A stretch of DNA of 64,000 nucleotides from positions 5,959-69,958 of the forward strand of contig CAVJLL010000005.1 in NCBI GenBank assembly GCA_963650385.1, in the 5' to 3' direction. Both the position numbers and the translations under genes were made by a program. Source of the DNA: Clostridium sp. CAG:508 (lineage in GTDB: Bacteria > Bacillota > Clostridia > Lachnospirales > Lachnospiraceae). Below the pieces are notes generated by a model. That model saw only the letters and a program-made list of their open reading frames with translations, did not search any database and was not told the origin of the DNA. Of the stretch, positions 1 through 64,000 are shown one piece after another (position 1 is the first letter of the stretch; each line of letters starts with the position of its first letter).

Positions 1-235
1 TCGGAGTCTGCGACTTGGTACGGATCTCACGGCAGACCTGGTATCCGTCGATTCCGGGCAGCATCAGATCCAGGAGAACCAGGTCCGGTTCGTAGGAGGC
101 AAAGGTCTGCAGTGCCTCCTCCCCGTTCTCGGCGACCATCGTATCGTAGCATTCCTTGTTCAGATACAGGCTGATCAGATCCGCAATGTTGGCATCATCA
201 TCGACGATCAGGATTTTCTGTTTGCTGACTGCCAT
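1..235 (-). CDS. Response regulator, receiver domain (N-terminal part only; gene runs off the window start)
   Basis: Manual reverse translation from ATG at 235-233 gives MAVSKQKILIVDDDANIADLISLYLNKECYDTMVAENGEEALQ...LLDLMLPGIDG. This is the CheY-like receiver pattern (DDD acidic pocket, LLDLMLP phospho-acceptor region). It is absent from the ORF track because the window edge truncates it. Confidence 0.85.
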   Translation of the reverse strand, partial: MAVSKQKILIVDDDANIADLISLYLNKECYDTMVAENGEEALQTFASYEPDLVLLDLMLPGIDGYQVCREIRTKSQTP

Positions 236-256
236 TTCGTATCTCCTTTTTCTGCT

Positions 257-2671
257 CTACAGCGTCACAATGGTAACGCCGGCATCTCCTTCTCCGAAAT
301 CTCCGGTGCGATAGGAGCGAATCCAGGACTGCTTGCGCAGATAGTTCTGTACAGCGGTGCGCAGCGCACCGGTTCCCTTGCCATGTACGACGCGCACCGT
401 ATCCAGGTGGGACATCCGCGCGTCATCCAGATATTTATCCAGCGCCATCACTGCTTCGTCCGTTGTCATCCCCAGAAGATTGATCTCCGGAGAAATATGC
501 ATCGCCCGCGACAGGTCCATGCCGCCCGCATTCATACGCCCCGACCGGTCCTCGTAGGCACGCTTTAAGGCACTGTTCGTCTTTTTCTTGGCCCGCGAGT
601 CAATGGTCATGCCGGTTTCCTCATCCAGCAGTGCCAGGTCCTTTAACGGTATCTGCGAGTTCATGATGCCGCACTGCACGCCGACCTTCTCCTGGCGGTC
701 CGGGAGCTTGGTCACGGTTCCCTGCATGCCCAGTGACAGCACGCGGACCCGATCTCCGATGTGCAGATCGGACGGCTTGAGACTGGATGTGCGGACAGGC
801 TTTTCGGTTTCCTTCTGCAGGCGGCGCGTCTTCGCGGAAACCTTTTCGCGAAGGTTCGTTCTGGTCTGCTCCATGGCCGTCATGTCGGCGCCCTTGCTGT
901 TCTTGCGGATGGCGGAAATGGCGCTGTCTGCCTGATCCTTGGCATCCTGCAGAATGTTCCGAGCCTTCTCGTTGGCCTGATCCAGAATCTTCCTGCGCCG
1001 CTCCTCCAGAGAATCCTCCCGGGTCTTCAGTTCGCGGCTCCTACGGTCGAGATCTGCCCGCATGCGGCTGATCTCCTCCTGCGCCTTTGCGTTGCGCCGT
1101 CTCGTATCCTCCAGCTCAGAGAGCACATCCTCGAAATCCTGCGCTTCCTTGCCGAGCTGCTCCCGTGCCGTCTCAATGATGTAGCCGGGGAGTCCGAGCT
1201 TCTGCGAAATGGCAAAGGCGTTGCTCTTGCCGGGAACGCCGACCAGGAGCTTATAGGTCGGCTGGAGCGTGTCCACATCGAACTCGCAGCTGGCATTGAC
1301 GATGCCCTGCGTACGCATGGCATAGAGCTTGAGCTCTGCATAGTGCGTGGTCGCCAGCGTCGTTATTTTCCGCGTGTGCATGAAATTCAGAATGGAAATG
1401 GCCAGCGCGGCTCCCTCCGTGGGATCCGTTCCGCTTCCGAGCTCATCGAACAGGCACAGGCAGTTCTTATCCGCACGCTTCAGAATATCGACGATCGCCG
1501 TCATGTGCGAGGAGAAGGTCGAGAGGCTCTGCTCGATGCTCTGCTCGTCTCCGATGTCTGCATACACCTCACGAAAAACGGAAAGCTCGCTGTGCTCGGC
1601 GGCCGGAATGTGGAGTCCGGCCATCCCCATGAGCTCGAACAGTCCCACGGTCTTGAGCGTCACCGTCTTGCCGCCGGTATTGGGTCCCGTGACGATGATC
1701 ATGTCGTACTTCTCACCGATGGTCAGATCGATGGGCACGACCTTTTTCGCGTCGATCAGCGGGTGCCGCCCCTTGTGGATGCGGATGATGTGCTCCTCAT
1801 TGAATTCCGGGCGAACCGCCTCCTGCTCCATGGCCAGATGCGCTCTAGCAAAGATGAAATCCAGCTGCGTCATATTGGCACAGTCATCCCGCAGTGCTGT
1901 CAGATGGTCGGAGAGGAGCCCCGATAAGGTCTCCAGGACCTTCGCTTCTTCCTTTTTTTCCTGGAATTCCAGCTCCCGGATGTGGTTTCCCAGCTCCACG
2001 ATGGCCGCCGGCTCGATGAACAGGGTCGATCCTGTGGAGGACTGATCGTGCACAATGCCGCGGACCTGGGACTTGTATTCGCTCTTGATCGGAAGGCAGT
2101 ACCGGTCATCCCGCATGGTAACGACCGTGTCCTGCAGATAGGACGCATAGGTCTGCGTCAGCATTTTGTTCAGCTGCACGTGGATGCGGTCGTCCGTGAT
2201 GCCGATCTCGCGGCGCAGCTTCTTCAGCTCCGGGCTGGCGTCATCGCTGATCTTATCCTCCCCGATGATGCAGCGGCGGATCTCCGCTGCCACCGGACTG
2301 AGCGGAACCAGGCAGTCAAAAAGGTCATACAGAGGGTTCTCCTCCGACTCCGGTTTCTCACTGCGCACACGCGCCACGTTCTCCAGAAATCCTGCGAACT
2401 GCAAAAGCTCCGGAATCGACAGGCTGATCCCGACATGCAGTGCCTGAAAGGCCGCGGAAAAGTCCCGATTGTTCCCGAAGCTGATGGATCCGTTCCGGAA
2501 CAGATACCCCAGCGCCGCCTCGGTCTCCTCCTGCGCCTTTGTAATGTCGACAAGATCCGTATACGGCAGCAGCTCTCTGCAGAGCTTCCTGCCGGGGTCC
2601 GAGGTGGCATGGCTCTCCAGCTGAGCCGTAATTTTATGAAATTCGCAAATGCGCAGTACTTTTTCGTTCAT
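257..2671 (-). CDS. mutS2: Endonuclease MutS2 (MutS-family ATPase with C-terminal Smr domain)
   Basis: 804-aa ORF with Walker A GPNTGGKT and the DELGSGTDP MutS ATPase motif. It has a long coiled-coil middle and a C-terminal Smr-like VRVVHGKGTGALR. ATG start with an AAGGA RBS. Confidence 0.93.
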   Translation of the reverse strand: MNEKVLRICEFHKITAQLESHATSDPGRKLCRELLPYTDLVDITKAQEETEAALGYLFRNGSISFGNNRDFSAAFQALHVGISLSIPELLQFAGFLENVARVRSEKPESEENPLYDLFDCLVPLSPVAAEIRRCIIGEDKISDDASPELKKLRREIGITDDRIHVQLNKMLTQTYASYLQDTVVTMRDDRYCLPIKSEYKSQVRGIVHDQSSTGSTLFIEPAAIVELGNHIRELEFQEKKEEAKVLETLSGLLSDHLTALRDDCANMTQLDFIFARAHLAMEQEAVRPEFNEEHIIRIHKGRHPLIDAKKVVPIDLTIGEKYDMIIVTGPNTGGKTVTLKTVGLFELMGMAGLHIPAAEHSELSVFREVYADIGDEQSIEQSLSTFSSHMTAIVDILKRADKNCLCLFDELGSGTDPTEGAALAISILNFMHTRKITTLATTHYAELKLYAMRTQGIVNASCEFDVDTLQPTYKLLVGVPGKSNAFAISQKLGLPGYIIETAREQLGKEAQDFEDVLSELEDTRRRNAKAQEEISRMRADLDRRSRELKTREDSLEERRRKILDQANEKARNILQDAKDQADSAISAIRKNSKGADMTAMEQTRTNLREKVSAKTRRLQKETEKPVRTSSLKPSDLHIGDRVRVLSLGMQGTVTKLPDRQEKVGVQCGIMNSQIPLKDLALLDEETGMTIDSRAKKKTNSALKRAYEDRSGRMNAGGMDLSRAMHISPEINLLGMTTDEAVMALDKYLDDARMSHLDTVRVVHGKGTGALRTAVQNYLRKQSWIRSYRTGDFGEGDAGVTIVTL

Positions 2672-2756
2672 ATACTCATATCCTTGGGATTGCAGAAACG
2701 CAGCAATCCGGGATCCGTTGGTGCAAAACTCCTGCTCCCAACCTCAAACGTAACTG

Positions 2757-3947
2757 TCAAAGCTTCTTCGCAGCATCGCTGCTCCTTAGCTTCTGCACGT
2801 AGGAAGCAAGCCGTCCAAGCGCCTTCTTGAGGCTGTCGATGGAATACGCGTAGGAAATCCGCAGATACCCTTCTCCGCAGTCGCCAAAGGCCGTTCCCGG
2901 AACAATTGCCACCTTCTCCTCCTGCAGGAGCCTGGTTGCAAATTCGTCGCTGGTCATTCCGAATTCCTTAATGCACGGGAATACGTAGAACGCTCCCTCC
3001 GGTTCAAAGCAGGGAAGTCCCATCTCGCCCAGCATGTGCAGGACGAACCGTCTTCTCTCATCGTAGGACTCCCGCATCCTGGCAACGTCCTCATCGCCGT
3101 TTCGCAGCGCCTCCACGGCGGCATACTGTGAGGTGGTCGGCGCGCACATGATGCAGTATTGATGGATCTTCACCATCTGGCGGATGATTTCCTCCGGCCC
3201 GCAGGCATAGCCGAGCCGCCAGCCGGTCATCGCATACGCCTTGGAGAAGCCGTTGATGAGAATGGTGCGCTCCTTCATGTCCGGGAGCGACGCAATGGAA
3301 ACGTGCGTCTTGCCGCTGTAGGTCAGCTCGCTGTAGATCTCATCCGAGAGGACGATCAGATCGTGCTTCTTAATAATGGGAACGAGCTTTTCCAGGTCCT
3401 CCCGCTCCATAATGGCACCCGTGGGATTGTTGGGGAAGGGCATCACCAGTATTTTCGTTCGGGGTGTAATGGCTGCCTCCAGCTCCTTTGGCGTGAGCCG
3501 GAACCGGTTCTCTTCCTTCAGCTCGATGATGACCGGCTTGCCGTCCGCCATCACCACGCAGGGCTCGTAGGAGACGTAGGAGGGCTGCGGGATCAGCACC
3601 TCGTCCCCCGGATTCAGGAGCGCACGCATCGCAAGATCGATGGCTTCGGAGCCGCCCACCGTCACGAAAATCTCCGAAAGATAATGATAGTCGAGCTTCT
3701 GGGTTCTCTGCAGGTAGGCTGCAATCTCCATGCGAAGCTCCTTCAGTCCGGAGTTGGAGGTGTAGAAGGTCCGTCCCTTCTCCAGGGAATAAATACCCTC
3801 GTCCCGGATGTGCCACGGTGTGTCAAAATCTGGCTCTCCCACACCAAGAGAAATCACGTCCTTCATGTCTGCCACGATATCAAAGAACTTGCGGATACCG
3901 GAGGGCTGAAGGGACGCTGCCTTGTCTGCGATCAGGTCCTTTCTCAT
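2757..3947 (-). CDS. PLP-dependent aminotransferase, class I/II (aspartate/aromatic type)
   Basis: 396 aa with NNPTG and the PLP-lysine motif GFSKAYAMTGWRLGY. The start overlaps the upstream stop (ATGA), suggesting translational coupling. Confidence 0.88.
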   Translation of the reverse strand: MRKDLIADKAASLQPSGIRKFFDIVADMKDVISLGVGEPDFDTPWHIRDEGIYSLEKGRTFYTSNSGLKELRMEIAAYLQRTQKLDYHYLSEIFVTVGGSEAIDLAMRALLNPGDEVLIPQPSYVSYEPCVVMADGKPVIIELKEENRFRLTPKELEAAITPRTKILVMPFPNNPTGAIMEREDLEKLVPIIKKHDLIVLSDEIYSELTYSGKTHVSIASLPDMKERTILINGFSKAYAMTGWRLGYACGPEEIIRQMVKIHQYCIMCAPTTSQYAAVEALRNGDEDVARMRESYDERRRFVLHMLGEMGLPCFEPEGAFYVFPCIKEFGMTSDEFATRLLQEEKVAIVPGTAFGDCGEGYLRISYAYSIDSLKKALGRLASYVQKLRSSDAAKKL

Positions 3948-4435
3948 GGCGTCACAATCTCCCGGATATCCTCCTCACGCTTGCTCATAATGGTGCCGTG
4001 ATCCTTGTATTTTTTCAGGATAAAGTGGGTCGTCGTTCCGACCACCGTATCCAGCGTGGAGAGCTTGTTGGTGACGAATCCGGACACCTCCTTCAGCGTC
4101 TTGCCCTCCAGAATGACCATCAGATCGTAGCCGCCGCTCATGAGGTAGACGTTGCTCACCTCCGGGTATTTGTAGATCCGCTCCGCGATGTCCTCGAAGC
4201 CCTGTCCTCTCTGGGGCGTCACGCGCACCTCGATCAGCGCGGTCACCTTCTCGATGCCGGTCTTGTCCCAGTTCACCATCGTGTGGTAGCCGCAGATGAT
4301 TCCATCGTTCTCCATTTCCTCGAGTGCATTCGCCACCTCGCACTCTTCCGTGCCCAGCATAATCGCCAGCTCCCTCAGATCAATGCGGCTGTTCTTCTCA
4401 ATGATCGTGAGGATTCTCTCCTTCAGTGTGTTCAT
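3944..4435 (-). CDS. Lrp/AsnC-family transcriptional regulator
   Basis: N-terminal HTH (LKERILTIIEKNSRIDLRELAIMLG) plus an AsnC-type effector domain. I prefer the internal ATG at 4435, preceded by GGAGGGAG, over the track start at 4522. Confidence 0.85.
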   Translation of the reverse strand: MNTLKERILTIIEKNSRIDLRELAIMLGTEECEVANALEEMENDGIICGYHTMVNWDKTGIEKVTALIEVRVTPQRGQGFEDIAERIYKYPEVSNVYLMSGGYDLMVILEGKTLKEVSGFVTNKLSTLDTVVGTTTHFILKKYKDHGTIMSKREEDIREIVTP

Positions 4436-4546
4436 CTCGTTCTCCCTCCTGCCGCCAGTTTGCTGCGGCATGTATTTCTGTCCGGCTGCCGGCTTCGCCG
4501 AAATTCCTCCGGCCGCCGACACGCATTTGCCGGTGAATTACCTCAA

Positions 4547-5530
4547 TCATCCCTTATCCAGTACCTGCAGTATGCTGTCTGCCTCCGGCCGGTTCAGAGA
4601 CTGGACCTCCTCTCCGTTATGGATCCGCCGGTCCCGCTCTGCGCTTAAAGCCCCGATGGGTCTAGCAAAAACGCCGGCCTGTCCCAGGCGTTCCGCTGCC
4701 GCCTCTGCGTCCTTCACCACAGCCAGCATTGCCCCCGCGGAGCGAAGCTGGTACGGATTGATTCCGTAATAGTCCGTCAACTCTATGGTTTCCTGGAAAA
4801 GCGGGATCCGCGTCAGTTCAACGTCAAATCCGCATCGGCACTCGTCTGCCAGATCCCAGAGAGCCGCATAGATGCCGTCCGTCAGGACGGGTACACAGCA
4901 GCTTGCGTTGATGCCGAGCCGTTCCATCGCCTCCGCCGCCTGCGTCAAAAGGAGCCCTTCCTCCAGTGCTGCCGCCTGCTCCAGAAAACGGGCTGGGAAA
5001 CGCTGCTCCAGCTCCTGCCTGCGGGCTCTTGCCAGAAGCGCCGTCCCTTCCATTCCGACACGGCCGATGACCAGAAGCTCCCTGCAGCCGGAACCGCCTT
5101 CCTGCAGCGGCCGGCACCTGCGGCCCTTTGCAGTAACGAACATCACCGGCCTTGTGACCGCACCGGTGACCTCCGCGTGAAAGTCCTCGACCTTCACCGC
5201 CGCCCGCTGTGCCTGCGCCTTCAGCTGATCGACGATCTCCCGAAGGAGTGCTTCCTCACTGCCTGCCGGCAGGAGGACCTCCGCCGAAACCACCTCTGCC
5301 CTGGCGCCCTTCGCCGCCAGGGCATTGACTGCGCCGGCTATGGTGCCGGGAAGTGCCCAGGCGGCCTCGATGGTCTGCACGGCCGAAACCGTTTCGAAGG
5401 TATCCGTCTCCGCCAGAGCGGCAGGGGCGTTTCCGGCCTTTGCCGCCTCGTTCTTCCGCACGCCGGTCAGGCGCTTTTGCACTGACCGGTCATATACGCT
5501 GCAGTCCAGCCCGCCGTTCCGGAGAATCAC
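4547..5530 (-). CDS. AIR-synthase-related (PurM/HypE-fold) protein
   Basis: 327-aa ORF with a GTG start in a GTGA overlap with the upstream stop and a GGAGG RBS. The family assignment comes from overall sequence character and the common Lrp-aminotransferase neighbourhood; no sharp motif was verified. Confidence 0.5.
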   Translation of the reverse strand: MILRNGGLDCSVYDRSVQKRLTGVRKNEAAKAGNAPAALAETDTFETVSAVQTIEAAWALPGTIAGAVNALAAKGARAEVVSAEVLLPAGSEEALLREIVDQLKAQAQRAAVKVEDFHAEVTGAVTRPVMFVTAKGRRCRPLQEGGSGCRELLVIGRVGMEGTALLARARRQELEQRFPARFLEQAAALEEGLLLTQAAEAMERLGINASCCVPVLTDGIYAALWDLADECRCGFDVELTRIPLFQETIELTDYYGINPYQLRSAGAMLAVVKDAEAAAERLGQAGVFARPIGALSAERDRRIHNGEEVQSLNRPEADSILQVLDKG

Positions 5531-7293
5531 TGCGTACCTCCGTCCTGCGTGCCATCCGATGCCGCAGAGCTGTCAGAGGAAGCGGCATCTGCGCTGCCGG
5601 AGGATGTGTCCGTACTCTGTCCGGATACCACGGCATTGGCGGCCTCCTGTGCCTTTTCCATGGCGGTTGTCGTATCCAGGCCCTCCGCCAGCGCATCGGC
5701 GTAGGCTTCATCCGCTGCGTTCTTTGCATCCTCGGTCAGGCTGTCGCTCGCTGAGGAATCAACACCGGCCGCTGCGTCCGCTGCCGCCTTTTTAATGGCA
5801 TCCACATCCTGTGAAGAAATGGCATCTCGAAGCGCCTGCGTCACATTTCCGGCCGTTCCCACCTTCACGTAGGTGGGCGTCATATTGTAGGTACTGTTGT
5901 TGAAGACGTCCTTGCTCTGCTGTACGCCGTCTACCATCACGACCTTCCACAGTCTTGCGGTATAGCCGGTATGGCCAGCCGTGGTCTGTACCGTGCCAAC
6001 CGCCAGCGACGGATCTTCTTTTATTTTGGTCCCCTCGGACGGGGTCTCAGAGAGTGTCTCGCTGACAAAGGACACCTTGCGGTTGCTGGCTCTGGTTTCT
6101 ACGCCGTAAACGGTGAAGGTGATGGAGCCGTTGTAGGTGTAGCCTTCGATGTAAACGGTATTGTCCAGGTTGTTCGTGAACTTGAAATCCATGCCGGAGG
6201 ACTCGGCGATGGCTGCATCTGCCGAAGGGTCCACGTACGTTACGATCATGGAGTGGTTGTAGCGCTCGGTAACCTTCAGTTCCGCACGGATCACGGCATT
6301 GTAGAGGGTTGTGGAAACCTGGCAGATGCCGCCGCCGAAGCTCTCCACCACCTCATCGCCGGAATAGGAGCCTGCCATCTCATAGCCGTTCTCTTCCGTA
6401 AAAGGTGTGATGGTATTCAGCATGGAGAAGGATTCGCCCGGTGCCAGCGTCAGTCCGTTGATCATGCCGCAGGCATTGGAAATGTTCTTCGAGCGGGCGG
6501 CATTTCCCGTGGAATAGTAGGTGGTGAATGTGCCCAGCACCGACGTCAGCTTCTGCAGATCCTCCGTGGTGGTGGCGGGCTCTGTGGTCTCCATGTCCAG
6601 ATCGATCGTGGCGTCCTCGCCCTTCCACTCGGTCGTCAGATAGCTGTAAATCTGCTTCACCGATTCGTCTTCGTCAATGGCAACGCCTTCACTGCCTTCC
6701 GTATACTGAAATCCGCCGTTGGCCCGCGTCATAGAGGCGTTGACGGCCTGCACGTTCCAGACGGAGCAGTTGTTCTCAATAAATGTGCGGATCTGATCCT
6801 GGTTGAAATCCAGGTCAATGGTAAAATCCGCCCCGTTGACCTCCAGGTCCTTTTCCTGCTTGTACCGCGCGATGATGTTGGCCGCATGCCCATAGTTGAT
6901 GATCGTGTCCGCAAGATCGCTGTTGGTCCAGGTCATGCCCAGATTCCCTGCGCTCACGGTCACATTTTCGTCGCCCATTCCGTGAATGGTTATGGTCGCG
7001 CTGCGCCTTTCCTCCAGAATGGAATCCATCAGCTCCTGCACCTGGTCCTTCGTCATCCCGCCAAGGTCCTGTCCCTCCAGCGTGATGCCGTCCTGAACGG
7101 TCCTCTGCGTCTCCGTCTCCGCCGCGGAAACAGTCACCACCAGGAGAGGTACGATCATGGCAATGGCCAGAATGATGGCAATGACCGCCGCCGCGATCTG
7201 GCGTCTTCTGGCATTTTTGTTCTGCTGCGCCTGCTTCCTGGTTTTCGCGCTGCTCTTCTGTTCCTGCTCTGTTTTCTTTAATTTATATCCCAT
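5527..7293 (-). CDS. VanW-domain membrane-anchored protein
   Basis: VanW-like core (GGGICQVSTTLYNAVIRAEL), an N-terminal TM helix (IAAAVIAIILAIAMIVPLLVV) and a low-complexity acidic/Ser C-terminal tail. The track start at 7329 is a TTG; the first ATG is at 7293, so the start is uncertain. Confidence 0.8.
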   Translation of the reverse strand: MGYKLKKTEQEQKSSAKTRKQAQQNKNARRRQIAAAVIAIILAIAMIVPLLVVTVSAAETETQRTVQDGITLEGQDLGGMTKDQVQELMDSILEERRSATITIHGMGDENVTVSAGNLGMTWTNSDLADTIINYGHAANIIARYKQEKDLEVNGADFTIDLDFNQDQIRTFIENNCSVWNVQAVNASMTRANGGFQYTEGSEGVAIDEDESVKQIYSYLTTEWKGEDATIDLDMETTEPATTTEDLQKLTSVLGTFTTYYSTGNAARSKNISNACGMINGLTLAPGESFSMLNTITPFTEENGYEMAGSYSGDEVVESFGGGICQVSTTLYNAVIRAELKVTERYNHSMIVTYVDPSADAAIAESSGMDFKFTNNLDNTVYIEGYTYNGSITFTVYGVETRASNRKVSFVSETLSETPSEGTKIKEDPSLAVGTVQTTAGHTGYTARLWKVVMVDGVQQSKDVFNNSTYNMTPTYVKVGTAGNVTQALRDAISSQDVDAIKKAAADAAAGVDSSASDSLTEDAKNAADEAYADALAEGLDTTTAMEKAQEAANAVVSGQSTDTSSGSADAASSDSSAASDGTQDGGTQ

Positions 7294-7385
7294 ATTCTCT
7301 GTACCGTCACTGAACCGGTTCCGGGTCAATTTGCAGAATTCCCGCGGTCCGACATTGCTGTAAGTTTTATAAAAAACGGTAACTA

Positions 7386-7457
7386 TTCAGCCCCCATCGT
7401 GAATTTGCCTGCAAGCAGTCAATTCACGTTGAAATGTGGCAGGTGCTGAACAGATAC
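7386..7457. repeat. Intergenic hairpin repeat, family R2 (copy a)
   Basis: TTCAGCCCCCATCGTGAATTTGCC...GGCAGGTGCTGAACAGATAC. It shares the AATTTGC/GCAAAT-type stem and the GCTGAA(A)CAGATAC end with the copies at 21596, 25826, 29226 and 62890. Confidence 0.7.
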
Positions 7458-7501
7458 AAAAAACGGAAGCGCTGAACTACCAGCGTTTCCGTATATCAAC
7501 G

Positions 7502-7574
7502 AGCGACAGACGAGGCTCGAACTCGCGGTCTCCACCTTGGCAAGGTGGCGCTTTACCAACTAAGCTACTATCGC
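7502..7574 (-). tRNA. tRNA-Gly (anticodon GCC)
   Basis: I folded a 73-nt cloverleaf by hand. Acceptor GCGATAG/CTGTCGC, D arm GCTT-AGTTGGTA-AAGC, anticodon arm CCACC-TTGCCAA-GGTGG (GCC), T arm GCGAG-TTCGAGC-CTCGT. No CCA is encoded. Confidence 0.9.
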
Positions 7575-7692
7575 ATTCTATATTCTGTCCCGCCGCTGCA
7601 ATCTGCTCTGCTCTCGAGACGAATGCTATATTACTACATCCCCCCAGGGTCGTGTCAAGCCCTTTTATAGAAATATTATTGCCGGCCGGTTA

Positions 7693-7772
7693 CTGTACAG
7701 GTGCCAGCCAGCGACGGGTCTTGGTGGAGTTGTCCGCCACCCCGTCGCTTGGCTGGCGAGTGTACTGTTACA
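7693..7772. repeat. Intergenic hairpin repeat, family R1 (copy a; stem-loop core 7703-7757)
   Basis: GCCAGCCAGCGACGGGT-CTTGGTGGAGTTGTCCGCCAC-CCCGTCGCTTGGCTGGC. The GCGACGGGTC and GGCGGAGTTGTCC/GGACAACTCCGCC cores recur in five other intergenic sites. Confidence 0.75.
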
Positions 7773-7834
7773 CCTGCCGTATTTCAATGTGAACCTTCTA
7801 TTGCAGACAAATTCACGATTGAAACCGGCAGGTG
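7771..7834. repeat. Family R2 (copy b, inverted relative to copy a)
   Basis: CACCTGCCGTATTTCAATGTGAA...TTCACGATTGAAACCGGCAGGTG, a roughly 64-nt imperfect palindrome that abuts R1 copy a. Confidence 0.7.
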
Positions 7835-7869
7835 GTGAATGTGTGGAGCGCCTATGCGCCATCACTGTC

Positions 7870-8487
7870 TCAAATTTTGAAGAACAGTCCCAGCTTCTTG
7901 AGCGGTGTGCGAAGTGCCATATAGAGCACCACCACGATCACGGCAGATACCACGGAGTTGATCAGCGTGACAACGAAATTGATGGCGAAGGATACCTCTG
8001 CGGCCGGCTTGCCGAGAATCAGGATCTTGTAGAAATACCGGAGCAGCGGATCGAAGACGGCATTGAAGGCCAGTCCTGCAACGGTGGCGGTAATCACGCC
8101 CAGAAGAACCTTGCGGTTATCGGTCTCTGTCGAAATATGGGCCACACGGTGGGCGATCACGCCGACCAGAAGTCCGATCAAAAACTTAATGATAAAAGTG
8201 ATGGGAGCCTCTACAATGTATACAGGATCGATGAGGTCGGCAATGGTGAGGCCGAGTGCACCGCCGATGCCGCCGTAGAGACTGCCGAGGAGCAGTGCCC
8301 CCAGAACAACGAAGGCGTTCCCCAGGTGGACGGATACCTGTCCTGCCCCCGGTGTCGGGATGCGGATGGAAAGATAGGTAAATACAACATAGGTGATTGC
8401 AGCGAAGACGCCGGCGAAGACCAGCTTCTTAATCTGGCTGTCCTGGGCTTCGAGAGCCGATGCAGCAGCGGTAGTTTGTGTGCTCAT
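7870..8487 (-). CDS. ECF-transporter substrate-specific (S) component, orphan (substrate unknown)
   Basis: About 205 aa, polytopic and Gly/Ala/Leu-rich (HLGNAFVVLGALLLGSLYGGIGGALG). It has no adjacent ATPase or T genes. ATG at 8487 preceded by GAGGAGG; the longer track ORF to 8604 looks like upstream read-through. Confidence 0.65.
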   Translation of the reverse strand: MSTQTTAAASALEAQDSQIKKLVFAGVFAAITYVVFTYLSIRIPTPGAGQVSVHLGNAFVVLGALLLGSLYGGIGGALGLTIADLIDPVYIVEAPITFIIKFLIGLLVGVIAHRVAHISTETDNRKVLLGVITATVAGLAFNAVFDPLLRYFYKILILGKPAAEVSFAINFVVTLINSVVSAVIVVVLYMALRTPLKKLGLFFKI

Positions 8488-8665
8488 AATAATACTCCTC
8501 CTCATACTCCTCATAGGTGTTTTCAGTTCATCCGGATTAAGTATCAGTATATGCACAAGTGGATTGCTCACAACATCCAAAACATAAACAATTGGCCAGT
8601 CCACTTTTGTTTTTATTCAATTGAAACGCATTGCAAATCAAACCACAGCAGAAGGGAAGGGGAAA

Positions 8666-9991
8666 ATGAACAAGAACAATTTTGCGCTTTCGGCTCCAAA
8701 GGGCTGGAACAGCTATGACTACTACGACACCTCCGTCACGGAAAAGGAGATCATGGCCAACGCCGATTATATGGCAGAGCATCTGAAGAGCTTTGGTTAT
8801 GAATACATCGTGGTTGACATCGAATGGTATTCCCGGGATGCCGGCACGAGACGCCCCGAGGTGCAGTACATTCCCTTCGGCGACGACGCCATGGATTCGT
8901 ACGGGCGGCTTCAGCCGGCAGAGAACCGCTTTCCCTCCTCTGCAGACGGCTCCGGCTTCACGCAGCTCGCCGCCTATGTACATAATCTCGGCCTGAAATT
9001 CGGCATCCACATCATGCGAGGCATTCCCCGCGCGGCAGCCTTCCGTCATCTGCCGGTCCTCGGTACGGATACCACAGCCGATCAGGTTGCAGATCCTTAC
9101 TCCATCTGCCCGTGGAACCCGGATATGTACGGCGTACGGAACACGCCCGACGGACAAGCCTACTACGACTCTCTGATTCAGATGTATGCGGACTGGGGCG
9201 TCGATTTCATCAAGTGCGATGACATCTGTGATTCCAGACAATACCCGGACAACGGACTGACCGAGGTGTTTTCCGGCTGGCACGAGACAGAAATGATTCA
9301 TAAGGCGATCCTTAAAACCGGACGCAGCATTGTTCTGTCCCTGTCTCCGGGACCGGCCCATGTGGACAAAGCCTGGTTCTACGCGCAGAACGCCAATATG
9401 TGGCGCATCACCGATGACTTCTGGGACAGCTGGCCGCTCCTGCTGGATATGTTCCAGCGCTGCGAAAAATGGCAGAACCACGTCTCCTGCGGCTGCTATC
9501 CGGACTGCGACATGCTCCCCATCGGTGCAATCGGAAAGACCTTCGGCAGTGAGCGCCGCTCCGCCTTTACTGAAAATGAGCTCCGCACCATGCTGACGCT
9601 CTGGAATATCTTCGGAGCACCGCTCATGATCGGCGGCGAGCTGACGCTTCTGAATAATAAAGAGCTGCGCATGCTCACGAATAAGGAGCTCCTGACACTG
9701 AACGACGGGCAGCACTTCGGACAGCAGGTACAAAGAGATTCCGAGACCTCGGTCTGGACGTGCACCGACTGTCACGACGGAACCATTACCGCTGCCATCT
9801 TCAACCTGTCCGATGAGGACGGAGAGCGCACTGTTTCCTTTGAGCAGCTCGGTCTGGCGGCACAGGACGGCTCCGCCCCCGATGAAATCCGGCTTCATGA
9901 GCTGTGGGATAAAACAAATCACACCGCTCGCGGCGGTGTGATTACGGCCGGCATTCCGGCCCACGGCGTAAAGGTTTACCGCCTGCTGTAG
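8666..9991 (+). CDS. GH27-family alpha-galactosidase-like glycoside hydrolase
   Basis: GWNSYDYY near the N-terminus, GVDFIKCDD (nucleophile region) and MWRITDDFWDSW (acid/base region) match the GH27 pattern. ATG at 8666 with a GGAAGGGGA RBS. Confidence 0.8.
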   Translation: MNKNNFALSAPKGWNSYDYYDTSVTEKEIMANADYMAEHLKSFGYEYIVVDIEWYSRDAGTRRPEVQYIPFGDDAMDSYGRLQPAENRFPSSADGSGFTQLAAYVHNLGLKFGIHIMRGIPRAAAFRHLPVLGTDTTADQVADPYSICPWNPDMYGVRNTPDGQAYYDSLIQMYADWGVDFIKCDDICDSRQYPDNGLTEVFSGWHETEMIHKAILKTGRSIVLSLSPGPAHVDKAWFYAQNANMWRITDDFWDSWPLLLDMFQRCEKWQNHVSCGCYPDCDMLPIGAIGKTFGSERRSAFTENELRTMLTLWNIFGAPLMIGGELTLLNNKELRMLTNKELLTLNDGQHFGQQVQRDSETSVWTCTDCHDGTITAAIFNLSDEDGERTVSFEQLGLAAQDGSAPDEIRLHELWDKTNHTARGGVITAGIPAHGVKVYRLL

Positions 9992-10045
9992 AGAACGCCG
10001 ATGGATCGCTGTCAGCGGAACAAGAATTCCCTCTGACAGATGAAC

Positions 10046-10804
10046 TCAGGTCTTTTCCTTATGACGGCGAATGTACCGCACATACAGGAAAAGGCCTGCT
10101 GCAGCTGCAGCGCACAGCGCAGTATACAACAGCACCTCGGAGGAATCTCCCGTCCCTTCGCCCCGGCTTGCCGGCTGTGTCTGCGCACTTTCTGCCTCCT
10201 GCGGTTGGCTGACCGCCTCCGCCGGCGCCGTCTTTGTTTCCTGCGCCTTCACCTCGGCTTTCGCCGGTTTCCTGGTTGTCTTCGGGCAGACCTTGCAGTT
10301 CCAGTCCCGGAAGGACAGATTGCTCCCGCTTAAGGTCGGAACAGCTATGATCAGCGGAAGCGCCGTTTCATAGGCATCCTCTTTGTCCGCACCGCTCTGC
10401 CAGATCAGATATATACCGGCGGACAGGCCATTGCAGTACGCATTTCCTGCTGCATCCGTTTCCTGTGTCCGGGTCGTCTTTTTCTGCGAGGAATCCAGCT
10501 TCTCCCAGGCCGTAAGGAGCTTTTGTGCCGTGTCCTTATTGCTCCAGAAGGATGGCTCCCGCGGATTCAGTCCGCTCCCCTCATATTCCGAACGCAGTGT
10601 GTACACCGCACCTTTATCATTCAATTCTGTATCGGCAACGCATACAACCGAGAACTCTGCTCCCTGCACTGCTGTTTTCCCACTGTCGCAGGTGTACGAA
10701 ATCTGAACCTGTCCCGTTTTCCCCGCCTGCACCGGCAGGACAATGCCCGCCAGCAGCACAATTGTCATCATTGCCGGCATCACGCAGCTTACCAGCTTTT
10801 TCAT
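10046..10804 (-). CDS. Pilin subunit (minor/basal candidate) with SpaA/CnaB-type fold and non-canonical sorting signal
   Basis: Signal peptide, then GAEFSV...DAAGNAYCNGLSAGIYLIWQ (CnaB-like). The C-terminus is GEGTGDSS followed by a hydrophobic helix and RYIRRHKEKT. Last gene of the pilus operon, with an ATGA overlap with the sortase. Confidence 0.75.
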   Translation of the reverse strand: MKKLVSCVMPAMMTIVLLAGIVLPVQAGKTGQVQISYTCDSGKTAVQGAEFSVVCVADTELNDKGAVYTLRSEYEGSGLNPREPSFWSNKDTAQKLLTAWEKLDSSQKKTTRTQETDAAGNAYCNGLSAGIYLIWQSGADKEDAYETALPLIIAVPTLSGSNLSFRDWNCKVCPKTTRKPAKAEVKAQETKTAPAEAVSQPQEAESAQTQPASRGEGTGDSSEVLLYTALCAAAAAGLFLYVRYIRRHKEKT

Positions 10805-11784
10805 CCTAACCTCCTGCATTTCCTTTTTGCCCTTTCCAGATCAATGGTCCATATCCACAAAAGCCGGCATATTCCTGCCGCTGCTCCGGCCGCCGCACAG
10901 CCAAGGACCAGAATCGGCTGCCGGTACCAGCGGCGCTTCACGGTATTTCCTGCATTCGTTCCGTTTTCCGCTTCTGCGGCCCCCTCCGCGCTCTCCAATA
11001 CTCCACCTGCTGCCGTATCCGGCTGCTGCAGCATTTCCTGACGGGTGAGTGCTGCCTGCAATTCCTCCAGCCTCGTCCCTGTCACGAGCAGCCGGTGCGT
11101 ATTGATGCCGTACGGCGTACAGGTGACCAACGTAATCCGGTCCTCTCCGTCTGTGATCCGCAAATTTTCCGTCTCCTCCGGCAGCACCGTCTGAATCTGT
11201 GTCACCGAATACGTCAGCTCCTCTCCCAGAACCGAAACCGTAAAGGTATCTCCGTACTCCAGCTGATCCAGATCCGTAAACAAAGCCGCAGACGGAAGTC
11301 CTCTGTGCCCGGTCAGAACTGCATGCGTTCCCTCGCCTCCGACAGGGAGGCTGGAGCCCTCCAGGTGTCCCACTCCCTTGGCCAGCACCTCATCGGTCGT
11401 TCCATGATAGATTGGAAGGTGTACCAGTATTTTCGGAATCTCCAGATATCCCATAATTCCGCTTCCGTCCATGTCCAGCACTTCTTCATAGGTTCTATGC
11501 TCCTCCTTGGTCGGTTCACAGCGCATTCCTCCGCCCGCTTCCAGCAGCTCCCGGTTCCACTGCCTTGCCGCTGCCAGCTTCTCCCGAAGCGTTCCGTCCT
11601 CTGCATATTCCCACAGGGATTCCCGGTATTCGACAATCATCCGGTCCGATACGCGCTGATTCCAGGCATCGCTGATCAGCGGGTAAAACCCGGTCCCGAG
11701 GATGAGCAGCAGCATCAGCAGCTCCGCCGTTTTCCGGGCGGCGCGAAGTCTTACCGATTTCTCTTTTTGCCTGCCAGCTTCCAA
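10801..11784 (-). CDS. Class C (pilus-assembly) sortase
   Basis: TLVTCTPYGINTHRLLV catalytic-Cys motif, HAVLTGHRG His region, and N- and C-terminal TM segments. The only upstream in-frame start is TTG at 11784, so the start is uncertain. Confidence 0.9.
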   Translation of the reverse strand: MEAGRQKEKSVRLRAARKTAELLMLLLILGTGFYPLISDAWNQRVSDRMIVEYRESLWEYAEDGTLREKLAAARQWNRELLEAGGGMRCEPTKEEHRTYEEVLDMDGSGIMGYLEIPKILVHLPIYHGTTDEVLAKGVGHLEGSSLPVGGEGTHAVLTGHRGLPSAALFTDLDQLEYGDTFTVSVLGEELTYSVTQIQTVLPEETENLRITDGEDRITLVTCTPYGINTHRLLVTGTRLEELQAALTRQEMLQQPDTAAGGVLESAEGAAEAENGTNAGNTVKRRWYRQPILVLGCAAAGAAAGICRLLWIWTIDLERAKRKCRRLG

Positions 11785-13502
11785 ATCACGAATCCTCCCG
11801 ACATCCCTGCTGCCGCCAGCACAAAGCCCATCGTGCCGCTGCCGCCCGCCGACGGGAGCTGCGCGAGCGGTACATTCAGAATCTCCACATGGTCTCCGGA
11901 TGTCTGGATGGTATTGGTAACGCTTTTGTCCTTCTCGACCACAGGGTTGGATGTGTAGGTCATGGTTCCTGCTGTCTTCTCACTGCCGTCAGCCAGCATT
12001 TCCTTCGTTGTGACGGTATAGCTGGTCATAACGCCGTCCTCCCGGTAGGAGGCCGCAATCGTGATGTGGTATTTCCTGTCGTTGACTGCATATCCGGTCG
12101 GGGCACTGCTCTCCTGCAGGTAATAATCCCCTTCCTGGAGACCGGTGACGCTGATGCGGCCGTTTTTGTCCGACACCGCCTTTTTCAGCAGCTTCGTCAT
12201 CGCGGCATCCTGATAGAGCGTGAACTCCGCTCCCTCCAGGGCGTATTTACTCCTCTGGGTACTGCCTGCACCGGTTCCCGAATAGGTTGTATTCGTCTTC
12301 TCGTAGCTGCCGCCCGCCTTTGTAACCTTATTGAGCTCCTCGGTTTCTGCCTGCTGCGTCTTGGTCCCCTCCTGGTCGATATTGGCTCCCAGCCCGAAGG
12401 TGTACTGGTAGGTCACCGCCGTCTTTTCCTGCAGAGAACTGGAATCCGCCGGATTATTGGAATACTGCAGAACCGCAACATTCGTATTCTCCGCATAATT
12501 CAGCCCCGCCTTCCCGGAAAGTCTGGATGTATAGCGGATTTCCACAGATTTTGTCCCGTTTGCGCGAAGATAGGCATCTGCAAAGGTAATGACAAAGGAT
12601 GTCTTCCCGGCTCCGTAGCTCACCTGCCAGGTGTCCTTCCCCTCCGAGATCGTCTTTCCGTCTACCACCACCTTCAGATCCTTTATTTCCTCAAAGGCAC
12701 CCTTTTCCAGCTCATCCGAAATCCGGTAGACCAGCTGCTTGTAGCTGCTGCTGTAGGAAGGGATCGTCATCCCCTCCATCACAAAGGTCAGCTCCTCTCC
12801 AATGGCTGCAGAGCACCCGGAAACTGCCTTTCCTCCGCGCAGGACGTATTTGCGCAGGTCGGAAACCGACGATTTCAGATACGCGCTGTCGCTTCCCTGC
12901 AGCCAGCCGGAGAAGTCGGTCGTGCCGTCCTGCAGCGTCATCTGATTGGCATCCGCAACATTGACCGACACAACCGCCGGATTATAAACAACGTCCCCCG
13001 TGCCGGTTACCAGCACAAGATATTCTCCCGGCTCTGCCTGCAGGCTCCAGGTTCCGGCAGCCGCATTGGTCATGGTAAGCGCCTGCCCCTTGATCCCCTT
13101 TCCCGCGCCCTCCAGATAGTCCGCAATGTCGGAAATCTCTTTGGCGGTCGGATGCTGGATATCCTGCAGCTTCATATTCGTTTCATCTACCAGCACATAC
13201 CCGGTCAGCTTATCCTCTTCCGAATAGGTGCCGCGCACCAGCTGATAGGCCGTCACCTTTGCCTTTTCCTCTTTCACATTGCTGACGCTGATGGTTCCCT
13301 TCGGGATTTCCGCAGCATAGGCCGGCAGCGGCGCCTTCACCGCAAATGCAGGCATCAGAACCGCTGTGCCCGCTGCCGCCAGCATGAGCTTCACGCCGCC
13401 CAGCCGCCTTTGCTGCTGCAGACCGGCAGTCTTCATGGTTCTTCCGTTTCTTTTCCTGCCGTTCTTCCTTCCTTCGGTCATTATTCCTTTTCTGATTTTC
13501 AT
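11751..13502 (-). CDS. Major pilin (SpaA/EbpC-like) with LPSAG sorting signal
   Basis: 583 aa with a signal peptide and a CnaB-like GAEFTLYQD...GDYYLQESSAPTGY. The C-terminus is LPSAGGSGT, then a TM helix and KKRNR. Confidence 0.85.
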   Translation of the reverse strand: MKIRKGIMTEGRKNGRKRNGRTMKTAGLQQQRRLGGVKLMLAAAGTAVLMPAFAVKAPLPAYAAEIPKGTISVSNVKEEKAKVTAYQLVRGTYSEEDKLTGYVLVDETNMKLQDIQHPTAKEISDIADYLEGAGKGIKGQALTMTNAAAGTWSLQAEPGEYLVLVTGTGDVVYNPAVVSVNVADANQMTLQDGTTDFSGWLQGSDSAYLKSSVSDLRKYVLRGGKAVSGCSAAIGEELTFVMEGMTIPSYSSSYKQLVYRISDELEKGAFEEIKDLKVVVDGKTISEGKDTWQVSYGAGKTSFVITFADAYLRANGTKSVEIRYTSRLSGKAGLNYAENTNVAVLQYSNNPADSSSLQEKTAVTYQYTFGLGANIDQEGTKTQQAETEELNKVTKAGGSYEKTNTTYSGTGAGSTQRSKYALEGAEFTLYQDAAMTKLLKKAVSDKNGRISVTGLQEGDYYLQESSAPTGYAVNDRKYHITIAASYREDGVMTSYTVTTKEMLADGSEKTAGTMTYTSNPVVEKDKSVTNTIQTSGDHVEILNVPLAQLPSAGGSGTMGFVLAAAGMSGGFVIWKLAGKKRNR

Positions 13503-13591
13503 GCAATACCCCTTTCATTTACCCCGGATCCGAGCGGACATCCGCCGTTTCCATGATCCGCCGGCTTTCTCGCCGTGCCGTTTCCGTCAGT

Positions 13592-16000
13592 TCACCCTTT
13601 GACTGCCCCCAGCAGTTTCCAGGCACCCCAGATGATCGCCAGTGCTGCAGCGCCATAGAAAAACATCTCCCGTCCGCTGCCGCCGGTATTCGGCAAATCA
13701 ACCTTTTCCTTCATCGGCTTTTCCATGATGTGGATGAGGAACCGTTCCCCGTTTCCTTTTCCTTCCCGCTTCTCATATCCGCAGCCGGTCTTCTTGCAGG
13801 TGTGCTGATACTCTGCATAGGAAGTAATATCCGCCGTCAGCGCCGATCCCTCTTTCCGGTATACGCCGACAATCACCGGAATGTCCTCCTTTTGCGCCGT
13901 AACCAGCTGTCCGTTTTCCTCCTTCAGTCCGGAGGGAATGGCAATCCGGTAGCCCAGCTCCGGCTCCTCTTCCGGGACAGATGTCGTTCCATCCGGGCAT
14001 TTCCATGTCAACGCGGTCAGGTGCTCCCCAAGCTTGCCTTCGCCGGTGGTATCTCCGGCTGCCGCATCCGCAGGATCTCCCAGATAGACGGTGGAATCCG
14101 TAAACGTAAGCTCCGGGTGGAAAACATGTACGGTTCCCTTTGCTTCCAGATTTGCCGCCTCATAATGACCCGCCTCCAGCGGCTCCACCCGGCAGGTCAG
14201 AACATACTCGCCGCAGGAGGCTGTCTCTGCCGCCCCGCTCTCCCAACTCCAGGCACAGTCCGACAGACTTTTCCCTGCGGGAACATCCATAACGGCGACT
14301 TTTTGTCCGCTGTCCCTGATCTTCAGTTCGTAATGGAGGGATACATAGGCGTTTTTGGTTCCGTCGGGCTTCCAACCCTCCGGTATATTCATCAGGCTCT
14401 CCAGATTGACCTTGTCCGGAACGTATACATTCTGGTCCTTCATTTCAATTCGTCCGCGCAGCTTCAGATCTGCCGCCGGAACCAGATACAGAATTTCCGC
14501 CGTCTGTGTGTCCGCGTTTGCATAAACGCCGGAGCTGCTGCCGTTGGTAGGAAGATGATTGCCCCCGAAAATGGTCTGGGGCCGAATGGTAAAAGATACG
14601 ATGAGCTTGCGTCCGCGAAAGCCCGTTGTGCTCCCCGGATGCACCTGTTCCGAAACGTAATTGGCGGCATAATCAAAGCCGCTGACCTTTACTGCCTCTG
14701 CAGAGACCTCTGTCTGCACACTGCCGGTCACGTCCTGCCGGTCGCCCCAGGCATCGCCGCCCAGATAATCGGAGGTAAAAACCCGCACGGAGCGATCCGA
14801 ATCTCTGTAGAACGGACTCCGGATAAAATCCCGCACCTGTGCACTCGCCCCGAGACCGCAGTCCGCCGTTCCCACATCCTGCGCCATCTGCCGAAAAACC
14901 TCTGTCAGTTCGGATGCGGTAGACGCCTTGTAATAATAGCTCCCGCGGCCCTGCACGGTGGTCTGTCCTGCATCCGAACCGTCCCAGGCATTGGGCACAT
15001 CCATATTCTGTGCATGCGGGTTGTTCGAGCTGACAAGATGCATGAACCGGTTCCCCAGTGCAAACATATTCGCATCGGAGGTGTTGGCATCCATGTCATA
15101 ATAGGCCGCCGTATAATTCGGCTGTCCGTTGGAAACGTAGGTTGGAAGCGCTCCGCCTGCGTTGACGCTGGCCTCCGGCTCTATGCTGATGGTAAACAGC
15201 TCAATTCCCTGCTCCTTCATGGACCTTGCGGTCGCGAGCGTGCGGTTGGCTGTATCCATGACAAAGCCGTCATACTCCTCGTTGCTGGGATAGCCGTCGG
15301 TAAAGAGGATCACCGCGCGGCTCCTGCCGGAATCTGCCTCGCCGTTCATGAGCTCTTCTGCATAGCGAAGGCCCTCATCCGTACGGGTGCGTCCGCCGTA
15401 GCTCATTGCCTGAATGGCCGAGCACAGTGCGTTTTTGCCGCCCTCGTCAACCGTCGTCAAATGGTTGCGGATTCCGCTCCCCGACGCATCGCAGTACTGC
15501 ACCAGGCCGATGCGGCTCTGTCTGCCGTCCGCTGCATTCTGGTTCTGCTCTTCAATGGCATTGACAAAGCCGGCGGCCGCCTGCTTCAGCGCCTCCATTC
15601 GGTTGGCTGCACCGGGATAATCCAGGCGCATGCTGCCGGAGGTGTCCAGCACCAGTACTACATCCAGCGGAATGCTCTCCCTTCGGCTGTTCCCGGTAAT
15701 CCAGGATTCCAGTTCGATCTGAAGTGTGCCGTCCTGATTATTCTGCAGGGATTTGCTTACATGAATTCCATTGTTCTGATCCGACTGTGTTATACTGTTC
15801 CCATCGGTGCCTGAGACAGCGATCTCTTCCGCCGTATACGGCCGGAGCTCTTCCGGACGTTCCTCTGCATTCGCAGGAAGAATAAATCCCCCCAGCGACA
15901 ACAGCATCGACGCGGCAATGGCTCTTATTCTGCTGCAGGTACTGGCCCGAATTGGCCATGGATGCCAAGGTCGTGTTGAAACAATTCTCTTTCGCTTCAT
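13592..16000 (-). CDS. Pilus tip adhesin with von Willebrand factor A domain and LPNTG sorting signal
   Basis: VVLVLDTSGSM MIDAS motif; C-terminal LPNTGGSG, then a TM helix and a basic tail. First gene of the pilus operon. ATG at 16000 is preferred over 16015, which has no RBS. Confidence 0.85.
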   Translation of the reverse strand: MKRKRIVSTRPWHPWPIRASTCSRIRAIAASMLLSLGGFILPANAEERPEELRPYTAEEIAVSGTDGNSITQSDQNNGIHVSKSLQNNQDGTLQIELESWITGNSRRESIPLDVVLVLDTSGSMRLDYPGAANRMEALKQAAAGFVNAIEEQNQNAADGRQSRIGLVQYCDASGSGIRNHLTTVDEGGKNALCSAIQAMSYGGRTRTDEGLRYAEELMNGEADSGRSRAVILFTDGYPSNEEYDGFVMDTANRTLATARSMKEQGIELFTISIEPEASVNAGGALPTYVSNGQPNYTAAYYDMDANTSDANMFALGNRFMHLVSSNNPHAQNMDVPNAWDGSDAGQTTVQGRGSYYYKASTASELTEVFRQMAQDVGTADCGLGASAQVRDFIRSPFYRDSDRSVRVFTSDYLGGDAWGDRQDVTGSVQTEVSAEAVKVSGFDYAANYVSEQVHPGSTTGFRGRKLIVSFTIRPQTIFGGNHLPTNGSSSGVYANADTQTAEILYLVPAADLKLRGRIEMKDQNVYVPDKVNLESLMNIPEGWKPDGTKNAYVSLHYELKIRDSGQKVAVMDVPAGKSLSDCAWSWESGAAETASCGEYVLTCRVEPLEAGHYEAANLEAKGTVHVFHPELTFTDSTVYLGDPADAAAGDTTGEGKLGEHLTALTWKCPDGTTSVPEEEPELGYRIAIPSGLKEENGQLVTAQKEDIPVIVGVYRKEGSALTADITSYAEYQHTCKKTGCGYEKREGKGNGERFLIHIMEKPMKEKVDLPNTGGSGREMFFYGAAALAIIWGAWKLLGAVKG

Positions 16001-16099
16001 TCCTGTTACCCCCATGAAATGATGTTAGACATGACCGACCTTCGCCGGCTTAATGATCGGATGCACCTTGTGCACAAAACGCATTATAGGGGGTTTTCT

Positions 16100-16147
16100 C
16101 ACCGATTGGACGAGTTTGGCACCAGCTGCCGTCAACAGGCACCGATT
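16100..16147. promoter_or_regulatory. Direct repeat CACCGATT x2 (40-bp spacing) in the pilus/LytTR divergent intergenic region
   Basis: CACCGATT occurs at 16100-16107 and 16140-16147, with a related GGCACCAG between them. LytTR proteins typically bind direct repeats, but the function here is unproven. Confidence 0.25.
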
Positions 16148-16155
16148 ACCGTTTT

Positions 16156-16623
16156 ATGCAGAAAATCCACATCGAAATCTCACATCTGTCCCCATCCTCC
16201 ATTGATCTTCTGGCCGAAATGCTCCTGTCGCTCTCCGGAAAGCTGCCCGATGACGTTCTGTTCGAGCTGACCGAAAAAAAAGAGAGCATCACCATTCCGG
16301 TTTCACCCGGAGGTCATGCTCCCACTGTATGCTGCCAGCTCTTCCTGGCGGATCTTCTTTATGTCACTGCCGATCGGCATTATGTCCGTTTATTCTGCCG
16401 GAATCAGACGCTCCGCAGCCGCCTGCGCTTCTCAGAGCTTGCTGCCCTGCTGCCGCCGGACCGTTTCCTGCCGGCAAGCCGGGGGATTCTGGTCAACCGG
16501 GATCACATCATTGCCTGCTCCCGGACAGAATGCACCATGACCGATCACGCGCTCCTTCCGATCTCGCGCAGCAATCGGGATGCCTTTGCGCCTCTCTGTG
16601 CCCGTACTCTTACGCCTCCGTAA
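16156..16623 (+). CDS. LytTR-domain DNA-binding protein (no receiver domain)
   Basis: C-terminal LytTR-like segment (LLYVTADRHYVRLFCRNQTLRSRLRFSELAALLPPDRFLPASRGILVNRDHI). It is divergent from the pilus operon, and its 3' end overlaps the convergent PPIase gene by 14 nt. Confidence 0.75.
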   Translation: MQKIHIEISHLSPSSIDLLAEMLLSLSGKLPDDVLFELTEKKESITIPVSPGGHAPTVCCQLFLADLLYVTADRHYVRLFCRNQTLRSRLRFSELAALLPPDRFLPASRGILVNRDHIIACSRTECTMTDHALLPISRSNRDAFAPLCARTLTPP

Positions 16624-17101
16624 CAACAACGGACCTCATAACCTGCGGAACACGCGGTGCATCGCTCCAGCCCGTCGGTACGGATGCAATCTCATCCAGT
16701 ACATCCAGTCCCTCTGTAATTCTGCCGAAGGCAGCATACTGACCATCCAGATACGCTGCGTCCTGATGCATGATAAAGAACTGGGAGCCTGCCGAATCCG
16801 GATCATTTGCCCGGGCCATCGACAGCACGCCTCTTGTGTGCTTCAGATCATTGGCAACGCCGTTTGCCTGGAATTCGCCCTTAATGCAGTAACCGGGGCC
16901 GCCGGTTCCGTTGCCCTCCGGATCTCCGCCCTGAATCATAAAGCCCTTGATGATCCGGTGAAAGGTGAGACCGTCATAGAAGCTCTCATCGCAGAGCTTT
17001 TTGAAATTCTCCACCGTAATGGGTGCGGTCTCCGGGTAGAGCTCTCCCTTCATGACCTTCCCGTTCTCCATGGTAATGGTTACCTGATATGTCTTTGCCA
17101 T
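16610..17101 (-). CDS. Peptidyl-prolyl cis-trans isomerase, cyclophilin type
   Basis: 163 aa with FHRIIKGFMIQGGDP and SQFFI cyclophilin signatures. GGGAGG RBS. Confidence 0.93.
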   Translation of the reverse strand: MAKTYQVTITMENGKVMKGELYPETAPITVENFKKLCDESFYDGLTFHRIIKGFMIQGGDPEGNGTGGPGYCIKGEFQANGVANDLKHTRGVLSMARANDPDSAGSQFFIMHQDAAYLDGQYAAFGRITEGLDVLDEIASVPTGWSDAPRVPQVMRSVVVTEA

Positions 17102-17115
17102 ATTTACCTCCCTAT

Positions 17116-17174
17116 GCCGCTGTTTTACAGCGGCGGCCTGAGGAGAATTTCGCGAAGGCGAATTCTCCGATAGA
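17116..17174. repeat. Intercistronic double-hairpin repeat, family R3 (copy a)
   Basis: GCCGCTGTTTTACAGCGGCGGCCTGAGGAGAATTTCGCGAAGGCGAATTCTCCGATAG, with stems GCCGCTG/CAGCGGC and GGAGAATT/AATTCTCC. It sits between the proA stop and the PPIase start. Confidence 0.8.
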
Positions 17175-17178
17175 GTTA

Positions 17179-18477
17179 CTACTGCAGCAGGTCCCGATGA
17201 TGGAAGCTCTTCCTTCCTGCCGCATAGTCTGCCACAACCTGCCCGTGTCCGAGCAGACGGTACTTGTACGTTACAAGCCCCTCCAGTCCCACCGGGCCTC
17301 TGGCATGAAGCTTTCCCGTGCTGATGCCGACCTCCGCTCCGAAGCCGTAGCGATAGCCGTCCGCAAACCTTGTGGAGCAGTTCCGGTATACGCCGGCACT
17401 GTCCACCCGCTGCATAAAGTACTCCGCCGCAGCATCATCCGTTGTCAGAATCGCATCGGTATGATGAGAGCCGAAGCGGTTGATGTGCTCCGCCGCCTCC
17501 TGTACATCATCCACCAGCTTGACGGAAATGACAAGATCATTGTACTCCACAGCAAAGGCATCCTCTGCCATAACGTGCTCCGCTGCAATCTGGGGCAGGA
17601 TGTCTGCCGCCTCCTTCGTCCCCCGAAGCTCTACGCCGGCTTCGCAAAGAGCCGCTCCGACTCTCAGCAGAAACTGCGCAGCGATCCTCCGGTTTACGAG
17701 GAGCGTCTCCACGGCATTGCAGGCCGCCGGGTACTGGGTTTTGGCATCGACGATAATCGGTACGGCCGCATCCTGATCTGCCTTCTCATCCACATAGATG
17801 TGGCAGATTCCGCTCGAATGTCCCATGACCGGTATCTTTGTGTGCTCCATGATATAGCGGACGAATCGGTTGGAGCCGCGCGGGATCAGAAGATCCACGT
17901 CCTGATCGCAGGCCAAGAGCTCATCGATTTCCTGGTGCTGCTCCGCCTGAAACAGACAGTCCTCCGGCAAGCCTGCCGCCGTCACCGCAGCCTTAATGAC
18001 GTCAAAGAGGACACGGTTGGTTTCTCTCGTCTCCTTGCCGCCCTTTAAAATGGCGCAGTTCCCGCTCTTGATGCAAAGGGATGCCACCTGCACCATCGCG
18101 TCCGGCCTTGCTTCAAAAATAACGCCGATCACGCCGATGGGCACGCTGATGCGCGTCAGCGTAAGCCCTTCATCCAGCTCTCTCTCCAGAAGCGTTCGCC
18201 CGACCGGGTCCGGCAGCGTTTCCAGCTGACGAAGTCCCGCAATGCTGTCCCGGAGCTTATTCTCGTCGTAGCGAAGGCGCTTCTGGATGGCCGGCTGGAT
18301 GTTCTCACTCTCCGCGCGGGCAAGGTCCTGCGCATTTGCAGCGAAAATAAGATCCTTATGCGCTTCCAGTGCATCCGCAATGGAGCGCACTGCCGCGTTT
18401 CGCTTTGCGGCAGAGGAGGCCGCCATCTCCGGTGCGGCCTGCCGCATCCGTGCCGCTGTCTGCTGTATGCTGCTCAT
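17179..18477 (-). CDS. proA: Glutamate-5-semialdehyde dehydrogenase (gamma-glutamyl phosphate reductase)
   Basis: 432 aa with an aldehyde-dehydrogenase fold and the ProA-typical ACNAVETLLV and STRFADGYRYGFGAEVGIST segments. Confidence 0.92.
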   Translation of the reverse strand: MSSIQQTAARMRQAAPEMAASSAAKRNAAVRSIADALEAHKDLIFAANAQDLARAESENIQPAIQKRLRYDENKLRDSIAGLRQLETLPDPVGRTLLERELDEGLTLTRISVPIGVIGVIFEARPDAMVQVASLCIKSGNCAILKGGKETRETNRVLFDVIKAAVTAAGLPEDCLFQAEQHQEIDELLACDQDVDLLIPRGSNRFVRYIMEHTKIPVMGHSSGICHIYVDEKADQDAAVPIIVDAKTQYPAACNAVETLLVNRRIAAQFLLRVGAALCEAGVELRGTKEAADILPQIAAEHVMAEDAFAVEYNDLVISVKLVDDVQEAAEHINRFGSHHTDAILTTDDAAAEYFMQRVDSAGVYRNCSTRFADGYRYGFGAEVGISTGKLHARGPVGLEGLVTYKYRLLGHGQVVADYAAGRKSFHHRDLLQ

Positions 18478-18499
18478 ATTGCTGTTTCCTTCCGTATGT

Positions 18500-18769
18500 T
18501 CAGCCGAAATGAAAAAAACCTTTTTTCTTCTCCGCCTCTGCTGTCTGCACAGACAGAATCTTATATCCCAGCGGATCTACTGCTGCGTGCAGCTCATGCT
18601 CGAGCATGGGCTTTGGAAGTGCATTCTCCAGCTGAAACCGGGCCTCGCCCTTTCCCGCGGAGGCTGAAACCTTTTTGGCCTCCGGGAACTGCTTACGAAT
18701 GGCATCTCCCACATGCGCCTCGCACATGCCGCACATCATTCCGTCAATTCCGACTGTTACCTGCACCAT
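18500..18769 (-). CDS. Heavy-metal-associated (HMA) domain protein, CopZ-like
   Basis: GMMCGMC metal-binding motif near the N-terminus. ATG at 18769 preceded by AGGAGG. Confidence 0.8.
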   Translation of the reverse strand: MVQVTVGIDGMMCGMCEAHVGDAIRKQFPEAKKVSASAGKGEARFQLENALPKPMLEHELHAAVDPLGYKILSVQTAEAEKKKGFFHFG

Positions 18770-18822
18770 ATCTGATACCTCCTGATGCGTATCCGTTATC
18801 ATACCACTGCCTGCACCTTATG

Positions 18823-18880
18823 CGCCAGCTAAGCGACGGGTCATAGCGGAGTTGTCCGTCACCCTGTCGCCTGGCCGGCG
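18823..18880. repeat. Family R1 (copy b)
   Basis: GCCAGCTAAGCGACGGGTCATAGCGGAGTTGTCCGTCACCCTGTCGCCTGGCCGGCG, located between the HMA gene and the feo-associated sORF. Confidence 0.75.
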
Positions 18881-18899
18881 AAGCGGCTGCAGCATGTCC

Positions 18900-19076
18900 T
18901 CACTTCTTCGCCTTAAACCGCTCCGGCACATCCTTGGTGCTGCAGCTACCGTGCGACGCGCAGCCGCTGCACATGCCTCCGCAGCTGCCGATGCCCTTGC
19001 GCCGGTCCGAAACAATCTTCCAGATGCACAGTGCGCATAATATAAGAATAATTCCAAGTACGATGAAATCTATCAT
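18900..19076 (-). CDS. FeoB-associated Cys-rich small membrane protein (58 aa; below the ORF-track cutoff)
   Basis: Hand translation: MIDFIVLGIILILCALCIWKIVSDRRKGIGSCGGMCSGCASHGSCSTKDVPERFKAKK. It is one TM helix plus a CGGMCSGC cluster, lies downstream of feoB, and has an AGAGGA RBS. Confidence 0.75.
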   Translation of the reverse strand: MIDFIVLGIILILCALCIWKIVSDRRKGIGSCGGMCSGCASHGSCSTKDVPERFKAKK

Positions 19077-19145
19077 AGATCTTCCTCTTTTCTATCCGAT
19101 TTCCGATCCAGTGTCTCCGGGATCAAACGAATTCCTGACCGAACA

Positions 19146-19319
19146 TCATCTGGTGCGGCCTGTGTCGCTTTCTACCGCTTCCTCCTGCCGGTCCTGTGTG
19201 TCGCGGTGCTCCGGCTTTTTGAAAAAGCCGATGACGATGCGGATTCCGATAATGAACAGAATTGCCAGGATGATCAGAATTATAATATCCGTCTGATTGA
19301 TCGGCACGTTTATTTTCAT
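19146..19319 (-). CDS. Hypothetical small membrane protein (57 aa)
   Basis: MKINVPINQTDIIILIILAILFIIGIRIVIGFFKKPEHRD...: one TM helix plus a charged tail. It lies between feoB and the Cys-rich sORF on the same strand. There is no family evidence. Confidence 0.4.
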   Translation of the reverse strand: MKINVPINQTDIIILIILAILFIIGIRIVIGFFKKPEHRDTQDRQEEAVESDTGRTR

Positions 19320-19400
19320 TGTTGGCCTTCTTTCCAAAAAAGGACCCACAGACATCTCGTCTGCAGGTCCTTCTTTTATATTTGGTATATGCTCGGTCAG

Positions 19401-21539
19401 TTATGCCTTTGCAGCCTTGTTCGGATCCTTGCGGAACAGAAGGTACAGAACTGCTGCCAACAGAACAATTGCAACAACCGTTGCTGCGCCGAATGCAACC
19501 TGTCCGATTGCTACGCCGACCAGCTGATAGATGATCAGTGTTACGCAGTAAGCGGCAATGTTCTGGAACAGAATGGAGAACCAGAAGAACTTGCGCTCGC
19601 CGATTTCCTTTGCCATGGTGGAGATAGCAGCCAGGCACGGTGAATCAAAGCAGTTGAAGCACAGGAAGGAAATTGCTGCGATGCTCGTCGGGAAGAATGC
19701 CTGGAATGCATCGTGCATGGATACCTCGTACTCCTCGATCTCCTCGCCCAGGGACGACAGCAGAGACATCGTGGAAACGATACCTTCCTTTGCAACGAAG
19801 CCGGACAGAGAGGAAGCCACTGCCTGCCATGTACCAAAGCCAAGGGGTGCAAAGATCGGAGCAAGAACACCGCCGATCGAAGCCAGCAGAGAGTCTGCAG
19901 ACTCAACCAGTCCGAACGTTCCGTCCACGAATCCGAAGCTGCCGAGGAACCACATTACTGCACAGCACAGGAACAGGATCGTACCTGCCTTCTTGATGAA
20001 TGCCCATACACGCTCCCATACGTGAAGGAGAATGCCCTTCAGGGAAGGAAGGTGATAAGCCGGGAGCTCCATAACGAACGGCACCGGATCTCCGGCGAAG
20101 AACTTCGTCTTCTTGAGGATGATGCAGTAGATAATAACCAGTGCGATGCCTGCAAAATACATGCACGGAGCCATCCACCATGCGCCGCCCATCAGATAGC
20201 CGGCGATCAGTGCAATAACCGGGAGCTTAGCTCCGCAAGGGATCATCGTTGTCGTGATCATGGTCATCCGGCGGTCCTTCTCGGACTCAATGGTACGGGT
20301 GGACATGATGCCGGGAACGCCGCAGCCGGAGGAGATCAGGAACGGGATGAAGCTCTTTCCGGAAAGGCCGAACTTGCGGAAAATACGGTCCATGATGAAG
20401 GCAACTCGTGCCATGTAGCCAACGTCCTCCAGGAAACTCAGGAACAGGAAGACAATGGCCATCTGCGGAACAAAGCCGATCGGTGCTGCGATGCCGCCGA
20501 TGATGCCGTCAACCACCAGCGAAATCAGCCAGTCGGATGCGCCGGCATTGGTCAGAAGCGTCTCTACACCGGGCTGAATCCACTCGCCGAACAGCGTATC
20601 GTTCGTCCAGTCGGTAACCACGCCGCCGAGGGTGCTGACAGACACATAGTAAACCAGGAACATAACCGCAGCAAAAATAGGAAGCGCCAGCCAGCGGTTG
20701 GTAACAATGCGGTCTACCTTATCGGAGGTGGTCAGCGCGCCGGGCTGCTTGCCCTTTTTCACCGTCTTCTTAATCAGATCGGTGATGTAGGTGTATCTCT
20801 GGTTGGTGATGATGGACTCGGCATCATCGTCCATTTCCTTCTCGCAGTCCTTGATGTGCTCTTCCATGTGGCTCATCAGCGAGGAATCAATGGTGAGCTT
20901 CTCCAGGGCCTTTGTGTCGCGCTCAAAGATCTTGATCGAGAACCAGCGAAGCTCCTGCGGATCTACGATATTCTGGATGGACTCCTCAATGTGTGCGATT
21001 GCGTGCTCTACACTGCCGGTGAAGACATGAGGAAGCTCCTCCTTCTTGCCGGCCTTTGCAGCCTCGATGCAAAGGTTTGCCGCATCCATGGTGTGCTCGT
21101 TCTTGAGAGCGGAGATCTCGATGACCTTGCAGCCAAGCGCCTCGCCCAGCTTCTTGATGTCGATGTTGTCGCCGTTCTTGCGGACCAGATCCATCATGTT
21201 GATGGCGATGACCACCGGGATGCCGATCTCTACCAGCTGTGTGGTCAGATACAGGTTACGCTCAATGTTCGTGCCGTCTACGATGTTCAGGATGGCATCC
21301 GGCTTCTCGTTGACCAGATAGTTACGGGTAACCACCTCTTCCAGTGTGTACGGGCTCAGAGAGTAAATACCCGGAAGGTCCTGAATGATGACATCCTTGT
21401 GATCCTTCAGGCGGCCTTCCTTTTTCTCTACGGTAACGCCCGGCCAGTTGCCGACGTACTGATTGCTGCCGGTCAGGTTATTGAACAGAGTGGTTTTACC
21501 GCAGTTCGGATTACCTGCCAATGCGATTTTGATTTCCAT
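19401..21539 (-). CDS. feoB: Ferrous iron transporter FeoB
   Basis: 712 aa with an N-terminal G domain (GNPNCGKTTLFN, DLPGIYS) and a polytopic gate domain. Confidence 0.95.
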   Translation of the reverse strand: MEIKIALAGNPNCGKTTLFNNLTGSNQYVGNWPGVTVEKKEGRLKDHKDVIIQDLPGIYSLSPYTLEEVVTRNYLVNEKPDAILNIVDGTNIERNLYLTTQLVEIGIPVVIAINMMDLVRKNGDNIDIKKLGEALGCKVIEISALKNEHTMDAANLCIEAAKAGKKEELPHVFTGSVEHAIAHIEESIQNIVDPQELRWFSIKIFERDTKALEKLTIDSSLMSHMEEHIKDCEKEMDDDAESIITNQRYTYITDLIKKTVKKGKQPGALTTSDKVDRIVTNRWLALPIFAAVMFLVYYVSVSTLGGVVTDWTNDTLFGEWIQPGVETLLTNAGASDWLISLVVDGIIGGIAAPIGFVPQMAIVFLFLSFLEDVGYMARVAFIMDRIFRKFGLSGKSFIPFLISSGCGVPGIMSTRTIESEKDRRMTMITTTMIPCGAKLPVIALIAGYLMGGAWWMAPCMYFAGIALVIIYCIILKKTKFFAGDPVPFVMELPAYHLPSLKGILLHVWERVWAFIKKAGTILFLCCAVMWFLGSFGFVDGTFGLVESADSLLASIGGVLAPIFAPLGFGTWQAVASSLSGFVAKEGIVSTMSLLSSLGEEIEEYEVSMHDAFQAFFPTSIAAISFLCFNCFDSPCLAAISTMAKEIGERKFFWFSILFQNIAAYCVTLIIYQLVGVAIGQVAFGAATVVAIVLLAAVLYLLFRKDPNKAAKA

Positions 21540-21595
21540 TTGCTGCTCCTTCTTTTTCTATAGCTATCTTTTAAAGCACTGCTTTTATGGCACCT

Positions 21596-21661
21596 GTTCA
21601 GCACCTGCCGCATTTCAACGTGAACATTCTGCCCGCAGGCAAATTCGAGATGGGTGCTGAA
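21596..21661. repeat. Family R2 (copy c)
   Basis: TTCAGCACCTGCCGCATTTCAACGTGAACATTCTGCCCGCAGGCAAATTCGAGATGGGTGCTGAA, located between feoB and feoA. Confidence 0.7.
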
Positions 21662-21679
21662 TCGTTACCTATATGATGC

Positions 21680-21907
21680 TCAGGCCATCTCCAGGATGTC
21701 TGCATCCTCCTTGCGGAGTGAGAGCTCATAGCCGCGAACGGTAACCTCAACCGGATCTCCCAGCGGAGCCACCTTGCGGACATAAATCTCTGTCCCCTTG
21801 GTAATTCCCATGTCCATGATGCGTCTCTTCAGTGCACCCTCGCCATGAATTCTGACGACGGTTGCTGTCTGTCCGACCGCAACGTCTCGAAGTGTCTTCA
21901 TTCTCAA
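21680..21907 (-). CDS. feoA: FeoA-family protein
   Basis: 75 aa, SH3-like FeoA pattern (...RRIMDMGITKGTEIYVRKVAPLGDPVEV). GAGGAGG RBS. Confidence 0.88.
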   Translation of the reverse strand: MRMKTLRDVAVGQTATVVRIHGEGALKRRIMDMGITKGTEIYVRKVAPLGDPVEVTVRGYELSLRKEDADILEMA

Positions 21908-21921
21908 TCCTCCTCATGTTC

Positions 21922-22140
21922 TTAGTTAATCATGATCTTGGTCGCCATCTCCGCAGTAATCGCCAGTCTGGATTCCTTCAGATTTACGATGATGTTGCCG
22001 TCTCCGCCTGCGGCGATAATCTCCACCTGTGTGCCGACAACAAATCCCAGATCCTCCAGATGCTTCTTTGCCTCAACGCTGCCGCCGATTCTGGCAACCA
22101 AAACCTTGTCTCCTGTCTTTGCAAATGCCAATGGCATCAT
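21922..22140 (-). CDS. feoA: FeoA-family protein (second copy)
   Basis: 72 aa (KHLEDLGFVVGTQVEII...). First cistron of the feo operon. Confidence 0.85.
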   Translation of the reverse strand: MMPLAFAKTGDKVLVARIGGSVEAKKHLEDLGFVVGTQVEIIAAGGDGNIIVNLKESRLAITAEMATKIMIN

Positions 22141-22390
22141 GGCTGTGGCCTCCCTCCTGATCCAAAGCTGCAGGAAGTTATCCTGTATTTACAAGGAAAA
22201 GCCTCATGCATCAAATGTTATAATCGAGTAATCGCAATTAGTTTATCTTAACTAACGCGTCCCACAGTTTACGCTTGCTGTATCGGTTTGTCAACTACCT
22301 TGTATAGTTTGTTGTAATAGCCCTCGCACGGAGTCGTTTTTGCCGAGTGGCCCAACGGGCCATCTTGTAGCCGACGAAGTCAGCGTAACG

Positions 22391-22433
22391 TCCCCGGGAC
22401 GGACAACTCCGCCAGGACCCGTCGCTGGCCGGC
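22391..22433. repeat. Family R1 (copy c, partial, opposite orientation)
   Basis: ...GACGGACAACTCCGCCAGGACCCGTCGCTGGCCGGC. Coordinates are good to about +/-2 nt, as I had no ORF available to cross-check the indexing here. Confidence 0.6.
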
Positions 22434-22504
22434 TTCTTTGCAGCAGCAAAGTTCCGTTTCCTATCATTTCAATATGATATCAGCAATTATAGCCCGTACC
22501 TTCA

Positions 22505-22532
22505 TTGACACGGACCCGTTCTGTGTTAAACT
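22505..22532 (+). promoter_or_regulatory. Candidate sigma-A promoter for the ECF S/A/T operon
   Basis: TTGACA (22505-22510), 16 nt, then TGtTAAACT (the -10 at 22527-22532), about 35 nt upstream of the ATG. Confidence 0.4.
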
Positions 22533-22567
22533 AATCTGGACTTTTGACCTTATGAGGAGGCGTTATT

Positions 22568-23119
22568 ATGAATAAGAAGTTTGGCATTAAAGAGGTTGTT
22601 GCAATCGGTATCGGCACGGCACTGTTCGTCGTTCTGACCGAGGTTCAGATCCCGATCGGCATTCCGAACACATCCCTTCAGCCCAGAATGGCTGTCCTTG
22701 CATTCCTTTCTGCTGTATTCGGACCGCTGGTAGGCGCGATCATCGGACTGCTCGGCCACGCGCTCGGCGATGCTCTTTTCTATGGCTCGGTATGGTGGAG
22801 CTGGGTATTCCCGGAGGCAGTTGTAGGAATCGCCATCGGTGCATTTGCAAAGAAGTTCGCGGTTCGCGAGGGCGGCTTTGATAAGAAGGGCATCATTCTC
22901 TTCAACATCGTTCAGATCGTCGCCAATGCTGCTGCATGGATCCTGGTTGCTCCGGTTCTGGACATCGTTGTCTATGCAGAGCCTGCCAACAAGGTTTTCC
23001 TGCAGGGCGCATTTGCTTTCCTCGGCGACATCATCATTGTCGGCGTTCTCGGCTCTCTTCTTCTGGCCGGTTATTCCAAGGTTGCCGGCAAGTCCTCCAG
23101 CCTTTCCAAGGAAGACTGA
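22568..23119 (+). CDS. ECF-transporter S component (UPF0397/YkoE-like)
   Basis: 183 aa, polytopic. It is immediately followed by the fused ECF ATPase and the T component. GAGGAGG RBS. Confidence 0.8.
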   Translation: MNKKFGIKEVVAIGIGTALFVVLTEVQIPIGIPNTSLQPRMAVLAFLSAVFGPLVGAIIGLLGHALGDALFYGSVWWSWVFPEAVVGIAIGAFAKKFAVREGGFDKKGIILFNIVQIVANAAAWILVAPVLDIVVYAEPANKVFLQGAFAFLGDIIIVGVLGSLLLAGYSKVAGKSSSLSKED

Positions 23120-23192
23120 TTCAACCATATTTCTGTCATTATCATCGGAGCAGTCGGCTGCAGGCCGGCTGCTCTTTTCCAACGGAGAAGCC

Positions 23193-24953
23193 ATGGCTGC
23201 TATAACAGATACCGCATCATCCCAGGAAGCTCGTAAACCAATCATTGAATTCCGCAATTTTTCCTTTCGCTACCGGACGCAGACCAAAAATTCCCTGAAT
23301 GACATCAATCTGAAGATTTATCCCGGAGAGAAAATACTGATCGCAGGCCCGTCCGGGTCCGGCAAGTCCACGCTGGCGCACTGCATCAACGCGCTGATCC
23401 CCTGCTCCTTCTCCGGAGAAACCAACGGGACGCTGGAGGTGGCAGGACTGGTTCCGGCCGAGGCCGGTATTTTCGGAATGTCCAAGAAGGTGGGCACCGT
23501 TCTGCAGGACACCGACGGTCAGTTTATCGGTCTTACGGTCGCGGAGGACCTTGCCTTTGCACTGGAAAATGACGCCGTCCCGCAGGATGAAATCCATCAG
23601 AAGGTCGACGCCGTCGCGGACGAGCTGCGCCTGAAGGCGCTTCTGCATCACGCGCCCGGTGAGCTGTCCGGCGGCCAGAAGCAGCGCGTCTCCATGGGCG
23701 GCGTCATGGTGGATGACGTGCAGATTCTTCTGTTTGATGAGCCGCTGGCCAACCTCGACCCGGCCACAGGTCAGAAAACCATTGCGCTGATCGACAATAT
23801 CCTGCGGCAGCGCGATCTCACCGTGCTGATCATCGAGCACCGGCTCGAGGACGTCCTTTACCGCGACGTTGACCGGATTATTCTGGTCAACGACGGGCGG
23901 ATCATCGCCGATCAGACGCCGGACGAGCTCCTGTGCACGGACCTTTTGGTCCGGCAGGGCATCCGCGAGCCGCTCTACATTGCCGCTCTGAAGTACGCCG
24001 GCTGCACGCTGCAGCCGGGCGATCACCCCATGCACGTGGACACCATGGAGCTGGAGCGTTTCCGAGAGCCGGTGCAGCACTGGTTTCATGCCGAGCCCAT
24101 TCCGCAGAAAAAGAACAGCAATCTGGCCGCGCTGGAGGTCCGTGATCTGTGCTTCTCCTACTCTAAGGGTGAGTCCGTTCTGCGGAACGTATCCCTGCAA
24201 ATCCGGAAGGGAGAAATGGTCTCGATTGTCGGGAGGAACGGCGCCGGCAAATCCACACTCTCCTCGCTGATCTGCGGCTTCCATACCCCGGATTCCGGTC
24301 AGATCCTGCTGAACGGGAGCGACATATCCCCGCTTTCCATCAAGGAGCGCGGCGAGCAGATCGGCTTTGTCATGCAGAGCCCCAATCAGATGATCAGCAA
24401 GCCCATGATCCGCGAAGAGGTTGGACTGGGCCTTGCCGTACGGGGCGTGGATCCTGCAGAAATCAACCGGCGCGTCGACGAAACGCTGAAGGTCTGCGGC
24501 CTGTATCCGTTCCGGAACTGGCCGGTAAATGCACAGAGCTTTGGCCAGAAAAAGCGCGTAACCATCGCCTCCATTCTCATCATGAATCCGCAGATACTGA
24601 TCCTGGATGAGCCGACGGCAGGGCAGGATTACGCGCATTACACGGAGATCATGGAATTTCTGCGCCGCATCAACCGGGAGCTGGGCATCACCATTCTCAT
24701 GATCACCCACGACATGCACCTGATGCTGGAGTACACGGACCGGGCTCTGGTTCTCGCAGACGGACGGCTGATCGCTGACAGCACGCCTGCCAGAATTCTC
24801 ACCGACCAGAGCATCTGCAGCCAAGCAGATCTGAAGGCTACCTCGCTGTATTATCTGGCTGCGCGCTGCGGCATCGAGGACCCTTCCGCATTCTGTGAAC
24901 GCTTTATCAGCTATGAGCGCTCCCGCAAGGACGCTCAGAAGGAGGCCGATTAA
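23193..24953 (+). CDS. ECF-transporter ATPase, duplicated (EcfA-EcfA' fusion)
   Basis: Two ABC cassettes: GPSGSGKST...LSGGQKQRV...LLFDEP and GRNGAGKST...SFGQKKRV...LILDEPT. ATG at 23193 with a GGAGAA RBS; the track ORF begins earlier, at 22839. Confidence 0.9.
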   Translation: MAAITDTASSQEARKPIIEFRNFSFRYRTQTKNSLNDINLKIYPGEKILIAGPSGSGKSTLAHCINALIPCSFSGETNGTLEVAGLVPAEAGIFGMSKKVGTVLQDTDGQFIGLTVAEDLAFALENDAVPQDEIHQKVDAVADELRLKALLHHAPGELSGGQKQRVSMGGVMVDDVQILLFDEPLANLDPATGQKTIALIDNILRQRDLTVLIIEHRLEDVLYRDVDRIILVNDGRIIADQTPDELLCTDLLVRQGIREPLYIAALKYAGCTLQPGDHPMHVDTMELERFREPVQHWFHAEPIPQKKNSNLAALEVRDLCFSYSKGESVLRNVSLQIRKGEMVSIVGRNGAGKSTLSSLICGFHTPDSGQILLNGSDISPLSIKERGEQIGFVMQSPNQMISKPMIREEVGLGLAVRGVDPAEINRRVDETLKVCGLYPFRNWPVNAQSFGQKKRVTIASILIMNPQILILDEPTAGQDYAHYTEIMEFLRRINRELGITILMITHDMHLMLEYTDRALVLADGRLIADSTPARILTDQSICSQADLKATSLYYLAARCGIEDPSAFCERFISYERSRKDAQKEAD

Positions 24954-25786
24954 TGTCCCGCATTCTCTCCTATGAAAAAAACGACACCAGGATCCATCGT
25001 CTCTCCGGCGTGACAAAGCTGCTCTTTTTCCTGCTGTGGTGCACCGTAAGCGCCATCACCTACGACACCCGGATCCTCCTGTTCATGGTCTTCGTGAGCC
25101 TTGTCGTCATCAAGGCGGCGCGAGTCCGCTGGCAGCAGGTGGCCTCAGTTTTTAATTTCATCATGGTCTTCATGGTGCTGAATCTGGCCGCGATTTTCCT
25201 GTTCGCACCGTACCAGGGCTGTGAAATTTACAGCTCCCGCACCGTGATCGCCCACCTGTTCGCGAGCTATGACCTGACACAGGAGGAGCTGTTCTATCTC
25301 TTCAACGTGATGGTCAAATACTTCACCATTACGCCGGCGATCTTCACCTTCATGATCACCACAGATCCCAGTGAATTCGCCGCCTCGCTGAACGGAATCG
25401 GCATCAGCTACAACATTGCCTATTCCGTCGCCATCGCGCTCCGCTACATTCCGGACGTGCAGGACGAATTCCACCGGATTCAGAACGCACAGCAGGCCAG
25501 GGGCATCGATATGAGCAGCAAGGCCGGGCTCCTCGAGCGCATAAAGCGGACCTCCAGTATCATCTTTCCGCTCCTGTTCTCCACCATGAACCGCATCGAC
25601 GTGGTGTCCAATGCCATGGAGCTGCGCGGCTTCGGCAAGAAGAAAAAGCGCACCTGGTATATGGCCAAGAAGCTGACTGTTTCGGATTACATAGTCCTGA
25701 CCGTCGTTCTGGTATTCTCGGTCTGGGCGATCTGGTTCACCTTCCGCGATGGGTCCCGGTTCTACAATCCGTTCCCGAGCAGATAA
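24953..25786 (+). CDS. ecfT: ECF-transporter transmembrane (T) component
   Basis: 277 aa, polytopic, with the ALRYIP...ARG coupling-helix region. TAATG overlap with the ATPase gene. Confidence 0.88.
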   Translation: MSRILSYEKNDTRIHRLSGVTKLLFFLLWCTVSAITYDTRILLFMVFVSLVVIKAARVRWQQVASVFNFIMVFMVLNLAAIFLFAPYQGCEIYSSRTVIAHLFASYDLTQEELFYLFNVMVKYFTITPAIFTFMITTDPSEFAASLNGIGISYNIAYSVAIALRYIPDVQDEFHRIQNAQQARGIDMSSKAGLLERIKRTSSIIFPLLFSTMNRIDVVSNAMELRGFGKKKKRTWYMAKKLTVSDYIVLTVVLVFSVWAIWFTFRDGSRFYNPFPSR

Positions 25787-25825
25787 GCCGCCCGGCGGCG
25801 TTGTTCATCCCCTGTCGCTCGGCCC

Positions 25826-25877
25826 GCCACATCGAGGATTTGCGGAGCAAATTCGAGATGCGTGCTGAAACAGATAC
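25826..25877. repeat. Family R2 (copy d), preceded by an R1-like fragment (CCCCTGTCGCTCGGCC, about 25809-25825)
   Basis: CCACATCGAGGATTTGCGGAGCAAATTCGAGATGCGTGCTGAAACAGATAC, downstream of ecfT. Confidence 0.65.
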
Positions 25878-25883
25878 GTATTT

Positions 25884-25920
25884 AAAAAGCCCCTGTGCGT
25901 TTACAACACAGGGGCTTTCT
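25884..25920. terminator. Bidirectional intrinsic terminator between convergent ecfT and the EAL gene
   Basis: AAAAA-GCCCCTGTG-(9-nt loop)-CACAGGGGC-TTTCT, a 9-bp GC-rich stem. Confidence 0.75.
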
Positions 25921-25972
25921 CTATGATCTTTACAGAAATGAAATTCAGGTGTTCCAGTCCTCTATCTTCATA

Positions 25973-28900
25973 TCAATCAAACGAATCCGCCGCATTCGGT
26001 CCGCAGACGATTGCCCGCTTCTCCTTCATACGCTCTCTTGCCAGCGTGGTGCACTGCTCCACATTCTCCCGCTCCGAATACATGCTGCAGCCGATCGAGA
26101 GATAGATGGTCACGGGGATCGATCCGATCCGGTGGATCCGGGAGACCTCCGCGTGGACGGCTTCCATGATCCTCTGCGCATCCTCCGCCGTCTTTGCCGG
26201 AACGAGGATCACAAAATTGTCCAGCCAGATGCGTCCGATCAGTCCCTCTCTGCCGATCGCTGTCTTCATGCGCGCAACAATTTCCCGCAGGAATCGATTG
26301 GCTGCGTCGATTCCGTTTTTATTTTTGAAGCTGTTGAATTCGTGGATATCCACATACAGGAAGGCGTAATCCCTGCCCTTTTCCAGGTAGTCCTTTCGGA
26401 ACTGCTCCCCGGCCATCATAATCCCGTTGATGTTCATGCAGCCGGTGATCGGGTCCATTCCTTCCTCAGTACGGTTTTCCTTCAGTGAGAGCTCCCTGGA
26501 ATCCACGAACCATATCAGGATTCCGATCACCTTCTCACCGCGGTACAGTGGCTGCTTGTTCACCCAGATGTTCCGCAGCTCCCCCTTGGCGAGGCACTTC
26601 TCCGCGCACATCTCAAGGCTGCGGCCCTCGCGGAGAATCTGATTCTCCACCCGGGCAAAGCTCCGTCCCTCTGTGTGCCAGCCCATATCCTCATCCCGCC
26701 GTCCGAGAATCTCCGTTACACTCTTCAGATTGAAATAATCCAGAAACGCCTGGCTCGCACCAACGTAGCGCCGGTCGGCATCCTTCCAGCAGCATTTGAT
26801 ATCAGAATGCAGAATCAGACTGGCCCAGAAATCCGTCGGCGATGCCAGATCTGCGTTTGCGAAGATGGTCTGCTCGTCCGTAAAGGCCGGCGAGAGGAGT
26901 CCTGCAAAAACTCTGGCATCCGTCAATGCATCGATATCGAGCATGCGCTCCGTTTCCGCAACCTCCAGGATTGCCTTGGCGTTCTCCAGAAGAGCCTCCT
27001 GCTGCACCGGCTGCAGGGCCGCCACAAACCGCCTGCGCCCCAGCTTGGAAATCAGAACGAAGATGTGCCGCTTCCAGGAATATCCGCCCTTCTCCGTCCG
27101 GGTCCGAAAATAGCTTCCCAGGAACCCGGTCGGACTGTTCTGCAGGCGCGAATACAAGGTCGACATATCGGCATAGGCCAGATACCGCTTCTGATCTCCC
27201 GGGAAGATCCGGTCCTTGGCATAGGCTTCCGGATCAATCTTCAGCCGCCATGGCTCCATATGCTGCGGATTCTCTCCGTGATCAAGAATCGTGTGCACCG
27301 TGCCCACATCCATATCATCGATGTAGACGTTGTCGCAGGTAAGGTACAGGCTCCGAATGGCCTCATCCATCTCGTGCGTATGCATGAGCTCGGAATCCTC
27401 GCTCATGTCCGAAACGTAGGCCAGGAGCATTTTCTTATCATCCAGCTGCCCCAGGCAGGACACATACAGGAGAAAATACCGTCCCTCCACCACAAACCGG
27501 ACGGTATGCTGTCCGGTTCCGGGCTGAACGCGGCCGACAGCCTTCCGCAGAACGTCGTAGGCCGGAAACGCCTCATCATTGCAGAGATTCTCGAGGAGCG
27601 AGGACAGATCCTCTCTCACGTTCTCGAGCTCCTGCTCGAGGTTCCGGTTCATGTAGGAAATCCGGAACCGGCCGTTCTCATATTCCGCCAGTGCAACGGC
27701 ACGGTCATCGATGAGATTCACCCGGCCGATCTCGTTGTAATACTGCTCCTCCCGCTCGTCCTCAATCCGCCCCTGCTGCTCCAGGGTCCGCATATTCTCC
27801 GCAGAAATCGGCGCCGGCCGGCCGAAATAATAGCCCTGGAGCTTCTCGCAGCCGATGCTGCGCAGGAAATCCACCTGCTCCCGGGTCTCCACACCCTCCG
27901 CCACCGTCTGAATGCCGATCTTCTTGGCCATGTCGACGATGGATGTGACAATGCTCAATGACCGGCTGCTCATGTCCGAGAGGAAGCGCATGTCTATTTT
28001 TAATGCGTCAAAATCGTAGTCCTTCAGGACGTTCAGTGTGGAATATCCGCTTCCGAAATCATCCATCCAGACCTGATACCCAAGCCGGTGGAAATCTTCC
28101 AGAGTCTTCCCCATTTCCCGTTCGTTTTCCAGGAGCACGCTTTCTGTGATCTCGACATGCAGCATCTCCTTGGGGACCTCGTATTCCGTCACCAGCCGTT
28201 CGACCTCCGACAGGATGTCGCACAGCTCAAAATCCAGGCGGCTTAAGTTAAAGGAAACGGGGACAAACGCATCCTTCTCCTTTCTGGACAACCGGTAGTC
28301 CTCGCAGATTTTCTTCAGGACATACAGATCCAGCTTGTGAATCAGCTGGTTTTCCTCCAGAACAGAAATAAACATGCCGGGCGGCATCATTCCGTAAACC
28401 GGATCCTCCCACCGGGCCAGTGCCTCCATGCCGCACAGCTTCTCCGTCATGGTCCGCATGACCGGCTGGTAATATACGCGAATCCAGCCGGACTGGATGG
28501 CCTTGTCGATATTTTCCAGAATGTAGGTGCGCCGCTCCACCGCCGTTTCCAGCTCGCGGTCGTAATAATGCCAGAACCGCTCTCCGACAGGTTTCCCCCG
28601 CAGGCTGTCGGCCGCCGCCTTTGCCTTGTCTCCCGCCGCGATCACGGACTCGGTCGTGCTGATGTTGTAGATTCCCGCGCGAATGCTCAGGTCTCTGTCT
28701 GCCGCGATCTTCTCCAGTGCCCGCTGCAGCTCCTGCAGGATCGGCACAACATGCCCGGCGTCGGCCAGAAACAGGAAGTGATCCTCGGCGATGCGGCCGG
28801 CGAGCCTGACCGCGCTGCACGCCTGCAGTACATCTGCAAAGCGGCACAGCACCATATCGCCTTCCTCATAGCCGTACCGGCGATTGTACCTTTTGAAATG

Positions 28901-29071
28901 ACGGAAATTCAGAAATACAATCTGCGTCTCCGCCGCCTCACCTTCCGTCATCGCAGTGAGCATTTTCTCTGCATTCCACGCAAAATGGTGCAGGCCCCAA
29001 AGGCCCGTCAGATGATCCTTCTCCGTATCAGACCCTGTCGGAATCCGTCTCCCGTCCGCTGATATCCCCAT
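25973..29071 (-). CDS. c-di-GMP phosphodiesterase: degenerate GGDEF - EAL - sensor region - degenerate GGDEF
   Basis: The EAL domain has all the motifs I know (EALARW, FNLS, EITES, DDFGSGYS, KID, AEGVET, QGYYFGRP). The N-terminal GGDEF-like domain reads AEDHF at the GGDEF position and the C-terminal one reads WLDNF. Confidence 0.85.
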   Translation of the reverse strand: MGISADGRRIPTGSDTEKDHLTGLWGLHHFAWNAEKMLTAMTEGEAAETQIVFLNFRHFKRYNRRYGYEEGDMVLCRFADVLQACSAVRLAGRIAEDHFLFLADAGHVVPILQELQRALEKIAADRDLSIRAGIYNISTTESVIAAGDKAKAAADSLRGKPVGERFWHYYDRELETAVERRTYILENIDKAIQSGWIRVYYQPVMRTMTEKLCGMEALARWEDPVYGMMPPGMFISVLEENQLIHKLDLYVLKKICEDYRLSRKEKDAFVPVSFNLSRLDFELCDILSEVERLVTEYEVPKEMLHVEITESVLLENEREMGKTLEDFHRLGYQVWMDDFGSGYSTLNVLKDYDFDALKIDMRFLSDMSSRSLSIVTSIVDMAKKIGIQTVAEGVETREQVDFLRSIGCEKLQGYYFGRPAPISAENMRTLEQQGRIEDEREEQYYNEIGRVNLIDDRAVALAEYENGRFRISYMNRNLEQELENVREDLSSLLENLCNDEAFPAYDVLRKAVGRVQPGTGQHTVRFVVEGRYFLLYVSCLGQLDDKKMLLAYVSDMSEDSELMHTHEMDEAIRSLYLTCDNVYIDDMDVGTVHTILDHGENPQHMEPWRLKIDPEAYAKDRIFPGDQKRYLAYADMSTLYSRLQNSPTGFLGSYFRTRTEKGGYSWKRHIFVLISKLGRRRFVAALQPVQQEALLENAKAILEVAETERMLDIDALTDARVFAGLLSPAFTDEQTIFANADLASPTDFWASLILHSDIKCCWKDADRRYVGASQAFLDYFNLKSVTEILGRRDEDMGWHTEGRSFARVENQILREGRSLEMCAEKCLAKGELRNIWVNKQPLYRGEKVIGILIWFVDSRELSLKENRTEEGMDPITGCMNINGIMMAGEQFRKDYLEKGRDYAFLYVDIHEFNSFKNKNGIDAANRFLREIVARMKTAIGREGLIGRIWLDNFVILVPAKTAEDAQRIMEAVHAEVSRIHRIGSIPVTIYLSIGCSMYSERENVEQCTTLARERMKEKRAIVCGPNAADSFD

Positions 29072-29196
29072 GACAATCTTTTATTCTCCCCTCCGGAACC
29101 GATTCGCAGCTGCCAGAAACTCCCGCGATGCAGCCCCCTCTCCCCAGAGTAAACCGGTCCTGAAATGATACCTCTCATTGTAACATAGGTGGGGTA

Positions 29197-29335
29197 CAGG
29201 CGCCATCCAGCGACGGGTCCTGAACAGCCTCAAATTTGCTTCGCAAATCCCTGCGACTGCGCTATAATCACGTGAAATGTCACAATTCACCCGCCAGCCA
29301 AGCGACAGGACCTGCCGCCGACTGGTGTTTATACA
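29197..29335. repeat. Composite element: R1 left arm, R2-like insert, R1 right arm
   Basis: GGCGCCATCCAGCGACGGGTCC (29199-29220), then TGAACAGCCTCAAATTTGCTTCGCAAATCCCTGCGAC...GTGAAATGTCACAATTCAC, then CCGCCAGCCAAGCGACAGGACCTGCC (29291-29316). Confidence 0.6.
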
Positions 29336-29374
29336 GCAACCGCGGAATCCAACGACAGAATCGGAGAAACTGAC

Positions 29375-30307
29375 ATGAGCGAATCATCCGGATCCATCAA
29401 CAAAGGACGTGCCTCCCTGGCCGGTGCACTTCTCACACTTGCAGGCGGTGCCTGCTGGGGGCTTTCCGGCTCCATGGGGCAGTATCTGTTCAACCACGAG
29501 GGCATGGACGTCCGCTGGCTGGTTCCCATTCGCCTGGGCCTCGCCGGCCTGATTCTCCTGACCTTCTGCGCCGTTCGGGGCGGCAAGCATATTTTCGATC
29601 CCTGGAAGGATGCGCAGGACCGGAAGGAGCTGCTGATCTATGGCCTCGCCGGTGTATCGGCCTGTCAGTTTCTGTACTTTACGACCATTCAGCTCTCCAG
29701 CGCGGCCGTCGGCACCATTCTGCAGGACCTCTCACCCGCAATGATATTGCTGGTTTCCTGTGTCCTGGCAAGGCGAAGGCCAAGGCTGATGGAGATTCTG
29801 GCGATCGTCCTGGCGCTTGTCGGTGTCTTTCTCCTCTCCACCGGCGGAAATCTGGAGCACATGCAGGTATCTCCTGCCGCGCTCGCCACAGGCGTTCTCT
29901 GCTCGGTCTGCGTCACCATCTACAACATGGTGCCCGGGCGGCTGATGACCCGGTATTCGGTCCTTCTCCTGCAGGGGTGGTCCTTCCTGATGGGAAGCGC
30001 CGCCATCGCCCTGATCTTCCGCTCCTGGACCTGGCACTATGTTCCCACGGCAATGGGGTGGTTTGGTGTCGGCTTTGTCGTTCTGGTCGGCAATGTGCTG
30101 GCTTTCCCGCTCTACATTCAGGGGCTTAAATACATCGGACCGGAGAAGGGGAGCCTCTACGGCTTCTCCGAACCGGTTACCGCCGCCATCCTATCGGCCA
30201 CGGTCCTTGGCAGCAGCTTCACCTTCCTGGACGGCGTCGGCTTTGCCGCCATCTTCCTGATGCTGGTGCTGATCTCGGTTTCCGGGAGGAAAAACAAATC
30301 TGCATAA
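29375..30307 (+). CDS. EamA/DMT-superfamily transporter
   Basis: 310 aa with about 10 TM segments in two EamA-like halves. GGAGA RBS. Confidence 0.8.
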   Translation: MSESSGSINKGRASLAGALLTLAGGACWGLSGSMGQYLFNHEGMDVRWLVPIRLGLAGLILLTFCAVRGGKHIFDPWKDAQDRKELLIYGLAGVSACQFLYFTTIQLSSAAVGTILQDLSPAMILLVSCVLARRRPRLMEILAIVLALVGVFLLSTGGNLEHMQVSPAALATGVLCSVCVTIYNMVPGRLMTRYSVLLLQGWSFLMGSAAIALIFRSWTWHYVPTAMGWFGVGFVVLVGNVLAFPLYIQGLKYIGPEKGSLYGFSEPVTAAILSATVLGSSFTFLDGVGFAAIFLMLVLISVSGRKNKSA

Positions 30308-30314
30308 ACAGCCA

Positions 30315-30353
30315 TAAAAAAGAGCTCTGACCGAATGGTCAGAGCTCTTTTTG
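30315..30353. terminator. Bidirectional intrinsic terminator between convergent EamA gene and ilvE
   Basis: AAAAAA-GAGCTCTGACC-GAAT-GGTCAGAGCTC-TTTTT, a perfect 11-12-bp stem. Confidence 0.85.
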
Positions 30354-30372
30354 GTTTCTATTACTTCACGCC

Positions 30373-31410
30373 TTACTCGATGACGTGGATCCAGCCTTCC
30401 GGTGCCTCCAGCTCGCCTTCCTGGATGCCCAGCAGCGTGGAGCGGAGCTTGCCCATCCACGGTCCGATCTCGTCCATGCCGGATGCCAGTGCGTAATCCG
30501 TGCCATGATCGTTGATCTTGCCGATCGGGCTGATGACGGCTGCGGTTCCGCAGAGGCCGCACTCCTTGAAGTTTCCGTCCTTTACCTCCTGCCAGTATAC
30601 CGGACGCTCGTCTACCGTCATGCCGAGGTAGTGCTCTGCAACGTATACAAGGCTTCTTCTCGTGATGGACGGGAGGATGGAATCGGACTTCGGAACAACC
30701 AGATGATCGTCCTGATCCACGAAGAGGATGTTGGCGCCGCCGGTCTCCTCGATCTTCGTTCTGGTAGCCGCATCGAGATAGATGTTCTCGGCAAAGCCCT
30801 CTGCATGAGCCGTCACAATTGCGTGCAGACTCATTGCGTAGTTCAGGCCGGCCTTAATGTTGCCGGTTCCGTGCGGTGCTGCGCGGTCAAAATCACTGAT
30901 CTTCACGTAGATCGGCTTTGCGCCGCCCTTGAAGTACGGTCCGACCGGTGTCGTAAATACGCGGTACTGATAGTCATCCGCCGGCTTCACGCCGATAACC
31001 GGGCTGATGCCGAATACATACGGACGAATGTAGAGGCTAGCGCCGGTTCCGTACGGCGGAACCCATGCGGTGTTGGCCTTTACCACCTGGTGAATGGAAT
31101 CCACGAACTGCTCTACCGGAAGCGGCGGGATCTCCAGACGCTTTGCAGAGTCATACATTCTCTGTCCGTTCATGTCCGGGCGGAAGCATACAATGTGTCC
31201 GTCCTTTGTCGTATATGCCTTCAGGCCCTCGAATACCGACTGGCTGTACTGCAGAACGCCGGCATCCTCGCTCATAACGATCATATCGTCATCAATCAGG
31301 GCACCCTCGTCCCACTTGCCTGCCTCCGCCTTATAGTTGGCGACATAGCGCTTGTCCGTCTTCATATATGTGAAGCCGAGATTCGACCAGTCCAGATTCT
31401 TTTTCTCCAT
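30373..31410 (-). CDS. ilvE: Branched-chain amino acid aminotransferase
   Basis: 345 aa, fold-type IV aminotransferase pattern (...GTGNIKAGLNYAMSL..., EECGLCGTAAVISPI). GAGGAGG RBS. Confidence 0.9.
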   Translation of the reverse strand: MEKKNLDWSNLGFTYMKTDKRYVANYKAEAGKWDEGALIDDDMIVMSEDAGVLQYSQSVFEGLKAYTTKDGHIVCFRPDMNGQRMYDSAKRLEIPPLPVEQFVDSIHQVVKANTAWVPPYGTGASLYIRPYVFGISPVIGVKPADDYQYRVFTTPVGPYFKGGAKPIYVKISDFDRAAPHGTGNIKAGLNYAMSLHAIVTAHAEGFAENIYLDAATRTKIEETGGANILFVDQDDHLVVPKSDSILPSITRRSLVYVAEHYLGMTVDERPVYWQEVKDGNFKECGLCGTAAVISPIGKINDHGTDYALASGMDEIGPWMGKLRSTLLGIQEGELEAPEGWIHVIE

Positions 31411-31524
31411 GATGATCCGTCCTCCTCATTCTATACCGCGGTATATCCTCCGCATTGATCCGACAGCGGTTCAGAGCCATGCAGATCTGCAGCAAAAAGC
31501 CCTGAGCGATTCCTGTATCCGTTG

Positions 31525-31530
31525 ATTATA
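31525..31530 (-). promoter_or_regulatory. Candidate -10 box (TATAAT) for ilvE
   Basis: A perfect TATAAT on the minus strand about 115 nt upstream of the ilvE ATG. I see no convincing -35. Confidence 0.3.
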
Positions 31531-31615
31531 AAGCGCTCGTCCGCATTTTTCCAGATATGATAGGTTCCTTTTATACGCCCTTTTATATTTTTTCGGTATA
31601 GTCCATTTTCATTTA

Positions 31616-31648
31616 TTGAATACCAACTCGTATGTTTCATGTTACAAT
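31616..31648 (+). promoter_or_regulatory. Candidate promoter of the precursor gene (extended -10 TGTTACAAT; possible -35 TTGAAT at a poor 21-nt spacing)
   Basis: TGtTACAAT at 31640-31648 lies in the AT-rich 350-nt ilvE/precursor intergenic region, about 110 nt upstream of the ATG. Confidence 0.35.
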
Positions 31649-31759
31649 GCAGATATCTTTCCGAACGTTTCAGGCACTGTGCACCAGATGTTGTCTTCCG
31701 ATGTGTTTATACCGGACGTTCATCAATCTGATTGACGCACTGCCAGAAAGGAGTTTGAT

Positions 31760-32713
31760 ATGAAATGGACGCAAAAGGAATTGGAGGAGCTCTACCAGAA
31801 GGTTAACCATGCATGTTCGACAGACCCCGAATTCCGAAACAGATTTATAAAGGATCCCAAATCCGCAATGGAGGAGATCGCCGGAGCTCCCCTTCCGGAT
31901 GATTTCCAGCTGCCGCTGATCGAGGCAGACAGCAGCTATCAGGCCTCTTACTGTGTTCCTGAATTCTCATCCGGTGAACTGGATATCCGGAAATTGCAGA
32001 GCGTATATGGCGGTGCCGGGGAGGATCAGAGTGCTCCTGCCGATTCATCCGGCACCGGTCCCAGTGATCCGCAATCTGCAATCTCTTTTCTTCTGATCTT
32101 TTCAGCCTGTGGTGCAGCAATCTCCGTGGGTCCTTGCGGTGGGGATGCCTGCGGAGCCGCTGCCTGCCCGGCAGATGCATGTGGCGGCAAGGCATGTGCT
32201 GCCGCCGCATGCGGCGGCTTTGCCTGTGCAGGCAATGCACAGGCCGTAGAAGGATGCGGCTCGCATATGGGTGTAGCCGAGGCGTCAGTCGTAGCCGGGT
32301 GCGGCGTGGCAGCATGCACCTCTGATGCCGCCTGGCTCGCTGCATGCGGATACGATGTCTTCTGTGTCGGTGCAGCTTGCGGTGCCAAAGTTTCCGCTGC
32401 GTCCTTCGCCTGTGCCGGTGACTTATGCGGTGCACATGGCTGCGGAGCAGATGCGCTCTGCGGCCTAGCAGTCTGCGCCGCCGATGCTACAGGTGTTAAA
32501 GTTGCGGATTTCGGAGGAGCCTGCGGCGCTAATGTCTGCGGCGCAAAATTAGGCTGCATGCCTGATTCATGCGGTGCAAACTATACGGGAACGAACATTG
32601 GCTGCAACGCCGATGTATGCGGTGCACACGGCTGCGGAGCAGCAGCGAGTGAAGGAGGCAGTGATGGCAGTGATGGCGGCGCTGACAATGCCGTCGACAG
32701 CATTGTCAGCTAG
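31760..32713 (+). CDS. RiPP precursor candidate: NHLP-type leader (aa 1-85, ends ...LQSVYGG) plus 232-aa Gly/Ala/Cys-rich core with 26 Cys
   Basis: Strong RBS (AAAGGAG, then 7 nt to the ATG). The leader MKWTQKELEELYQKVNHACSTDPEFRNRFIKDPKSAMEEIAGAPLPDDFQLPLIE...SGELDIRKLQSVYGG matches the nitrile-hydratase-like leader pattern as I remember it (xDPxFRxxLxxDPKxAxxE..G..LP...GG). Core Cys span residues 117-292 (nt 32108-32635), and 15 of the 25 inter-Cys gaps are exactly 4 residues. It is convergent with the maturase/export operon. Confidence 0.8.
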   Translation: MKWTQKELEELYQKVNHACSTDPEFRNRFIKDPKSAMEEIAGAPLPDDFQLPLIEADSSYQASYCVPEFSSGELDIRKLQSVYGGAGEDQSAPADSSGTGPSDPQSAISFLLIFSACGAAISVGPCGGDACGAAACPADACGGKACAAAACGGFACAGNAQAVEGCGSHMGVAEASVVAGCGVAACTSDAAWLAACGYDVFCVGAACGAKVSAASFACAGDLCGAHGCGADALCGLAVCAADATGVKVADFGGACGANVCGAKLGCMPDSCGANYTGTNIGCNADVCGAHGCGAAASEGGSDGSDGGADNAVDSIVS

Positions 32714-32742
32714 TTCTCCGTCCTGATAAGAAAAGTGTTTAT

Positions 32743-32780
32743 TAAAAAGAGTCAGCCTCCTCGGCTGACTCTTTCCTTTT
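32743..32780. terminator. Bidirectional intrinsic terminator between the precursor gene and the giant gene
   Basis: TTAAAAAGAGTCAGCC-TCCTC-GGCTGACTCTTTCCTTTT, a 10-bp stem with an A-run on one side and a T-run on the other. Confidence 0.8.
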
Positions 32781-35700
32781 AACCTGCTTTTCTCCTTCTC
32801 TGCCTGTACCAGGCATATAAGCCCATCAAAGAGCCCGCGCTGAAAATCAGCCACATCCAAGATCTGCTTTCATCACCGGTTTCCTGAATCGCAGGACCTT
32901 TTGAGACACTGTCTGCGTTCTGTGCATCGAGGGAAATTACATCTGCATTCCGATTTAATATGAATTTCCTGATGCCCTTCACCTGTCCGTCTGCCGATCC
33001 ATATCCGCCGACATCTCCAACGCTGTGCTTGTACAATAGCGTCCCGCAGCCGCAGTTCAATCCGTCTCCGGTATCCTGTTTGTAAAACAGAACTTCAATT
33101 CCGCCCAGCTCTCCGTCACTGCTGCGGCCGTATGCCACGGTATACACACCATATTCATCGGTCGCCTGCAGTCCGCACAGAATGCGGTACCGGTATCCCT
33201 GTGCGATTTCGACCCGCACACGATCTCCCGGCTCCAGGCTCGTCTGATCTGCGATCTCCGCTCCCGTATCCGCCCAATACAGCTTCAGCGCATTTTCATC
33301 CAATTCTCCTATGGTATGAAGGATCCGAATGGTTGCCGTGCTGCCGTCTGCGCTGATCTCCGGGTCTCCCAGCAATATGTGATCTCCGAATGCAAATACA
33401 GTCTGATCCGAGAACACGGCGTTGTACCCCTTTGCTGCCTGAATGGTCACGGTGCTCACGTATTGCCTGCCTTCACGGAACTCTGCATCAGGCAGCAGAA
33501 TCGTCTCCATTCCGGAGGCGGCATCATACTGACTCCAGCTCACGGAATAGGTGTACCTTCCGCCCGTTACGGATGTCAGATATGTCTGCAGCAAATTGTT
33601 CTGAACCTTGCTGTCCAATTTAGAGAGCGACCCTGAAGCCCAGCCATCTCCCACCGGAATTCCTCCCGCCTGCGCAATATAGTATTCCAGATACGCATCT
33701 CCCAAAATGTAATTCTTAACGAGCTGTTTGCCTGTCCCGGCTGCCGCACTTGCGCTTCCGGATGAATGCGTGTCTGCATTCTGCCCAGAATCCCTGCTTT
33801 GCCGTTTCACTGCAGCAATGGCATGCTGATACAGTTGGTTCTCACAACCGCAGCCGTCGCTGTCCGCTTCTGTGATAACCATGAGCTCAATATGTGACCA
33901 GCTGCGTCCGCCGGAGCTTCCCCGGACTACGCGGAATATTTTCTTTCCATCCGCGGTTGTTTCGCCGGTATCGATGAGTCCGCCCATAATGTATACACTG
34001 TATCCATCCGCAGCAGAAAGAGTGATTCGATCGTTTGCCTTCAGCTCCTCCTCGTAAGGAATGATCTTTCCGGTATCTGCACGTCGCAGGACAACAATAC
34101 TGCGCACAGGCTCCGTCACCGGGAGCTTATGGAGAATTTTAATCGTTGCTGTCTTCCCGTCGTCACTGATCTGAGGTGTCCCCACCAGTGTGTGGTTCGC
34201 AGCGATGAATTCTGTATTCTGCAGGAACACATGCTGATACTCGTCCAGCGCTGTAAATGTCACTGTGCTGACGTACTGCTGCCCGGCAATGAAGTAACCG
34301 TCATCGTCAAGCGGCTGCTCGCTCTTCGTTTGTTCATCGTATCCCGTCCACTTTACATTTACGGTCATGGATCCCGACAGCATTTTGTTCAGAAGCTTTT
34401 CCAGCAGATTGTCCTTTACTCTTCCGTATACACCTCTGTATGAACCGTTCTTCCATCCATCTCCTGTCGGAATTCCGCAGCCGTTTACCGCAAATTGCCG
34501 CATTACCTTCTCATTCAGATTGAAGTGACGAATTGCCGCAGTATTAAGGCACGCCTTCCATGTGTAGAGATAGGATCCGCAGCCGCACGGAGCGTCTGAA
34601 GCCCCGGCGCTTCCCGTTTCCCTCGGCACAACGGAAATTTCAATCTGCCCGGATGCGCCTTCACCGGATGTGTCCTTCTTCACCGTGTAGATGCGGCAGG
34701 TTTTCCCCTTATAGGGAATGGTGTCCGTCGTAGCCGCCAGTCCGTTTACGATCTGAGCATTCTTCACACTGCCATTGATCCAGATGATAACCTCATCACC
34801 TGCATAGAGGATCTCATCCTTTCCCAGTTCTGTCACTTCCTTTGTATTGTCATCTACCCTGTACAGCGTCGGTTTCTCTGTTTCTTTAAGATTTCCTGTC
34901 CTGTGCGTCACCGTGAGTACGGCAGTTTTCCCGTCGGTGCTGAGCTCAACATCCTCCTCTTTTATGTCATGCTGATAAATGGTAAACTCGGTTTCCTTTG
35001 TAAATAACGACTTGAATCCAGTATTAATCTTAATCTGCAGCCTGCAGCGATAGTCCGTATCCGCCTCGAAATGGTCATCCGGCTTCACTGCAACCCATGT
35101 TCCTTTTTCCTCACTGTCATCCGGCACCCATTTCTGCCATTCGCTGATGCTGTGTGTGTACAGCTTATCATCTAACTTCGTGTTAAACAGGCTGTCCAGG
35201 GCCTTCGCCCACTCTTCAGACACCTCTTTTGCTGTACACGTCTTCGTTTTAGTGCTCTCCCATCCGCCGTTCCACACAGGAATGGTGCCAAAGGAATCCG
35301 CCAGTGTGCTCATGTCGTTTGCTGTCAATGCATACGAAGAGATCTGATCGGGGTTTACCGCCGCAATCGCATGCTGATACAGCAGGTTCTCACAGCCGCA
35401 GCCATCGCTGCCGGCCTTCGGGATAACCGTAAGTGCAATCTGTGACAGCGTCTTTCCGTCTGAGCCTTCCCGAACCACGCGGTATATCTTCTTGCCCTCC
35501 GCGGTCACTTCACCGGTATCAGCAAGTCCGGATATAATCGATACACTGTATCCCTCCTCTGCCGAAACGGTAATCCGGTCCTTCACCTCCAGTTCTTCCT
35601 TATAAGGAATGCTTTTTCCGGTATCTGCATGCTGCAGAGTGACGATTTTATGCAGTGATTTCACCGCCGGAAGCGTGTGGAGAATCTTGATCTCCGCGGT

Positions 35701-38700
35701 TGTTCCGTCTTCACTAATCTCCGGCTCTCCAATCAGTGTGTGGTTAGCTGCAGTAAATTCTGCATTTTGCAGAAAAATGTGCTGATACTTTTCCAACAGC
35801 GTAAATGTCACTGTACTGATATACTGGTGCCCGGCAATAAAGCAGTCGTCATCCGTAAGCGGCCGCTCGCTCTTCGTCTGCTCATCGTATTCCGTCCATT
35901 TCACCTTTACGGTCATGGCTTCCTTCAGCAGGCTGCTCAGGAACGTTTCCAGCTGATTGTCCTTTACCTTTCCGTATTCTTCACTGTACGAACCGTCTTC
36001 CTCTCTTGCCGAAATTCCGGAATTCTTCTCTGCAAACTGCTGCATTTTCTCTGCAGAAAAATCCATCCGATGAATTGCTGCAACATCGGTGCGCGCCTTC
36101 CATGTGTAGAGATAGGATCCGCAGCCGCACGGAGCTTCTGAAGTCCCGGCGTCCCCAGTTTCCTTCGGAACAACAGAAATTTCAATCTGCCCGGACGCGC
36201 TTTCACCGGCTGTGTCCTTCTTCACCGCATAGACACTGTATTTGATTCCCTCATAGGTAATGGTCTCCTTCGTACCGGTCAGGCCGCTTACGATCTGGCA
36301 GCTCTTCGTATTGCCGTTGACCCGGATGATCACCTTATCTTCCGCATAGAGGACATCATCCTCCCCCAGCTCCGTCACTGCCTTTGTTTTGTCATCCACC
36401 CTGTACAGCGTCGGCTTCTCTGTTTCTCTAAGATTTCCTGTCCTGTGCGTCACCGTGAGTACGGCGGTTTTCCCGTCGGCACTGAGCTCAATGTCCGCGT
36501 CATCTATGTCGTGATGGTATATGGAAAACTCCGTTTCCTTTGTAAATAATGACTTGGAATCCGCGTTGATTTTAATCTGCAGCCTGCAGCGATACTCTGT
36601 ATCCGCCTCGAAATGATCATCCGGATTTACTGCAACCCATGTTCCTTTTTCCTCACTGTCATCCGGCACCCATTTCTGCCATTCGCTGATGCTGTGTGTG
36701 TACAGCTTATCATCCAGCTTCGTGTTAAACAGGCTGTCCAGGGCCTTCGCCCACTCTTCAGACACCTCTTCTGCTGTACATGTCTTCGATTTGGTGCTTT
36801 CCCATCCGCCGTTCCACACAGGAATGGTGCCGAAGGAGTCGGCCAATGTGCTCATGTCATTCGCTGTCACGGTATACGAGGAGATCTGATCGGGATTTAC
36901 CTCCGCTATCGCATGCAGATACAGCAGATTCTCGCAGCCGCAGCTGTCGGTGCCGGCATCCGGAATAACCGCAAGCTCAATCTGTGACAGCATCGTTCCG
37001 GCTGTGCTTTGCCGAACCACGCGGTATATTTCTTTTCCGTCCTCGGTTTTCTCTCCAGTATCAACAAGCCCATCCACGATACACACATTGTATCCGTCCT
37101 CTGCCGAAACGGTGATTCTGTCTTTTACCTCCAGTTTTTCCTCGTAAGGAATGTTCTTTCCGGTATCTGCATGCTGCAGAGTGACAATTTCGCTCACCTG
37201 CTTCTTCACTGCCGGAAGCTTATGAACAACAACAATTGTTGCGGTTTGTCCGTCCTCACTGACCGAAATCTCAGGTCTCACCAACTGACCAATCCACGGG
37301 CTCGAACTATATGTTGAAAGCGTGTGGTTTGCCACTTTAAACACTGTATCCTGCAGGAAGATATGCTTATACTCTTTCAGCAGCGTAAATGTCACTGTGC
37401 TGACGTATTGGTGTCCGGCATAAAAATAGTCATTGTCGCGCAGTTCCCGCTTTATATGCGTTCCTTCCTCCAGCTCTGCCCATTTGACCGTTACTGTCAT
37501 GGCTCCCTTCAGCTTATCGTTCAGGAAGTTTTGCAGCTGGTTATCCTTTACCTGTCCGTATCCTTCACGCTCCGAGCCGCCTATTGCCTGAATCCCGCGG
37601 CTGTTTTCTGTGAACTGCTGCAACATTTCCTCGCCAAGCTCCAGCTTATGAATCGCTTCAATATCCATGCAGGCCTTCCAAGTATAGAGAAAAGACTCAC
37701 AGCCGCAGGTATAGAGATTACTCCCCTCCTCAATGGCCGTTGCCTTCGGCATGACTGCAATTTCAACCTGATCGGATGTGCCTTCACCGGATGTCGTCTT
37801 TTTCACCCGATAAACGGGGTAGTTGGTTTCCTTATAGGTGACGGTGTCCTTCGTTTCTACCAGTCCGCTTACGATCCGGCATCCCTGCAGATTTCCCTTT
37901 GTCAGTACGATGACCTCATCACCTGCATAAAGCGTGTCATTTATACTGTCCACTTCGTCTGTTACTTGCTTTTCGCCGTCATACGTCTCCACCACCCTGT
38001 ACAGCGTCGGTGTTACATCTTCAAGGGAAGGAAGGCCGGTCCTGTGATAGACCTTAATGGTTGCTGTCTTTCCATCACTTGTAAGATCTACCTTTACCGT
38101 GTTGTGCCCGGAAATGGAAAATTTCGTTCCTGAGGTGAACACTGCATCGTAATCATCATTGATTTTAATCTGTATTTCGCAGCTGTATTCCGTATCATCT
38201 TCAAAATGGTCATCCGGCCCCAGATCGACCCACGATCCCTGTACCAGATCCGGCCCCCATTTCTTCCATCCGCTTATGCTGTGCGAGTAGAGCTTGTTGT
38301 TAAACAGACTGTCCAATGCCCTTTTCCATTGTGCAGACACTTCCTCTGTCGTACATTGCCTCACCTTGGTGCTCTTCCATCCCTTACTCCACATCGGAAT
38401 TCCGCCAAGATTAACAGCAAATGCGTACATATCATTCGCTGATATCGTATACGAAGGGATCTGGTAGGTTGACGCTTCCTCTTCCGTTGTTTTCCGGATC
38501 AGTGCATAGATTCTCTTATCCTTTTCTACGTTTCCTTTCCCCTGGACCCATTCCGTATAATGGCAAACGCATTGCAGCACATAGTAATGCTGCATGGTCA
38601 ATCCGGCCGTATCCATGGCATACGTATAGGTTCCCCCGCGCGGTTCATACGTTGTGACCCCTTCTCTGTTCGGATTCGGCTGCACATCCTTAAAGACCTC

Positions 38701-40917
38701 AATTTGCGAATTCAGGGGGATCTCCTTCCCATCCTTATCCCTCAGCACAGAATCATTTTTCTCATCCAGGCGAATTCCCTCCGGAAGATTTTCGCCCAGA
38801 TCATATGCATACAGGGAAAGTGTACAGTTCACATGGCTCGAAATCCATGGTTCGTTTGTATATTGGATTTCAACCGGCAGGAGCTCCGACACATTGGTTA
38901 CCGTATAATCTTTATCCGATTCCGTCCTTGTCAGCTGCGCCGGCTGATGAATGCTCAGCTTGGTTGAATCAATATTAAATTTATCTATGCCTTTCTGATT
39001 TGTAAAAAAGCTAATCGTCCCGTAGCTTCCATAGGTTTCCGATTCGGAACTGCTGTCCCACACCTTCAAAAGGAATGGATTGCACGAATAATCCGCCGCC
39101 TTGTCATAAAAGATATTCCATTTTGCTTCATACCCACGCACGCGACCATCCCGATCATCCGCTTCACCGGGGCCCAGCGTCTCTTTTCCTTGCAGCTGAA
39201 GATATCGGTTCTCCTGCGGCTTCAGCTCCGACGGTACTGTTTCCGGTGTATAGGCTGTATACGCCAGCGACCTTCCCTGCAATGTATATACCCCAAAATT
39301 GAGGTGAAGCTCTCGATCTGTCAGATTCTTAAATGTAACATGCAGCATGATATTCCCGTCCTTATCTGCCGCAACATTTTCCTGTTTCATGCTGCAGGTA
39401 AAGGCAGCCGGCACCCCCTTATCCTCTGTATACGTAAAGAGTACCGATTCGTCGGTGTCCGGGAAGAGGATCGGTGTCGAGGTGATCGCATTGGAGCTAA
39501 AATACGAGGCCAGCTCCTTCATCGTAATCTTCCCATCTCCCTGATATCCATCCCGCTTTTCACCACTGTCGAGGCTGGAGATATCTGCGCCGTATGTGTG
39601 GTAGCTATCCACATAACGGTCATGGCCCAGCGCGTGCTCCATGGCCGAAATCAGCTCCGTTCCATACTCCTTCTGCTGAATTCCGGTTTCCATTCTGGTT
39701 GCAGAAGCAATGAAATAGAATTTATGTCCTCCTGCTGCGTTCGCTGCATCTGCGGTATCGGAAGCCTCTGCCGCTTCATCAAGATCATCATAAAACTCTG
39801 TAAGGAAGCTGTAGCCAAATGCATCCGACACTGCCTGCACCTGTTCCTGGACTTCCTGCGGAGAGCTCTCCTGTTCGGCATCCTCGTCCTCTTCGTCCAG
39901 ATCCTCATACAGCGCGGCTGCGTTTACCGCATTTCCGGACAACATTCCTCCGGAAAAGCAGCTTGCCAGCACGACAAATACTTTCCCGTTCAGTTTCTTC
40001 AGATTGGACTTCAGCTCGCCGGCGCTGATGTTATTGCCTCCCTCCAGCGCCAGATAAGAAGAGCCGTCTCTTGTCTGGTTTCCATGTCCGATATAGCAGA
40101 AGAAGGTATACGAATCTTCATCCGTCTGCTCTGCAGCGGCACTGACCGCGTCCCAGATCTTCGATTTCTGGTCCTCCTGACTGTTGTACGTGACGCCAAT
40201 CAATGTGATATCTTCACTCTGAAACTCATTGGTCTGACTGAGGGTATCCCGCATTGCCTCCGCATCCTTTTTCGGAGTCTCTCCAAGATCACTACCCGTC
40301 ATATACACCAGGATAGCTCGCCCCTTCACCTGCCGATCTTCCGAAGAATTTTCCGACGCAGCTGCTGCAGACTTTCCATTGGTATCGCCTTCTGCGGAAT
40401 TTACGGATGAAGCCTTTTCTGCAGAATTCGACTGCGCATCCTCTTTTGCGGACTCTGTCTGTGTACTGCCTTCGGAGGAATTCGCCGATGCAGCACCCTC
40501 CGTGGAGCCTTCCTTTGCACTGCCTTCGGAAGAATTTCCCGACGCAGCACTCTCCGTAGAACCTTCCTTTGCACTGCCTTCGGAAGAATTTTCCGATGCC
40601 GCGCCTTCTGCGGAATCTTCCTTTGTACTGCCTTCGGAGGAACTCACCGATGCAGCACCCTCCGTAGAATCTTCCTTTGACCTGTCTTCGGAAGAATTTT
40701 CCGATGTTATCGCCGAAGCCTTGACCTCATTCTCTGATGCAGTCTCGGAGTTTCCCTCCGCAGAAGATTCTCCCGTCTCTGCCGCAGAGGAACTCTCCTG
40801 TGTGGTTTCTGCATATGCGGTCAATGTGTTCGTCGAAGCGGCCGCAATGGGCGCAAAAGCCAGACCGGCACTCAGCGTAAATGCTATGATTCGATGCCAA
40901 AGCTTTGTCTTTTTCAT
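32779..40917 (-). CDS. Giant (2712 aa) secreted protein: signal peptide, Ser/Glu-rich spacer, clostripain-like (C11, clan CD) peptidase domain, CGC-delimited tandem repeat modules, C-terminal sorting-signal-like anchor
   Basis: I place the start at ATG 40917 (MKKTKLWHRIIAFTLSAGLAFAPIAAASTNTLTAYA, AGGGGAAG RBS), because the track's extra 115 codons overlap the upstream gene. RAILVYMTGSDLGE, then YIGHGN (His) and VVLASCFSGG (Cys at nt 39958-39960), fit the C11/clan CD His-Cys dyad. Seven CGC motifs occur at module borders. The C-terminus is IQETGDES, then a TM helix and RQRRRKAG. Confidence 0.8.
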   Translation of the reverse strand: MKKTKLWHRIIAFTLSAGLAFAPIAAASTNTLTAYAETTQESSSAAETGESSAEGNSETASENEVKASAITSENSSEDRSKEDSTEGAASVSSSEGSTKEDSAEGAASENSSEGSAKEGSTESAASGNSSEGSAKEGSTEGAASANSSEGSTQTESAKEDAQSNSAEKASSVNSAEGDTNGKSAAAASENSSEDRQVKGRAILVYMTGSDLGETPKKDAEAMRDTLSQTNEFQSEDITLIGVTYNSQEDQKSKIWDAVSAAAEQTDEDSYTFFCYIGHGNQTRDGSSYLALEGGNNISAGELKSNLKKLNGKVFVVLASCFSGGMLSGNAVNAAALYEDLDEEDEDAEQESSPQEVQEQVQAVSDAFGYSFLTEFYDDLDEAAEASDTADAANAAGGHKFYFIASATRMETGIQQKEYGTELISAMEHALGHDRYVDSYHTYGADISSLDSGEKRDGYQGDGKITMKELASYFSSNAITSTPILFPDTDESVLFTYTEDKGVPAAFTCSMKQENVAADKDGNIMLHVTFKNLTDRELHLNFGVYTLQGRSLAYTAYTPETVPSELKPQENRYLQLQGKETLGPGEADDRDGRVRGYEAKWNIFYDKAADYSCNPFLLKVWDSSSESETYGSYGTISFFTNQKGIDKFNIDSTKLSIHQPAQLTRTESDKDYTVTNVSELLPVEIQYTNEPWISSHVNCTLSLYAYDLGENLPEGIRLDEKNDSVLRDKDGKEIPLNSQIEVFKDVQPNPNREGVTTYEPRGGTYTYAMDTAGLTMQHYYVLQCVCHYTEWVQGKGNVEKDKRIYALIRKTTEEEASTYQIPSYTISANDMYAFAVNLGGIPMWSKGWKSTKVRQCTTEEVSAQWKRALDSLFNNKLYSHSISGWKKWGPDLVQGSWVDLGPDDHFEDDTEYSCEIQIKINDDYDAVFTSGTKFSISGHNTVKVDLTSDGKTATIKVYHRTGLPSLEDVTPTLYRVVETYDGEKQVTDEVDSINDTLYAGDEVIVLTKGNLQGCRIVSGLVETKDTVTYKETNYPVYRVKKTTSGEGTSDQVEIAVMPKATAIEEGSNLYTCGCESFLYTWKACMDIEAIHKLELGEEMLQQFTENSRGIQAIGGSEREGYGQVKDNQLQNFLNDKLKGAMTVTVKWAELEEGTHIKRELRDNDYFYAGHQYVSTVTFTLLKEYKHIFLQDTVFKVANHTLSTYSSSPWIGQLVRPEISVSEDGQTATIVVVHKLPAVKKQVSEIVTLQHADTGKNIPYEEKLEVKDRITVSAEDGYNVCIVDGLVDTGEKTEDGKEIYRVVRQSTAGTMLSQIELAVIPDAGTDSCGCENLLYLHAIAEVNPDQISSYTVTANDMSTLADSFGTIPVWNGGWESTKSKTCTAEEVSEEWAKALDSLFNTKLDDKLYTHSISEWQKWVPDDSEEKGTWVAVNPDDHFEADTEYRCRLQIKINADSKSLFTKETEFSIYHHDIDDADIELSADGKTAVLTVTHRTGNLRETEKPTLYRVDDKTKAVTELGEDDVLYAEDKVIIRVNGNTKSCQIVSGLTGTKETITYEGIKYSVYAVKKDTAGESASGQIEISVVPKETGDAGTSEAPCGCGSYLYTWKARTDVAAIHRMDFSAEKMQQFAEKNSGISAREEDGSYSEEYGKVKDNQLETFLSSLLKEAMTVKVKWTEYDEQTKSERPLTDDDCFIAGHQYISTVTFTLLEKYQHIFLQNAEFTAANHTLIGEPEISEDGTTAEIKILHTLPAVKSLHKIVTLQHADTGKSIPYKEELEVKDRITVSAEEGYSVSIISGLADTGEVTAEGKKIYRVVREGSDGKTLSQIALTVIPKAGSDGCGCENLLYQHAIAAVNPDQISSYALTANDMSTLADSFGTIPVWNGGWESTKTKTCTAKEVSEEWAKALDSLFNTKLDDKLYTHSISEWQKWVPDDSEEKGTWVAVKPDDHFEADTDYRCRLQIKINTGFKSLFTKETEFTIYQHDIKEEDVELSTDGKTAVLTVTHRTGNLKETEKPTLYRVDDNTKEVTELGKDEILYAGDEVIIWINGSVKNAQIVNGLAATTDTIPYKGKTCRIYTVKKDTSGEGASGQIEISVVPRETGSAGASDAPCGCGSYLYTWKACLNTAAIRHFNLNEKVMRQFAVNGCGIPTGDGWKNGSYRGVYGRVKDNLLEKLLNKMLSGSMTVNVKWTGYDEQTKSEQPLDDDGYFIAGQQYVSTVTFTALDEYQHVFLQNTEFIAANHTLVGTPQISDDGKTATIKILHKLPVTEPVRSIVVLRRADTGKIIPYEEELKANDRITLSAADGYSVYIMGGLIDTGETTADGKKIFRVVRGSSGGRSWSHIELMVITEADSDGCGCENQLYQHAIAAVKRQSRDSGQNADTHSSGSASAAAGTGKQLVKNYILGDAYLEYYIAQAGGIPVGDGWASGSLSKLDSKVQNNLLQTYLTSVTGGRYTYSVSWSQYDAASGMETILLPDAEFREGRQYVSTVTIQAAKGYNAVFSDQTVFAFGDHILLGDPEISADGSTATIRILHTIGELDENALKLYWADTGAEIADQTSLEPGDRVRVEIAQGYRYRILCGLQATDEYGVYTVAYGRSSDGELGGIEVLFYKQDTGDGLNCGCGTLLYKHSVGDVGGYGSADGQVKGIRKFILNRNADVISLDAQNADSVSKGPAIQETGDESRSWMWLIFSAGSLMGLYAWYRQRRRKAG
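33046..37707 (-). repeat. In-frame long tandem repeats inside the giant gene (period about 1542-1578 nt; two alternating module types)
   Basis: CGC codon triplets lie at 33046-54, 33844-52, 34579-87, 35392-400, 36121-29, 36934-42 and 37699-707, giving offsets of 1542 nt for 34579->36121 and 35392->36934. The near-identical shadow ORFs at 35147-35347 and 36689-36889 are also offset by 1542 nt. Confidence 0.9.
40466..40735 (-). repeat. Five tandem 54-nt repeats encoding the Ser/Glu-rich spacer (SSEGSxKEGSTEGAAS...)
   Basis: CTGCCTTCGGA(A/G)GAA recurs at 40466, 40520, 40574 and 40628, with a CTGTCTTCGGAAGAA variant at 40682, an exact 54-nt period. Confidence 0.9.
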
Positions 40918-40958
40918 TCGATGCTTCCCCTGTTGTTCATTTCCGCGATACCGCTGCC

Positions 40959-42353
40959 CTATGCCCGGCAAAGATACCCACGCCAGTACAGCTCCTGCAG
41001 CAGATTCAAAACCCTGTCTGTCCCCGCTGCTCCCAGATTCAACCCTCTTAATACGTTTCCCGGCTCCTGCGGATGCTGAAGCTGCTGCATGGCCTGCAGC
41101 AGGACCGGATGCGCATCCATGTAGTAGCCCGCATTGTCCGCCAGGAGCACAATTTGCTTTTTCCCCGTCCCGGTGCTGTTCTCCTCCGGAAACCACTTCG
41201 TCTCCGTCAGTCTTTCTCCAACCAGCATGCGTACATTGCGGTTGATCTGCACCGGTCTCCACAACGGAAGGCTTCCGAAGGCATGACTTCGGAACAGCTG
41301 CGTCAGGCCGCTCCGAAAGCTCTCCGCATCATGAAACTCGGCGGTCCCCCAGACGCGATACCCCTTCGGAAACTGCTCCGACGGGAGCTCCGGCTCTATA
41401 AATTCCATCAGGCCGTCCACCATATTCACGCGCACGCCTGCAATGCAGCTGATGCTGTATCGCAGGAGCTTTTCCTTCGGCAGCTTCTTTCCCTGAGCGG
41501 CTCTGCCCGATTCCGAATACCGGTTCACCGACTCCGGATTATTGCTTAAAACCTCCACATGCTCCAGCTCCATCGGCGTAAACAGATCCATCAGCTGCCG
41601 GAAATGCTGCAGCGATGTAGCCGACATCCGATAAGACACCCGCTGCCGCAGGCAGTCCGGTCCAATCCACGACAGAAGGCTTTTGGTTCTGTCCGGGTCA
41701 CGCTGCGCCGCTGCCGAAGTTGTCTGCGGAACGGTTCCGTATATGTCCCGCATATCCGCCAGAAATTTCTCATAGTCCGGATTGTCCATCGGCTCTGTCC
41801 CAAAGTAGCACGGGCAGCTATCCGCAATGTCCCCCAGCAGTTCTCTGGTAATGGTCAGGACATCCCGCCACAGCTGCCGGTGCTCTTTGGTGTAAAGGTA
41901 ATTCTCCTGCCATGGCTTCGCCTGAAATCCGCAGAACGGACACTGGACCCTGCAGCCGCTGGATAATTCGAACGCCGCCGGAAAGTAATGTATGTTCGGA
42001 TGCTCACGCATCGCTGCGCTTTCCAGAAAGCAACGGTTCCGCACGATATTGGCATAACGCCAGAGGCTCTCTGCCGCATACCGGTCCCGCGCCACCAGCC
42101 GCTCTTCCTCTCTCACGATCGCCCGGCTCCGCGCCGTATATTCCTTCAGAAACGGATTGGCTGCAATTTCTTCTTCCGCCGGATTTCCCCGGCAAATCTG
42201 ATGAATTGCATCCAGTACGGTCTCCGCATCCAGCGCAATCCCGGATTTCTTAAAATGTGCTGCGATCTCGTCCGCGGCATGCAGGCGGAAGTCAGGATCC
42301 GAGTAAAACCACTCCATCATCCGCTTGCATTCAGCATATTCGCGTGCTGTCAT
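40959..42353 (-). CDS. Radical SAM enzyme without SPASM domain; possibly a PoyD/OspD-like RiPP amino-acid epimerase
   Basis: CRVQCPFC (C-x3-C-x2-C) at nt 41931-41954, followed by a FGTEPMDNP SAM-region-like motif. The N-terminal AECKRMMEWFYSDPDFR resembles the N-termini of proteusin epimerases as I remember them. ATGA overlap with the upstream SPASM gene. Confidence 0.6.
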   Translation of the reverse strand: MTAREYAECKRMMEWFYSDPDFRLHAADEIAAHFKKSGIALDAETVLDAIHQICRGNPAEEEIAANPFLKEYTARSRAIVREEERLVARDRYAAESLWRYANIVRNRCFLESAAMREHPNIHYFPAAFELSSGCRVQCPFCGFQAKPWQENYLYTKEHRQLWRDVLTITRELLGDIADSCPCYFGTEPMDNPDYEKFLADMRDIYGTVPQTTSAAAQRDPDRTKSLLSWIGPDCLRQRVSYRMSATSLQHFRQLMDLFTPMELEHVEVLSNNPESVNRYSESGRAAQGKKLPKEKLLRYSISCIAGVRVNMVDGLMEFIEPELPSEQFPKGYRVWGTAEFHDAESFRSGLTQLFRSHAFGSLPLWRPVQINRNVRMLVGERLTETKWFPEENSTGTGKKQIVLLADNAGYYMDAHPVLLQAMQQLQHPQEPGNVLRGLNLGAAGTDRVLNLLQELYWRGYLCRA

Positions 42354-43723
42354 TTCTTCTCTCCGCCCTCGGCAGCTGCCTTCTGTGCTTGTGCCGCAGC
42401 CTGAGCGGCCTGTCGACGCTGCTGCTCCTGTTTGGCTTCATAGTGGAGCTCCAGCAGATCCTCCAGATTATCCCGGAAATAGGAACACGAGCTATGCTTC
42501 ACGTCCGTATGCAGATTTTTCTGCCGGATTCTGTGACATCCTCCGTCACAAATCGGGAAACAGAAGCACTCCTTACACTCTTGCGAATCCAGATAGGAGC
42601 ATCCCTCCATTCCTTCTGCCAGAAGTGCCATATTCCAATTGTCAAAACGATCAATGGATCCGATGACCTTTTCCTTAAGCCCTACGTCATCCCAACACTT
42701 ATACAGCTCTCCGTCCGGTCCGACAACATAGGCATTGCGGCAGTTCAGGGTACATCCCGGTCCCTTTTTCTGCGGGAACAGCGGAAGCGCCGTGATTCTC
42801 TCCTCTCTTGCCATTCTGGATATGAACTCTCCCTGCGCCTTCGGCTCAAAGAAGCAGCTGCAGTCCGGATGATCATCTCCCTTTACAAAGCCGGGATATA
42901 CCGTAATTCTCTTCCCGAAATCCTTTGCATACCGTTTCCGAATCATGCGGAATACATCTGCATACTCGTCCTCATTGCGGCTGTCTACATTCACGCGAAT
43001 ATGAATCATTCCCTTGAAATTCGTGGCAAGAATCCGATCAATATTATCCAGGATCACATCGTAGGTCGGTGCTCCGTTCTTTAAATATCTTCTCCCGTCG
43101 TGCGTCTCCTTCCTGCCGTCCAGCGTAATCTGAAGGTATCCGATGTGCAGATCGTTTAATTTTGCAATTTTGTCATCCGTCATCAGGTAGCCATTTGTGA
43201 TCATACTGGCAGTATAGGTTTTATCCATATCCTTCAGGCGTTTATCAATACTGAGAATCCGGTCAAAGGCCAGAAGCGGCTCTCCTCCGTACCAGATGAT
43301 CGACAGATTGTCTGCCTTGAAGCTCTTAATAAAGCGGATCAGCTTATCTTCCACCTCCTGGGTCATCGGTTTTCCTGTGCGGTTTCCCTCAAAGCAATAG
43401 CTGCAGTCAAAATTGCAGGCTCTGGTGACTGCAAGCGTCAGTGTAAGAGTATTCCCCGCATAACGCCGCGTCAGATTTCTCATCTTGATAATGTTGTACA
43501 GATCGTCGTCCCGATGGTCTTCTACCAGATAGCCCAGCGCACGCAGCCGCATGTACAGCATGGGGATCTTCGAATAATCGTATCCCTCCGGATCCTGCAT
43601 AATCCCCCGGATAATCTCCACTTCCTCATCCGGTACCTTCATAAAGGCGCGCGATGCCGAATGGAACAGCAGCCATCCATTCCTCTGTGATTCAAACAAC
43701 TTGCTGTATCTTGACCATTTCAT
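42350..43723 (-). CDS. Radical SAM/SPASM-domain peptide maturase (sacti-/ranthipeptide-type thioether synthase candidate)
   Basis: CNFDCSYC at nt 43394-43417, WYGGEPLL, and a C-terminal auxiliary-cluster Cys pattern (CTLNC...YKCWDD...CSYLDSQECKECFCFPICDGGCHRIR). About 95 aa precede the cluster motif, which may form a peptide-recognition region. AAGGAGAG RBS. Confidence 0.85.
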   Translation of the reverse strand: MKWSRYSKLFESQRNGWLLFHSASRAFMKVPDEEVEIIRGIMQDPEGYDYSKIPMLYMRLRALGYLVEDHRDDDLYNIIKMRNLTRRYAGNTLTLTLAVTRACNFDCSYCFEGNRTGKPMTQEVEDKLIRFIKSFKADNLSIIWYGGEPLLAFDRILSIDKRLKDMDKTYTASMITNGYLMTDDKIAKLNDLHIGYLQITLDGRKETHDGRRYLKNGAPTYDVILDNIDRILATNFKGMIHIRVNVDSRNEDEYADVFRMIRKRYAKDFGKRITVYPGFVKGDDHPDCSCFFEPKAQGEFISRMAREERITALPLFPQKKGPGCTLNCRNAYVVGPDGELYKCWDDVGLKEKVIGSIDRFDNWNMALLAEGMEGCSYLDSQECKECFCFPICDGGCHRIRQKNLHTDVKHSSCSYFRDNLEDLLELHYEAKQEQQRRQAAQAAAQAQKAAAEGGEKK

Positions 43724-43738
43724 CCTTACTCTCCTTTT

Positions 43739-45910
43739 TTATCCGGTCACCGTCTGGTAGCCGGCAAGTCTGTAAAACAATCCCTTCTGCTCCATCAGTT
43801 CTTTATAGCTTCCAATCTCTGCAATGCTGCCCTTTTCAAGTACAACAATGCGGTCACAGTGCACGACTGTTGACAACCGGTGTGCCACCACAATGCGTGT
43901 TGCATTATACGTATTCAGGCTCTGACAGATCTTCTCCTGCGATACATTGTCCAGTGCACTGGTTGCCTCATCAAACAGAAGAACGGTCGGCTGTCCGACC
44001 AGCGCCCTGGCGATCAGAATCCGCTGTCTTTCTCCGCCCGACAGAGTTCTGCCCTGCTCTGATACGAAGGTTTCCAGCCCCATCGGCATTTTCTCCACAA
44101 CATCGGTCAGCTGCGAATCCTCCACTGCCTTCTGAATTTCCTCCGGTGCAGCCTTGGGACAGGTCACCGTAATGTTGCGGCGGATCGTGCCGGAGAAGAG
44201 TCGTCCCTCCTGCAGCACCACGCCCAGCTTCTTTCTGAATTCCGGCAGGCAGAGCCTCTCCAGCGAAATTCCATCGTAATAGATCTGTCCCTTCAGCGGG
44301 GTTTCAAATCCCAGCAGCAGCCGAAGCAATGTGGATTTTCCGCAGCCGGTCTCACCGACAATTCCAATATACTCTCCCGGCTTTATATGAAGGGAAATAT
44401 CCTTCAATACCATTTCCCCCTTTTTTTCATAGCAGAAGCTCACATGGGAAAGCTCAATATCTCCCTTCAGCGCTTTCGGGATATCCCCTTCCAGACTGCT
44501 CTCCGGCTCCATCCGCAGCAGCTCGGATGACTCCACCAGTGTGGGGATCGAGGATACGATATCCATCCCCGCATTGGCCACACTGCACATTGCGGCTGTA
44601 AACGCCGTCAATGCTGTCAAAAAGCCCATAAATATGCCAATATTGATGTCCAGGTTCTGTGTCGCATAGATCCAGTACAGCACCAGCATAGACAAGGCAC
44701 TTCCGGATGTACTCAGGGCAGAGGAAAGTCTTTTGTTCCAGGCAATACTCTGATCCGCAAGCTCCGCCCCCGAAGCCAGCTCCATGTGTTCACATACTAC
44801 GTCGTCCTCCGCTCCTGCCGTTCGAATGGATTCAATTCCCTGCAGAGACTGATAGAGGAACGATCGCTGCCGACCGATGGCTCTTGATTTGTCCTGCTGC
44901 GCCCTTCGGTCCAGAAAGCCTATCCCTATCGTAATGGCAACATTCAAAACCACAAATCCGGAAGAAATATGACTCAGGAGCGAGGAATACTGATGCATCT
45001 TCCAGATGTAGATCAGCGAAAAGGCACCGCGAAGGAGGATCTGCATCGCATTCTGAAATGCACTCATATAGGTTGAATTCATTTTCTGAATTCGATAGGC
45101 CTGCTCTGCACTCTCCTTCTCACGAAAGCACTTCTCCGGGAGATGGAAAATGTGATCATAGATTGCCCCCTGCAGTGCATAGCGAACGATACTGGTAATG
45201 CGATAGTTTTCCAACGCGCCCGTTACTGTAAAACACAGGTTTGCCGCCATGCATGAAAGAAGAACAACTCCAATGCCAATCAGCTGATCCACATCGCCGG
45301 TTGGTATAATCTCATCGAAGATCAGCTGATTCAATGTTGCAAGCTGTACCGAGATCAGTGTGACAATTCCCGTACACCCTATGCAGAACAGGAAATCAGA
45401 CGGGCGAAAGGCCTTCAATGCCAATCTGAAAATATCCTGGAAGGTTACCTTTTTCGCAGGAAAGGTCCAATGGAACTCTACGGCCGTATTTTCCAGCTCC
45501 TCCAGCTCTTTCTTAGAAGCCGTATGCGAGCTTTTGTCTGCCGGATCAATCAATGTCACAGTTCCCCTGTGTCCCGGTTTACAGATCAGATATTCAGGGC
45601 TTCCCCTTTTCCTGCACAGAATGGGATAGGTCAGCATCCGGTTCCAGTTCTTATCCAGTGTTACGGATCTGGAAATGAACCCGGAAACTCTGGCAATGTC
45701 CTCCAGTCCCGCATCCTGCCCGCATGCCTCGCGCACCCGTTCATAAGGTGCAATCGTAATCCCCATCAGCTGACAAAGGTAATTGGCCGCGTCATAAAGC
45801 GAATTGCCGCTCGGCTTCATACGGCTGAACTTACGTTTGGCTTTCTTCTCGAACGTAGATAATATGATATTGCAAGTGCGAGTCTGTACGGTCGTCATAT
45901 TCTCTGACAT
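43739..45910 (-). CDS. NHLP-type bacteriocin export ABC transporter, permease/ATPase subunit (no active peptidase)
   Basis: 723 aa with a 6-TM exporter core, Walker A GETGCGKST, LSGGERQR and LLFDEATS. The N-terminal region lacks a C39 catalytic Cys context. Confidence 0.8.
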   Translation of the reverse strand: MSENMTTVQTRTCNIILSTFEKKAKRKFSRMKPSGNSLYDAANYLCQLMGITIAPYERVREACGQDAGLEDIARVSGFISRSVTLDKNWNRMLTYPILCRKRGSPEYLICKPGHRGTVTLIDPADKSSHTASKKELEELENTAVEFHWTFPAKKVTFQDIFRLALKAFRPSDFLFCIGCTGIVTLISVQLATLNQLIFDEIIPTGDVDQLIGIGVVLLSCMAANLCFTVTGALENYRITSIVRYALQGAIYDHIFHLPEKCFREKESAEQAYRIQKMNSTYMSAFQNAMQILLRGAFSLIYIWKMHQYSSLLSHISSGFVVLNVAITIGIGFLDRRAQQDKSRAIGRQRSFLYQSLQGIESIRTAGAEDDVVCEHMELASGAELADQSIAWNKRLSSALSTSGSALSMLVLYWIYATQNLDINIGIFMGFLTALTAFTAAMCSVANAGMDIVSSIPTLVESSELLRMEPESSLEGDIPKALKGDIELSHVSFCYEKKGEMVLKDISLHIKPGEYIGIVGETGCGKSTLLRLLLGFETPLKGQIYYDGISLERLCLPEFRKKLGVVLQEGRLFSGTIRRNITVTCPKAAPEEIQKAVEDSQLTDVVEKMPMGLETFVSEQGRTLSGGERQRILIARALVGQPTVLLFDEATSALDNVSQEKICQSLNTYNATRIVVAHRLSTVVHCDRIVVLEKGSIAEIGSYKELMEQKGLFYRLAGYQTVTG

Positions 45911-45922
45911 AGCATTCTCCCG

Positions 45923-48103
45923 TTATCCCTCGAGCAGTCTGCGATATTCCCCTTCCTGCTGCAGCAAGTCCTCATGCCTCCCGCATTGAACAATTCTTCC
46001 CCGGTCCATTACCAGAATCAGATCACAGCTGCGGATTGCCGACAGGCGATGTGCCACGATCACGCAGGATATTCCTCTTTCCAGGATATTCCGCATCACC
46101 TTGTCTTCCGTTTCCGGATCCATGGCACTCGTCGCCTCGTCCAGAAGGAGTATGGCAGGCTTTTCCGCCAGAGCTCTTGCGATCTGCAGCTTCTGCCGCT
46201 GGCCGCCGGAAAGATTTGCGGCACCTTCCTTCAACCGATACTCCATTCCGCCCGGCAGTGTATTGACCATGTCATAGGCATCCGCACATTTCAGTGCCTC
46301 CACCATCTCCGCCTCGGATATCTCCTTGCTCCAGAACGTCAGATTCTCACGTATGGTCCCTGCGAAAAAGAATGCACTCTGTCCGACTACAGCAATATTC
46401 TTCTTCAGAAGCTGTGGTGTCATATCCTGTATTCGAATCCCATCATACCGAATTTCACCGCTCTGCGGATATAAAATACCGGCCAATATGCGTACAAGCG
46501 TGCTCTTGCCGCAGCCGGAGGCTCCCGTGATTCCCAGGCAACTCCCCGGCATGAGCCGGAAGCTGAGTTCCTGCAGCACCGGTGCCTGGGTAGTGCGGTA
46601 GGAAAAGGTGATATTGCGAACCTCAATCTCACCCTGCAGCGGCTTTACCGGCTGATTGGCTTCCTCTTCCTTCCGGAAACGGGCATCCTCTTCGGTCCCC
46701 TCGATATCCTCTATGCTGAGCATTTCCGCCTTCAGTGTCTGAATGCTCTGGCTGTAGCCGATCAGTTCGTTCATCGGCTGCGTAAATCCGCCCAGGAGCT
46801 GCACGAAAGCGGTCAGCATGCCTGCGGTAATGCTGCCGTTAATGACCAGTACGCCGCCGATCATCAATACCACAATCTGGAAAATGCCGGAAATAACGGA
46901 CGGAAATGCACTCAGAATCTGCTGCGCCTTTCCCATGTCCTGTTCACTCCCGGTCGTCCCGCAGAAGGCCCCCAGGATGTCACTTGCATAATCTGTCTCT
47001 GCTCCGTTCGCCTTGATGGTGCTGAAGACCGACAAGCCGGCGCATAATAGGCCGGAAAGCCGGTTCTGATCCTGGCGCTGCTTCAGCGCCATTTCGCGAA
47101 GGACCTGCACCGGCAGAAGGCTTAAAACCATGTTCAGCACGGTTCCGAGCACGCCGATTGCCGTCAAGAGCGGACTGTATGTCCACAGCATCAGCAGATA
47201 AAATATCGATTCAAAGACATTCAGCACCGCATCAATCAGCTTATCTGCAAGAAAGCTGTTGATATCACCGTTGTTCTCTACCCGCTGTGACATCTCCCCC
47301 AAATATCTCTGATCAAAAAACGGGATCGGAAGGCGAAATAAATGCCGCAGCAGCTGATAGTCGGTCAGTATATTCAGCTTCAGCTTCAATTTGGCCAGGG
47401 TCGCTGACCGGACCCACCCGAGCACGATCTGCAGAACGTATACTCCCGCAAGGCACGTCAGCAGCAGCACAAGCTGACCGGTTCTGCCATTCATGACGAC
47501 ATGGTCCACATACAGCTGCAGCAGGATTGACATAAAAATGCACGGAAAAACAAGAAGTCCTCCCGCCAGCAGCAGATAGACCACCGTACTCGTCTGTCCC
47601 AAAAGGCGCTCCTGCAGCAGCCGCAGCAGATCGCTGGGCTGTTCTTTTCTCTGGAAGTGCTCCGTTTCTTCGAAGTACAGCACAATGCCGGTAAATTCCC
47701 GGTCCAGCTCCTCCCAGGTGATCTTCCGGTGCCCCCTGGCCGGGTCATTGAGGTATACCCGTTTGCCGCGAATGCCTTCCAGAACCACAAAGTGATTAAA
47801 TCCCCAGTGCAGGATACAGGGCAGCGGAAATTTCCGGAGCTCCTCCACTGATTTGGAAAAGCCATGCCCCTTCATGCCATAGTGCTCTGCCGCCAGAACC
47901 AGGTCTGCTGCACTGCTGCCGTCCCTGGATACTCCGCAGACATACCGCAGCTCCTCCATCGAGACATTGCAGTGATGATATTTCAGAATCATGAGGAGGC
48001 TGGCCGCGCCGCACTCTGCAGCCTCCACCTGAAAGACCTCCGGTGTATGAACCCGCCGCGGTTGTTTTTGTGTATCTGACTTCCGTCGTCTGCTCTTCAC
48101 CAT
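45923..48103 (-). CDS. NHLP-type bacteriocin export ABC transporter with N-terminal C39 peptidase domain
   Basis: 726 aa. The C39 triad context is intact: QVEAAECGAASL (Cys), NHFVVLE (His), LNDPARG (Asp). ABC motifs GASGCGKST, LSGGQRQK and LLLDEATS. TAATG overlap with the upstream adaptor gene. Confidence 0.88.
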   Translation of the reverse strand: MVKSRRRKSDTQKQPRRVHTPEVFQVEAAECGAASLLMILKYHHCNVSMEELRYVCGVSRDGSSAADLVLAAEHYGMKGHGFSKSVEELRKFPLPCILHWGFNHFVVLEGIRGKRVYLNDPARGHRKITWEELDREFTGIVLYFEETEHFQRKEQPSDLLRLLQERLLGQTSTVVYLLLAGGLLVFPCIFMSILLQLYVDHVVMNGRTGQLVLLLTCLAGVYVLQIVLGWVRSATLAKLKLKLNILTDYQLLRHLFRLPIPFFDQRYLGEMSQRVENNGDINSFLADKLIDAVLNVFESIFYLLMLWTYSPLLTAIGVLGTVLNMVLSLLPVQVLREMALKQRQDQNRLSGLLCAGLSVFSTIKANGAETDYASDILGAFCGTTGSEQDMGKAQQILSAFPSVISGIFQIVVLMIGGVLVINGSITAGMLTAFVQLLGGFTQPMNELIGYSQSIQTLKAEMLSIEDIEGTEEDARFRKEEEANQPVKPLQGEIEVRNITFSYRTTQAPVLQELSFRLMPGSCLGITGASGCGKSTLVRILAGILYPQSGEIRYDGIRIQDMTPQLLKKNIAVVGQSAFFFAGTIRENLTFWSKEISEAEMVEALKCADAYDMVNTLPGGMEYRLKEGAANLSGGQRQKLQIARALAEKPAILLLDEATSAMDPETEDKVMRNILERGISCVIVAHRLSAIRSCDLILVMDRGRIVQCGRHEDLLQQEGEYRRLLEG

Positions 48104-48720
48104 TATTCATCCTCAAACAACTGCTCTAATGCAGGAATTCCTACTGCAATCGGACGTTCCTTCGATGTCACAATGGACATGCTCACGAAGGTCCCGTTAT
48201 GAAGCGACAGCGATCCTCCCCTGGGGTTGCTCCAGTAGTATCCGTTTTCCATCTGCGAATCCTCCTGCAGCTTGCAGATCACGGTCATCATCGGTGTATT
48301 GCTCTGCTGATATGCGCGCACCAGGGCATCATTTCCCAGAAGTGACTGCATTTCCTCCTCTGTGGCCGCATAGTCATCCACATAAGAGATAACCCCCTTC
48401 ATATGTCCGTATTTCTGCTGGTTATAGCCGGCCATGTACATGGTCACCTCCATGCCTACCTCAAGCGATTTACCGCTTGTCATCGGCAGAAAGGTTATGA
48501 TCTCCCCCTCGGATGTGACCCCGGGATGATAGATTCCTGTTGCACTGACATTCTCCGTAATCCATCCGGTACACGACCAGACCAGCACGGAAATCACGAT
48601 GATGAAGCCTCCCAGCAGGATCAGCCACATGGGTGCTGAGGTCACTGTAATCATCTTATCCAGCTGCATTACCGTCGAATTCTCATCCGCTTTTTTGCGA
48701 TAGATTCCTTCCATTCCCAT
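48103..48720 (-). CDS. Short HlyD-like secretion adaptor (205 aa)
   Basis: One N-terminal TM helix (MWLILLGGFIIVISVLVW) followed by a beta-rich segment (GMEVTMYMAG...GHMKGVISYVDD). It is the first cistron of the export/maturation operon, with a GGGAGG RBS. It is much shorter than the roughly 400-aa HlyD adaptors I know. Confidence 0.6.
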   Translation of the reverse strand: MGMEGIYRKKADENSTVMQLDKMITVTSAPMWLILLGGFIIVISVLVWSCTGWITENVSATGIYHPGVTSEGEIITFLPMTSGKSLEVGMEVTMYMAGYNQQKYGHMKGVISYVDDYAATEEEMQSLLGNDALVRAYQQSNTPMMTVICKLQEDSQMENGYYWSNPRGGSLSLHNGTFVSMSIVTSKERPIAVGIPALEQLFEDE

Positions 48721-48816
48721 TGGCCTCCCATTGGTCCCATGGCCGTTCTCTGTTGATGTACAGCTCTTCCATGTCCCGTCAATCTGTACAGCGTGTTCAC
48801 ATTACATCTGCGCACC

Positions 48817-49833
48817 TCACCCCACCGGAATCCCCCGCAGCCGCATCGACAGCCGGTGCGCGCGCCGCACCAGGACGGGTGCCGCGGCCAGGATCGTCAG
48901 GTACACCCGGTCCCGGTGCGTCAGGTACGGATTTTCCCGGATGTCGGTGCGGTGCTGCCGCAGATACTCCACCACATTCCGGTAGAATACATTTTCCCTC
49001 TGCATATCCGCAATGGGGACATGCAGCATATAATCCAGCCGCTCGTACAGGCCAAACCGCCGGGCCGCCACCTGGAGCTTGGGATAGCGCGGCACAAGGT
49101 GCTCCTCCACGTAATCCGACGCCTCGATGATCGCAATATAGGCCCTCGAGAACTGCCCCGCGCTGCGGCGCCTTGTCAGACTCCCGCTCCGATGCACGAC
49201 GCGGTAGCCGATCTGCGGCAGATTGTAAATCCCGTCAATCACATCCACGAGGTGCGTCTCCAGGTCGAAATCCTCGCACAGCGCCCCCACCTTAAAGGGA
49301 TGCTCCAGCAGAATCCTCCTGGGAGTCAGCTTCGTACAGAACGACGCATCGCCGGTGTACAGGAGCATGCTCTGAATAAACAGGACCGGCGAGACCAGCA
49401 CCGGCTCTTCCGGGGGCAGCACCGCCGCCGGGAGGGGCCTCCCCGCTTCGTCGATTTCCTCCCGCCCGATCTGGATCTGCACATTGGTATGTCCGGCGAC
49501 CCGCATGGCCTCCATGCCGGCGCGGAGGTGCTCCAGCATATCCGGATAAACAAGGTCATCCGAATCCACAAAGCTGATGTACTCGCCCCTTGCCGCGAGG
49601 ACCCCGGCATTGCGCGCCGCGGACAGACCCTGATTTTCCTGGCTGATGACGCGAATGCGGGGATCACACTTCTCCAGCTCCCAGCACACCTCCAGAGATC
49701 CGTCCGTCGAGCCGTCATTCACCAGCAGAATTTCAAAATCCGGGTCCGTCTGTGCCTGGACGGCCGCCACTGTTTTCCGCAGAAACGGTTCTGAGTTGTA
49801 AACGGGCACTACCACTGAAATCTGTTCGTTCAC
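48817..49833 (-). CDS. Glycosyltransferase family 2
   Basis: ISVVVPVYNSEPFLRKTV...LLVNDGSTDGS...VDSDD. I prefer the GTG start at 49833 (GTGA overlap with the upstream stop, GGAGGAGG RBS) over the track start at 50007. Confidence 0.85.
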   Translation of the reverse strand: MNEQISVVVPVYNSEPFLRKTVAAVQAQTDPDFEILLVNDGSTDGSLEVCWELEKCDPRIRVISQENQGLSAARNAGVLAARGEYISFVDSDDLVYPDMLEHLRAGMEAMRVAGHTNVQIQIGREEIDEAGRPLPAAVLPPEEPVLVSPVLFIQSMLLYTGDASFCTKLTPRRILLEHPFKVGALCEDFDLETHLVDVIDGIYNLPQIGYRVVHRSGSLTRRRSAGQFSRAYIAIIEASDYVEEHLVPRYPKLQVAARRFGLYERLDYMLHVPIADMQRENVFYRNVVEYLRQHRTDIRENPYLTHRDRVYLTILAAAPVLVRRAHRLSMRLRGIPVG

Positions 49834-51131
49834 TGCTCCTCCTCCAGCACCTCCGCCGGTGCACCGGACAGCCGCGCCGCCTTTAAGAACGGCCGGAGCG
49901 AGGGGTCCTGACTCATCGGCCCCTCCGCCGGCAGGTCCCGGTTCAGGCGCCGCACCAGCTGCCGGATTCTGCGCTTGTTCTGTGTCCGCGCCTTCGCCGC
50001 ATCGCACAGAGGCAGAACCTTCTCGCCGAACTCAAGGAACCGCTCCGCCGCCGCATCGGCATTCCATATGGTCTGAATCTTGCGGAACGAGAGCGCCGCA
50101 AACCGCTCACACAGCTCCGTGTCCTCCATCAGGCGCTCCGTCTTGCGCACGAGATCGTCCTCGTCCCCGTCCGCATACACATAGCCGTTCACGCCGTTCT
50201 GAATCAGGTACGGTACCGCGCCTGCCTCCGCCCCGGCGATGGGCGCGCAGCCGCTGTTCATTGCCTCGTTGAGCACGGCGCCCCACCCTTCTCCGTGGTC
50301 ACTCGTCAGAATGAAAATGTCGCTGTGCTCCATGATGTCCCGCACAACCTCCGGGCTGCAGAAGCCATGGAAAATAACGCTCTCCTCCAGGCCGTGCTGC
50401 CTTGCAAAGCGGTGCAGCTCCTCGGCCGTCCCTTCCTGCCCGGCTCCTGCATCGCCGACGATGTGCAGGAGGAACCTCTTCCCGTCCTTCTGCAGACGGT
50501 CGGCCAGGGACAGCACGCGCTCTGCGTGCTTGAACCCGACAAAGCGTCCGGCCCACACCAGCTCGGTCACATCCCTTGCTCCCCGGTGACGGATGGGCGG
50601 CCGCCCGCCCTCGTAGATGCGCAGCGGCGGAAAGTAGCCCCACCGGTATTTTTTCTCCGGAAAGGCGCCGATCAGGCCGTAGTCCGAACCCACGTAGGCC
50701 CCGGCACACAGCAGGTAATAGGCACTCCGCCGGAACCTTGTGAAGCTCCGGTATTTGTCCGCCAGACCTCTGGGGGAGAGTGCCTTCCACTGTCCGTCCT
50801 TATAGATTCTCTCGCTGATCTGGAACACCGGCCGGTGGAGCTTCAGCCTCTGCGCGATCAGCGGCCGCAGCTCCGGAACCCAGCCGACGAGCAAAAGGTC
50901 ACAGGCCATCAGCTCGCGCCTTGCCTCCTTCTGATTCGCGGTCCATTTCAGCACCCAGTCCAGCTCCTCCGACCGGTCCTTCCAGCCCATATCCAGACGC
51001 TCCTGCTCCATTTCCTCCATCTGAACAAAAACAAAGCCGTCCCCCAGCCGCTCGAGCATAGCCTCGCAGAAGGGGATCTGGTGATGGTTGATGTAATTCG
51101 CCGCAAAGGCAACGGTAGGCATTCTGTTCAC
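49830..51131 (-). CDS. Glycosyltransferase family 4 (GT-B, WcaL-like)
   Basis: C-terminal EGWGAVLNEAMNSGCAPIA...NGVNGYVY (E-x7-E region). The start is GTG 51131 (GTGA overlap) or ATG 51122. Confidence 0.82.
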   Translation of the reverse strand: MNRMPTVAFAANYINHHQIPFCEAMLERLGDGFVFVQMEEMEQERLDMGWKDRSEELDWVLKWTANQKEARRELMACDLLLVGWVPELRPLIAQRLKLHRPVFQISERIYKDGQWKALSPRGLADKYRSFTRFRRSAYYLLCAGAYVGSDYGLIGAFPEKKYRWGYFPPLRIYEGGRPPIRHRGARDVTELVWAGRFVGFKHAERVLSLADRLQKDGKRFLLHIVGDAGAGQEGTAEELHRFARQHGLEESVIFHGFCSPEVVRDIMEHSDIFILTSDHGEGWGAVLNEAMNSGCAPIAGAEAGAVPYLIQNGVNGYVYADGDEDDLVRKTERLMEDTELCERFAALSFRKIQTIWNADAAAERFLEFGEKVLPLCDAAKARTQNKRRIRQLVRRLNRDLPAEGPMSQDPSLRPFLKAARLSGAPAEVLEEEQ

Positions 51132-52432
51132 GCAATACTCCGATAAATTTCCAGAATCCGCTGGTAGTTGGTGCTGGGATTGTGTCGCACCACTGCCGTT
51201 TTGTGTGCCGCACTGGCAAGCCGGCAGGCAAACTGATCGTTTTCAAACAAATTGCAGACATCCTCCGCCAGGGCCTGGACGTCCCCCATCGGGAACAGAA
51301 GGCCCTCCTCGCCGTTCTTGACAAGGTCCGGGATTCCTCCTGCCCTCGAGGCTGCCACCGGCATCCCCAGGAGCATGGCTTCGCACAGGGAATTGGGGGA
51401 GTTCTCCACCACCGACGGACAGATGAACACGTGGCTTTTCTGGTAGCGCTGCTTCATCTGCTGTGCATTCAAGGAGCCCAGCATGACAACATGCCCCTCG
51501 AGATTTCCCTCCCGTATCAGACGCTTTAAATACACGCCGTAGGCCGAGATCCACACCGGCTCCGGCAGCTTTTTGCGCGGGATCGCGCCGCCCACATTGC
51601 CGATCACGGAATTGCCCGCAACGTATATTTTCGCATCGGGGAAGTGCTTCAGGATCTCGGGCATGGCCTGCAGCACGAAATGGAAGCCCTTCAGCGGATA
51701 ATCGCCCTGGCTTAAGAAAATCGTGTGGCGCTCCACGCTGTTCAGATCCCATCGTCCTTCGTAGAATTCCGGGCGCAGGGTCTCGTTCAGCAGGTGGTAT
51801 ACGGCATCCGGGTGGATGGCCGCCGTCCCCTCACGGTCAAACGCCGTGCGTCCCGTGATGTGCATCACCTGCCGCAGCGTTTCCTTCTCATTCTCCGCCC
51901 GGGCATAGTACTTCCTCTGCTGGTCCTTCAGCGAGTCGCGGCGCACAATGTCCCGGAAGGTTCTGGCGCGCTGCACCTTGTAGGGGAGCTCCGCCATGTA
52001 AGTGTCCGCAATGGCTGCACACAGCCCCTGCATGCCGACCAGTGTCTTCTCCGGCTTCCCAAAGGCGCGCACCATCGCCAGCGCATGCGGAAACTCCGTG
52101 CCGAAAATGTGCACGATGTCGGGCTGAAAGTCATTCAGGATCTCCTGAAAGCGCTGCACGAGGTGCTCATCGTAATGCTCCGGCGTGTCCAGGTTCTCGG
52201 TGTAGCCGTAGAAAACCGCCCCTTCAATCTCCCGGCGGCACCCGGCCAGAGACGCCGGCACCGGCACGCACACGCCCAGCTCCAGGAGCTTCTCCTCGCG
52301 CCCGGTTTCCACCTTTTCCTGCACCAGCCGGTGAAAGCTCCCGGTCAGCCATCCCTCCCGGTTGGAAAAGGGAAGCCCCTCGGCTGCCGCGAATACCGGC
52401 AGCATGATGTTGCATAACCACAAAACCTTCAT
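51128..52432 (-). CDS. Glycosyltransferase family 4
   Basis: ENSPNSLCEAMLLGMPVAASRAGGIPDLVKNGEEGLLF, typical of the GT4 donor-binding region. Confidence 0.85.
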   Translation of the reverse strand: MKVLWLCNIMLPVFAAAEGLPFSNREGWLTGSFHRLVQEKVETGREEKLLELGVCVPVPASLAGCRREIEGAVFYGYTENLDTPEHYDEHLVQRFQEILNDFQPDIVHIFGTEFPHALAMVRAFGKPEKTLVGMQGLCAAIADTYMAELPYKVQRARTFRDIVRRDSLKDQQRKYYARAENEKETLRQVMHITGRTAFDREGTAAIHPDAVYHLLNETLRPEFYEGRWDLNSVERHTIFLSQGDYPLKGFHFVLQAMPEILKHFPDAKIYVAGNSVIGNVGGAIPRKKLPEPVWISAYGVYLKRLIREGNLEGHVVMLGSLNAQQMKQRYQKSHVFICPSVVENSPNSLCEAMLLGMPVAASRAGGIPDLVKNGEEGLLFPMGDVQALAEDVCNLFENDQFACRLASAAHKTAVVRHNPSTNYQRILEIYRSIA

Positions 52433-52433
52433 A

Positions 52434-53243
52434 TCACTGTTTCCTGTAAATTCTGTTCTTCACCTTATCATACAGCGCCGCCGTCGCCGGAGAGGAGGCA
52501 AGCTTTTCCCGCAGCGGCTGCAGGCTCAGGAGCATCGCCAGGCGATAGCGCAGGCACTCCCCGGCGCCGAAATACTGCTGCGTAATCTCCCGGTGCTCTC
52601 TTGCCGAGCATTTCCGGTTCTCCTTCGTCTCCGAAAAGCCCCCGCCCTCGTAATCTGCTATGATCCGATCCATCGCATGCGCCTCGGCCCCGGCGCACAG
52701 CACGCACCACAGGAAATGCTCGTAATCCGCACGGACGCGGTAACGAAGATCGAACTGCCGCTCCTCGAGCAGATCCCGGCTGTAGAAGCACGCCTGGTGG
52801 CAGGGGAGGTTCCGGTACATCGCAAAATGCGTCATTGCCGGCTTGGCGGCCACCCGCTGCCCGGTCCGCTTCTCCCACACGTCTCCGTAGTATATGACCG
52901 GTCGGCTGCTCCCGTCCCACTCCTTCTGGATGCAGCTCACGGTCTCCGACAGGACCTTTGCATCATGCAAAAGATCGCCGCAGTTGAGAAAATACAAAAA
53001 TTCTCCCTTCGCCGCTGCGACTGCCTGATTCATTCCGTCGTAAATCCCATTGTCCCTGCTCTTTATCACGCGGATTCTGGGATCCTCCGGAAGGCGCTCC
53101 AGGCTCCCGTCCGTAGAGCCCGCATCCTTTATGATCATTTCGTAGTCCTGAAATTCCTGAGAGAGGACGCTTTGCACGGTCGCCGCCAGCCGATCCCCCG
53201 GCTGGTAGCAGGGCGTTATGATGCTGAAAAAGGGATTGTTCAT
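52434..53243 (-). CDS. Glycosyltransferase family 2
   Basis: FSIITPCYQPGDRLAATVQSVLSQ...IIKDAGSTDGS N-terminal GT-A pattern. GGGAG RBS. Confidence 0.85.
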   Translation of the reverse strand: MNNPFFSIITPCYQPGDRLAATVQSVLSQEFQDYEMIIKDAGSTDGSLERLPEDPRIRVIKSRDNGIYDGMNQAVAAAKGEFLYFLNCGDLLHDAKVLSETVSCIQKEWDGSSRPVIYYGDVWEKRTGQRVAAKPAMTHFAMYRNLPCHQACFYSRDLLEERQFDLRYRVRADYEHFLWCVLCAGAEAHAMDRIIADYEGGGFSETKENRKCSAREHREITQQYFGAGECLRYRLAMLLSLQPLREKLASSPATAALYDKVKNRIYRKQ

Positions 53244-53256
53244 AATTAACTCCCGT

Positions 53257-53313
53257 GCCGCCTTTTACTGCGGCAGCCTGAGGAGAATTGCGCGAAGGCG
53301 AATTCTCCGATAG
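53257..53313. repeat. Family R3 (copy b)
   Basis: GCCGCCTTTTACTGCGGCAGCCTGAGGAGAATTGCGCGAAGGCGAATTCTCCGATAG. Its position and orientation relative to the flanking cistrons (EpsG-like stop, GT2 start) match copy a. Confidence 0.8.
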
Positions 53314-53315
53314 GA

Positions 53316-54563
53316 TCAGCTCTTCCCGATGCTGCCGGAGGGCGTCTGATTCAGATCGTGGAACAGAAAGCTCTTGTACGGCAGGATTTTGATGGTATCA
53401 CGATACGCTGTTTTCAGGAAAAAGGCAAAATACAGCGCCGCTCCCAGTATGACCAGCGCGGTAAGGCAGCTTCGGGCGTTTCCGCGCACGTTCACCGGCA
53501 CTTTCCGGCGCCCGCTATGCGGTTTCTCCGGGTACCGGGCTTCTGTTTCGGTGTCCTTCTGTGCTCTTATCCGGAGGTTCTCCGGCAGCCGGTCCAGGAG
53601 CATCGGGATCAGGAAGATCTGCGTGAAGGTCAGGTAATAGCAGATGCGCGAGACCTCCGGAATGAACCAGCCGAAGATGTACAGGAGAAGCGCCAGGAAG
53701 GAGCCGTTGATGTACACGCGGAGTGCGCGGCAGCTGACGGTTTCCGGCTTCTCCTCTTCATTTGCTCTGGCCATCCTGCGTTTCACCAGTACAGCCAGCG
53801 CCAGCACGGCAGCGCACCGTGCAATGTTGACCCAGGAAACGCTGGTGCCTGCTGCCAGGTCCCCTGTTCCCTCCCAGGACGGGTACAGCGTCACCAACAG
53901 CTGCAGCACCTGCCGGTGAAAGACAAGGACACCGGCCCCTGCGCCTGCTGCCAATATCCTCTGCAGCCGCGTCCAGCGGTGAAGTGCCAGCGGATACAGG
54001 ACCAGTGCGACCAGCGCTGACTTATGGAAGAGCGCCGCGAACAGGACCAGGAGCACAAAGCCCGCATATTGTTTTCTCAGGATGCAGGATAACGCCAGAA
54101 GTGCAATGCTTAGTGCCAGATAATACCGCACGGTATTAAAGCTCTGAAAATAATAGCCGAGCATCATGAAAAGGAAGAAAGAAAAAGTAAAATTCTCAGC
54201 CTGCCGCCAGATGACCGTCAGCATATTTCCGATGGTCCAGACAGAAAAGACGGCAAAGACCAGCAGGTAGTTCTCGTAGCCGCACAGGCGGTACAGCGCC
54301 TTTACCAGCAGATTAAACCCCGCCTCCGTCGGCACATAGGAGTCGATGGACGCCAGATGAAAGAATTCCACATAGCGAAGGTAATCGTTTCCCGTCTCCT
54401 GCCGCAGCACCGCCGGCACGATGAGGAGCAGCGCCAGGAGTGCCAGACAGGACCGGCGCAGCACCGCCCCACGGGTTCCTGCCGCGCATTCGTGCGTCCG
54501 GTCTGCCGCATTGGCCGCCGCCACCGAGGCTGCAGCCAATGCGATGTATAAGATCACGCCCAT
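53316..54563 (-). CDS. EpsG/Wzy-like polysaccharide polymerase (polytopic membrane protein)
   Basis: About 415 aa with more than 10 TM segments, embedded among glycosyltransferases. ATG at 54563 lies 8 nt after the upstream stop. The family call rests on context and topology. Confidence 0.65.
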   Translation of the reverse strand: MGVILYIALAAASVAAANAADRTHECAAGTRGAVLRRSCLALLALLLIVPAVLRQETGNDYLRYVEFFHLASIDSYVPTEAGFNLLVKALYRLCGYENYLLVFAVFSVWTIGNMLTVIWRQAENFTFSFFLFMMLGYYFQSFNTVRYYLALSIALLALSCILRKQYAGFVLLVLFAALFHKSALVALVLYPLALHRWTRLQRILAAGAGAGVLVFHRQVLQLLVTLYPSWEGTGDLAAGTSVSWVNIARCAAVLALAVLVKRRMARANEEEKPETVSCRALRVYINGSFLALLLYIFGWFIPEVSRICYYLTFTQIFLIPMLLDRLPENLRIRAQKDTETEARYPEKPHSGRRKVPVNVRGNARSCLTALVILGAALYFAFFLKTAYRDTIKILPYKSFLFHDLNQTPSGSIGKS

Positions 54564-54571
54564 AGTACCGA

Positions 54572-55435
54572 TCACTCCCTCTCTTCCAGACGGATCCCCT
54601 TCCGCATGATGCCAAGGGCCTTCCGCAAGGGGAGCTGCACACACATCACCTTGCGGTGTGCCAGCAGAAAGCGAAGCGCCATCGCACCGGCAAGCCGCCC
54701 GTACAGATCGCGGTACAGAACGCCCCGGTCATAGAAGAATTTCTCATTATAGCCCTCAAACCACGTGGAGCTCTCATCCTCCCGGGCGCTCTCGTGTCCG
54801 ATCTCCACCGGCACCGCCCAGATCCGCAGGCCCTTGTGCAGGCAGTCATGGATGAACAGACTGTCCTCCCCGTTGGAATAGGGCGCACCGCCGCCGTACA
54901 GGAGAGAAAACCACACATTTGCTCTGCGGAGGGCGTCCAGCCTGGCCGCCATTGCATACGTAGGATAGCGCCCGTAGTTGTACCAGCGCACCCTCTTGCG
55001 GCGCCGGTTCTCATAAGTCCTGCGGCTCTCCACCGCATGCACGTTGAACATTAAGATGTCCGCCTGCGGATTCTCCTCAAAGGCCTTCAACACCGACTCC
55101 TCATAGTCATCGTCGTATACAATGTCCTCGTCGGCGAACAGAACGATCTCCGCCGTGGCCCGCAGCAGCGCATTGTTGCGGTTTCTGCCCACGCCGCGCT
55201 CATTGAAGGCCAGCGTCCGGATCCGGTGTCCCTTCCTCTCAAATTCACTGTAGGACACCTCCTGGCACTGGTTGCAGATCAGCGCATCCGTGGACAGATT
55301 CATGCGGTCCGCCAGTGTAATGTCGTTTTCCTGCAGCGCCGCGACCAGCACCTCCAGGTGCTGCCTCTTCACTCTTCCGGTGAGAGGGTCCGTTTCCGGC
55401 ATGTCAATGCGGCTGTAAACTCTACTTTCGTCCAT
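54572..55435 (-). CDS. GT-A-fold glycosyltransferase
   Basis: GRNRNNALLRATAEIVLFADEDIVYDDDY (DxD region). The start is ambiguous (ATG 55435 or 55402). Confidence 0.7.
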   Translation of the reverse strand: MDESRVYSRIDMPETDPLTGRVKRQHLEVLVAALQENDITLADRMNLSTDALICNQCQEVSYSEFERKGHRIRTLAFNERGVGRNRNNALLRATAEIVLFADEDIVYDDDYEESVLKAFEENPQADILMFNVHAVESRRTYENRRRKRVRWYNYGRYPTYAMAARLDALRRANVWFSLLYGGGAPYSNGEDSLFIHDCLHKGLRIWAVPVEIGHESAREDESSTWFEGYNEKFFYDRGVLYRDLYGRLAGAMALRFLLAHRKVMCVQLPLRKALGIMRKGIRLEERE

Positions 55436-56591
55436 AATATTTTTTCAGATAGGAGCCGTCTGCCTCCGCCAGAATGAGGCCGGCCAGATGGCTTCCCTTC
55501 ACAGTAAGCTGCGTGCACAAATGCTCCGTCACTGCAGCGTTTCTTTTCCCAAACGGCACTGCCAGACACAACTGTGCAGCCTGCAGCGCTTCCGCGGCCT
55601 GCGTCGGCACCTGTGCCGTGTCTTCCGCCTGTGTCGAGTTCCCGGCCTGCGCCGATACCTGTGCCGAGGTTCCCGCTTGTGTCTGTGCCTGTGCTGATTT
55701 TCCAGTCTGTGCCAGTACCTGTGCCGCGTTTCTGGCCTGCGCCGCAATGCCATAGCGCTCCTGCAATACAGACGCTGTCTGCTCCGCCAGGGCTTCCTCT
55801 TCAGCAATCACCAAAAGCGCCGTTTCTCCCAGCGCTTTAGCGACTTCCGCATTTTCCTTCTCCAGAAATCCCGGGAGGGCGCCGGCTTTTTGGGCCTCGT
55901 CCTGACAAAGCGTAAAGAGCACCGGCAAACCGTATCGGGCCGACGCCTCCTCCGCACAATACACCGCGCCGTTTAAGACCTCATACAGCCAGACTGCAGC
56001 CGCCGAGATGAGAAGTCCCAGAAGTGCTCCCAGAATCACCGCGCCCTGGCTACGGTCCTTCACCGTAACCGGCTCCACATCGCCGGAGGAGAGGAACTCG
56101 ATGCTCTCGAACTGCTCCGCCGTGTGTCCGTAGCGAACCAGTGCGTCCTGCATCGCATTCGTGAGCTCCTGCACGGTCTGCGGATCGCTGTCCGTCACCT
56201 GAATGGTCAGAACGCGGACATCCGAGAGAATCTGTGCCTCGATGTCCTCTCTTGCCTGCTCCATCGTCACGCCGTCGGAGAGCTCCGACTCCAGAACCTG
56301 TGAGATGGCAGGCACCGAGAAAATCAGATCGTTCCACGTATAGTCATTGTAGTAGTCCTGCACGTTTCCCGCGCTGTCAGCCGCAAAGGTCAGATAGAAC
56401 TTGGAGGTCTGCCGGTACTGCCGCTGTCCGGAGAGGTGCAGCCACAGCCCCATATAGAGAATCACTGCGGCAAGAGCCCCGATCGCCGTGCCGGCCGGAA
56501 TCCACCAGAGCTGGCCGCGAACGCGGAGCCAAAGGCTCCGCCGGTTGATTGCTTCGTCCATATGTGCTGCATTCATCCGTTTCTGGTTCAT
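55422..56591 (-). CDS. Wzz/PCP-like chain-length regulator fused to a degenerate BY-kinase-like C-terminal region
   Basis: Two TM helices flank a periplasm-like domain. The C-terminal part ends in a Tyr-containing tail (GSYLKKYYGRK), but I find no Walker A (GxxGxGK[ST]). It contains an AQ/TQ-rich low-complexity repeat encoded at about 55570-55760. Confidence 0.65.
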   Translation of the reverse strand: MNQKRMNAAHMDEAINRRSLWLRVRGQLWWIPAGTAIGALAAVILYMGLWLHLSGQRQYRQTSKFYLTFAADSAGNVQDYYNDYTWNDLIFSVPAISQVLESELSDGVTMEQAREDIEAQILSDVRVLTIQVTDSDPQTVQELTNAMQDALVRYGHTAEQFESIEFLSSGDVEPVTVKDRSQGAVILGALLGLLISAAAVWLYEVLNGAVYCAEEASARYGLPVLFTLCQDEAQKAGALPGFLEKENAEVAKALGETALLVIAEEEALAEQTASVLQERYGIAAQARNAAQVLAQTGKSAQAQTQAGTSAQVSAQAGNSTQAEDTAQVPTQAAEALQAAQLCLAVPFGKRNAAVTEHLCTQLTVKGSHLAGLILAEADGSYLKKYYGRK

Positions 56592-56644
56592 GTTCCTCGT
56601 TTCGTTCTTACTGTCTGCCCCGAAGCCTGAATAAACACCGCGGG

Positions 56645-58078
56645 TTATTCTGCATGCGGTGCGTCCGTCTTCTCTTTTGCAGCATCTGCGCTCTCGCTGC
56701 CGGCCATCGCCGTCACCTGTCCGTCCGCCACGCCCTCGGTAGCTTCCGGCGTGAACAGAATCTTCAGGGTCAGCAGCATCAGCTTCAGATCCAGACCGAT
56801 GGAATAATTCTGAATGTAGGTCAGGTCGAGCTTGAGCTTGTCATAGGGGGTGGTGTTGTATTTGCCATACACCTGCGCATACCCCGCAAGTCCGGCCTTC
56901 ACCTTCATGCGGTAAACAAATTCCGGCATCTCCTGCACGTACTGTGCAATGATCTCCGGGCGCTCCGGGCGCGGTCCGATGAAGGACATCTCGCCCTTCA
57001 GAATGTTGATCAGCTGCGGCAGCTCATCGATGCGCACAGCCCGGATAAAATGCCCGATGGGCGTAATCCGGTCGTCGTGCTCCGAGGAAAGCCGTGCCAC
57101 ACCGTCCCGCTCTGCATCCACCCGCATGCTGCGGAACTTGATGATCCGGAATTCCTTCTGTCCCATGGTGCAGCGAACCTGCTTGTAGAACACCGGCCCA
57201 TGGTCGTAGCACTTGATCAGAATCGCCGTGATCAGGAAAAACGGCGACGTCAGCACCAGCAGAATCAATGCGCAGACAATGTCGATGGCGCGCTTGCAGA
57301 AGCGTTCGCCGAAGCTGAGCGCATATTCCCGGGTCAGATAAATCGGCGTGTCGAACAGATGGAGCTGCGCAGAGCCCTTCACCAGCACATCGGTGATCTT
57401 CGGCATCATGTACTGCCGGATGCCGGCCGCATAGCAGAACTTCATCAGCTCGCTCCGGTCTGCTGTCGGAATGTCCCACAGCACCACTGCCTTCTTGCCG
57501 GCATTCTGAATTCTGTCCTCAATGGTCTCCAGTCCCTCTGTGATACAGATGGTGTCGGTGACCTCGTATTTTTCCGGGCGGCTGGCGAATTTACGCAGAA
57601 TCGGCTCGATGGAGCGCTCTCCGTGCACCAGAATCAGCTGCGTCGGCGGGAATACCCGGTGATAGACCCGGTCCGAAATCTGAATCCACAGTACGGCAAA
57701 TGCGATCTGCACCAGTGTCACCAGCAGCGCCCATCCCATGGGCAGCATCCAGTTGCGCAGGAGCGAATCCTGCAGATAGGTAAACGCGTTCACCAAAAGG
57801 AGCGAGAAAATCTGAGACAGGCTGACGTCAAAGGGCTTCTGGTAGCCGACATCCATGCCGCCGTAGGTCTTTGTAAAGAACAGCAGCAGCACAAAATACA
57901 GCAGCAGCACCAGAATGTGTCCGTTGCGGTAGAACTTCAGCCGCAGGCGGACCAACGGATAGTATATGGTAAACCAAAGCCATGCATAGATCGCCGTCTG
58001 AATCAGGAGCCCTGCAAGAGGCATCTCCAGCGCTGCCACACGGCGCATGGACCTGTGTCTTTTCGCGGAATCGTTCAT
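56645..58078 (-). CDS. Polyprenyl-phosphate sugar-phosphate transferase (priming glycosyltransferase, WbaP/EpsE-like)
   Basis: LTSPFFLITAILIKCYDHGPVFYKQVRCTMGQKEFRIIKFRSMRVDAE...DDRITPIGHFIRAVRIDELPQLINILKGEMSFIGPRPERPE. Confidence 0.92.
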   Translation of the reverse strand: MNDSAKRHRSMRRVAALEMPLAGLLIQTAIYAWLWFTIYYPLVRLRLKFYRNGHILVLLLYFVLLLFFTKTYGGMDVGYQKPFDVSLSQIFSLLLVNAFTYLQDSLLRNWMLPMGWALLVTLVQIAFAVLWIQISDRVYHRVFPPTQLILVHGERSIEPILRKFASRPEKYEVTDTICITEGLETIEDRIQNAGKKAVVLWDIPTADRSELMKFCYAAGIRQYMMPKITDVLVKGSAQLHLFDTPIYLTREYALSFGERFCKRAIDIVCALILLVLTSPFFLITAILIKCYDHGPVFYKQVRCTMGQKEFRIIKFRSMRVDAERDGVARLSSEHDDRITPIGHFIRAVRIDELPQLINILKGEMSFIGPRPERPEIIAQYVQEMPEFVYRMKVKAGLAGYAQVYGKYNTTPYDKLKLDLTYIQNYSIGLDLKLMLLTLKILFTPEATEGVADGQVTAMAGSESADAAKEKTDAPHAE

Positions 58079-59011
58079 TTATTCAAGCTCTTCCTTTGTG
58101 ATATAAATCGGGCGTCCCTTAACCTCGAGATAGGTTTTGGACAAATACTGGCCGATAACACCGAGGCACAGAAGCTGTATGCCGCTCACCATCAGAATGA
58201 TGCACACCATGCTGGGCCAGCCGCTGGTGGGGTCGCCCATGAGGAGCTTCCGCACGATTACGACAACGATCATCAAAAACGCGATGCCGCAGAAGGCCAC
58301 GCCCGCCAGCGCCGCCATGGCCAGCGGAACGGTGGAATACGCCACAATCCCGTCCATTGCGTATACGAACAGCTTCCAGAAGGACCATTTGGTCTGGCCG
58401 TACTTGCGTTCCACGTTCTCGAATTCGATCCAACGGGTCTTAAAGCCGACCCATTCAAAGATTCCCTTCGAGAACCGGTTGTACTCCTTCACCTCCAGAA
58501 TGGCATCCACCACGCACCGCTTCATCAGGCGAAAATCCCGGGCCCCGTCCACAATTTCCGTCTTGGAGAACCGGTTGATGAGCTTGTAGAACTGGCGAGC
58601 AAAAAAGGACCGGATGGGCGGCTCGCCCTTCCGGGTAACCCGCCTTGTTGCCGCCTGATCGTAGCCGTCCCACAGATATCCGAACATTTCCGGCAGGAGT
58701 GAGGGCGGATCCTGCAGATCGGCATCCATCACCGCCACATATTCGCCCTTTGCGTGCTGCAGGCCTGCGTACATGGCCGCCTCTTTTCCGAAATTCCGGG
58801 AAAAGGAAATCATGTGAACCCTTGCGTCGCTCTTACGCAGCTCCTTTACCTTCTCTACGGTTTTATCCCGGGAGCCGTCGTCCACATACAGGAGCTCGAA
58901 CTCCAGTCCGTGCTCCTGAAAGAATGCGTCGTTCTTCATGAATTCCCGGTAAAAATATTCGATGTTCTCCTCTTCGTTGTAGCAGGGAACGATCGCCGTG
59001 AATAATGCCAT
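58079..59011 (-). CDS. Polyprenyl-phosphate glycosyltransferase (GtrB/ArnC-like GT2)
   Basis: IVPCYNEEENI...YVDDGSRDKT...FSRNFGKEAAMYAGL...MDADLQDPP plus two C-terminal TM helices. ATG at 59011 with an AAGGAAGGA RBS. Confidence 0.88.
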   Translation of the reverse strand: MALFTAIVPCYNEEENIEYFYREFMKNDAFFQEHGLEFELLYVDDGSRDKTVEKVKELRKSDARVHMISFSRNFGKEAAMYAGLQHAKGEYVAVMDADLQDPPSLLPEMFGYLWDGYDQAATRRVTRKGEPPIRSFFARQFYKLINRFSKTEIVDGARDFRLMKRCVVDAILEVKEYNRFSKGIFEWVGFKTRWIEFENVERKYGQTKWSFWKLFVYAMDGIVAYSTVPLAMAALAGVAFCGIAFLMIVVVIVRKLLMGDPTSGWPSMVCIILMVSGIQLLCLGVIGQYLSKTYLEVKGRPIYITKEELE

Positions 59012-59178
59012 TGTCTGTCCTTCCTTTGCCAAATACCAGGTTCAAAAGGTCTGCACATCTGATACAGGCTTGCCTGCGAGAGGATGTGTGACCTTGGGGC
59101 CCGCCAAAACATGAGCGGATTACGAATGTTCCGAGGCTTACCGGAGCACAACATGCGCGGCAATCCGGTATCTTACGA

Positions 59179-60363
59179 TCATCCGCGCGGAATTTCACGC
59201 GGGCCGCCGCCGATCTCCAAGGTATAGAAGGAAGCCGCATAGCCCACCTTCTGCAGATAAACCTCTCCGAGCTTGCGGCAGAAATCCTCCACCGCCTCAT
59301 CCTTTACAATGCTGACCGTGCAGCCGCCGAAGCCGCCGCCCGTGATGCGGGAGCCCAGAACCCCCGGCAGCTTCCAGGCCTCCTCGGCCAGGATGTCCGC
59401 CTCCGGGCAGGAGGTCTCATAATCATCGCGAAGCGATACGTGGGATTCATTCATCAGCTTGCCGAAGCGCTCCACATCGCCTGCCTGGAGCGCCGCCACT
59501 GCCTCAATGGTGCGCTGATTCTCGTACACCGCGTGCTTGGCCCTTCTGCGGCAGACCTCGTCCTGAATCAGCTCCTTGTTCTCCTCATATTCCTCAATGG
59601 AAAGGTCTCCCAGTGTCTGAACGGAAAGCTTTGTCTGCAGGTCGGCCAGTGCCTGTGCACATTGCTGTCTCCGGAGGTTGTATTCCGAATCCACCAGGCT
59701 GTGCTTTTTGTTGGTGTTGGTTACCATCAGCTTCATGCCGTCCAGCTGCAGCGGCGCATAGGTGAATTCCATGCTGTTGGTGTCCAGGAAAATGGCATTG
59801 CCTTCCTTGCCCATCGCCGATGCAAACTGATCCATGATGCCGCACTTCATGCCGTTGTACTCGTTCTCGGAGTACTGTCCGATGAAGGCCAGATCCTGGT
59901 TGGAGATTTCCTCCTCCAGATGGAAGAACGCACGCAGCATCTCCCCTGTCAGCACCTCCAGCGAGGCCGAGGAGGACAATCCGGATCCGTTCGGAATATC
60001 GCCGTAGATCACCATGTCAAAGCCGCTGTCGATGGGATGTCCCTTCTGGCCGAAGGCCCAGACAACGCCCTTCGGGTAATTGGTCCAGCCCGCCTGTTTG
60101 GAAGGAACCAGATCGTCCAGTGATGTCGTAATCACACCGGCCTTTGCAAAATTGGCGGAGAAAAACCGCATCGCGCGGTCCGGGCGCTTTCTCGCCGCCG
60201 CGTAGGTCCCGAGACTGATTGCGCACGGGAATACGTGTCCGCCGTTGTAATCCGTATGCTCGCCGATCAGATTCACGCGCCCCGGCGCATAGAAAAGGCG
60301 CACTCCCTCGGTGTCGCCGAACTGCTCTTCAAATGCCTGTAAAACCTTCTGTGTCTGCAGCAT
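59179..60363 (-). CDS. galK: Galactokinase
   Basis: GRVNLIGEHTDYNGG galactokinase signature and the GHMP motif PNGSGLSSSASL. ATG at 60363 with a GGAGG RBS; the track start at 60369 is a TTG. Confidence 0.95.
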   Translation of the reverse strand: MLQTQKVLQAFEEQFGDTEGVRLFYAPGRVNLIGEHTDYNGGHVFPCAISLGTYAAARKRPDRAMRFFSANFAKAGVITTSLDDLVPSKQAGWTNYPKGVVWAFGQKGHPIDSGFDMVIYGDIPNGSGLSSSASLEVLTGEMLRAFFHLEEEISNQDLAFIGQYSENEYNGMKCGIMDQFASAMGKEGNAIFLDTNSMEFTYAPLQLDGMKLMVTNTNKKHSLVDSEYNLRRQQCAQALADLQTKLSVQTLGDLSIEEYEENKELIQDEVCRRRAKHAVYENQRTIEAVAALQAGDVERFGKLMNESHVSLRDDYETSCPEADILAEEAWKLPGVLGSRITGGGFGGCTVSIVKDEAVEDFCRKLGEVYLQKVGYAASFYTLEIGGGPREIPRG

Positions 60364-60414
60364 GATCAACCCCTCCGTTCTTTATCGTCTGCCGCCTAAG
60401 ATTCTTGAACCTTG

Positions 60415-60423
60415 ATTATACCA
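60415..60423 (-). promoter_or_regulatory. Candidate extended -10 (TGGTATAAT) for galK
   Basis: The minus strand reads TGGTATAAT about 50 nt upstream of the galK ATG. Confidence 0.4.
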
Positions 60424-60460
60424 GAAATCGAACACAGCGTTTGTAAAACCTGCTGCCGCC

Positions 60461-60486
60461 AAAAAGGCCCCGGCATCGCCGGGGCC
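60461..60486 (-). terminator. Intrinsic terminator downstream of degV
   Basis: On the minus strand: GGCCCCGGCGATGCCGGGGCC followed by TTTTT. Confidence 0.75.
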
Positions 60487-60569
60487 CTCGTCTTTATCTT
60501 CCTGCAGCGATTCTGCGAATGGGCTCTGAATACTTACCGTCCATTTATAAAATCGCTGCTACACCGTTT

Positions 60570-61442
60570 TTAATCCGGATTACGCATAACGGCAACTCCC
60601 ACCAGCCCGGGGCCGGTGTTCAGCGCCAGCGTCGCCGTAATCTGCTCCTCAAAGAGAATCTCCTTATGAATGAGCTTCTCATGCTTCTCCAGAAGGTTCT
60701 GCATAGCCACAGCTTCCTCGTGGGCATCGCCCTCCTCCACGACCATCCAGGTCTTATGCCCGAAGCTGTAGCGGACCACCTCCTCTGCCAGGCGCAGCTT
60801 GGCCATTTTGGAGCCGCGGATCTTGGCCACGGTGTAGTACGTGCCGTCCGGTCCGCAGGAGATGATCGGCTTGAGCTTCAGTGCCTCGCCGATGGTCCCG
60901 GCCACCTTCCCGATGCGGCCGCCGTGCTGCAGGTATTTGAGCGTATCCATATAGAAAAATACGTTGGCGTCCCCCAGCTTCTCCGGGAGCTTTCTGCAGA
61001 TCTCCTCAAAGGAATCCCCCTTCTGCAGACGGCCCGCTGCCCAGATGGCATAGAGCCCTGCTCCGCAGGAGATGTTCCTGGTATCAAATACGAAAATCTC
61101 CATCTCCTCATACTCCGAGGCCGCCAGGCGAATCGTATTGTAGGTGCCGGAAAGATTGCTGGAAATGGCAAGCGCCAGCACCTTCTCGTATCCCATATCC
61201 CGCAGTGCATCAAACTTATCCGTCACCTCTGCAATCGACGGCGTCGATGTCGTCGGCAGTTCATCCGGAAACCGCCGGTATACCATCATCGGATCGATGT
61301 CCACGCTGTCCAGATAATCCTTCTCCGGGTACATGATGTGCAGCGGCAGAATCTCAATGCCGTACCGTTCCCGGACGTCTGCCGGAATATCACAGCCCGA
61401 GTCGATCAGAACGGCTGTTTTCTGCGGATTCATTTCCTTCAT
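60570..61442 (-). CDS. DegV-family fatty-acid-binding protein
   Basis: TAVLIDSGCDIP...TTSTPS...GTYYTV pattern. The start is ambiguous among ATGs at 61466, 61442 and 61433; 61442 has the best RBS spacing. Confidence 0.85.
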   Translation of the reverse strand: MKEMNPQKTAVLIDSGCDIPADVRERYGIEILPLHIMYPEKDYLDSVDIDPMMVYRRFPDELPTTSTPSIAEVTDKFDALRDMGYEKVLALAISSNLSGTYNTIRLAASEYEEMEIFVFDTRNISCGAGLYAIWAAGRLQKGDSFEEICRKLPEKLGDANVFFYMDTLKYLQHGGRIGKVAGTIGEALKLKPIISCGPDGTYYTVAKIRGSKMAKLRLAEEVVRYSFGHKTWMVVEEGDAHEEAVAMQNLLEKHEKLIHKEILFEEQITATLALNTGPGLVGVAVMRNPD

Positions 61443-61528
61443 TTCATTGGTTCCTTCCCTTGTCATGTGATGTAGTTTTTAAAACTACATCACACAGAAT
61501 ACGCCATACTATGCCTGCCGTCAATGGT

Positions 61529-61568
61529 AAGGACGGACAACTCCGCCAGGCCTCGTCGCCGGCCGGCC
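61529..61568. repeat. Family R1 (copy e, partial)
   Basis: AAGGACGGACAACTCCGCCAGGCCTCGTCGCCGGCCGGCC, located between degV and the RlmI-like gene. Confidence 0.65.
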
Positions 61569-61583
61569 TTTATACAGCTTCCC

Positions 61584-62837
61584 TTATCGATCCTCCACAA
61601 CCTGGAAGATATAGAACTTAAGGTAATACGACGCATCGTTGGCCCACAGGATCGGATGATCCGGCCCCTGCTGCCGGAATTCCACCTGGCGAAGGCGCTT
61701 GTGCGCATCGCGGGCTGCCTGTGCAATGGCCTGCTGGAACAGGTCCGCCGTCATGAAGTGTGAGCAGGAGCAGGTTGCCAGGAACCCTCCGTCCTCCACC
61801 AGGAGCATTCCCTGCCGGTTGATCTCCCGGTATCCGGCGCTGGCCGCCTTTACGGAATTGCGGGACTTCGTGAAGGCCGGCGGATCCAGGATGACGACAT
61901 CATAGTGCTCTCCTGCCTCCCGGCGCCTTGGAAGCTCATCAAATACGTCCCCCACCACATATTCAATGCGGTCGTCAAAGCCATTGAGCCTTGCATTTTC
62001 CTTCGCCTGGTCAATCGCCAGTGCCGATGCGTCCATGGACACCACATGCTCCGCGCCGGCCGCCGCCGCATTGAGTCCAAAGGACCCGGTATGGGTGAAG
62101 CAGTCAAGAACCCGTGCCCCCCTGCAGATCGGCCAGATCGCCTTGCGGTTCAGCTTCTGATCCAGGAAAAATCCCGTCTTCTGCCCATCCTTCACATCAA
62201 CAATGTACTTCACGCCGTTCTCCGTGATGGCCACATTGGTGTCGAACTCTTCCGAAAGGAAACCGCTGGTGCGGGGAAGCCCTTCTTTTTCCCGGACCTT
62301 GGCATCGCTTCTCTCATAAATGCCGCGGATCCGGATTCCGTCCTCCTCCAGAACCTGCACCAAACTGGCCAGCAGGAGGTCCTTGCGTTTCTCTGTCCCC
62401 AGCGCCAGCGACTCCACCACCAAAACGTCCTCATATTTATCCACCGTCAGTCCCGGGAGGAAATCCGCCTCCCCGAAAATCACACGGCAGGACGACGTAT
62501 CGATCACTGCCTTCCGGTAATTCCAGGCGCTGCGGACCCTTCCCTTTAAGAAGGCCGGTGTGATGACGTCCTGCTCCTTTCTCGCCAGCATCCGGATCCG
62601 GATGGTCGATTTCCGGTTAATAAAGCCGTACCCCAGGAAAAATCCGTCGAAGTCCTCCACTCTTATAATGTCGCCGTCCTCGAATTCTCCGCGGACGGAT
62701 TCGATTTCATTGTCGTAAATCCACGCACCGCCGGCCTTATATTCCCGCGCCTGCCGGCGGCGGATCACCGCTGCCGCATCCGTCACAAGGCTCTCGGTTC
62801 CTTCTGTCTGATAGTCTCTGTACTCCTGAATTGTCAT
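61584..62837 (-). CDS. Class I SAM-dependent rRNA (m5C) methyltransferase, RlmI/YwbD-like with PUA domain
   Basis: 417 aa with VLDCFTHTGSFGL (SAM motif I), VILDPPAF (motif IV) and an N-terminal PUA-like region. Confidence 0.85.
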   Translation of the reverse strand: MTIQEYRDYQTEGTESLVTDAAAVIRRRQAREYKAGGAWIYDNEIESVRGEFEDGDIIRVEDFDGFFLGYGFINRKSTIRIRMLARKEQDVITPAFLKGRVRSAWNYRKAVIDTSSCRVIFGEADFLPGLTVDKYEDVLVVESLALGTEKRKDLLLASLVQVLEEDGIRIRGIYERSDAKVREKEGLPRTSGFLSEEFDTNVAITENGVKYIVDVKDGQKTGFFLDQKLNRKAIWPICRGARVLDCFTHTGSFGLNAAAAGAEHVVSMDASALAIDQAKENARLNGFDDRIEYVVGDVFDELPRRREAGEHYDVVILDPPAFTKSRNSVKAASAGYREINRQGMLLVEDGGFLATCSCSHFMTADLFQQAIAQAARDAHKRLRQVEFRQQGPDHPILWANDASYYLKFYIFQVVEDR

Positions 62838-62889
62838 CTGCTGTCCCTTTCATCCGGTGCCGATAAGGCCTCGGCCGCAATCTTCAAAA

Positions 62890-62959
62890 GATACGTATCT
62901 ATTTAGCCCCCATCTCGAATTTGCTTCGCAAATCCTCGATGTGGCTGCTAAACAGATAC
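62890..62959. repeat. Family R2 (copy f)
   Basis: GATACGTATCTATTTAGCCCCCATCTCGAATTTGCTTCGCAAATCCTCGATGTGGCTGCTAAACAGATAC. Confidence 0.7.
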
Positions 62960-63149
62960 AAAGATGCCGGATTGCTGCGCGCTGTGCGTTCCCGCAGTTC
63001 CGGTATCATCAGAATAAGCCATTTCTTGCCAAATCTCGAGACATTTCTTGGAAATCCGCCGTAAAAGCCCCTTTGCAGCTTCGCCGCCTATTACCATTCG
63101 CATGCCTTCGTAGTAGACTGGAGTGCAAATTTTTTCGTTACCGTCCATT

Positions 63150-63224
63150 CACCAGCCAAGCGACAGGGCGGCAGAGAATGCCCCCAGAACGGACAACTCC
63201 GCCGGGACCCGTCGCTTGCTGGTG
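63150..63224. repeat. Family R1 (copy f, long-loop variant, inverted relative to copy a)
   Basis: CACCAGCCAAGCGACAGGG...GAACGGACAACTCCGCCGGGACCCGTCGCTTGCTGGTG. The flanking CTGCACAGTAAC mirrors GTTACTGTACAG at 7690. Confidence 0.72.
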
Positions 63225-63266
63225 CCTGCACAGTAACAATTGTCTGAACGAGAAAGGACCGAGCAA

Positions 63267-63650
63267 ATGAAATACGTCTACCAATGTGCACGAATTCTCG
63301 CCTTCTGCTGCGTGGGCGAGATTCTGCACACATTTCTTCCGCTGCCGATTCCGGCCAGTGTTTACGGACTGGTTCTGCTGCTGCTGGCGCTGTGTGCCGG
63401 AGTCGTTACGCTCGATCAGGTGCGAGAATCCGCCCTGTTCCTGACCGGGATATTCCCGCTTCTCTTCGTTCCTGCTGCCGCAGGCGTCATGGAGCTCTGG
63501 GATGAGCTGGCTGATCTGCTGCTGCCCGCCGTTATCACCATTCTGCCGATAACGCTTCTGGTTTTCGCGGCTGCGGGCCGGACAACGCAGGCGATGATAC
63601 ACAGAAAGAATAAAAAGGAGGCTGCCAAAACCAATGAATGCATTTCCTGA
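63267..63650 (+). CDS. lrgA: CidA/LrgA-family holin-like protein
   Basis: 127 aa with 4 TM segments (LPLPIPASVYGLVLLLLAL...). It is followed by an overlapping LrgB-like gene. Confidence 0.85.
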   Translation: MKYVYQCARILAFCCVGEILHTFLPLPIPASVYGLVLLLLALCAGVVTLDQVRESALFLTGIFPLLFVPAAAGVMELWDELADLLLPAVITILPITLLVFAAAGRTTQAMIHRKNKKEAAKTNECIS

Positions 63651-64000
63651 ATTTCTGGAGAATTCCGCGGTCTGGGGCGTCCTGCTGACACTGGCCGCCT
63701 TTGCTCTGGGTGCCTTGATCAACCGCAAGACCGGCAAGGCTATTTTCAACCCGCTGCTCCTAGGCAGCATCTTCGTCATCATTTTCCTCAGCGTGCTGAA
63801 CATCCCCTACGCGGATTACAAGGCCAGTGCGCAGCCGATCAATTATCTGCTGCTCCCGGCCACCGTCAGTCTCGCCGTTCCGCTTTATGAGAAGCTCGAG
63901 CTCCTGAAAAAAAATATGGCTGCCATCATCGCCGGCATTACCGCCGGGACTCTGGTCAGCCTTGTCAGTGTTCTGATCCTGTCATTGGTCCTGCGTCTGG
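63634..64000 (+). CDS. lrgB: LrgB/CidB-family membrane protein (5' part; continues past the window end)
   Basis: Hand translation from ATG 63634: MNAFPEFLENSAVWGVLLTLAAFALGALINRKTGKAIFNPLLLGSIFVIIFL... GGAGG lies upstream, and the gene overlaps the lrgA 3' end. Confidence 0.8.
   Translation, partial: MNAFPEFLENSAVWGVLLTLAAFALGALINRKTGKAIFNPLLLGSIFVIIFLSVLNIPYADYKASAQPINYLLLPATVSLAVPLYEKLELLKKNMAAIIAGITAGTLVSLVSVLILSLVLRL

Follow-up and report, generated by a model that had tools for sequence, protein, structure and literature searches.

In a 64,000-nucleotide stretch of a Clostridium sp. CAG:508 contig (CAVJLL010000005.1; hereafter the window), two overlapping genes encode two different radical SAM enzymes, and this raises the question of whether both act on the same peptide and, if so, with which chemistries. 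We report what the genes encode, which catalytic residues are conserved, the precursor, and how consistently these parts occur together in related loci. Our data support the idea, first guessed in an annotation made from the letters of the sequence (the first-pass annotation), that one member of the pair is a SPASM-type enzyme that cross-links cysteines and the other an amino-acid epimerase of the PoyD type. The operon belongs to a conserved gene cluster, so far unstudied, of bacteria from gut and rumen, with predicted functions in the modification and export of a very long, Cys-rich peptide. Very probably this is a RiPP system whose NHLP precursor is acted on by the two radical SAM enzymes; that the specific chemistries are thioether-type cross-links introduced by the SPASM enzyme and epimerisation by the PoyD-like enzyme, on this NHLP precursor, is the reading we lean towards, with clearly less assurance. 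The features referred to are as follows (positions in the window).

31760..32713, plus strand: precursor gene, 317 aa, convergent with the operon (TIGR03793, NF038108)
32749..32771, no strand: hairpin GAGTCAGCC-TCCTC-GGCTGACTC with flanking A-run and T-run (sequence reading)
32779..40917, minus strand: giant surface protein, 2712 aa (Pfam/NCBIfam, motif list)
40959..42353, minus strand: PoyD-family radical SAM enzyme, putative peptide L-to-D epimerase, 464 aa (TIGR04517)
42350..42353, minus strand: ATGA stop/start overlap of the SPASM gene and the epimerase-like gene (sequence reading)
42350..43723, minus strand: radical SAM/SPASM peptide maturase, 457 aa (Pfam, NCBIfam, CteB alignment)
43739..45910, minus strand: second ABC permease/ATPase subunit of a probable NHLP export system, 723 aa (TIGR03797)
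45923..48103, minus strand: ABC exporter, 726 aa, C39 peptidase domain at the N-terminus (TIGR03796)
48103..48720, minus strand: short HlyD-like secretion protein, 205 aa (TIGR03794)

Both enzyme reading frames were recovered at exactly the coordinates of the first-pass annotation, and every motif quoted there (CNFDCSYC and GGEPLL in the SPASM protein, CRVQCPFC in the PoyD-like protein) is present in the translations, which also hold CKECFCFPICDGGC and KRMMEWFYSDPDFR, respectively. The proposed ATGA coupling can be read directly in the sequence (...GAG AAG AA-ATGA-CAGCA...), where the TGA of the SPASM gene and the next ATG overlap by 4 nt. The two reading frames are no chance finds, given their radical SAM model matches (detailed below) and homologues of up to 98% identity on independent contigs. 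For the three export proteins the top models are the NHLP-specific ABC1, ABC2 and HlyD, each with a score under its own cutoff. The C39 exporter scores 807 bits with TIGR03796 (NHLM_micro_ABC1; cutoff 853), matches Pfam Peptidase_C39 (E 3e-36), ABC_membrane and ABC_tran, and is predicted to cleave after the leader Gly-Gly and to export the product; the second ABC subunit scores 605 bits with TIGR03797 (NHLM_micro_ABC2; cutoff 709). The HlyD-like protein is a half-length form with an N-terminal transmembrane helix and, of the HlyD of NHLP systems, just the C-terminal third (107.7 bits with TIGR03794, cutoff 156.2, profile positions 290-420 of 421), and its relatives are likewise approximately 200 aa. 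The intergenic gaps beside the operon (40917-40959 and 48720-48817) contain no peptide gene. A possible D-amino-acid link, the class IV aminotransferase gene at 30373-31410, was rejected, as it is not conserved beside the cluster in relatives. A scan for promoters and terminators was set aside because the counts were no higher than in shuffled sequence.

The precursor gene, which lies approximately 8 kb from the enzyme genes on the opposite strand and is transcribed separately, was located solely through synteny in related contigs; a six-frame regular expression for the classic NHLP motif ([AKRQ].W.D..[FYWL]) found no precursor. It has its own ribosome binding site (AAAGGAG) and an extended -10 element (TGTTACAAT). 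The leader comprises aa 1-85 (nt 31760-32014) and ends in LQSVYGG, and the core, aa 86-317 (232 aa), is composed of a hydrophobic stretch (SAISFLLIFSACGAAISVG), an Ala/Gly/Cys array and an acidic tail. TIGR03793 (leader_NHLP) matches over positions 3-77 of 77 with E 3e-8 and 33.4 bits (cutoff 50.9), and the CefA model NF038108 gives 29.2 bits (cutoff 30). The CefA model spans 65 positions and its match falls within the core, which suggests that CefA apparently lacks the 85-aa NHLP leader. As this is the only leader-type reading frame in the window, the idea of a single NHLP precursor holds. In the AlphaFold2 model the leader is confidently helical and the core disordered (pLDDT below 50). We know of no RiPP of known chemistry with a core approaching 232 aa.

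The core contains 26 cysteines, and 15 of the 25 spacings between them equal five residues, with most others being 6, 10, 11 or 15. The repeat can be written as C-[G/A]-[A/G]-[D/N/A..]-A, and Cys is the sole periodically conserved residue in all cores. Of 660 Cys contexts, 53% have D, N or E at position +3 after Cys (background, 13%), which hints at an acceptor. In the window's own core this position is often Ala, Lys or His, and a single Cys-to-Asp/Asn rule is therefore insufficient to account for all repeats. The pentad A-[D/N]-A-C-G recalls the pentapeptide repeat A(D/N)LXX; a quadrilateral beta-helix fold of the core was unsupported, with no Pfam pentapeptide match to the precursor at E ≤ 1 and a core that AlphaFold2 models as disordered.

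Relatives of the leader were gathered by a full HMMER scan (a word-indexed protein search with the leader gave no candidates). All 70 members of the leader family match TIGR03793 (best E 1.6e-19), ten also match nitrile hydratase alpha and 12 the CefA model; the leaders form 278 clusters at 50% identity, and Clostridia of rumen and gut are where the family is centred. In the 45 related loci having both enzyme genes, the pair is always within one locus; the SPASM gene is immediately followed by the PoyD-like gene in 34, and the two overlap in 26 (by 4 nt in 20 and by 8 nt in six). Every locus in which the PoyD-like protein scores at least approximately 200 bits to the window protein has a SPASM homologue, with one exception (L011, 325 bits, on a 7.5-kb contig), and the lower-scoring loci L043 and L069 have one too. 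Where SPASM homologues served as the starting point, each of four contexts carries a PoyD-like gene. In a neighbour-joining tree the SPASM-linked PoyD-like proteins constitute one clade; the one exception lies on a short contig.

Of the enzyme-pair loci, 40 yielded an NHLP precursor. The window and, by automatic classification, 18 of these 40 loci have precursors solely of the hydrophobic Cys-array type, which leaves both enzymes without any other candidate substrate there. The hydrophobic stretch, (I/L)SF.LI.S.C.AA...GPC, is present in essentially every locus and short non-hydrophobic peptides are optional. A short relative from L091 reads ...AGG and then SCAGNVCGANGCAGQITK.

This distribution bears on how the two enzymes might share the substrate. 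The epimerase could act where the core begins, on its hydrophobic stretch, giving a polytheonamide-like segment for membrane insertion, with the SPASM enzyme confined to the Cys array or, where a locus holds two kinds of peptide, acting mainly on the short Cys peptides. Both the near-universal hydrophobic stretch beside optional short peptides and the hydrophobic nature of known PoyD substrates (PMC8326336) count in favour of such a division of labour. We regard it as possible though doubtful; it would refine and not contradict the explanation in which both enzymes modify the NHLP precursor.

Turning to the SPASM protein, it matches Pfam Radical_SAM (PF04055, E 9e-19), with C103/C107/C110 as the radical SAM cluster cysteines. 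Of the two Pfam models that the first-pass annotation suggested searching, only this one matched; PF13186 (SPASM) gave no match even at E 10 and with the isolated C-terminus; the SPASM assignment is therefore based on the alignment with CteB and anSME and on invariant cysteines. Using the pattern C...GxxxxC, then Cx2Cx5Cx3C, then a distal C as criterion, we find G338-x4-C343, C383-x2-C386-x5-C392-x3-C396 and C413, which together with C290 and C324 make eight auxiliary cysteines. All 11 cysteines are invariant across 16 homologues (52-81% identity), and the auxiliary-cluster residues, the loss of which would have refuted the initial assignment, are kept relative to CteB and anSME and family-wide. 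The N-terminus MKWSRYS is also conserved throughout the family, which favours the start at 43723 over a shorter 430-aa call on near-identical contigs.

Among NCBIfam models the best for the SPASM protein are Clo7bot (TIGR04334, 216 bits) and CefB (NF038107, 214 bits). As both cutoffs are 600, the protein is not a CefB or Clo7bot member and represents a related but distinct subfamily; these two families are uncharacterised and the scores are about one-third of the cutoffs, so their chemistry is not transferable. The window core, with its cysteines mostly five residues apart, resembles that of the CefA/CefB "Cys-every-fifth" system. CefA/CefB and Clo7bot (NF038108/NF038107 and TIGR04334) are bioinformatic definitions only, and no paper on them was found in a search that covered subscription journals thinly. 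The ten top matches (Clo7bot, CefB, TIGR04463, FlmE/OhkG, geopeptide, PapB, CcpM, SCIFF, ScfB-related orphan and nif11) are all maturases of Cys-rich peptides or thioether maturases; the scores with the PapB, SCIFF and CcpM models are far under the cutoffs.

Could the SPASM enzyme then leave the cysteines in another state, e.g. as formylglycine as with anSME, as free metal-binding thiols, or untouched with C-C or C-O cross-links made elsewhere? SPASM enzymes catalyse many reactions, the nearest curated families are uncharacterised and anSME is the second-best solved homologue (E 5e-10). Moreover, eight instead of seven conserved auxiliary cysteines may mean full ligation of both auxiliary clusters, as in anSME but not in CteB, the auxiliary cluster of which reportedly binds a substrate Cys. 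Against this, the thioether synthase CteB (5wgg) is by far the best solved homologue (E 1e-19, SPASM region included), the ten top models are of the kinds just listed, and Cys alone is periodically conserved in the cores. We consider a non-thioether outcome unlikely.

The SPASM thioether RiPPs (CteB/SCIFF, PapB/freyrasin, AlbA and QhpD; sacti- and ranthipeptides) and the window have in common a radical SAM enzyme with the full set of SPASM cysteines, as well as cores rich in Cys in which acidic or amide residues recur at a set distance from the cysteines. Freyrasin has Cys-X3-Asp repeats and the window core is similar, but the repeat here is C-x-x-[D/N]-x-C and not C-x3-D. The window also differs in having an NHLP leader in place of a short leader, and an obligatory epimerase-like partner.

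That partner, the PoyD-like protein, matches Pfam Radical_SAM with E 3e-5 and a single NCBIfam model, TIGR04517 (PoyD-type RiPP epimerase), with E 5e-91 and 305.8 bits. The score is 19 bits under the cutoff of 325, and profile positions 1-377 of 446 align, which leaves the C-terminal approximately 90 residues unmatched; the 18 relatives in the alignment all hit this model too (best E 6e-172). The epimerase assignment of the first-pass annotation thereby gains support, and no unrelated radical SAM subfamily was matched. PoyD-type epimerases are encoded with NHLP or Nif11 leader precursors, and the window gene likewise has a precursor with an NHLP-type leader. The cluster cysteines C134/C138/C141 (CxxxCxxC) are invariant in alignments of 18 and 70 sequences, and C303 is the only further invariant Cys in both. 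Past residue 303 there is a single Cys, C462, and hence no Cys-rich C-terminal block and no SPASM or twitch auxiliary-cluster domain, in agreement with the early remark that this protein lacks a SPASM region. PoyD has one strictly conserved extra Cys, C372, proposed to be the hydrogen donor (PMC8326336). In an alignment composed of relatives other than PoyD itself, C303 stands out as the likely counterpart of C372 and as a conserved candidate hydrogen donor. The DNPDYE and PQTT motifs are shared with cyanobacterial members named epimerases in the sources.

A PDB sequence search with the PoyD-like protein gave nothing relevant. In its AlphaFold2 model (pLDDT 95.3) the C-terminus has a strand-strand-three-helix layout, and Foldseek returned weak matches to BtrN, EpeE and RRE-containing proteins; the C-terminal approximately 100 aa are probably RRE-like. 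EpeE (YydG), which acts on the epipeptide YydF, is a radical SAM peptide epimerase with a Cys hydrogen donor, as we propose for the PoyD-like protein. The match between them is a weak one to the radical SAM core (E 1.6e-3), and a sequence search found no similarity; EpeE belongs to an unrelated subfamily with its own auxiliary-cluster domain and without an NHLP leader.

It is conceivable that the PoyD-like protein is not an epimerase and instead gives another C-alpha radical outcome (S-C-alpha bonds or backbone cleavage), or that its main role is to bind the leader in partnership with the SPASM enzyme. Its separate clade, its constant SPASM companion, the score under the TIGR04517 cutoff with the C-terminal approximately 90 residues outside the profile match, and the translational coupling, which suggests a 1:1 complex, would fit such a role. 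On the other hand, the cluster cysteines, C303, DNPDYE and PQTT are all kept and would be needless in a non-catalytic partner, and we find this alternative distinctly improbable compared with epimerisation.

The window resembles proteusins (polytheonamide PoyA/PoyD, landornamide OspA/OspD, AvpD and PlpD) in its probable NHLP-type leader, its putative PoyD-family enzyme with identical cluster motif and a single conserved extra Cys, and its probable NHLP-type ABC/C39 export genes. The differences are that the window enzyme belongs to a separate, SPASM-linked clade, whereas classical family members in the same scan (Nostoc, Bradyrhizobium, Selenomonadaceae and Planctomycetota) are without a SPASM maturase; that Ala/Gly/Cys pentad cores reach 230-400 aa here and proteusin cores are approximately 50 aa or less; and that the hosts are mainly gut and rumen Clostridia. 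Several radical SAM enzymes acting on one precursor are known from polytheonamide (PoyB, PoyC and PoyD).

The giant gene follows on the same strand as the operon. Its product has a signal peptide, a caspase-like domain (Pfam Peptidase_C14, 21.5 bits, cutoff 21.4; NF047832 caspase, E 2e-5), approximately seven modules with terminal CGC[EG]xxLY and a C-terminal membrane anchor, and the gene is found at the same position only in the closest relatives (L001, L002, L004, L006, L008 and L086-L088); its tie to the peptide system is uncertain. That this protein is an additional or the real substrate of one or both radical SAM enzymes is very improbable: its gene directly follows the epimerase-like gene, a position kept in the closest relatives, and its Cys motifs recur at module ends, but it carries a Sec signal peptide and no NHLP leader, it is missing from most enzyme-pair loci, and those of sufficient length all have NHLP precursors instead. 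Between the convergent precursor and giant genes, the hairpin at 32749..32771 probably acts as a bidirectional terminator, as judged from its sequence (it is absent from the consensus-scan list).

We therefore return to the model in which both enzymes modify the NHLP precursor. The precursor (31760-32713) would be synthesised with its NHLP-type leader, which would offer the core to the two radical SAM enzymes encoded by the translationally coupled genes. The SPASM enzyme would convert the regularly spaced cysteines into sulfur-to-carbon (thioether-type) cross-links, and the PoyD-family enzyme would abstract C-alpha hydrogens and return a hydrogen from Cys303, turning selected L-residues into D-residues. 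The C39-peptidase ABC transporter would then cut after Gly-Gly, with export involving the second ABC subunit and the short HlyD-like protein. For this system we infer, from the genes and their conservation, the action of both enzymes on the window precursor, the kind of cross-link, the epimerisation and any biological activity. Several observations count against this model: the precursor is transcribed apart from the enzyme genes, its core is exceptionally large, the epimerase and leader scores fall short of their cutoffs, PF13186 gives no match, the nearest named SPASM families are uncharacterised and scored at about one-third of their cutoffs, and position +3 in the window core varies. On the same genomic grounds, both chemistries on one precursor would make a hybrid class.

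Where relatives encode short peptides, a membrane-active bacteriocin, often of two peptides, is the likeliest product. For the window lineage, we offer as speculation, to which we give little credence, that the product is a protein-sized RiPP and not a small bacteriocin: a core of approximately 230 aa with a hydrophobic N-terminal anchor, a sulfur bridge every five residues and interspersed D-residues could serve at the cell surface as a rod or coat component that proteases cannot attack, perhaps in concert with the giant caspase-domain protein.

A literature search, in which subscription journals were thinly covered and absence is thus unproven, yielded no description of a two-radical-SAM NHLP system, nor, within the same scope, of a natural system in which one precursor meets both a PoyD-type epimerase and a SPASM cross-linker. 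Among radical-SAM modifications, D-amino acids and thioether bridges protect peptides most strongly from proteases, and the two together on one precursor would represent a new combination of chemistries. With approximately 45 loci, the system is a family and not a one-off. Peptides of 15-50 aa encoded in related loci provide tractable substrates for direct testing in E. coli. The cores also appear unusually large among known RiPP kinds, and the repeat of more than 200 residues in the window lineage prompts the questions of what length a RiPP core may attain and what role such a product has. If true, a protein-sized RiPP would far exceed in size every other radical-SAM-modified ribosomal product, and would represent a new biological material rather than an antibiotic.

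The cluster is built around two overlapping radical SAM genes, listed here with the genes that surround them.

Genes of the cluster and its neighbours in the window
42350-43723, minus strand: SPASM-type radical SAM ORF, 457 aa (translation, motifs)
40959-42353, minus strand: PoyD-like radical SAM ORF, 464 aa (translation, motifs)
5' of the enzyme genes, minus strand: C39-peptidase ABC transporter and a second ABC subunit (best models, two NHLP-bacteriocin export subunits)
48103-48720, minus strand: short HlyD-type secretion protein, 205 aa (NHLP-system HlyD model, C-terminal third only)
31760-32713, plus strand: precursor gene, window equivalent, convergent with the operon (synteny)
48817-56591, minus strand: glycosyltransferase run directly 5' of the operon (GT2, two GT1, GT2, EpsG-type polymerase, GT2)
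30373-31410, minus strand: class IV aminotransferase, downstream neighbour
29375-30307, plus strand: EamA transporter, downstream neighbour
25973-29071, minus strand: EAL+GGDEF protein, 1032 aa, downstream neighbour

On translation, the 457-aa protein has the motifs CNFDCSYC, GGEPLL and CKECFCFPICDGGC, and the 464-aa protein has CRVQCPFC and KRMMEWFYSDPDFR with a single Cys beyond residue 303. The junction between the genes reads GAGAAGAA-ATGA-CAGCA, i.e. stop and start overlap by 4 nt, and the ORFs, motifs and ATGA coupling described in the first-pass annotation are thus borne out by translation and the junction sequence. Both proteins match the Pfam Radical_SAM model (E 9e-19 for the 457-aa protein; E 3e-5, under the gathering score, for the 464-aa protein). 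The ATGA coupling suggests that the two enzymes may form a complex.

The 457-aa protein scored best against full-length "radical SAM/SPASM" peptide maturase models, with Clo7bot at 216 bits and CefB at 214 bits; next came the TIGR04463, FlmE/OhkG, geopeptide, PapB, CcpM and SCIFF maturases, every score being far under its cutoff; one alternative is that this enzyme carries out other chemistry. Among solved structures the thioether synthase CteB (5wgg; E 1e-19) is the closest homologue; the two align through the SPASM region, and anSME also aligns there. Among 16 homologues (52-81% identity) 11 Cys are invariant, three in the radical SAM motif and eight in the C-terminal half, the latter including G338-x4-C343 and C383-x2-C386-x5-C392-x3-C396. 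The CteB/anSME alignment and the eight C-terminal Cys support the SPASM identity proposed from the sequence at first reading. The protein gave no match to the Pfam SPASM model, which we read as a weakness of the model for this clade and not of the SPASM assignment.

For the 464-aa protein the sole NCBIfam family matched was TIGR04517, "radical SAM family RiPP maturation amino acid epimerase" (rSAM_PoyD), with E 5e-91; the 305.8-bit match spans profile positions 1-377 of 446 and falls 19 bits short of the curated cutoff, 325. We found 97 homologues, and the distant cyanobacterial and actinobacterial ones carry this epimerase name in their source records. The Cys that stay invariant, both among 18 aligned sequences and among 70, are C134, C138 and C141 of the radical SAM cluster and just one more, C303. 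According to a review (PMC8326336), about 70 PoyD homologues share one extra strictly conserved Cys, PoyD C372, the proposed hydrogen donor that completes epimerisation, and the C372A variant is inactive. C303 fits this description and is the presumed positional counterpart of PoyD C372. The assignment to the PoyD-like epimerase family, which had rested on resemblance of the N-terminus, is thus supported at the sequence level by the sole TIGR04517 match and the invariant C303; the alternative is a non-epimerase role for this protein.

No solved structure related by sequence to the 464-aa protein was found. AF2 models it with very high confidence (pLDDT 95.3), and in the PDB the radical SAM core finds weak matches in BtrN and in EpeE, an unrelated epimerase. 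Weak matches of about 100 columns were also obtained to the RRE-containing PDB entries ThcOx, MibB, TbiB1 and MccB, which, because of the secondary structure of the protein, most likely correspond to residues ~398-460 of the model. Residues 379-399 (41158-41220, minus strand) form a ~20-residue insertion, LTETKWFPEENSTGTGKKQ, that is absent from all aligned homologues and is the sole low-confidence part of the model (pLDDT 63-66). Within the first ~40 aa a conserved motif, FKRxxExxxADPxFR, resembles the NHLP leader motif AxxDxxFRxxLxxDP, and the N-termini of two of 18 family members match NHLP-clan peptide models (NF038399, E 6e-10); these likenesses hint that the enzyme may carry a leader-like domain.

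One genome per species was scanned, and the window proteins were then run by phmmer against every fetched locus. Wherever the PoyD-like protein scored at least about 200 bits to the window protein, a SPASM homologue (415-890 bits) was present, except in L011; L043 and L069 score lower, yet have the SPASM homologue. It is absent from more distant members of the PoyD family (Nostoc, Bradyrhizobium, Sinorhizobium, Selenomonadaceae, Planctomycetota; 155-195 bits), with one exception: L076 (Acidobacteriota, 165 bits) has the SPASM gene, encoded on the opposite strand. Neighbour joining groups the 39 SPASM-linked sequences in a single clade with L011, a 7.5-kb contig, as the lone exception, and all four contexts seeded from SPASM homologues (one a Treponema MAG) hold a PoyD-like gene and NHLP precursors. 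The PoyD-like gene lies directly 3' of the SPASM gene in 34 of the 45 loci with both, overlapping by 4 nt in 20 and by 8 nt in six. The pairing is meaningful on several independent counts. The hosts are chiefly rumen/gut Lachnospiraceae and other Clostridia MAGs; Lactobacillales MAGs are few, and Acidobacteriota and Treponema contribute one MAG each. Contigs near-identical to the window occur in assemblies GCA_963635265.1 and GCA_963638965.1. Four loci, L006 (CAVAUJ010000024.1), L008, L016 and L020, have a typically clostridial cluster in MAGs labelled Succinivibrio, Sarcina, Bacteroides or Chloroflexi, labels that may be binning or labelling errors and not the true hosts.

No peptide gene was found inside the operon. 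Homologues of 51-63% identity have the same gene order around them, and their contexts also encode 334-351-aa proteins with an NHLP-leader-like start followed by Ala/Gly/Cys arrays. The window equivalent is preceded by a separate ribosome-binding site and -10 element, and a hairpin lies between it and the convergent gene for a giant protein. Residues 9-85 match TIGR03793 end to end (E 3e-8, under cutoff), the leader ending in LQSVYGG, and the core scores 29.2 bits (cutoff 30) against the "Cys-every-fifth peptide CefA" model. The 232-aa core (Ala 25%, Gly 19%, Cys 11%) starts with a membrane-like stretch, SAISFLLIFSACGAAISVG, and 15 of 25 Cys-to-Cys spacings are exactly 5, the remainder mostly 6, 10, 11 or 15. 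In the AF2 prediction the leader forms three helices with good confidence and the core is disordered. HMMER, run in full over 1.84 billion representative proteins, gave 278 leader relatives (76-413 aa); 70 of 70 tested matched the NHLP leader model and 12 of 70 the CefA model.

Among related loci there are two kinds of core. Type A, present in essentially all loci, has a hydrophobic start, (I/L)SF.LI.S.C.AA...GPC, followed by an array of Cys pentads, from a single one up to more than 30; type B cores are short and without the hydrophobic stretch (e.g. SCGGNACAANGCAGQVTK), with C-terminal Lys or Arg frequent. Type A occurs alone in 18 loci, mostly as long arrays, and a short type A with at least one type B in 18 loci, a layout that recalls, by analogy, two-peptide bacteriocins. 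Both kinds share the same leader in L013, L027, L031-L035, L069, L076 and L090-L092. Cores of short relatives are, for example, ...AGG|SCAGNVCGANGCAGQITK (L091) and ...AGG|ISFVLVVSACAAAFAVGPCPADACAGKLGFK (L090), and most short cores end in Lys/Arg. Over 660 Cys in 63 distinct cores the repeat consensus is C-[G 43%/A 31%]-[A 53%/G 24%]-[D 26%/N 20%/A 20%/E 7%]-[A 54%]-C. The enrichment of Asp/Asn/Glu at +3 after Cys points, as a lead rather than a test, to acceptors in side chains (ranthipeptide-like); in the window core this position is often Ala, Lys or His. Some long precursors (up to 482 aa) have acidic tails that extend past the Cys array:

L018 11325-12704: long precursor with acidic tail
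L030 11364-12812: long precursor with acidic tail and repeated DDSGDGLDAPDDINDTGDGLDVPD units
L010 7615-8625: long precursor with acidic tail

A second gene of the precursor type was not found within the window, and the earlier proposal of one NHLP precursor with both enzymes agrees with the single NHLP-leader gene at 31760-32713 (plus strand). This precursor is of type A, and therefore both enzymes, if both active, must act on it; they might divide the labour along the core. Another, unlikely candidate substrate is the giant surface protein (2712 aa; 32779-40917, minus strand), whose gene comes directly 3' of the epimerase-like one. Besides a signal peptide and a C-terminal membrane anchor, it contains a Ser/Glu-rich linker, a caspase-like domain (His in YIGHG, Cys in LASCFSGG) and about seven modules of ~250 aa with CGC[EG]xxLY at each module end; among related loci, only the closest (L001, L002, L004, L006, L008 and L086-88) have the gene in this place.

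The export genes 5' of the enzyme pair are separated by 15 nt or less. The 205-aa HlyD-type protein is made up of a transmembrane helix and the final third of the model (421 positions); this short form (~202-205 aa) is kept in relatives, and some more distant loci have HlyD-matching ORFs of ~570-630 aa. The glycosyltransferase run looks like an exopolysaccharide cluster, and relatives have different genes in its position; in L001 and L002 a transglutaminase-like protein is encoded there. Adjacency of the aminotransferase, EamA and EAL+GGDEF genes (25973-31410) to the cluster was not conserved in relatives.

The identities of the genes, the conservation of catalytic residues and of gene linkage, and the architecture of the precursor are directly observed. 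Beyond these, we propose that the NHLP leader would recruit both radical SAM enzymes; the SPASM enzyme would convert the periodic Cys to thioether-type bridges, and the PoyD-type enzyme would invert selected C-alpha centres via C303. The C39 domain would then cut after GG, and the ABC pair and short HlyD protein would export the product.

The system has the leader, exporter and epimerase family in common with proteusins; with sacti- and ranthipeptides it has in common the type of SPASM enzyme and cores rich in Cys. Its Cys periodicity is that of CefA/CefB, a purely bioinformatic NCBI family to which, by score, it does not belong. In the literature, with incomplete coverage of subscription journals, we found no description of an NHLP precursor with PoyD-type and SPASM enzymes, and, likewise with incomplete coverage, no paper on CefA/CefB or Clo7bot. 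Two traits are unusual, the apparently obligatory pairing of epimerase and SPASM enzyme and the length of the cores, up to 230-400 residues, and on its genes it is apparently an uncharacterised RiPP family, full and conserved, with predicted chemistry.
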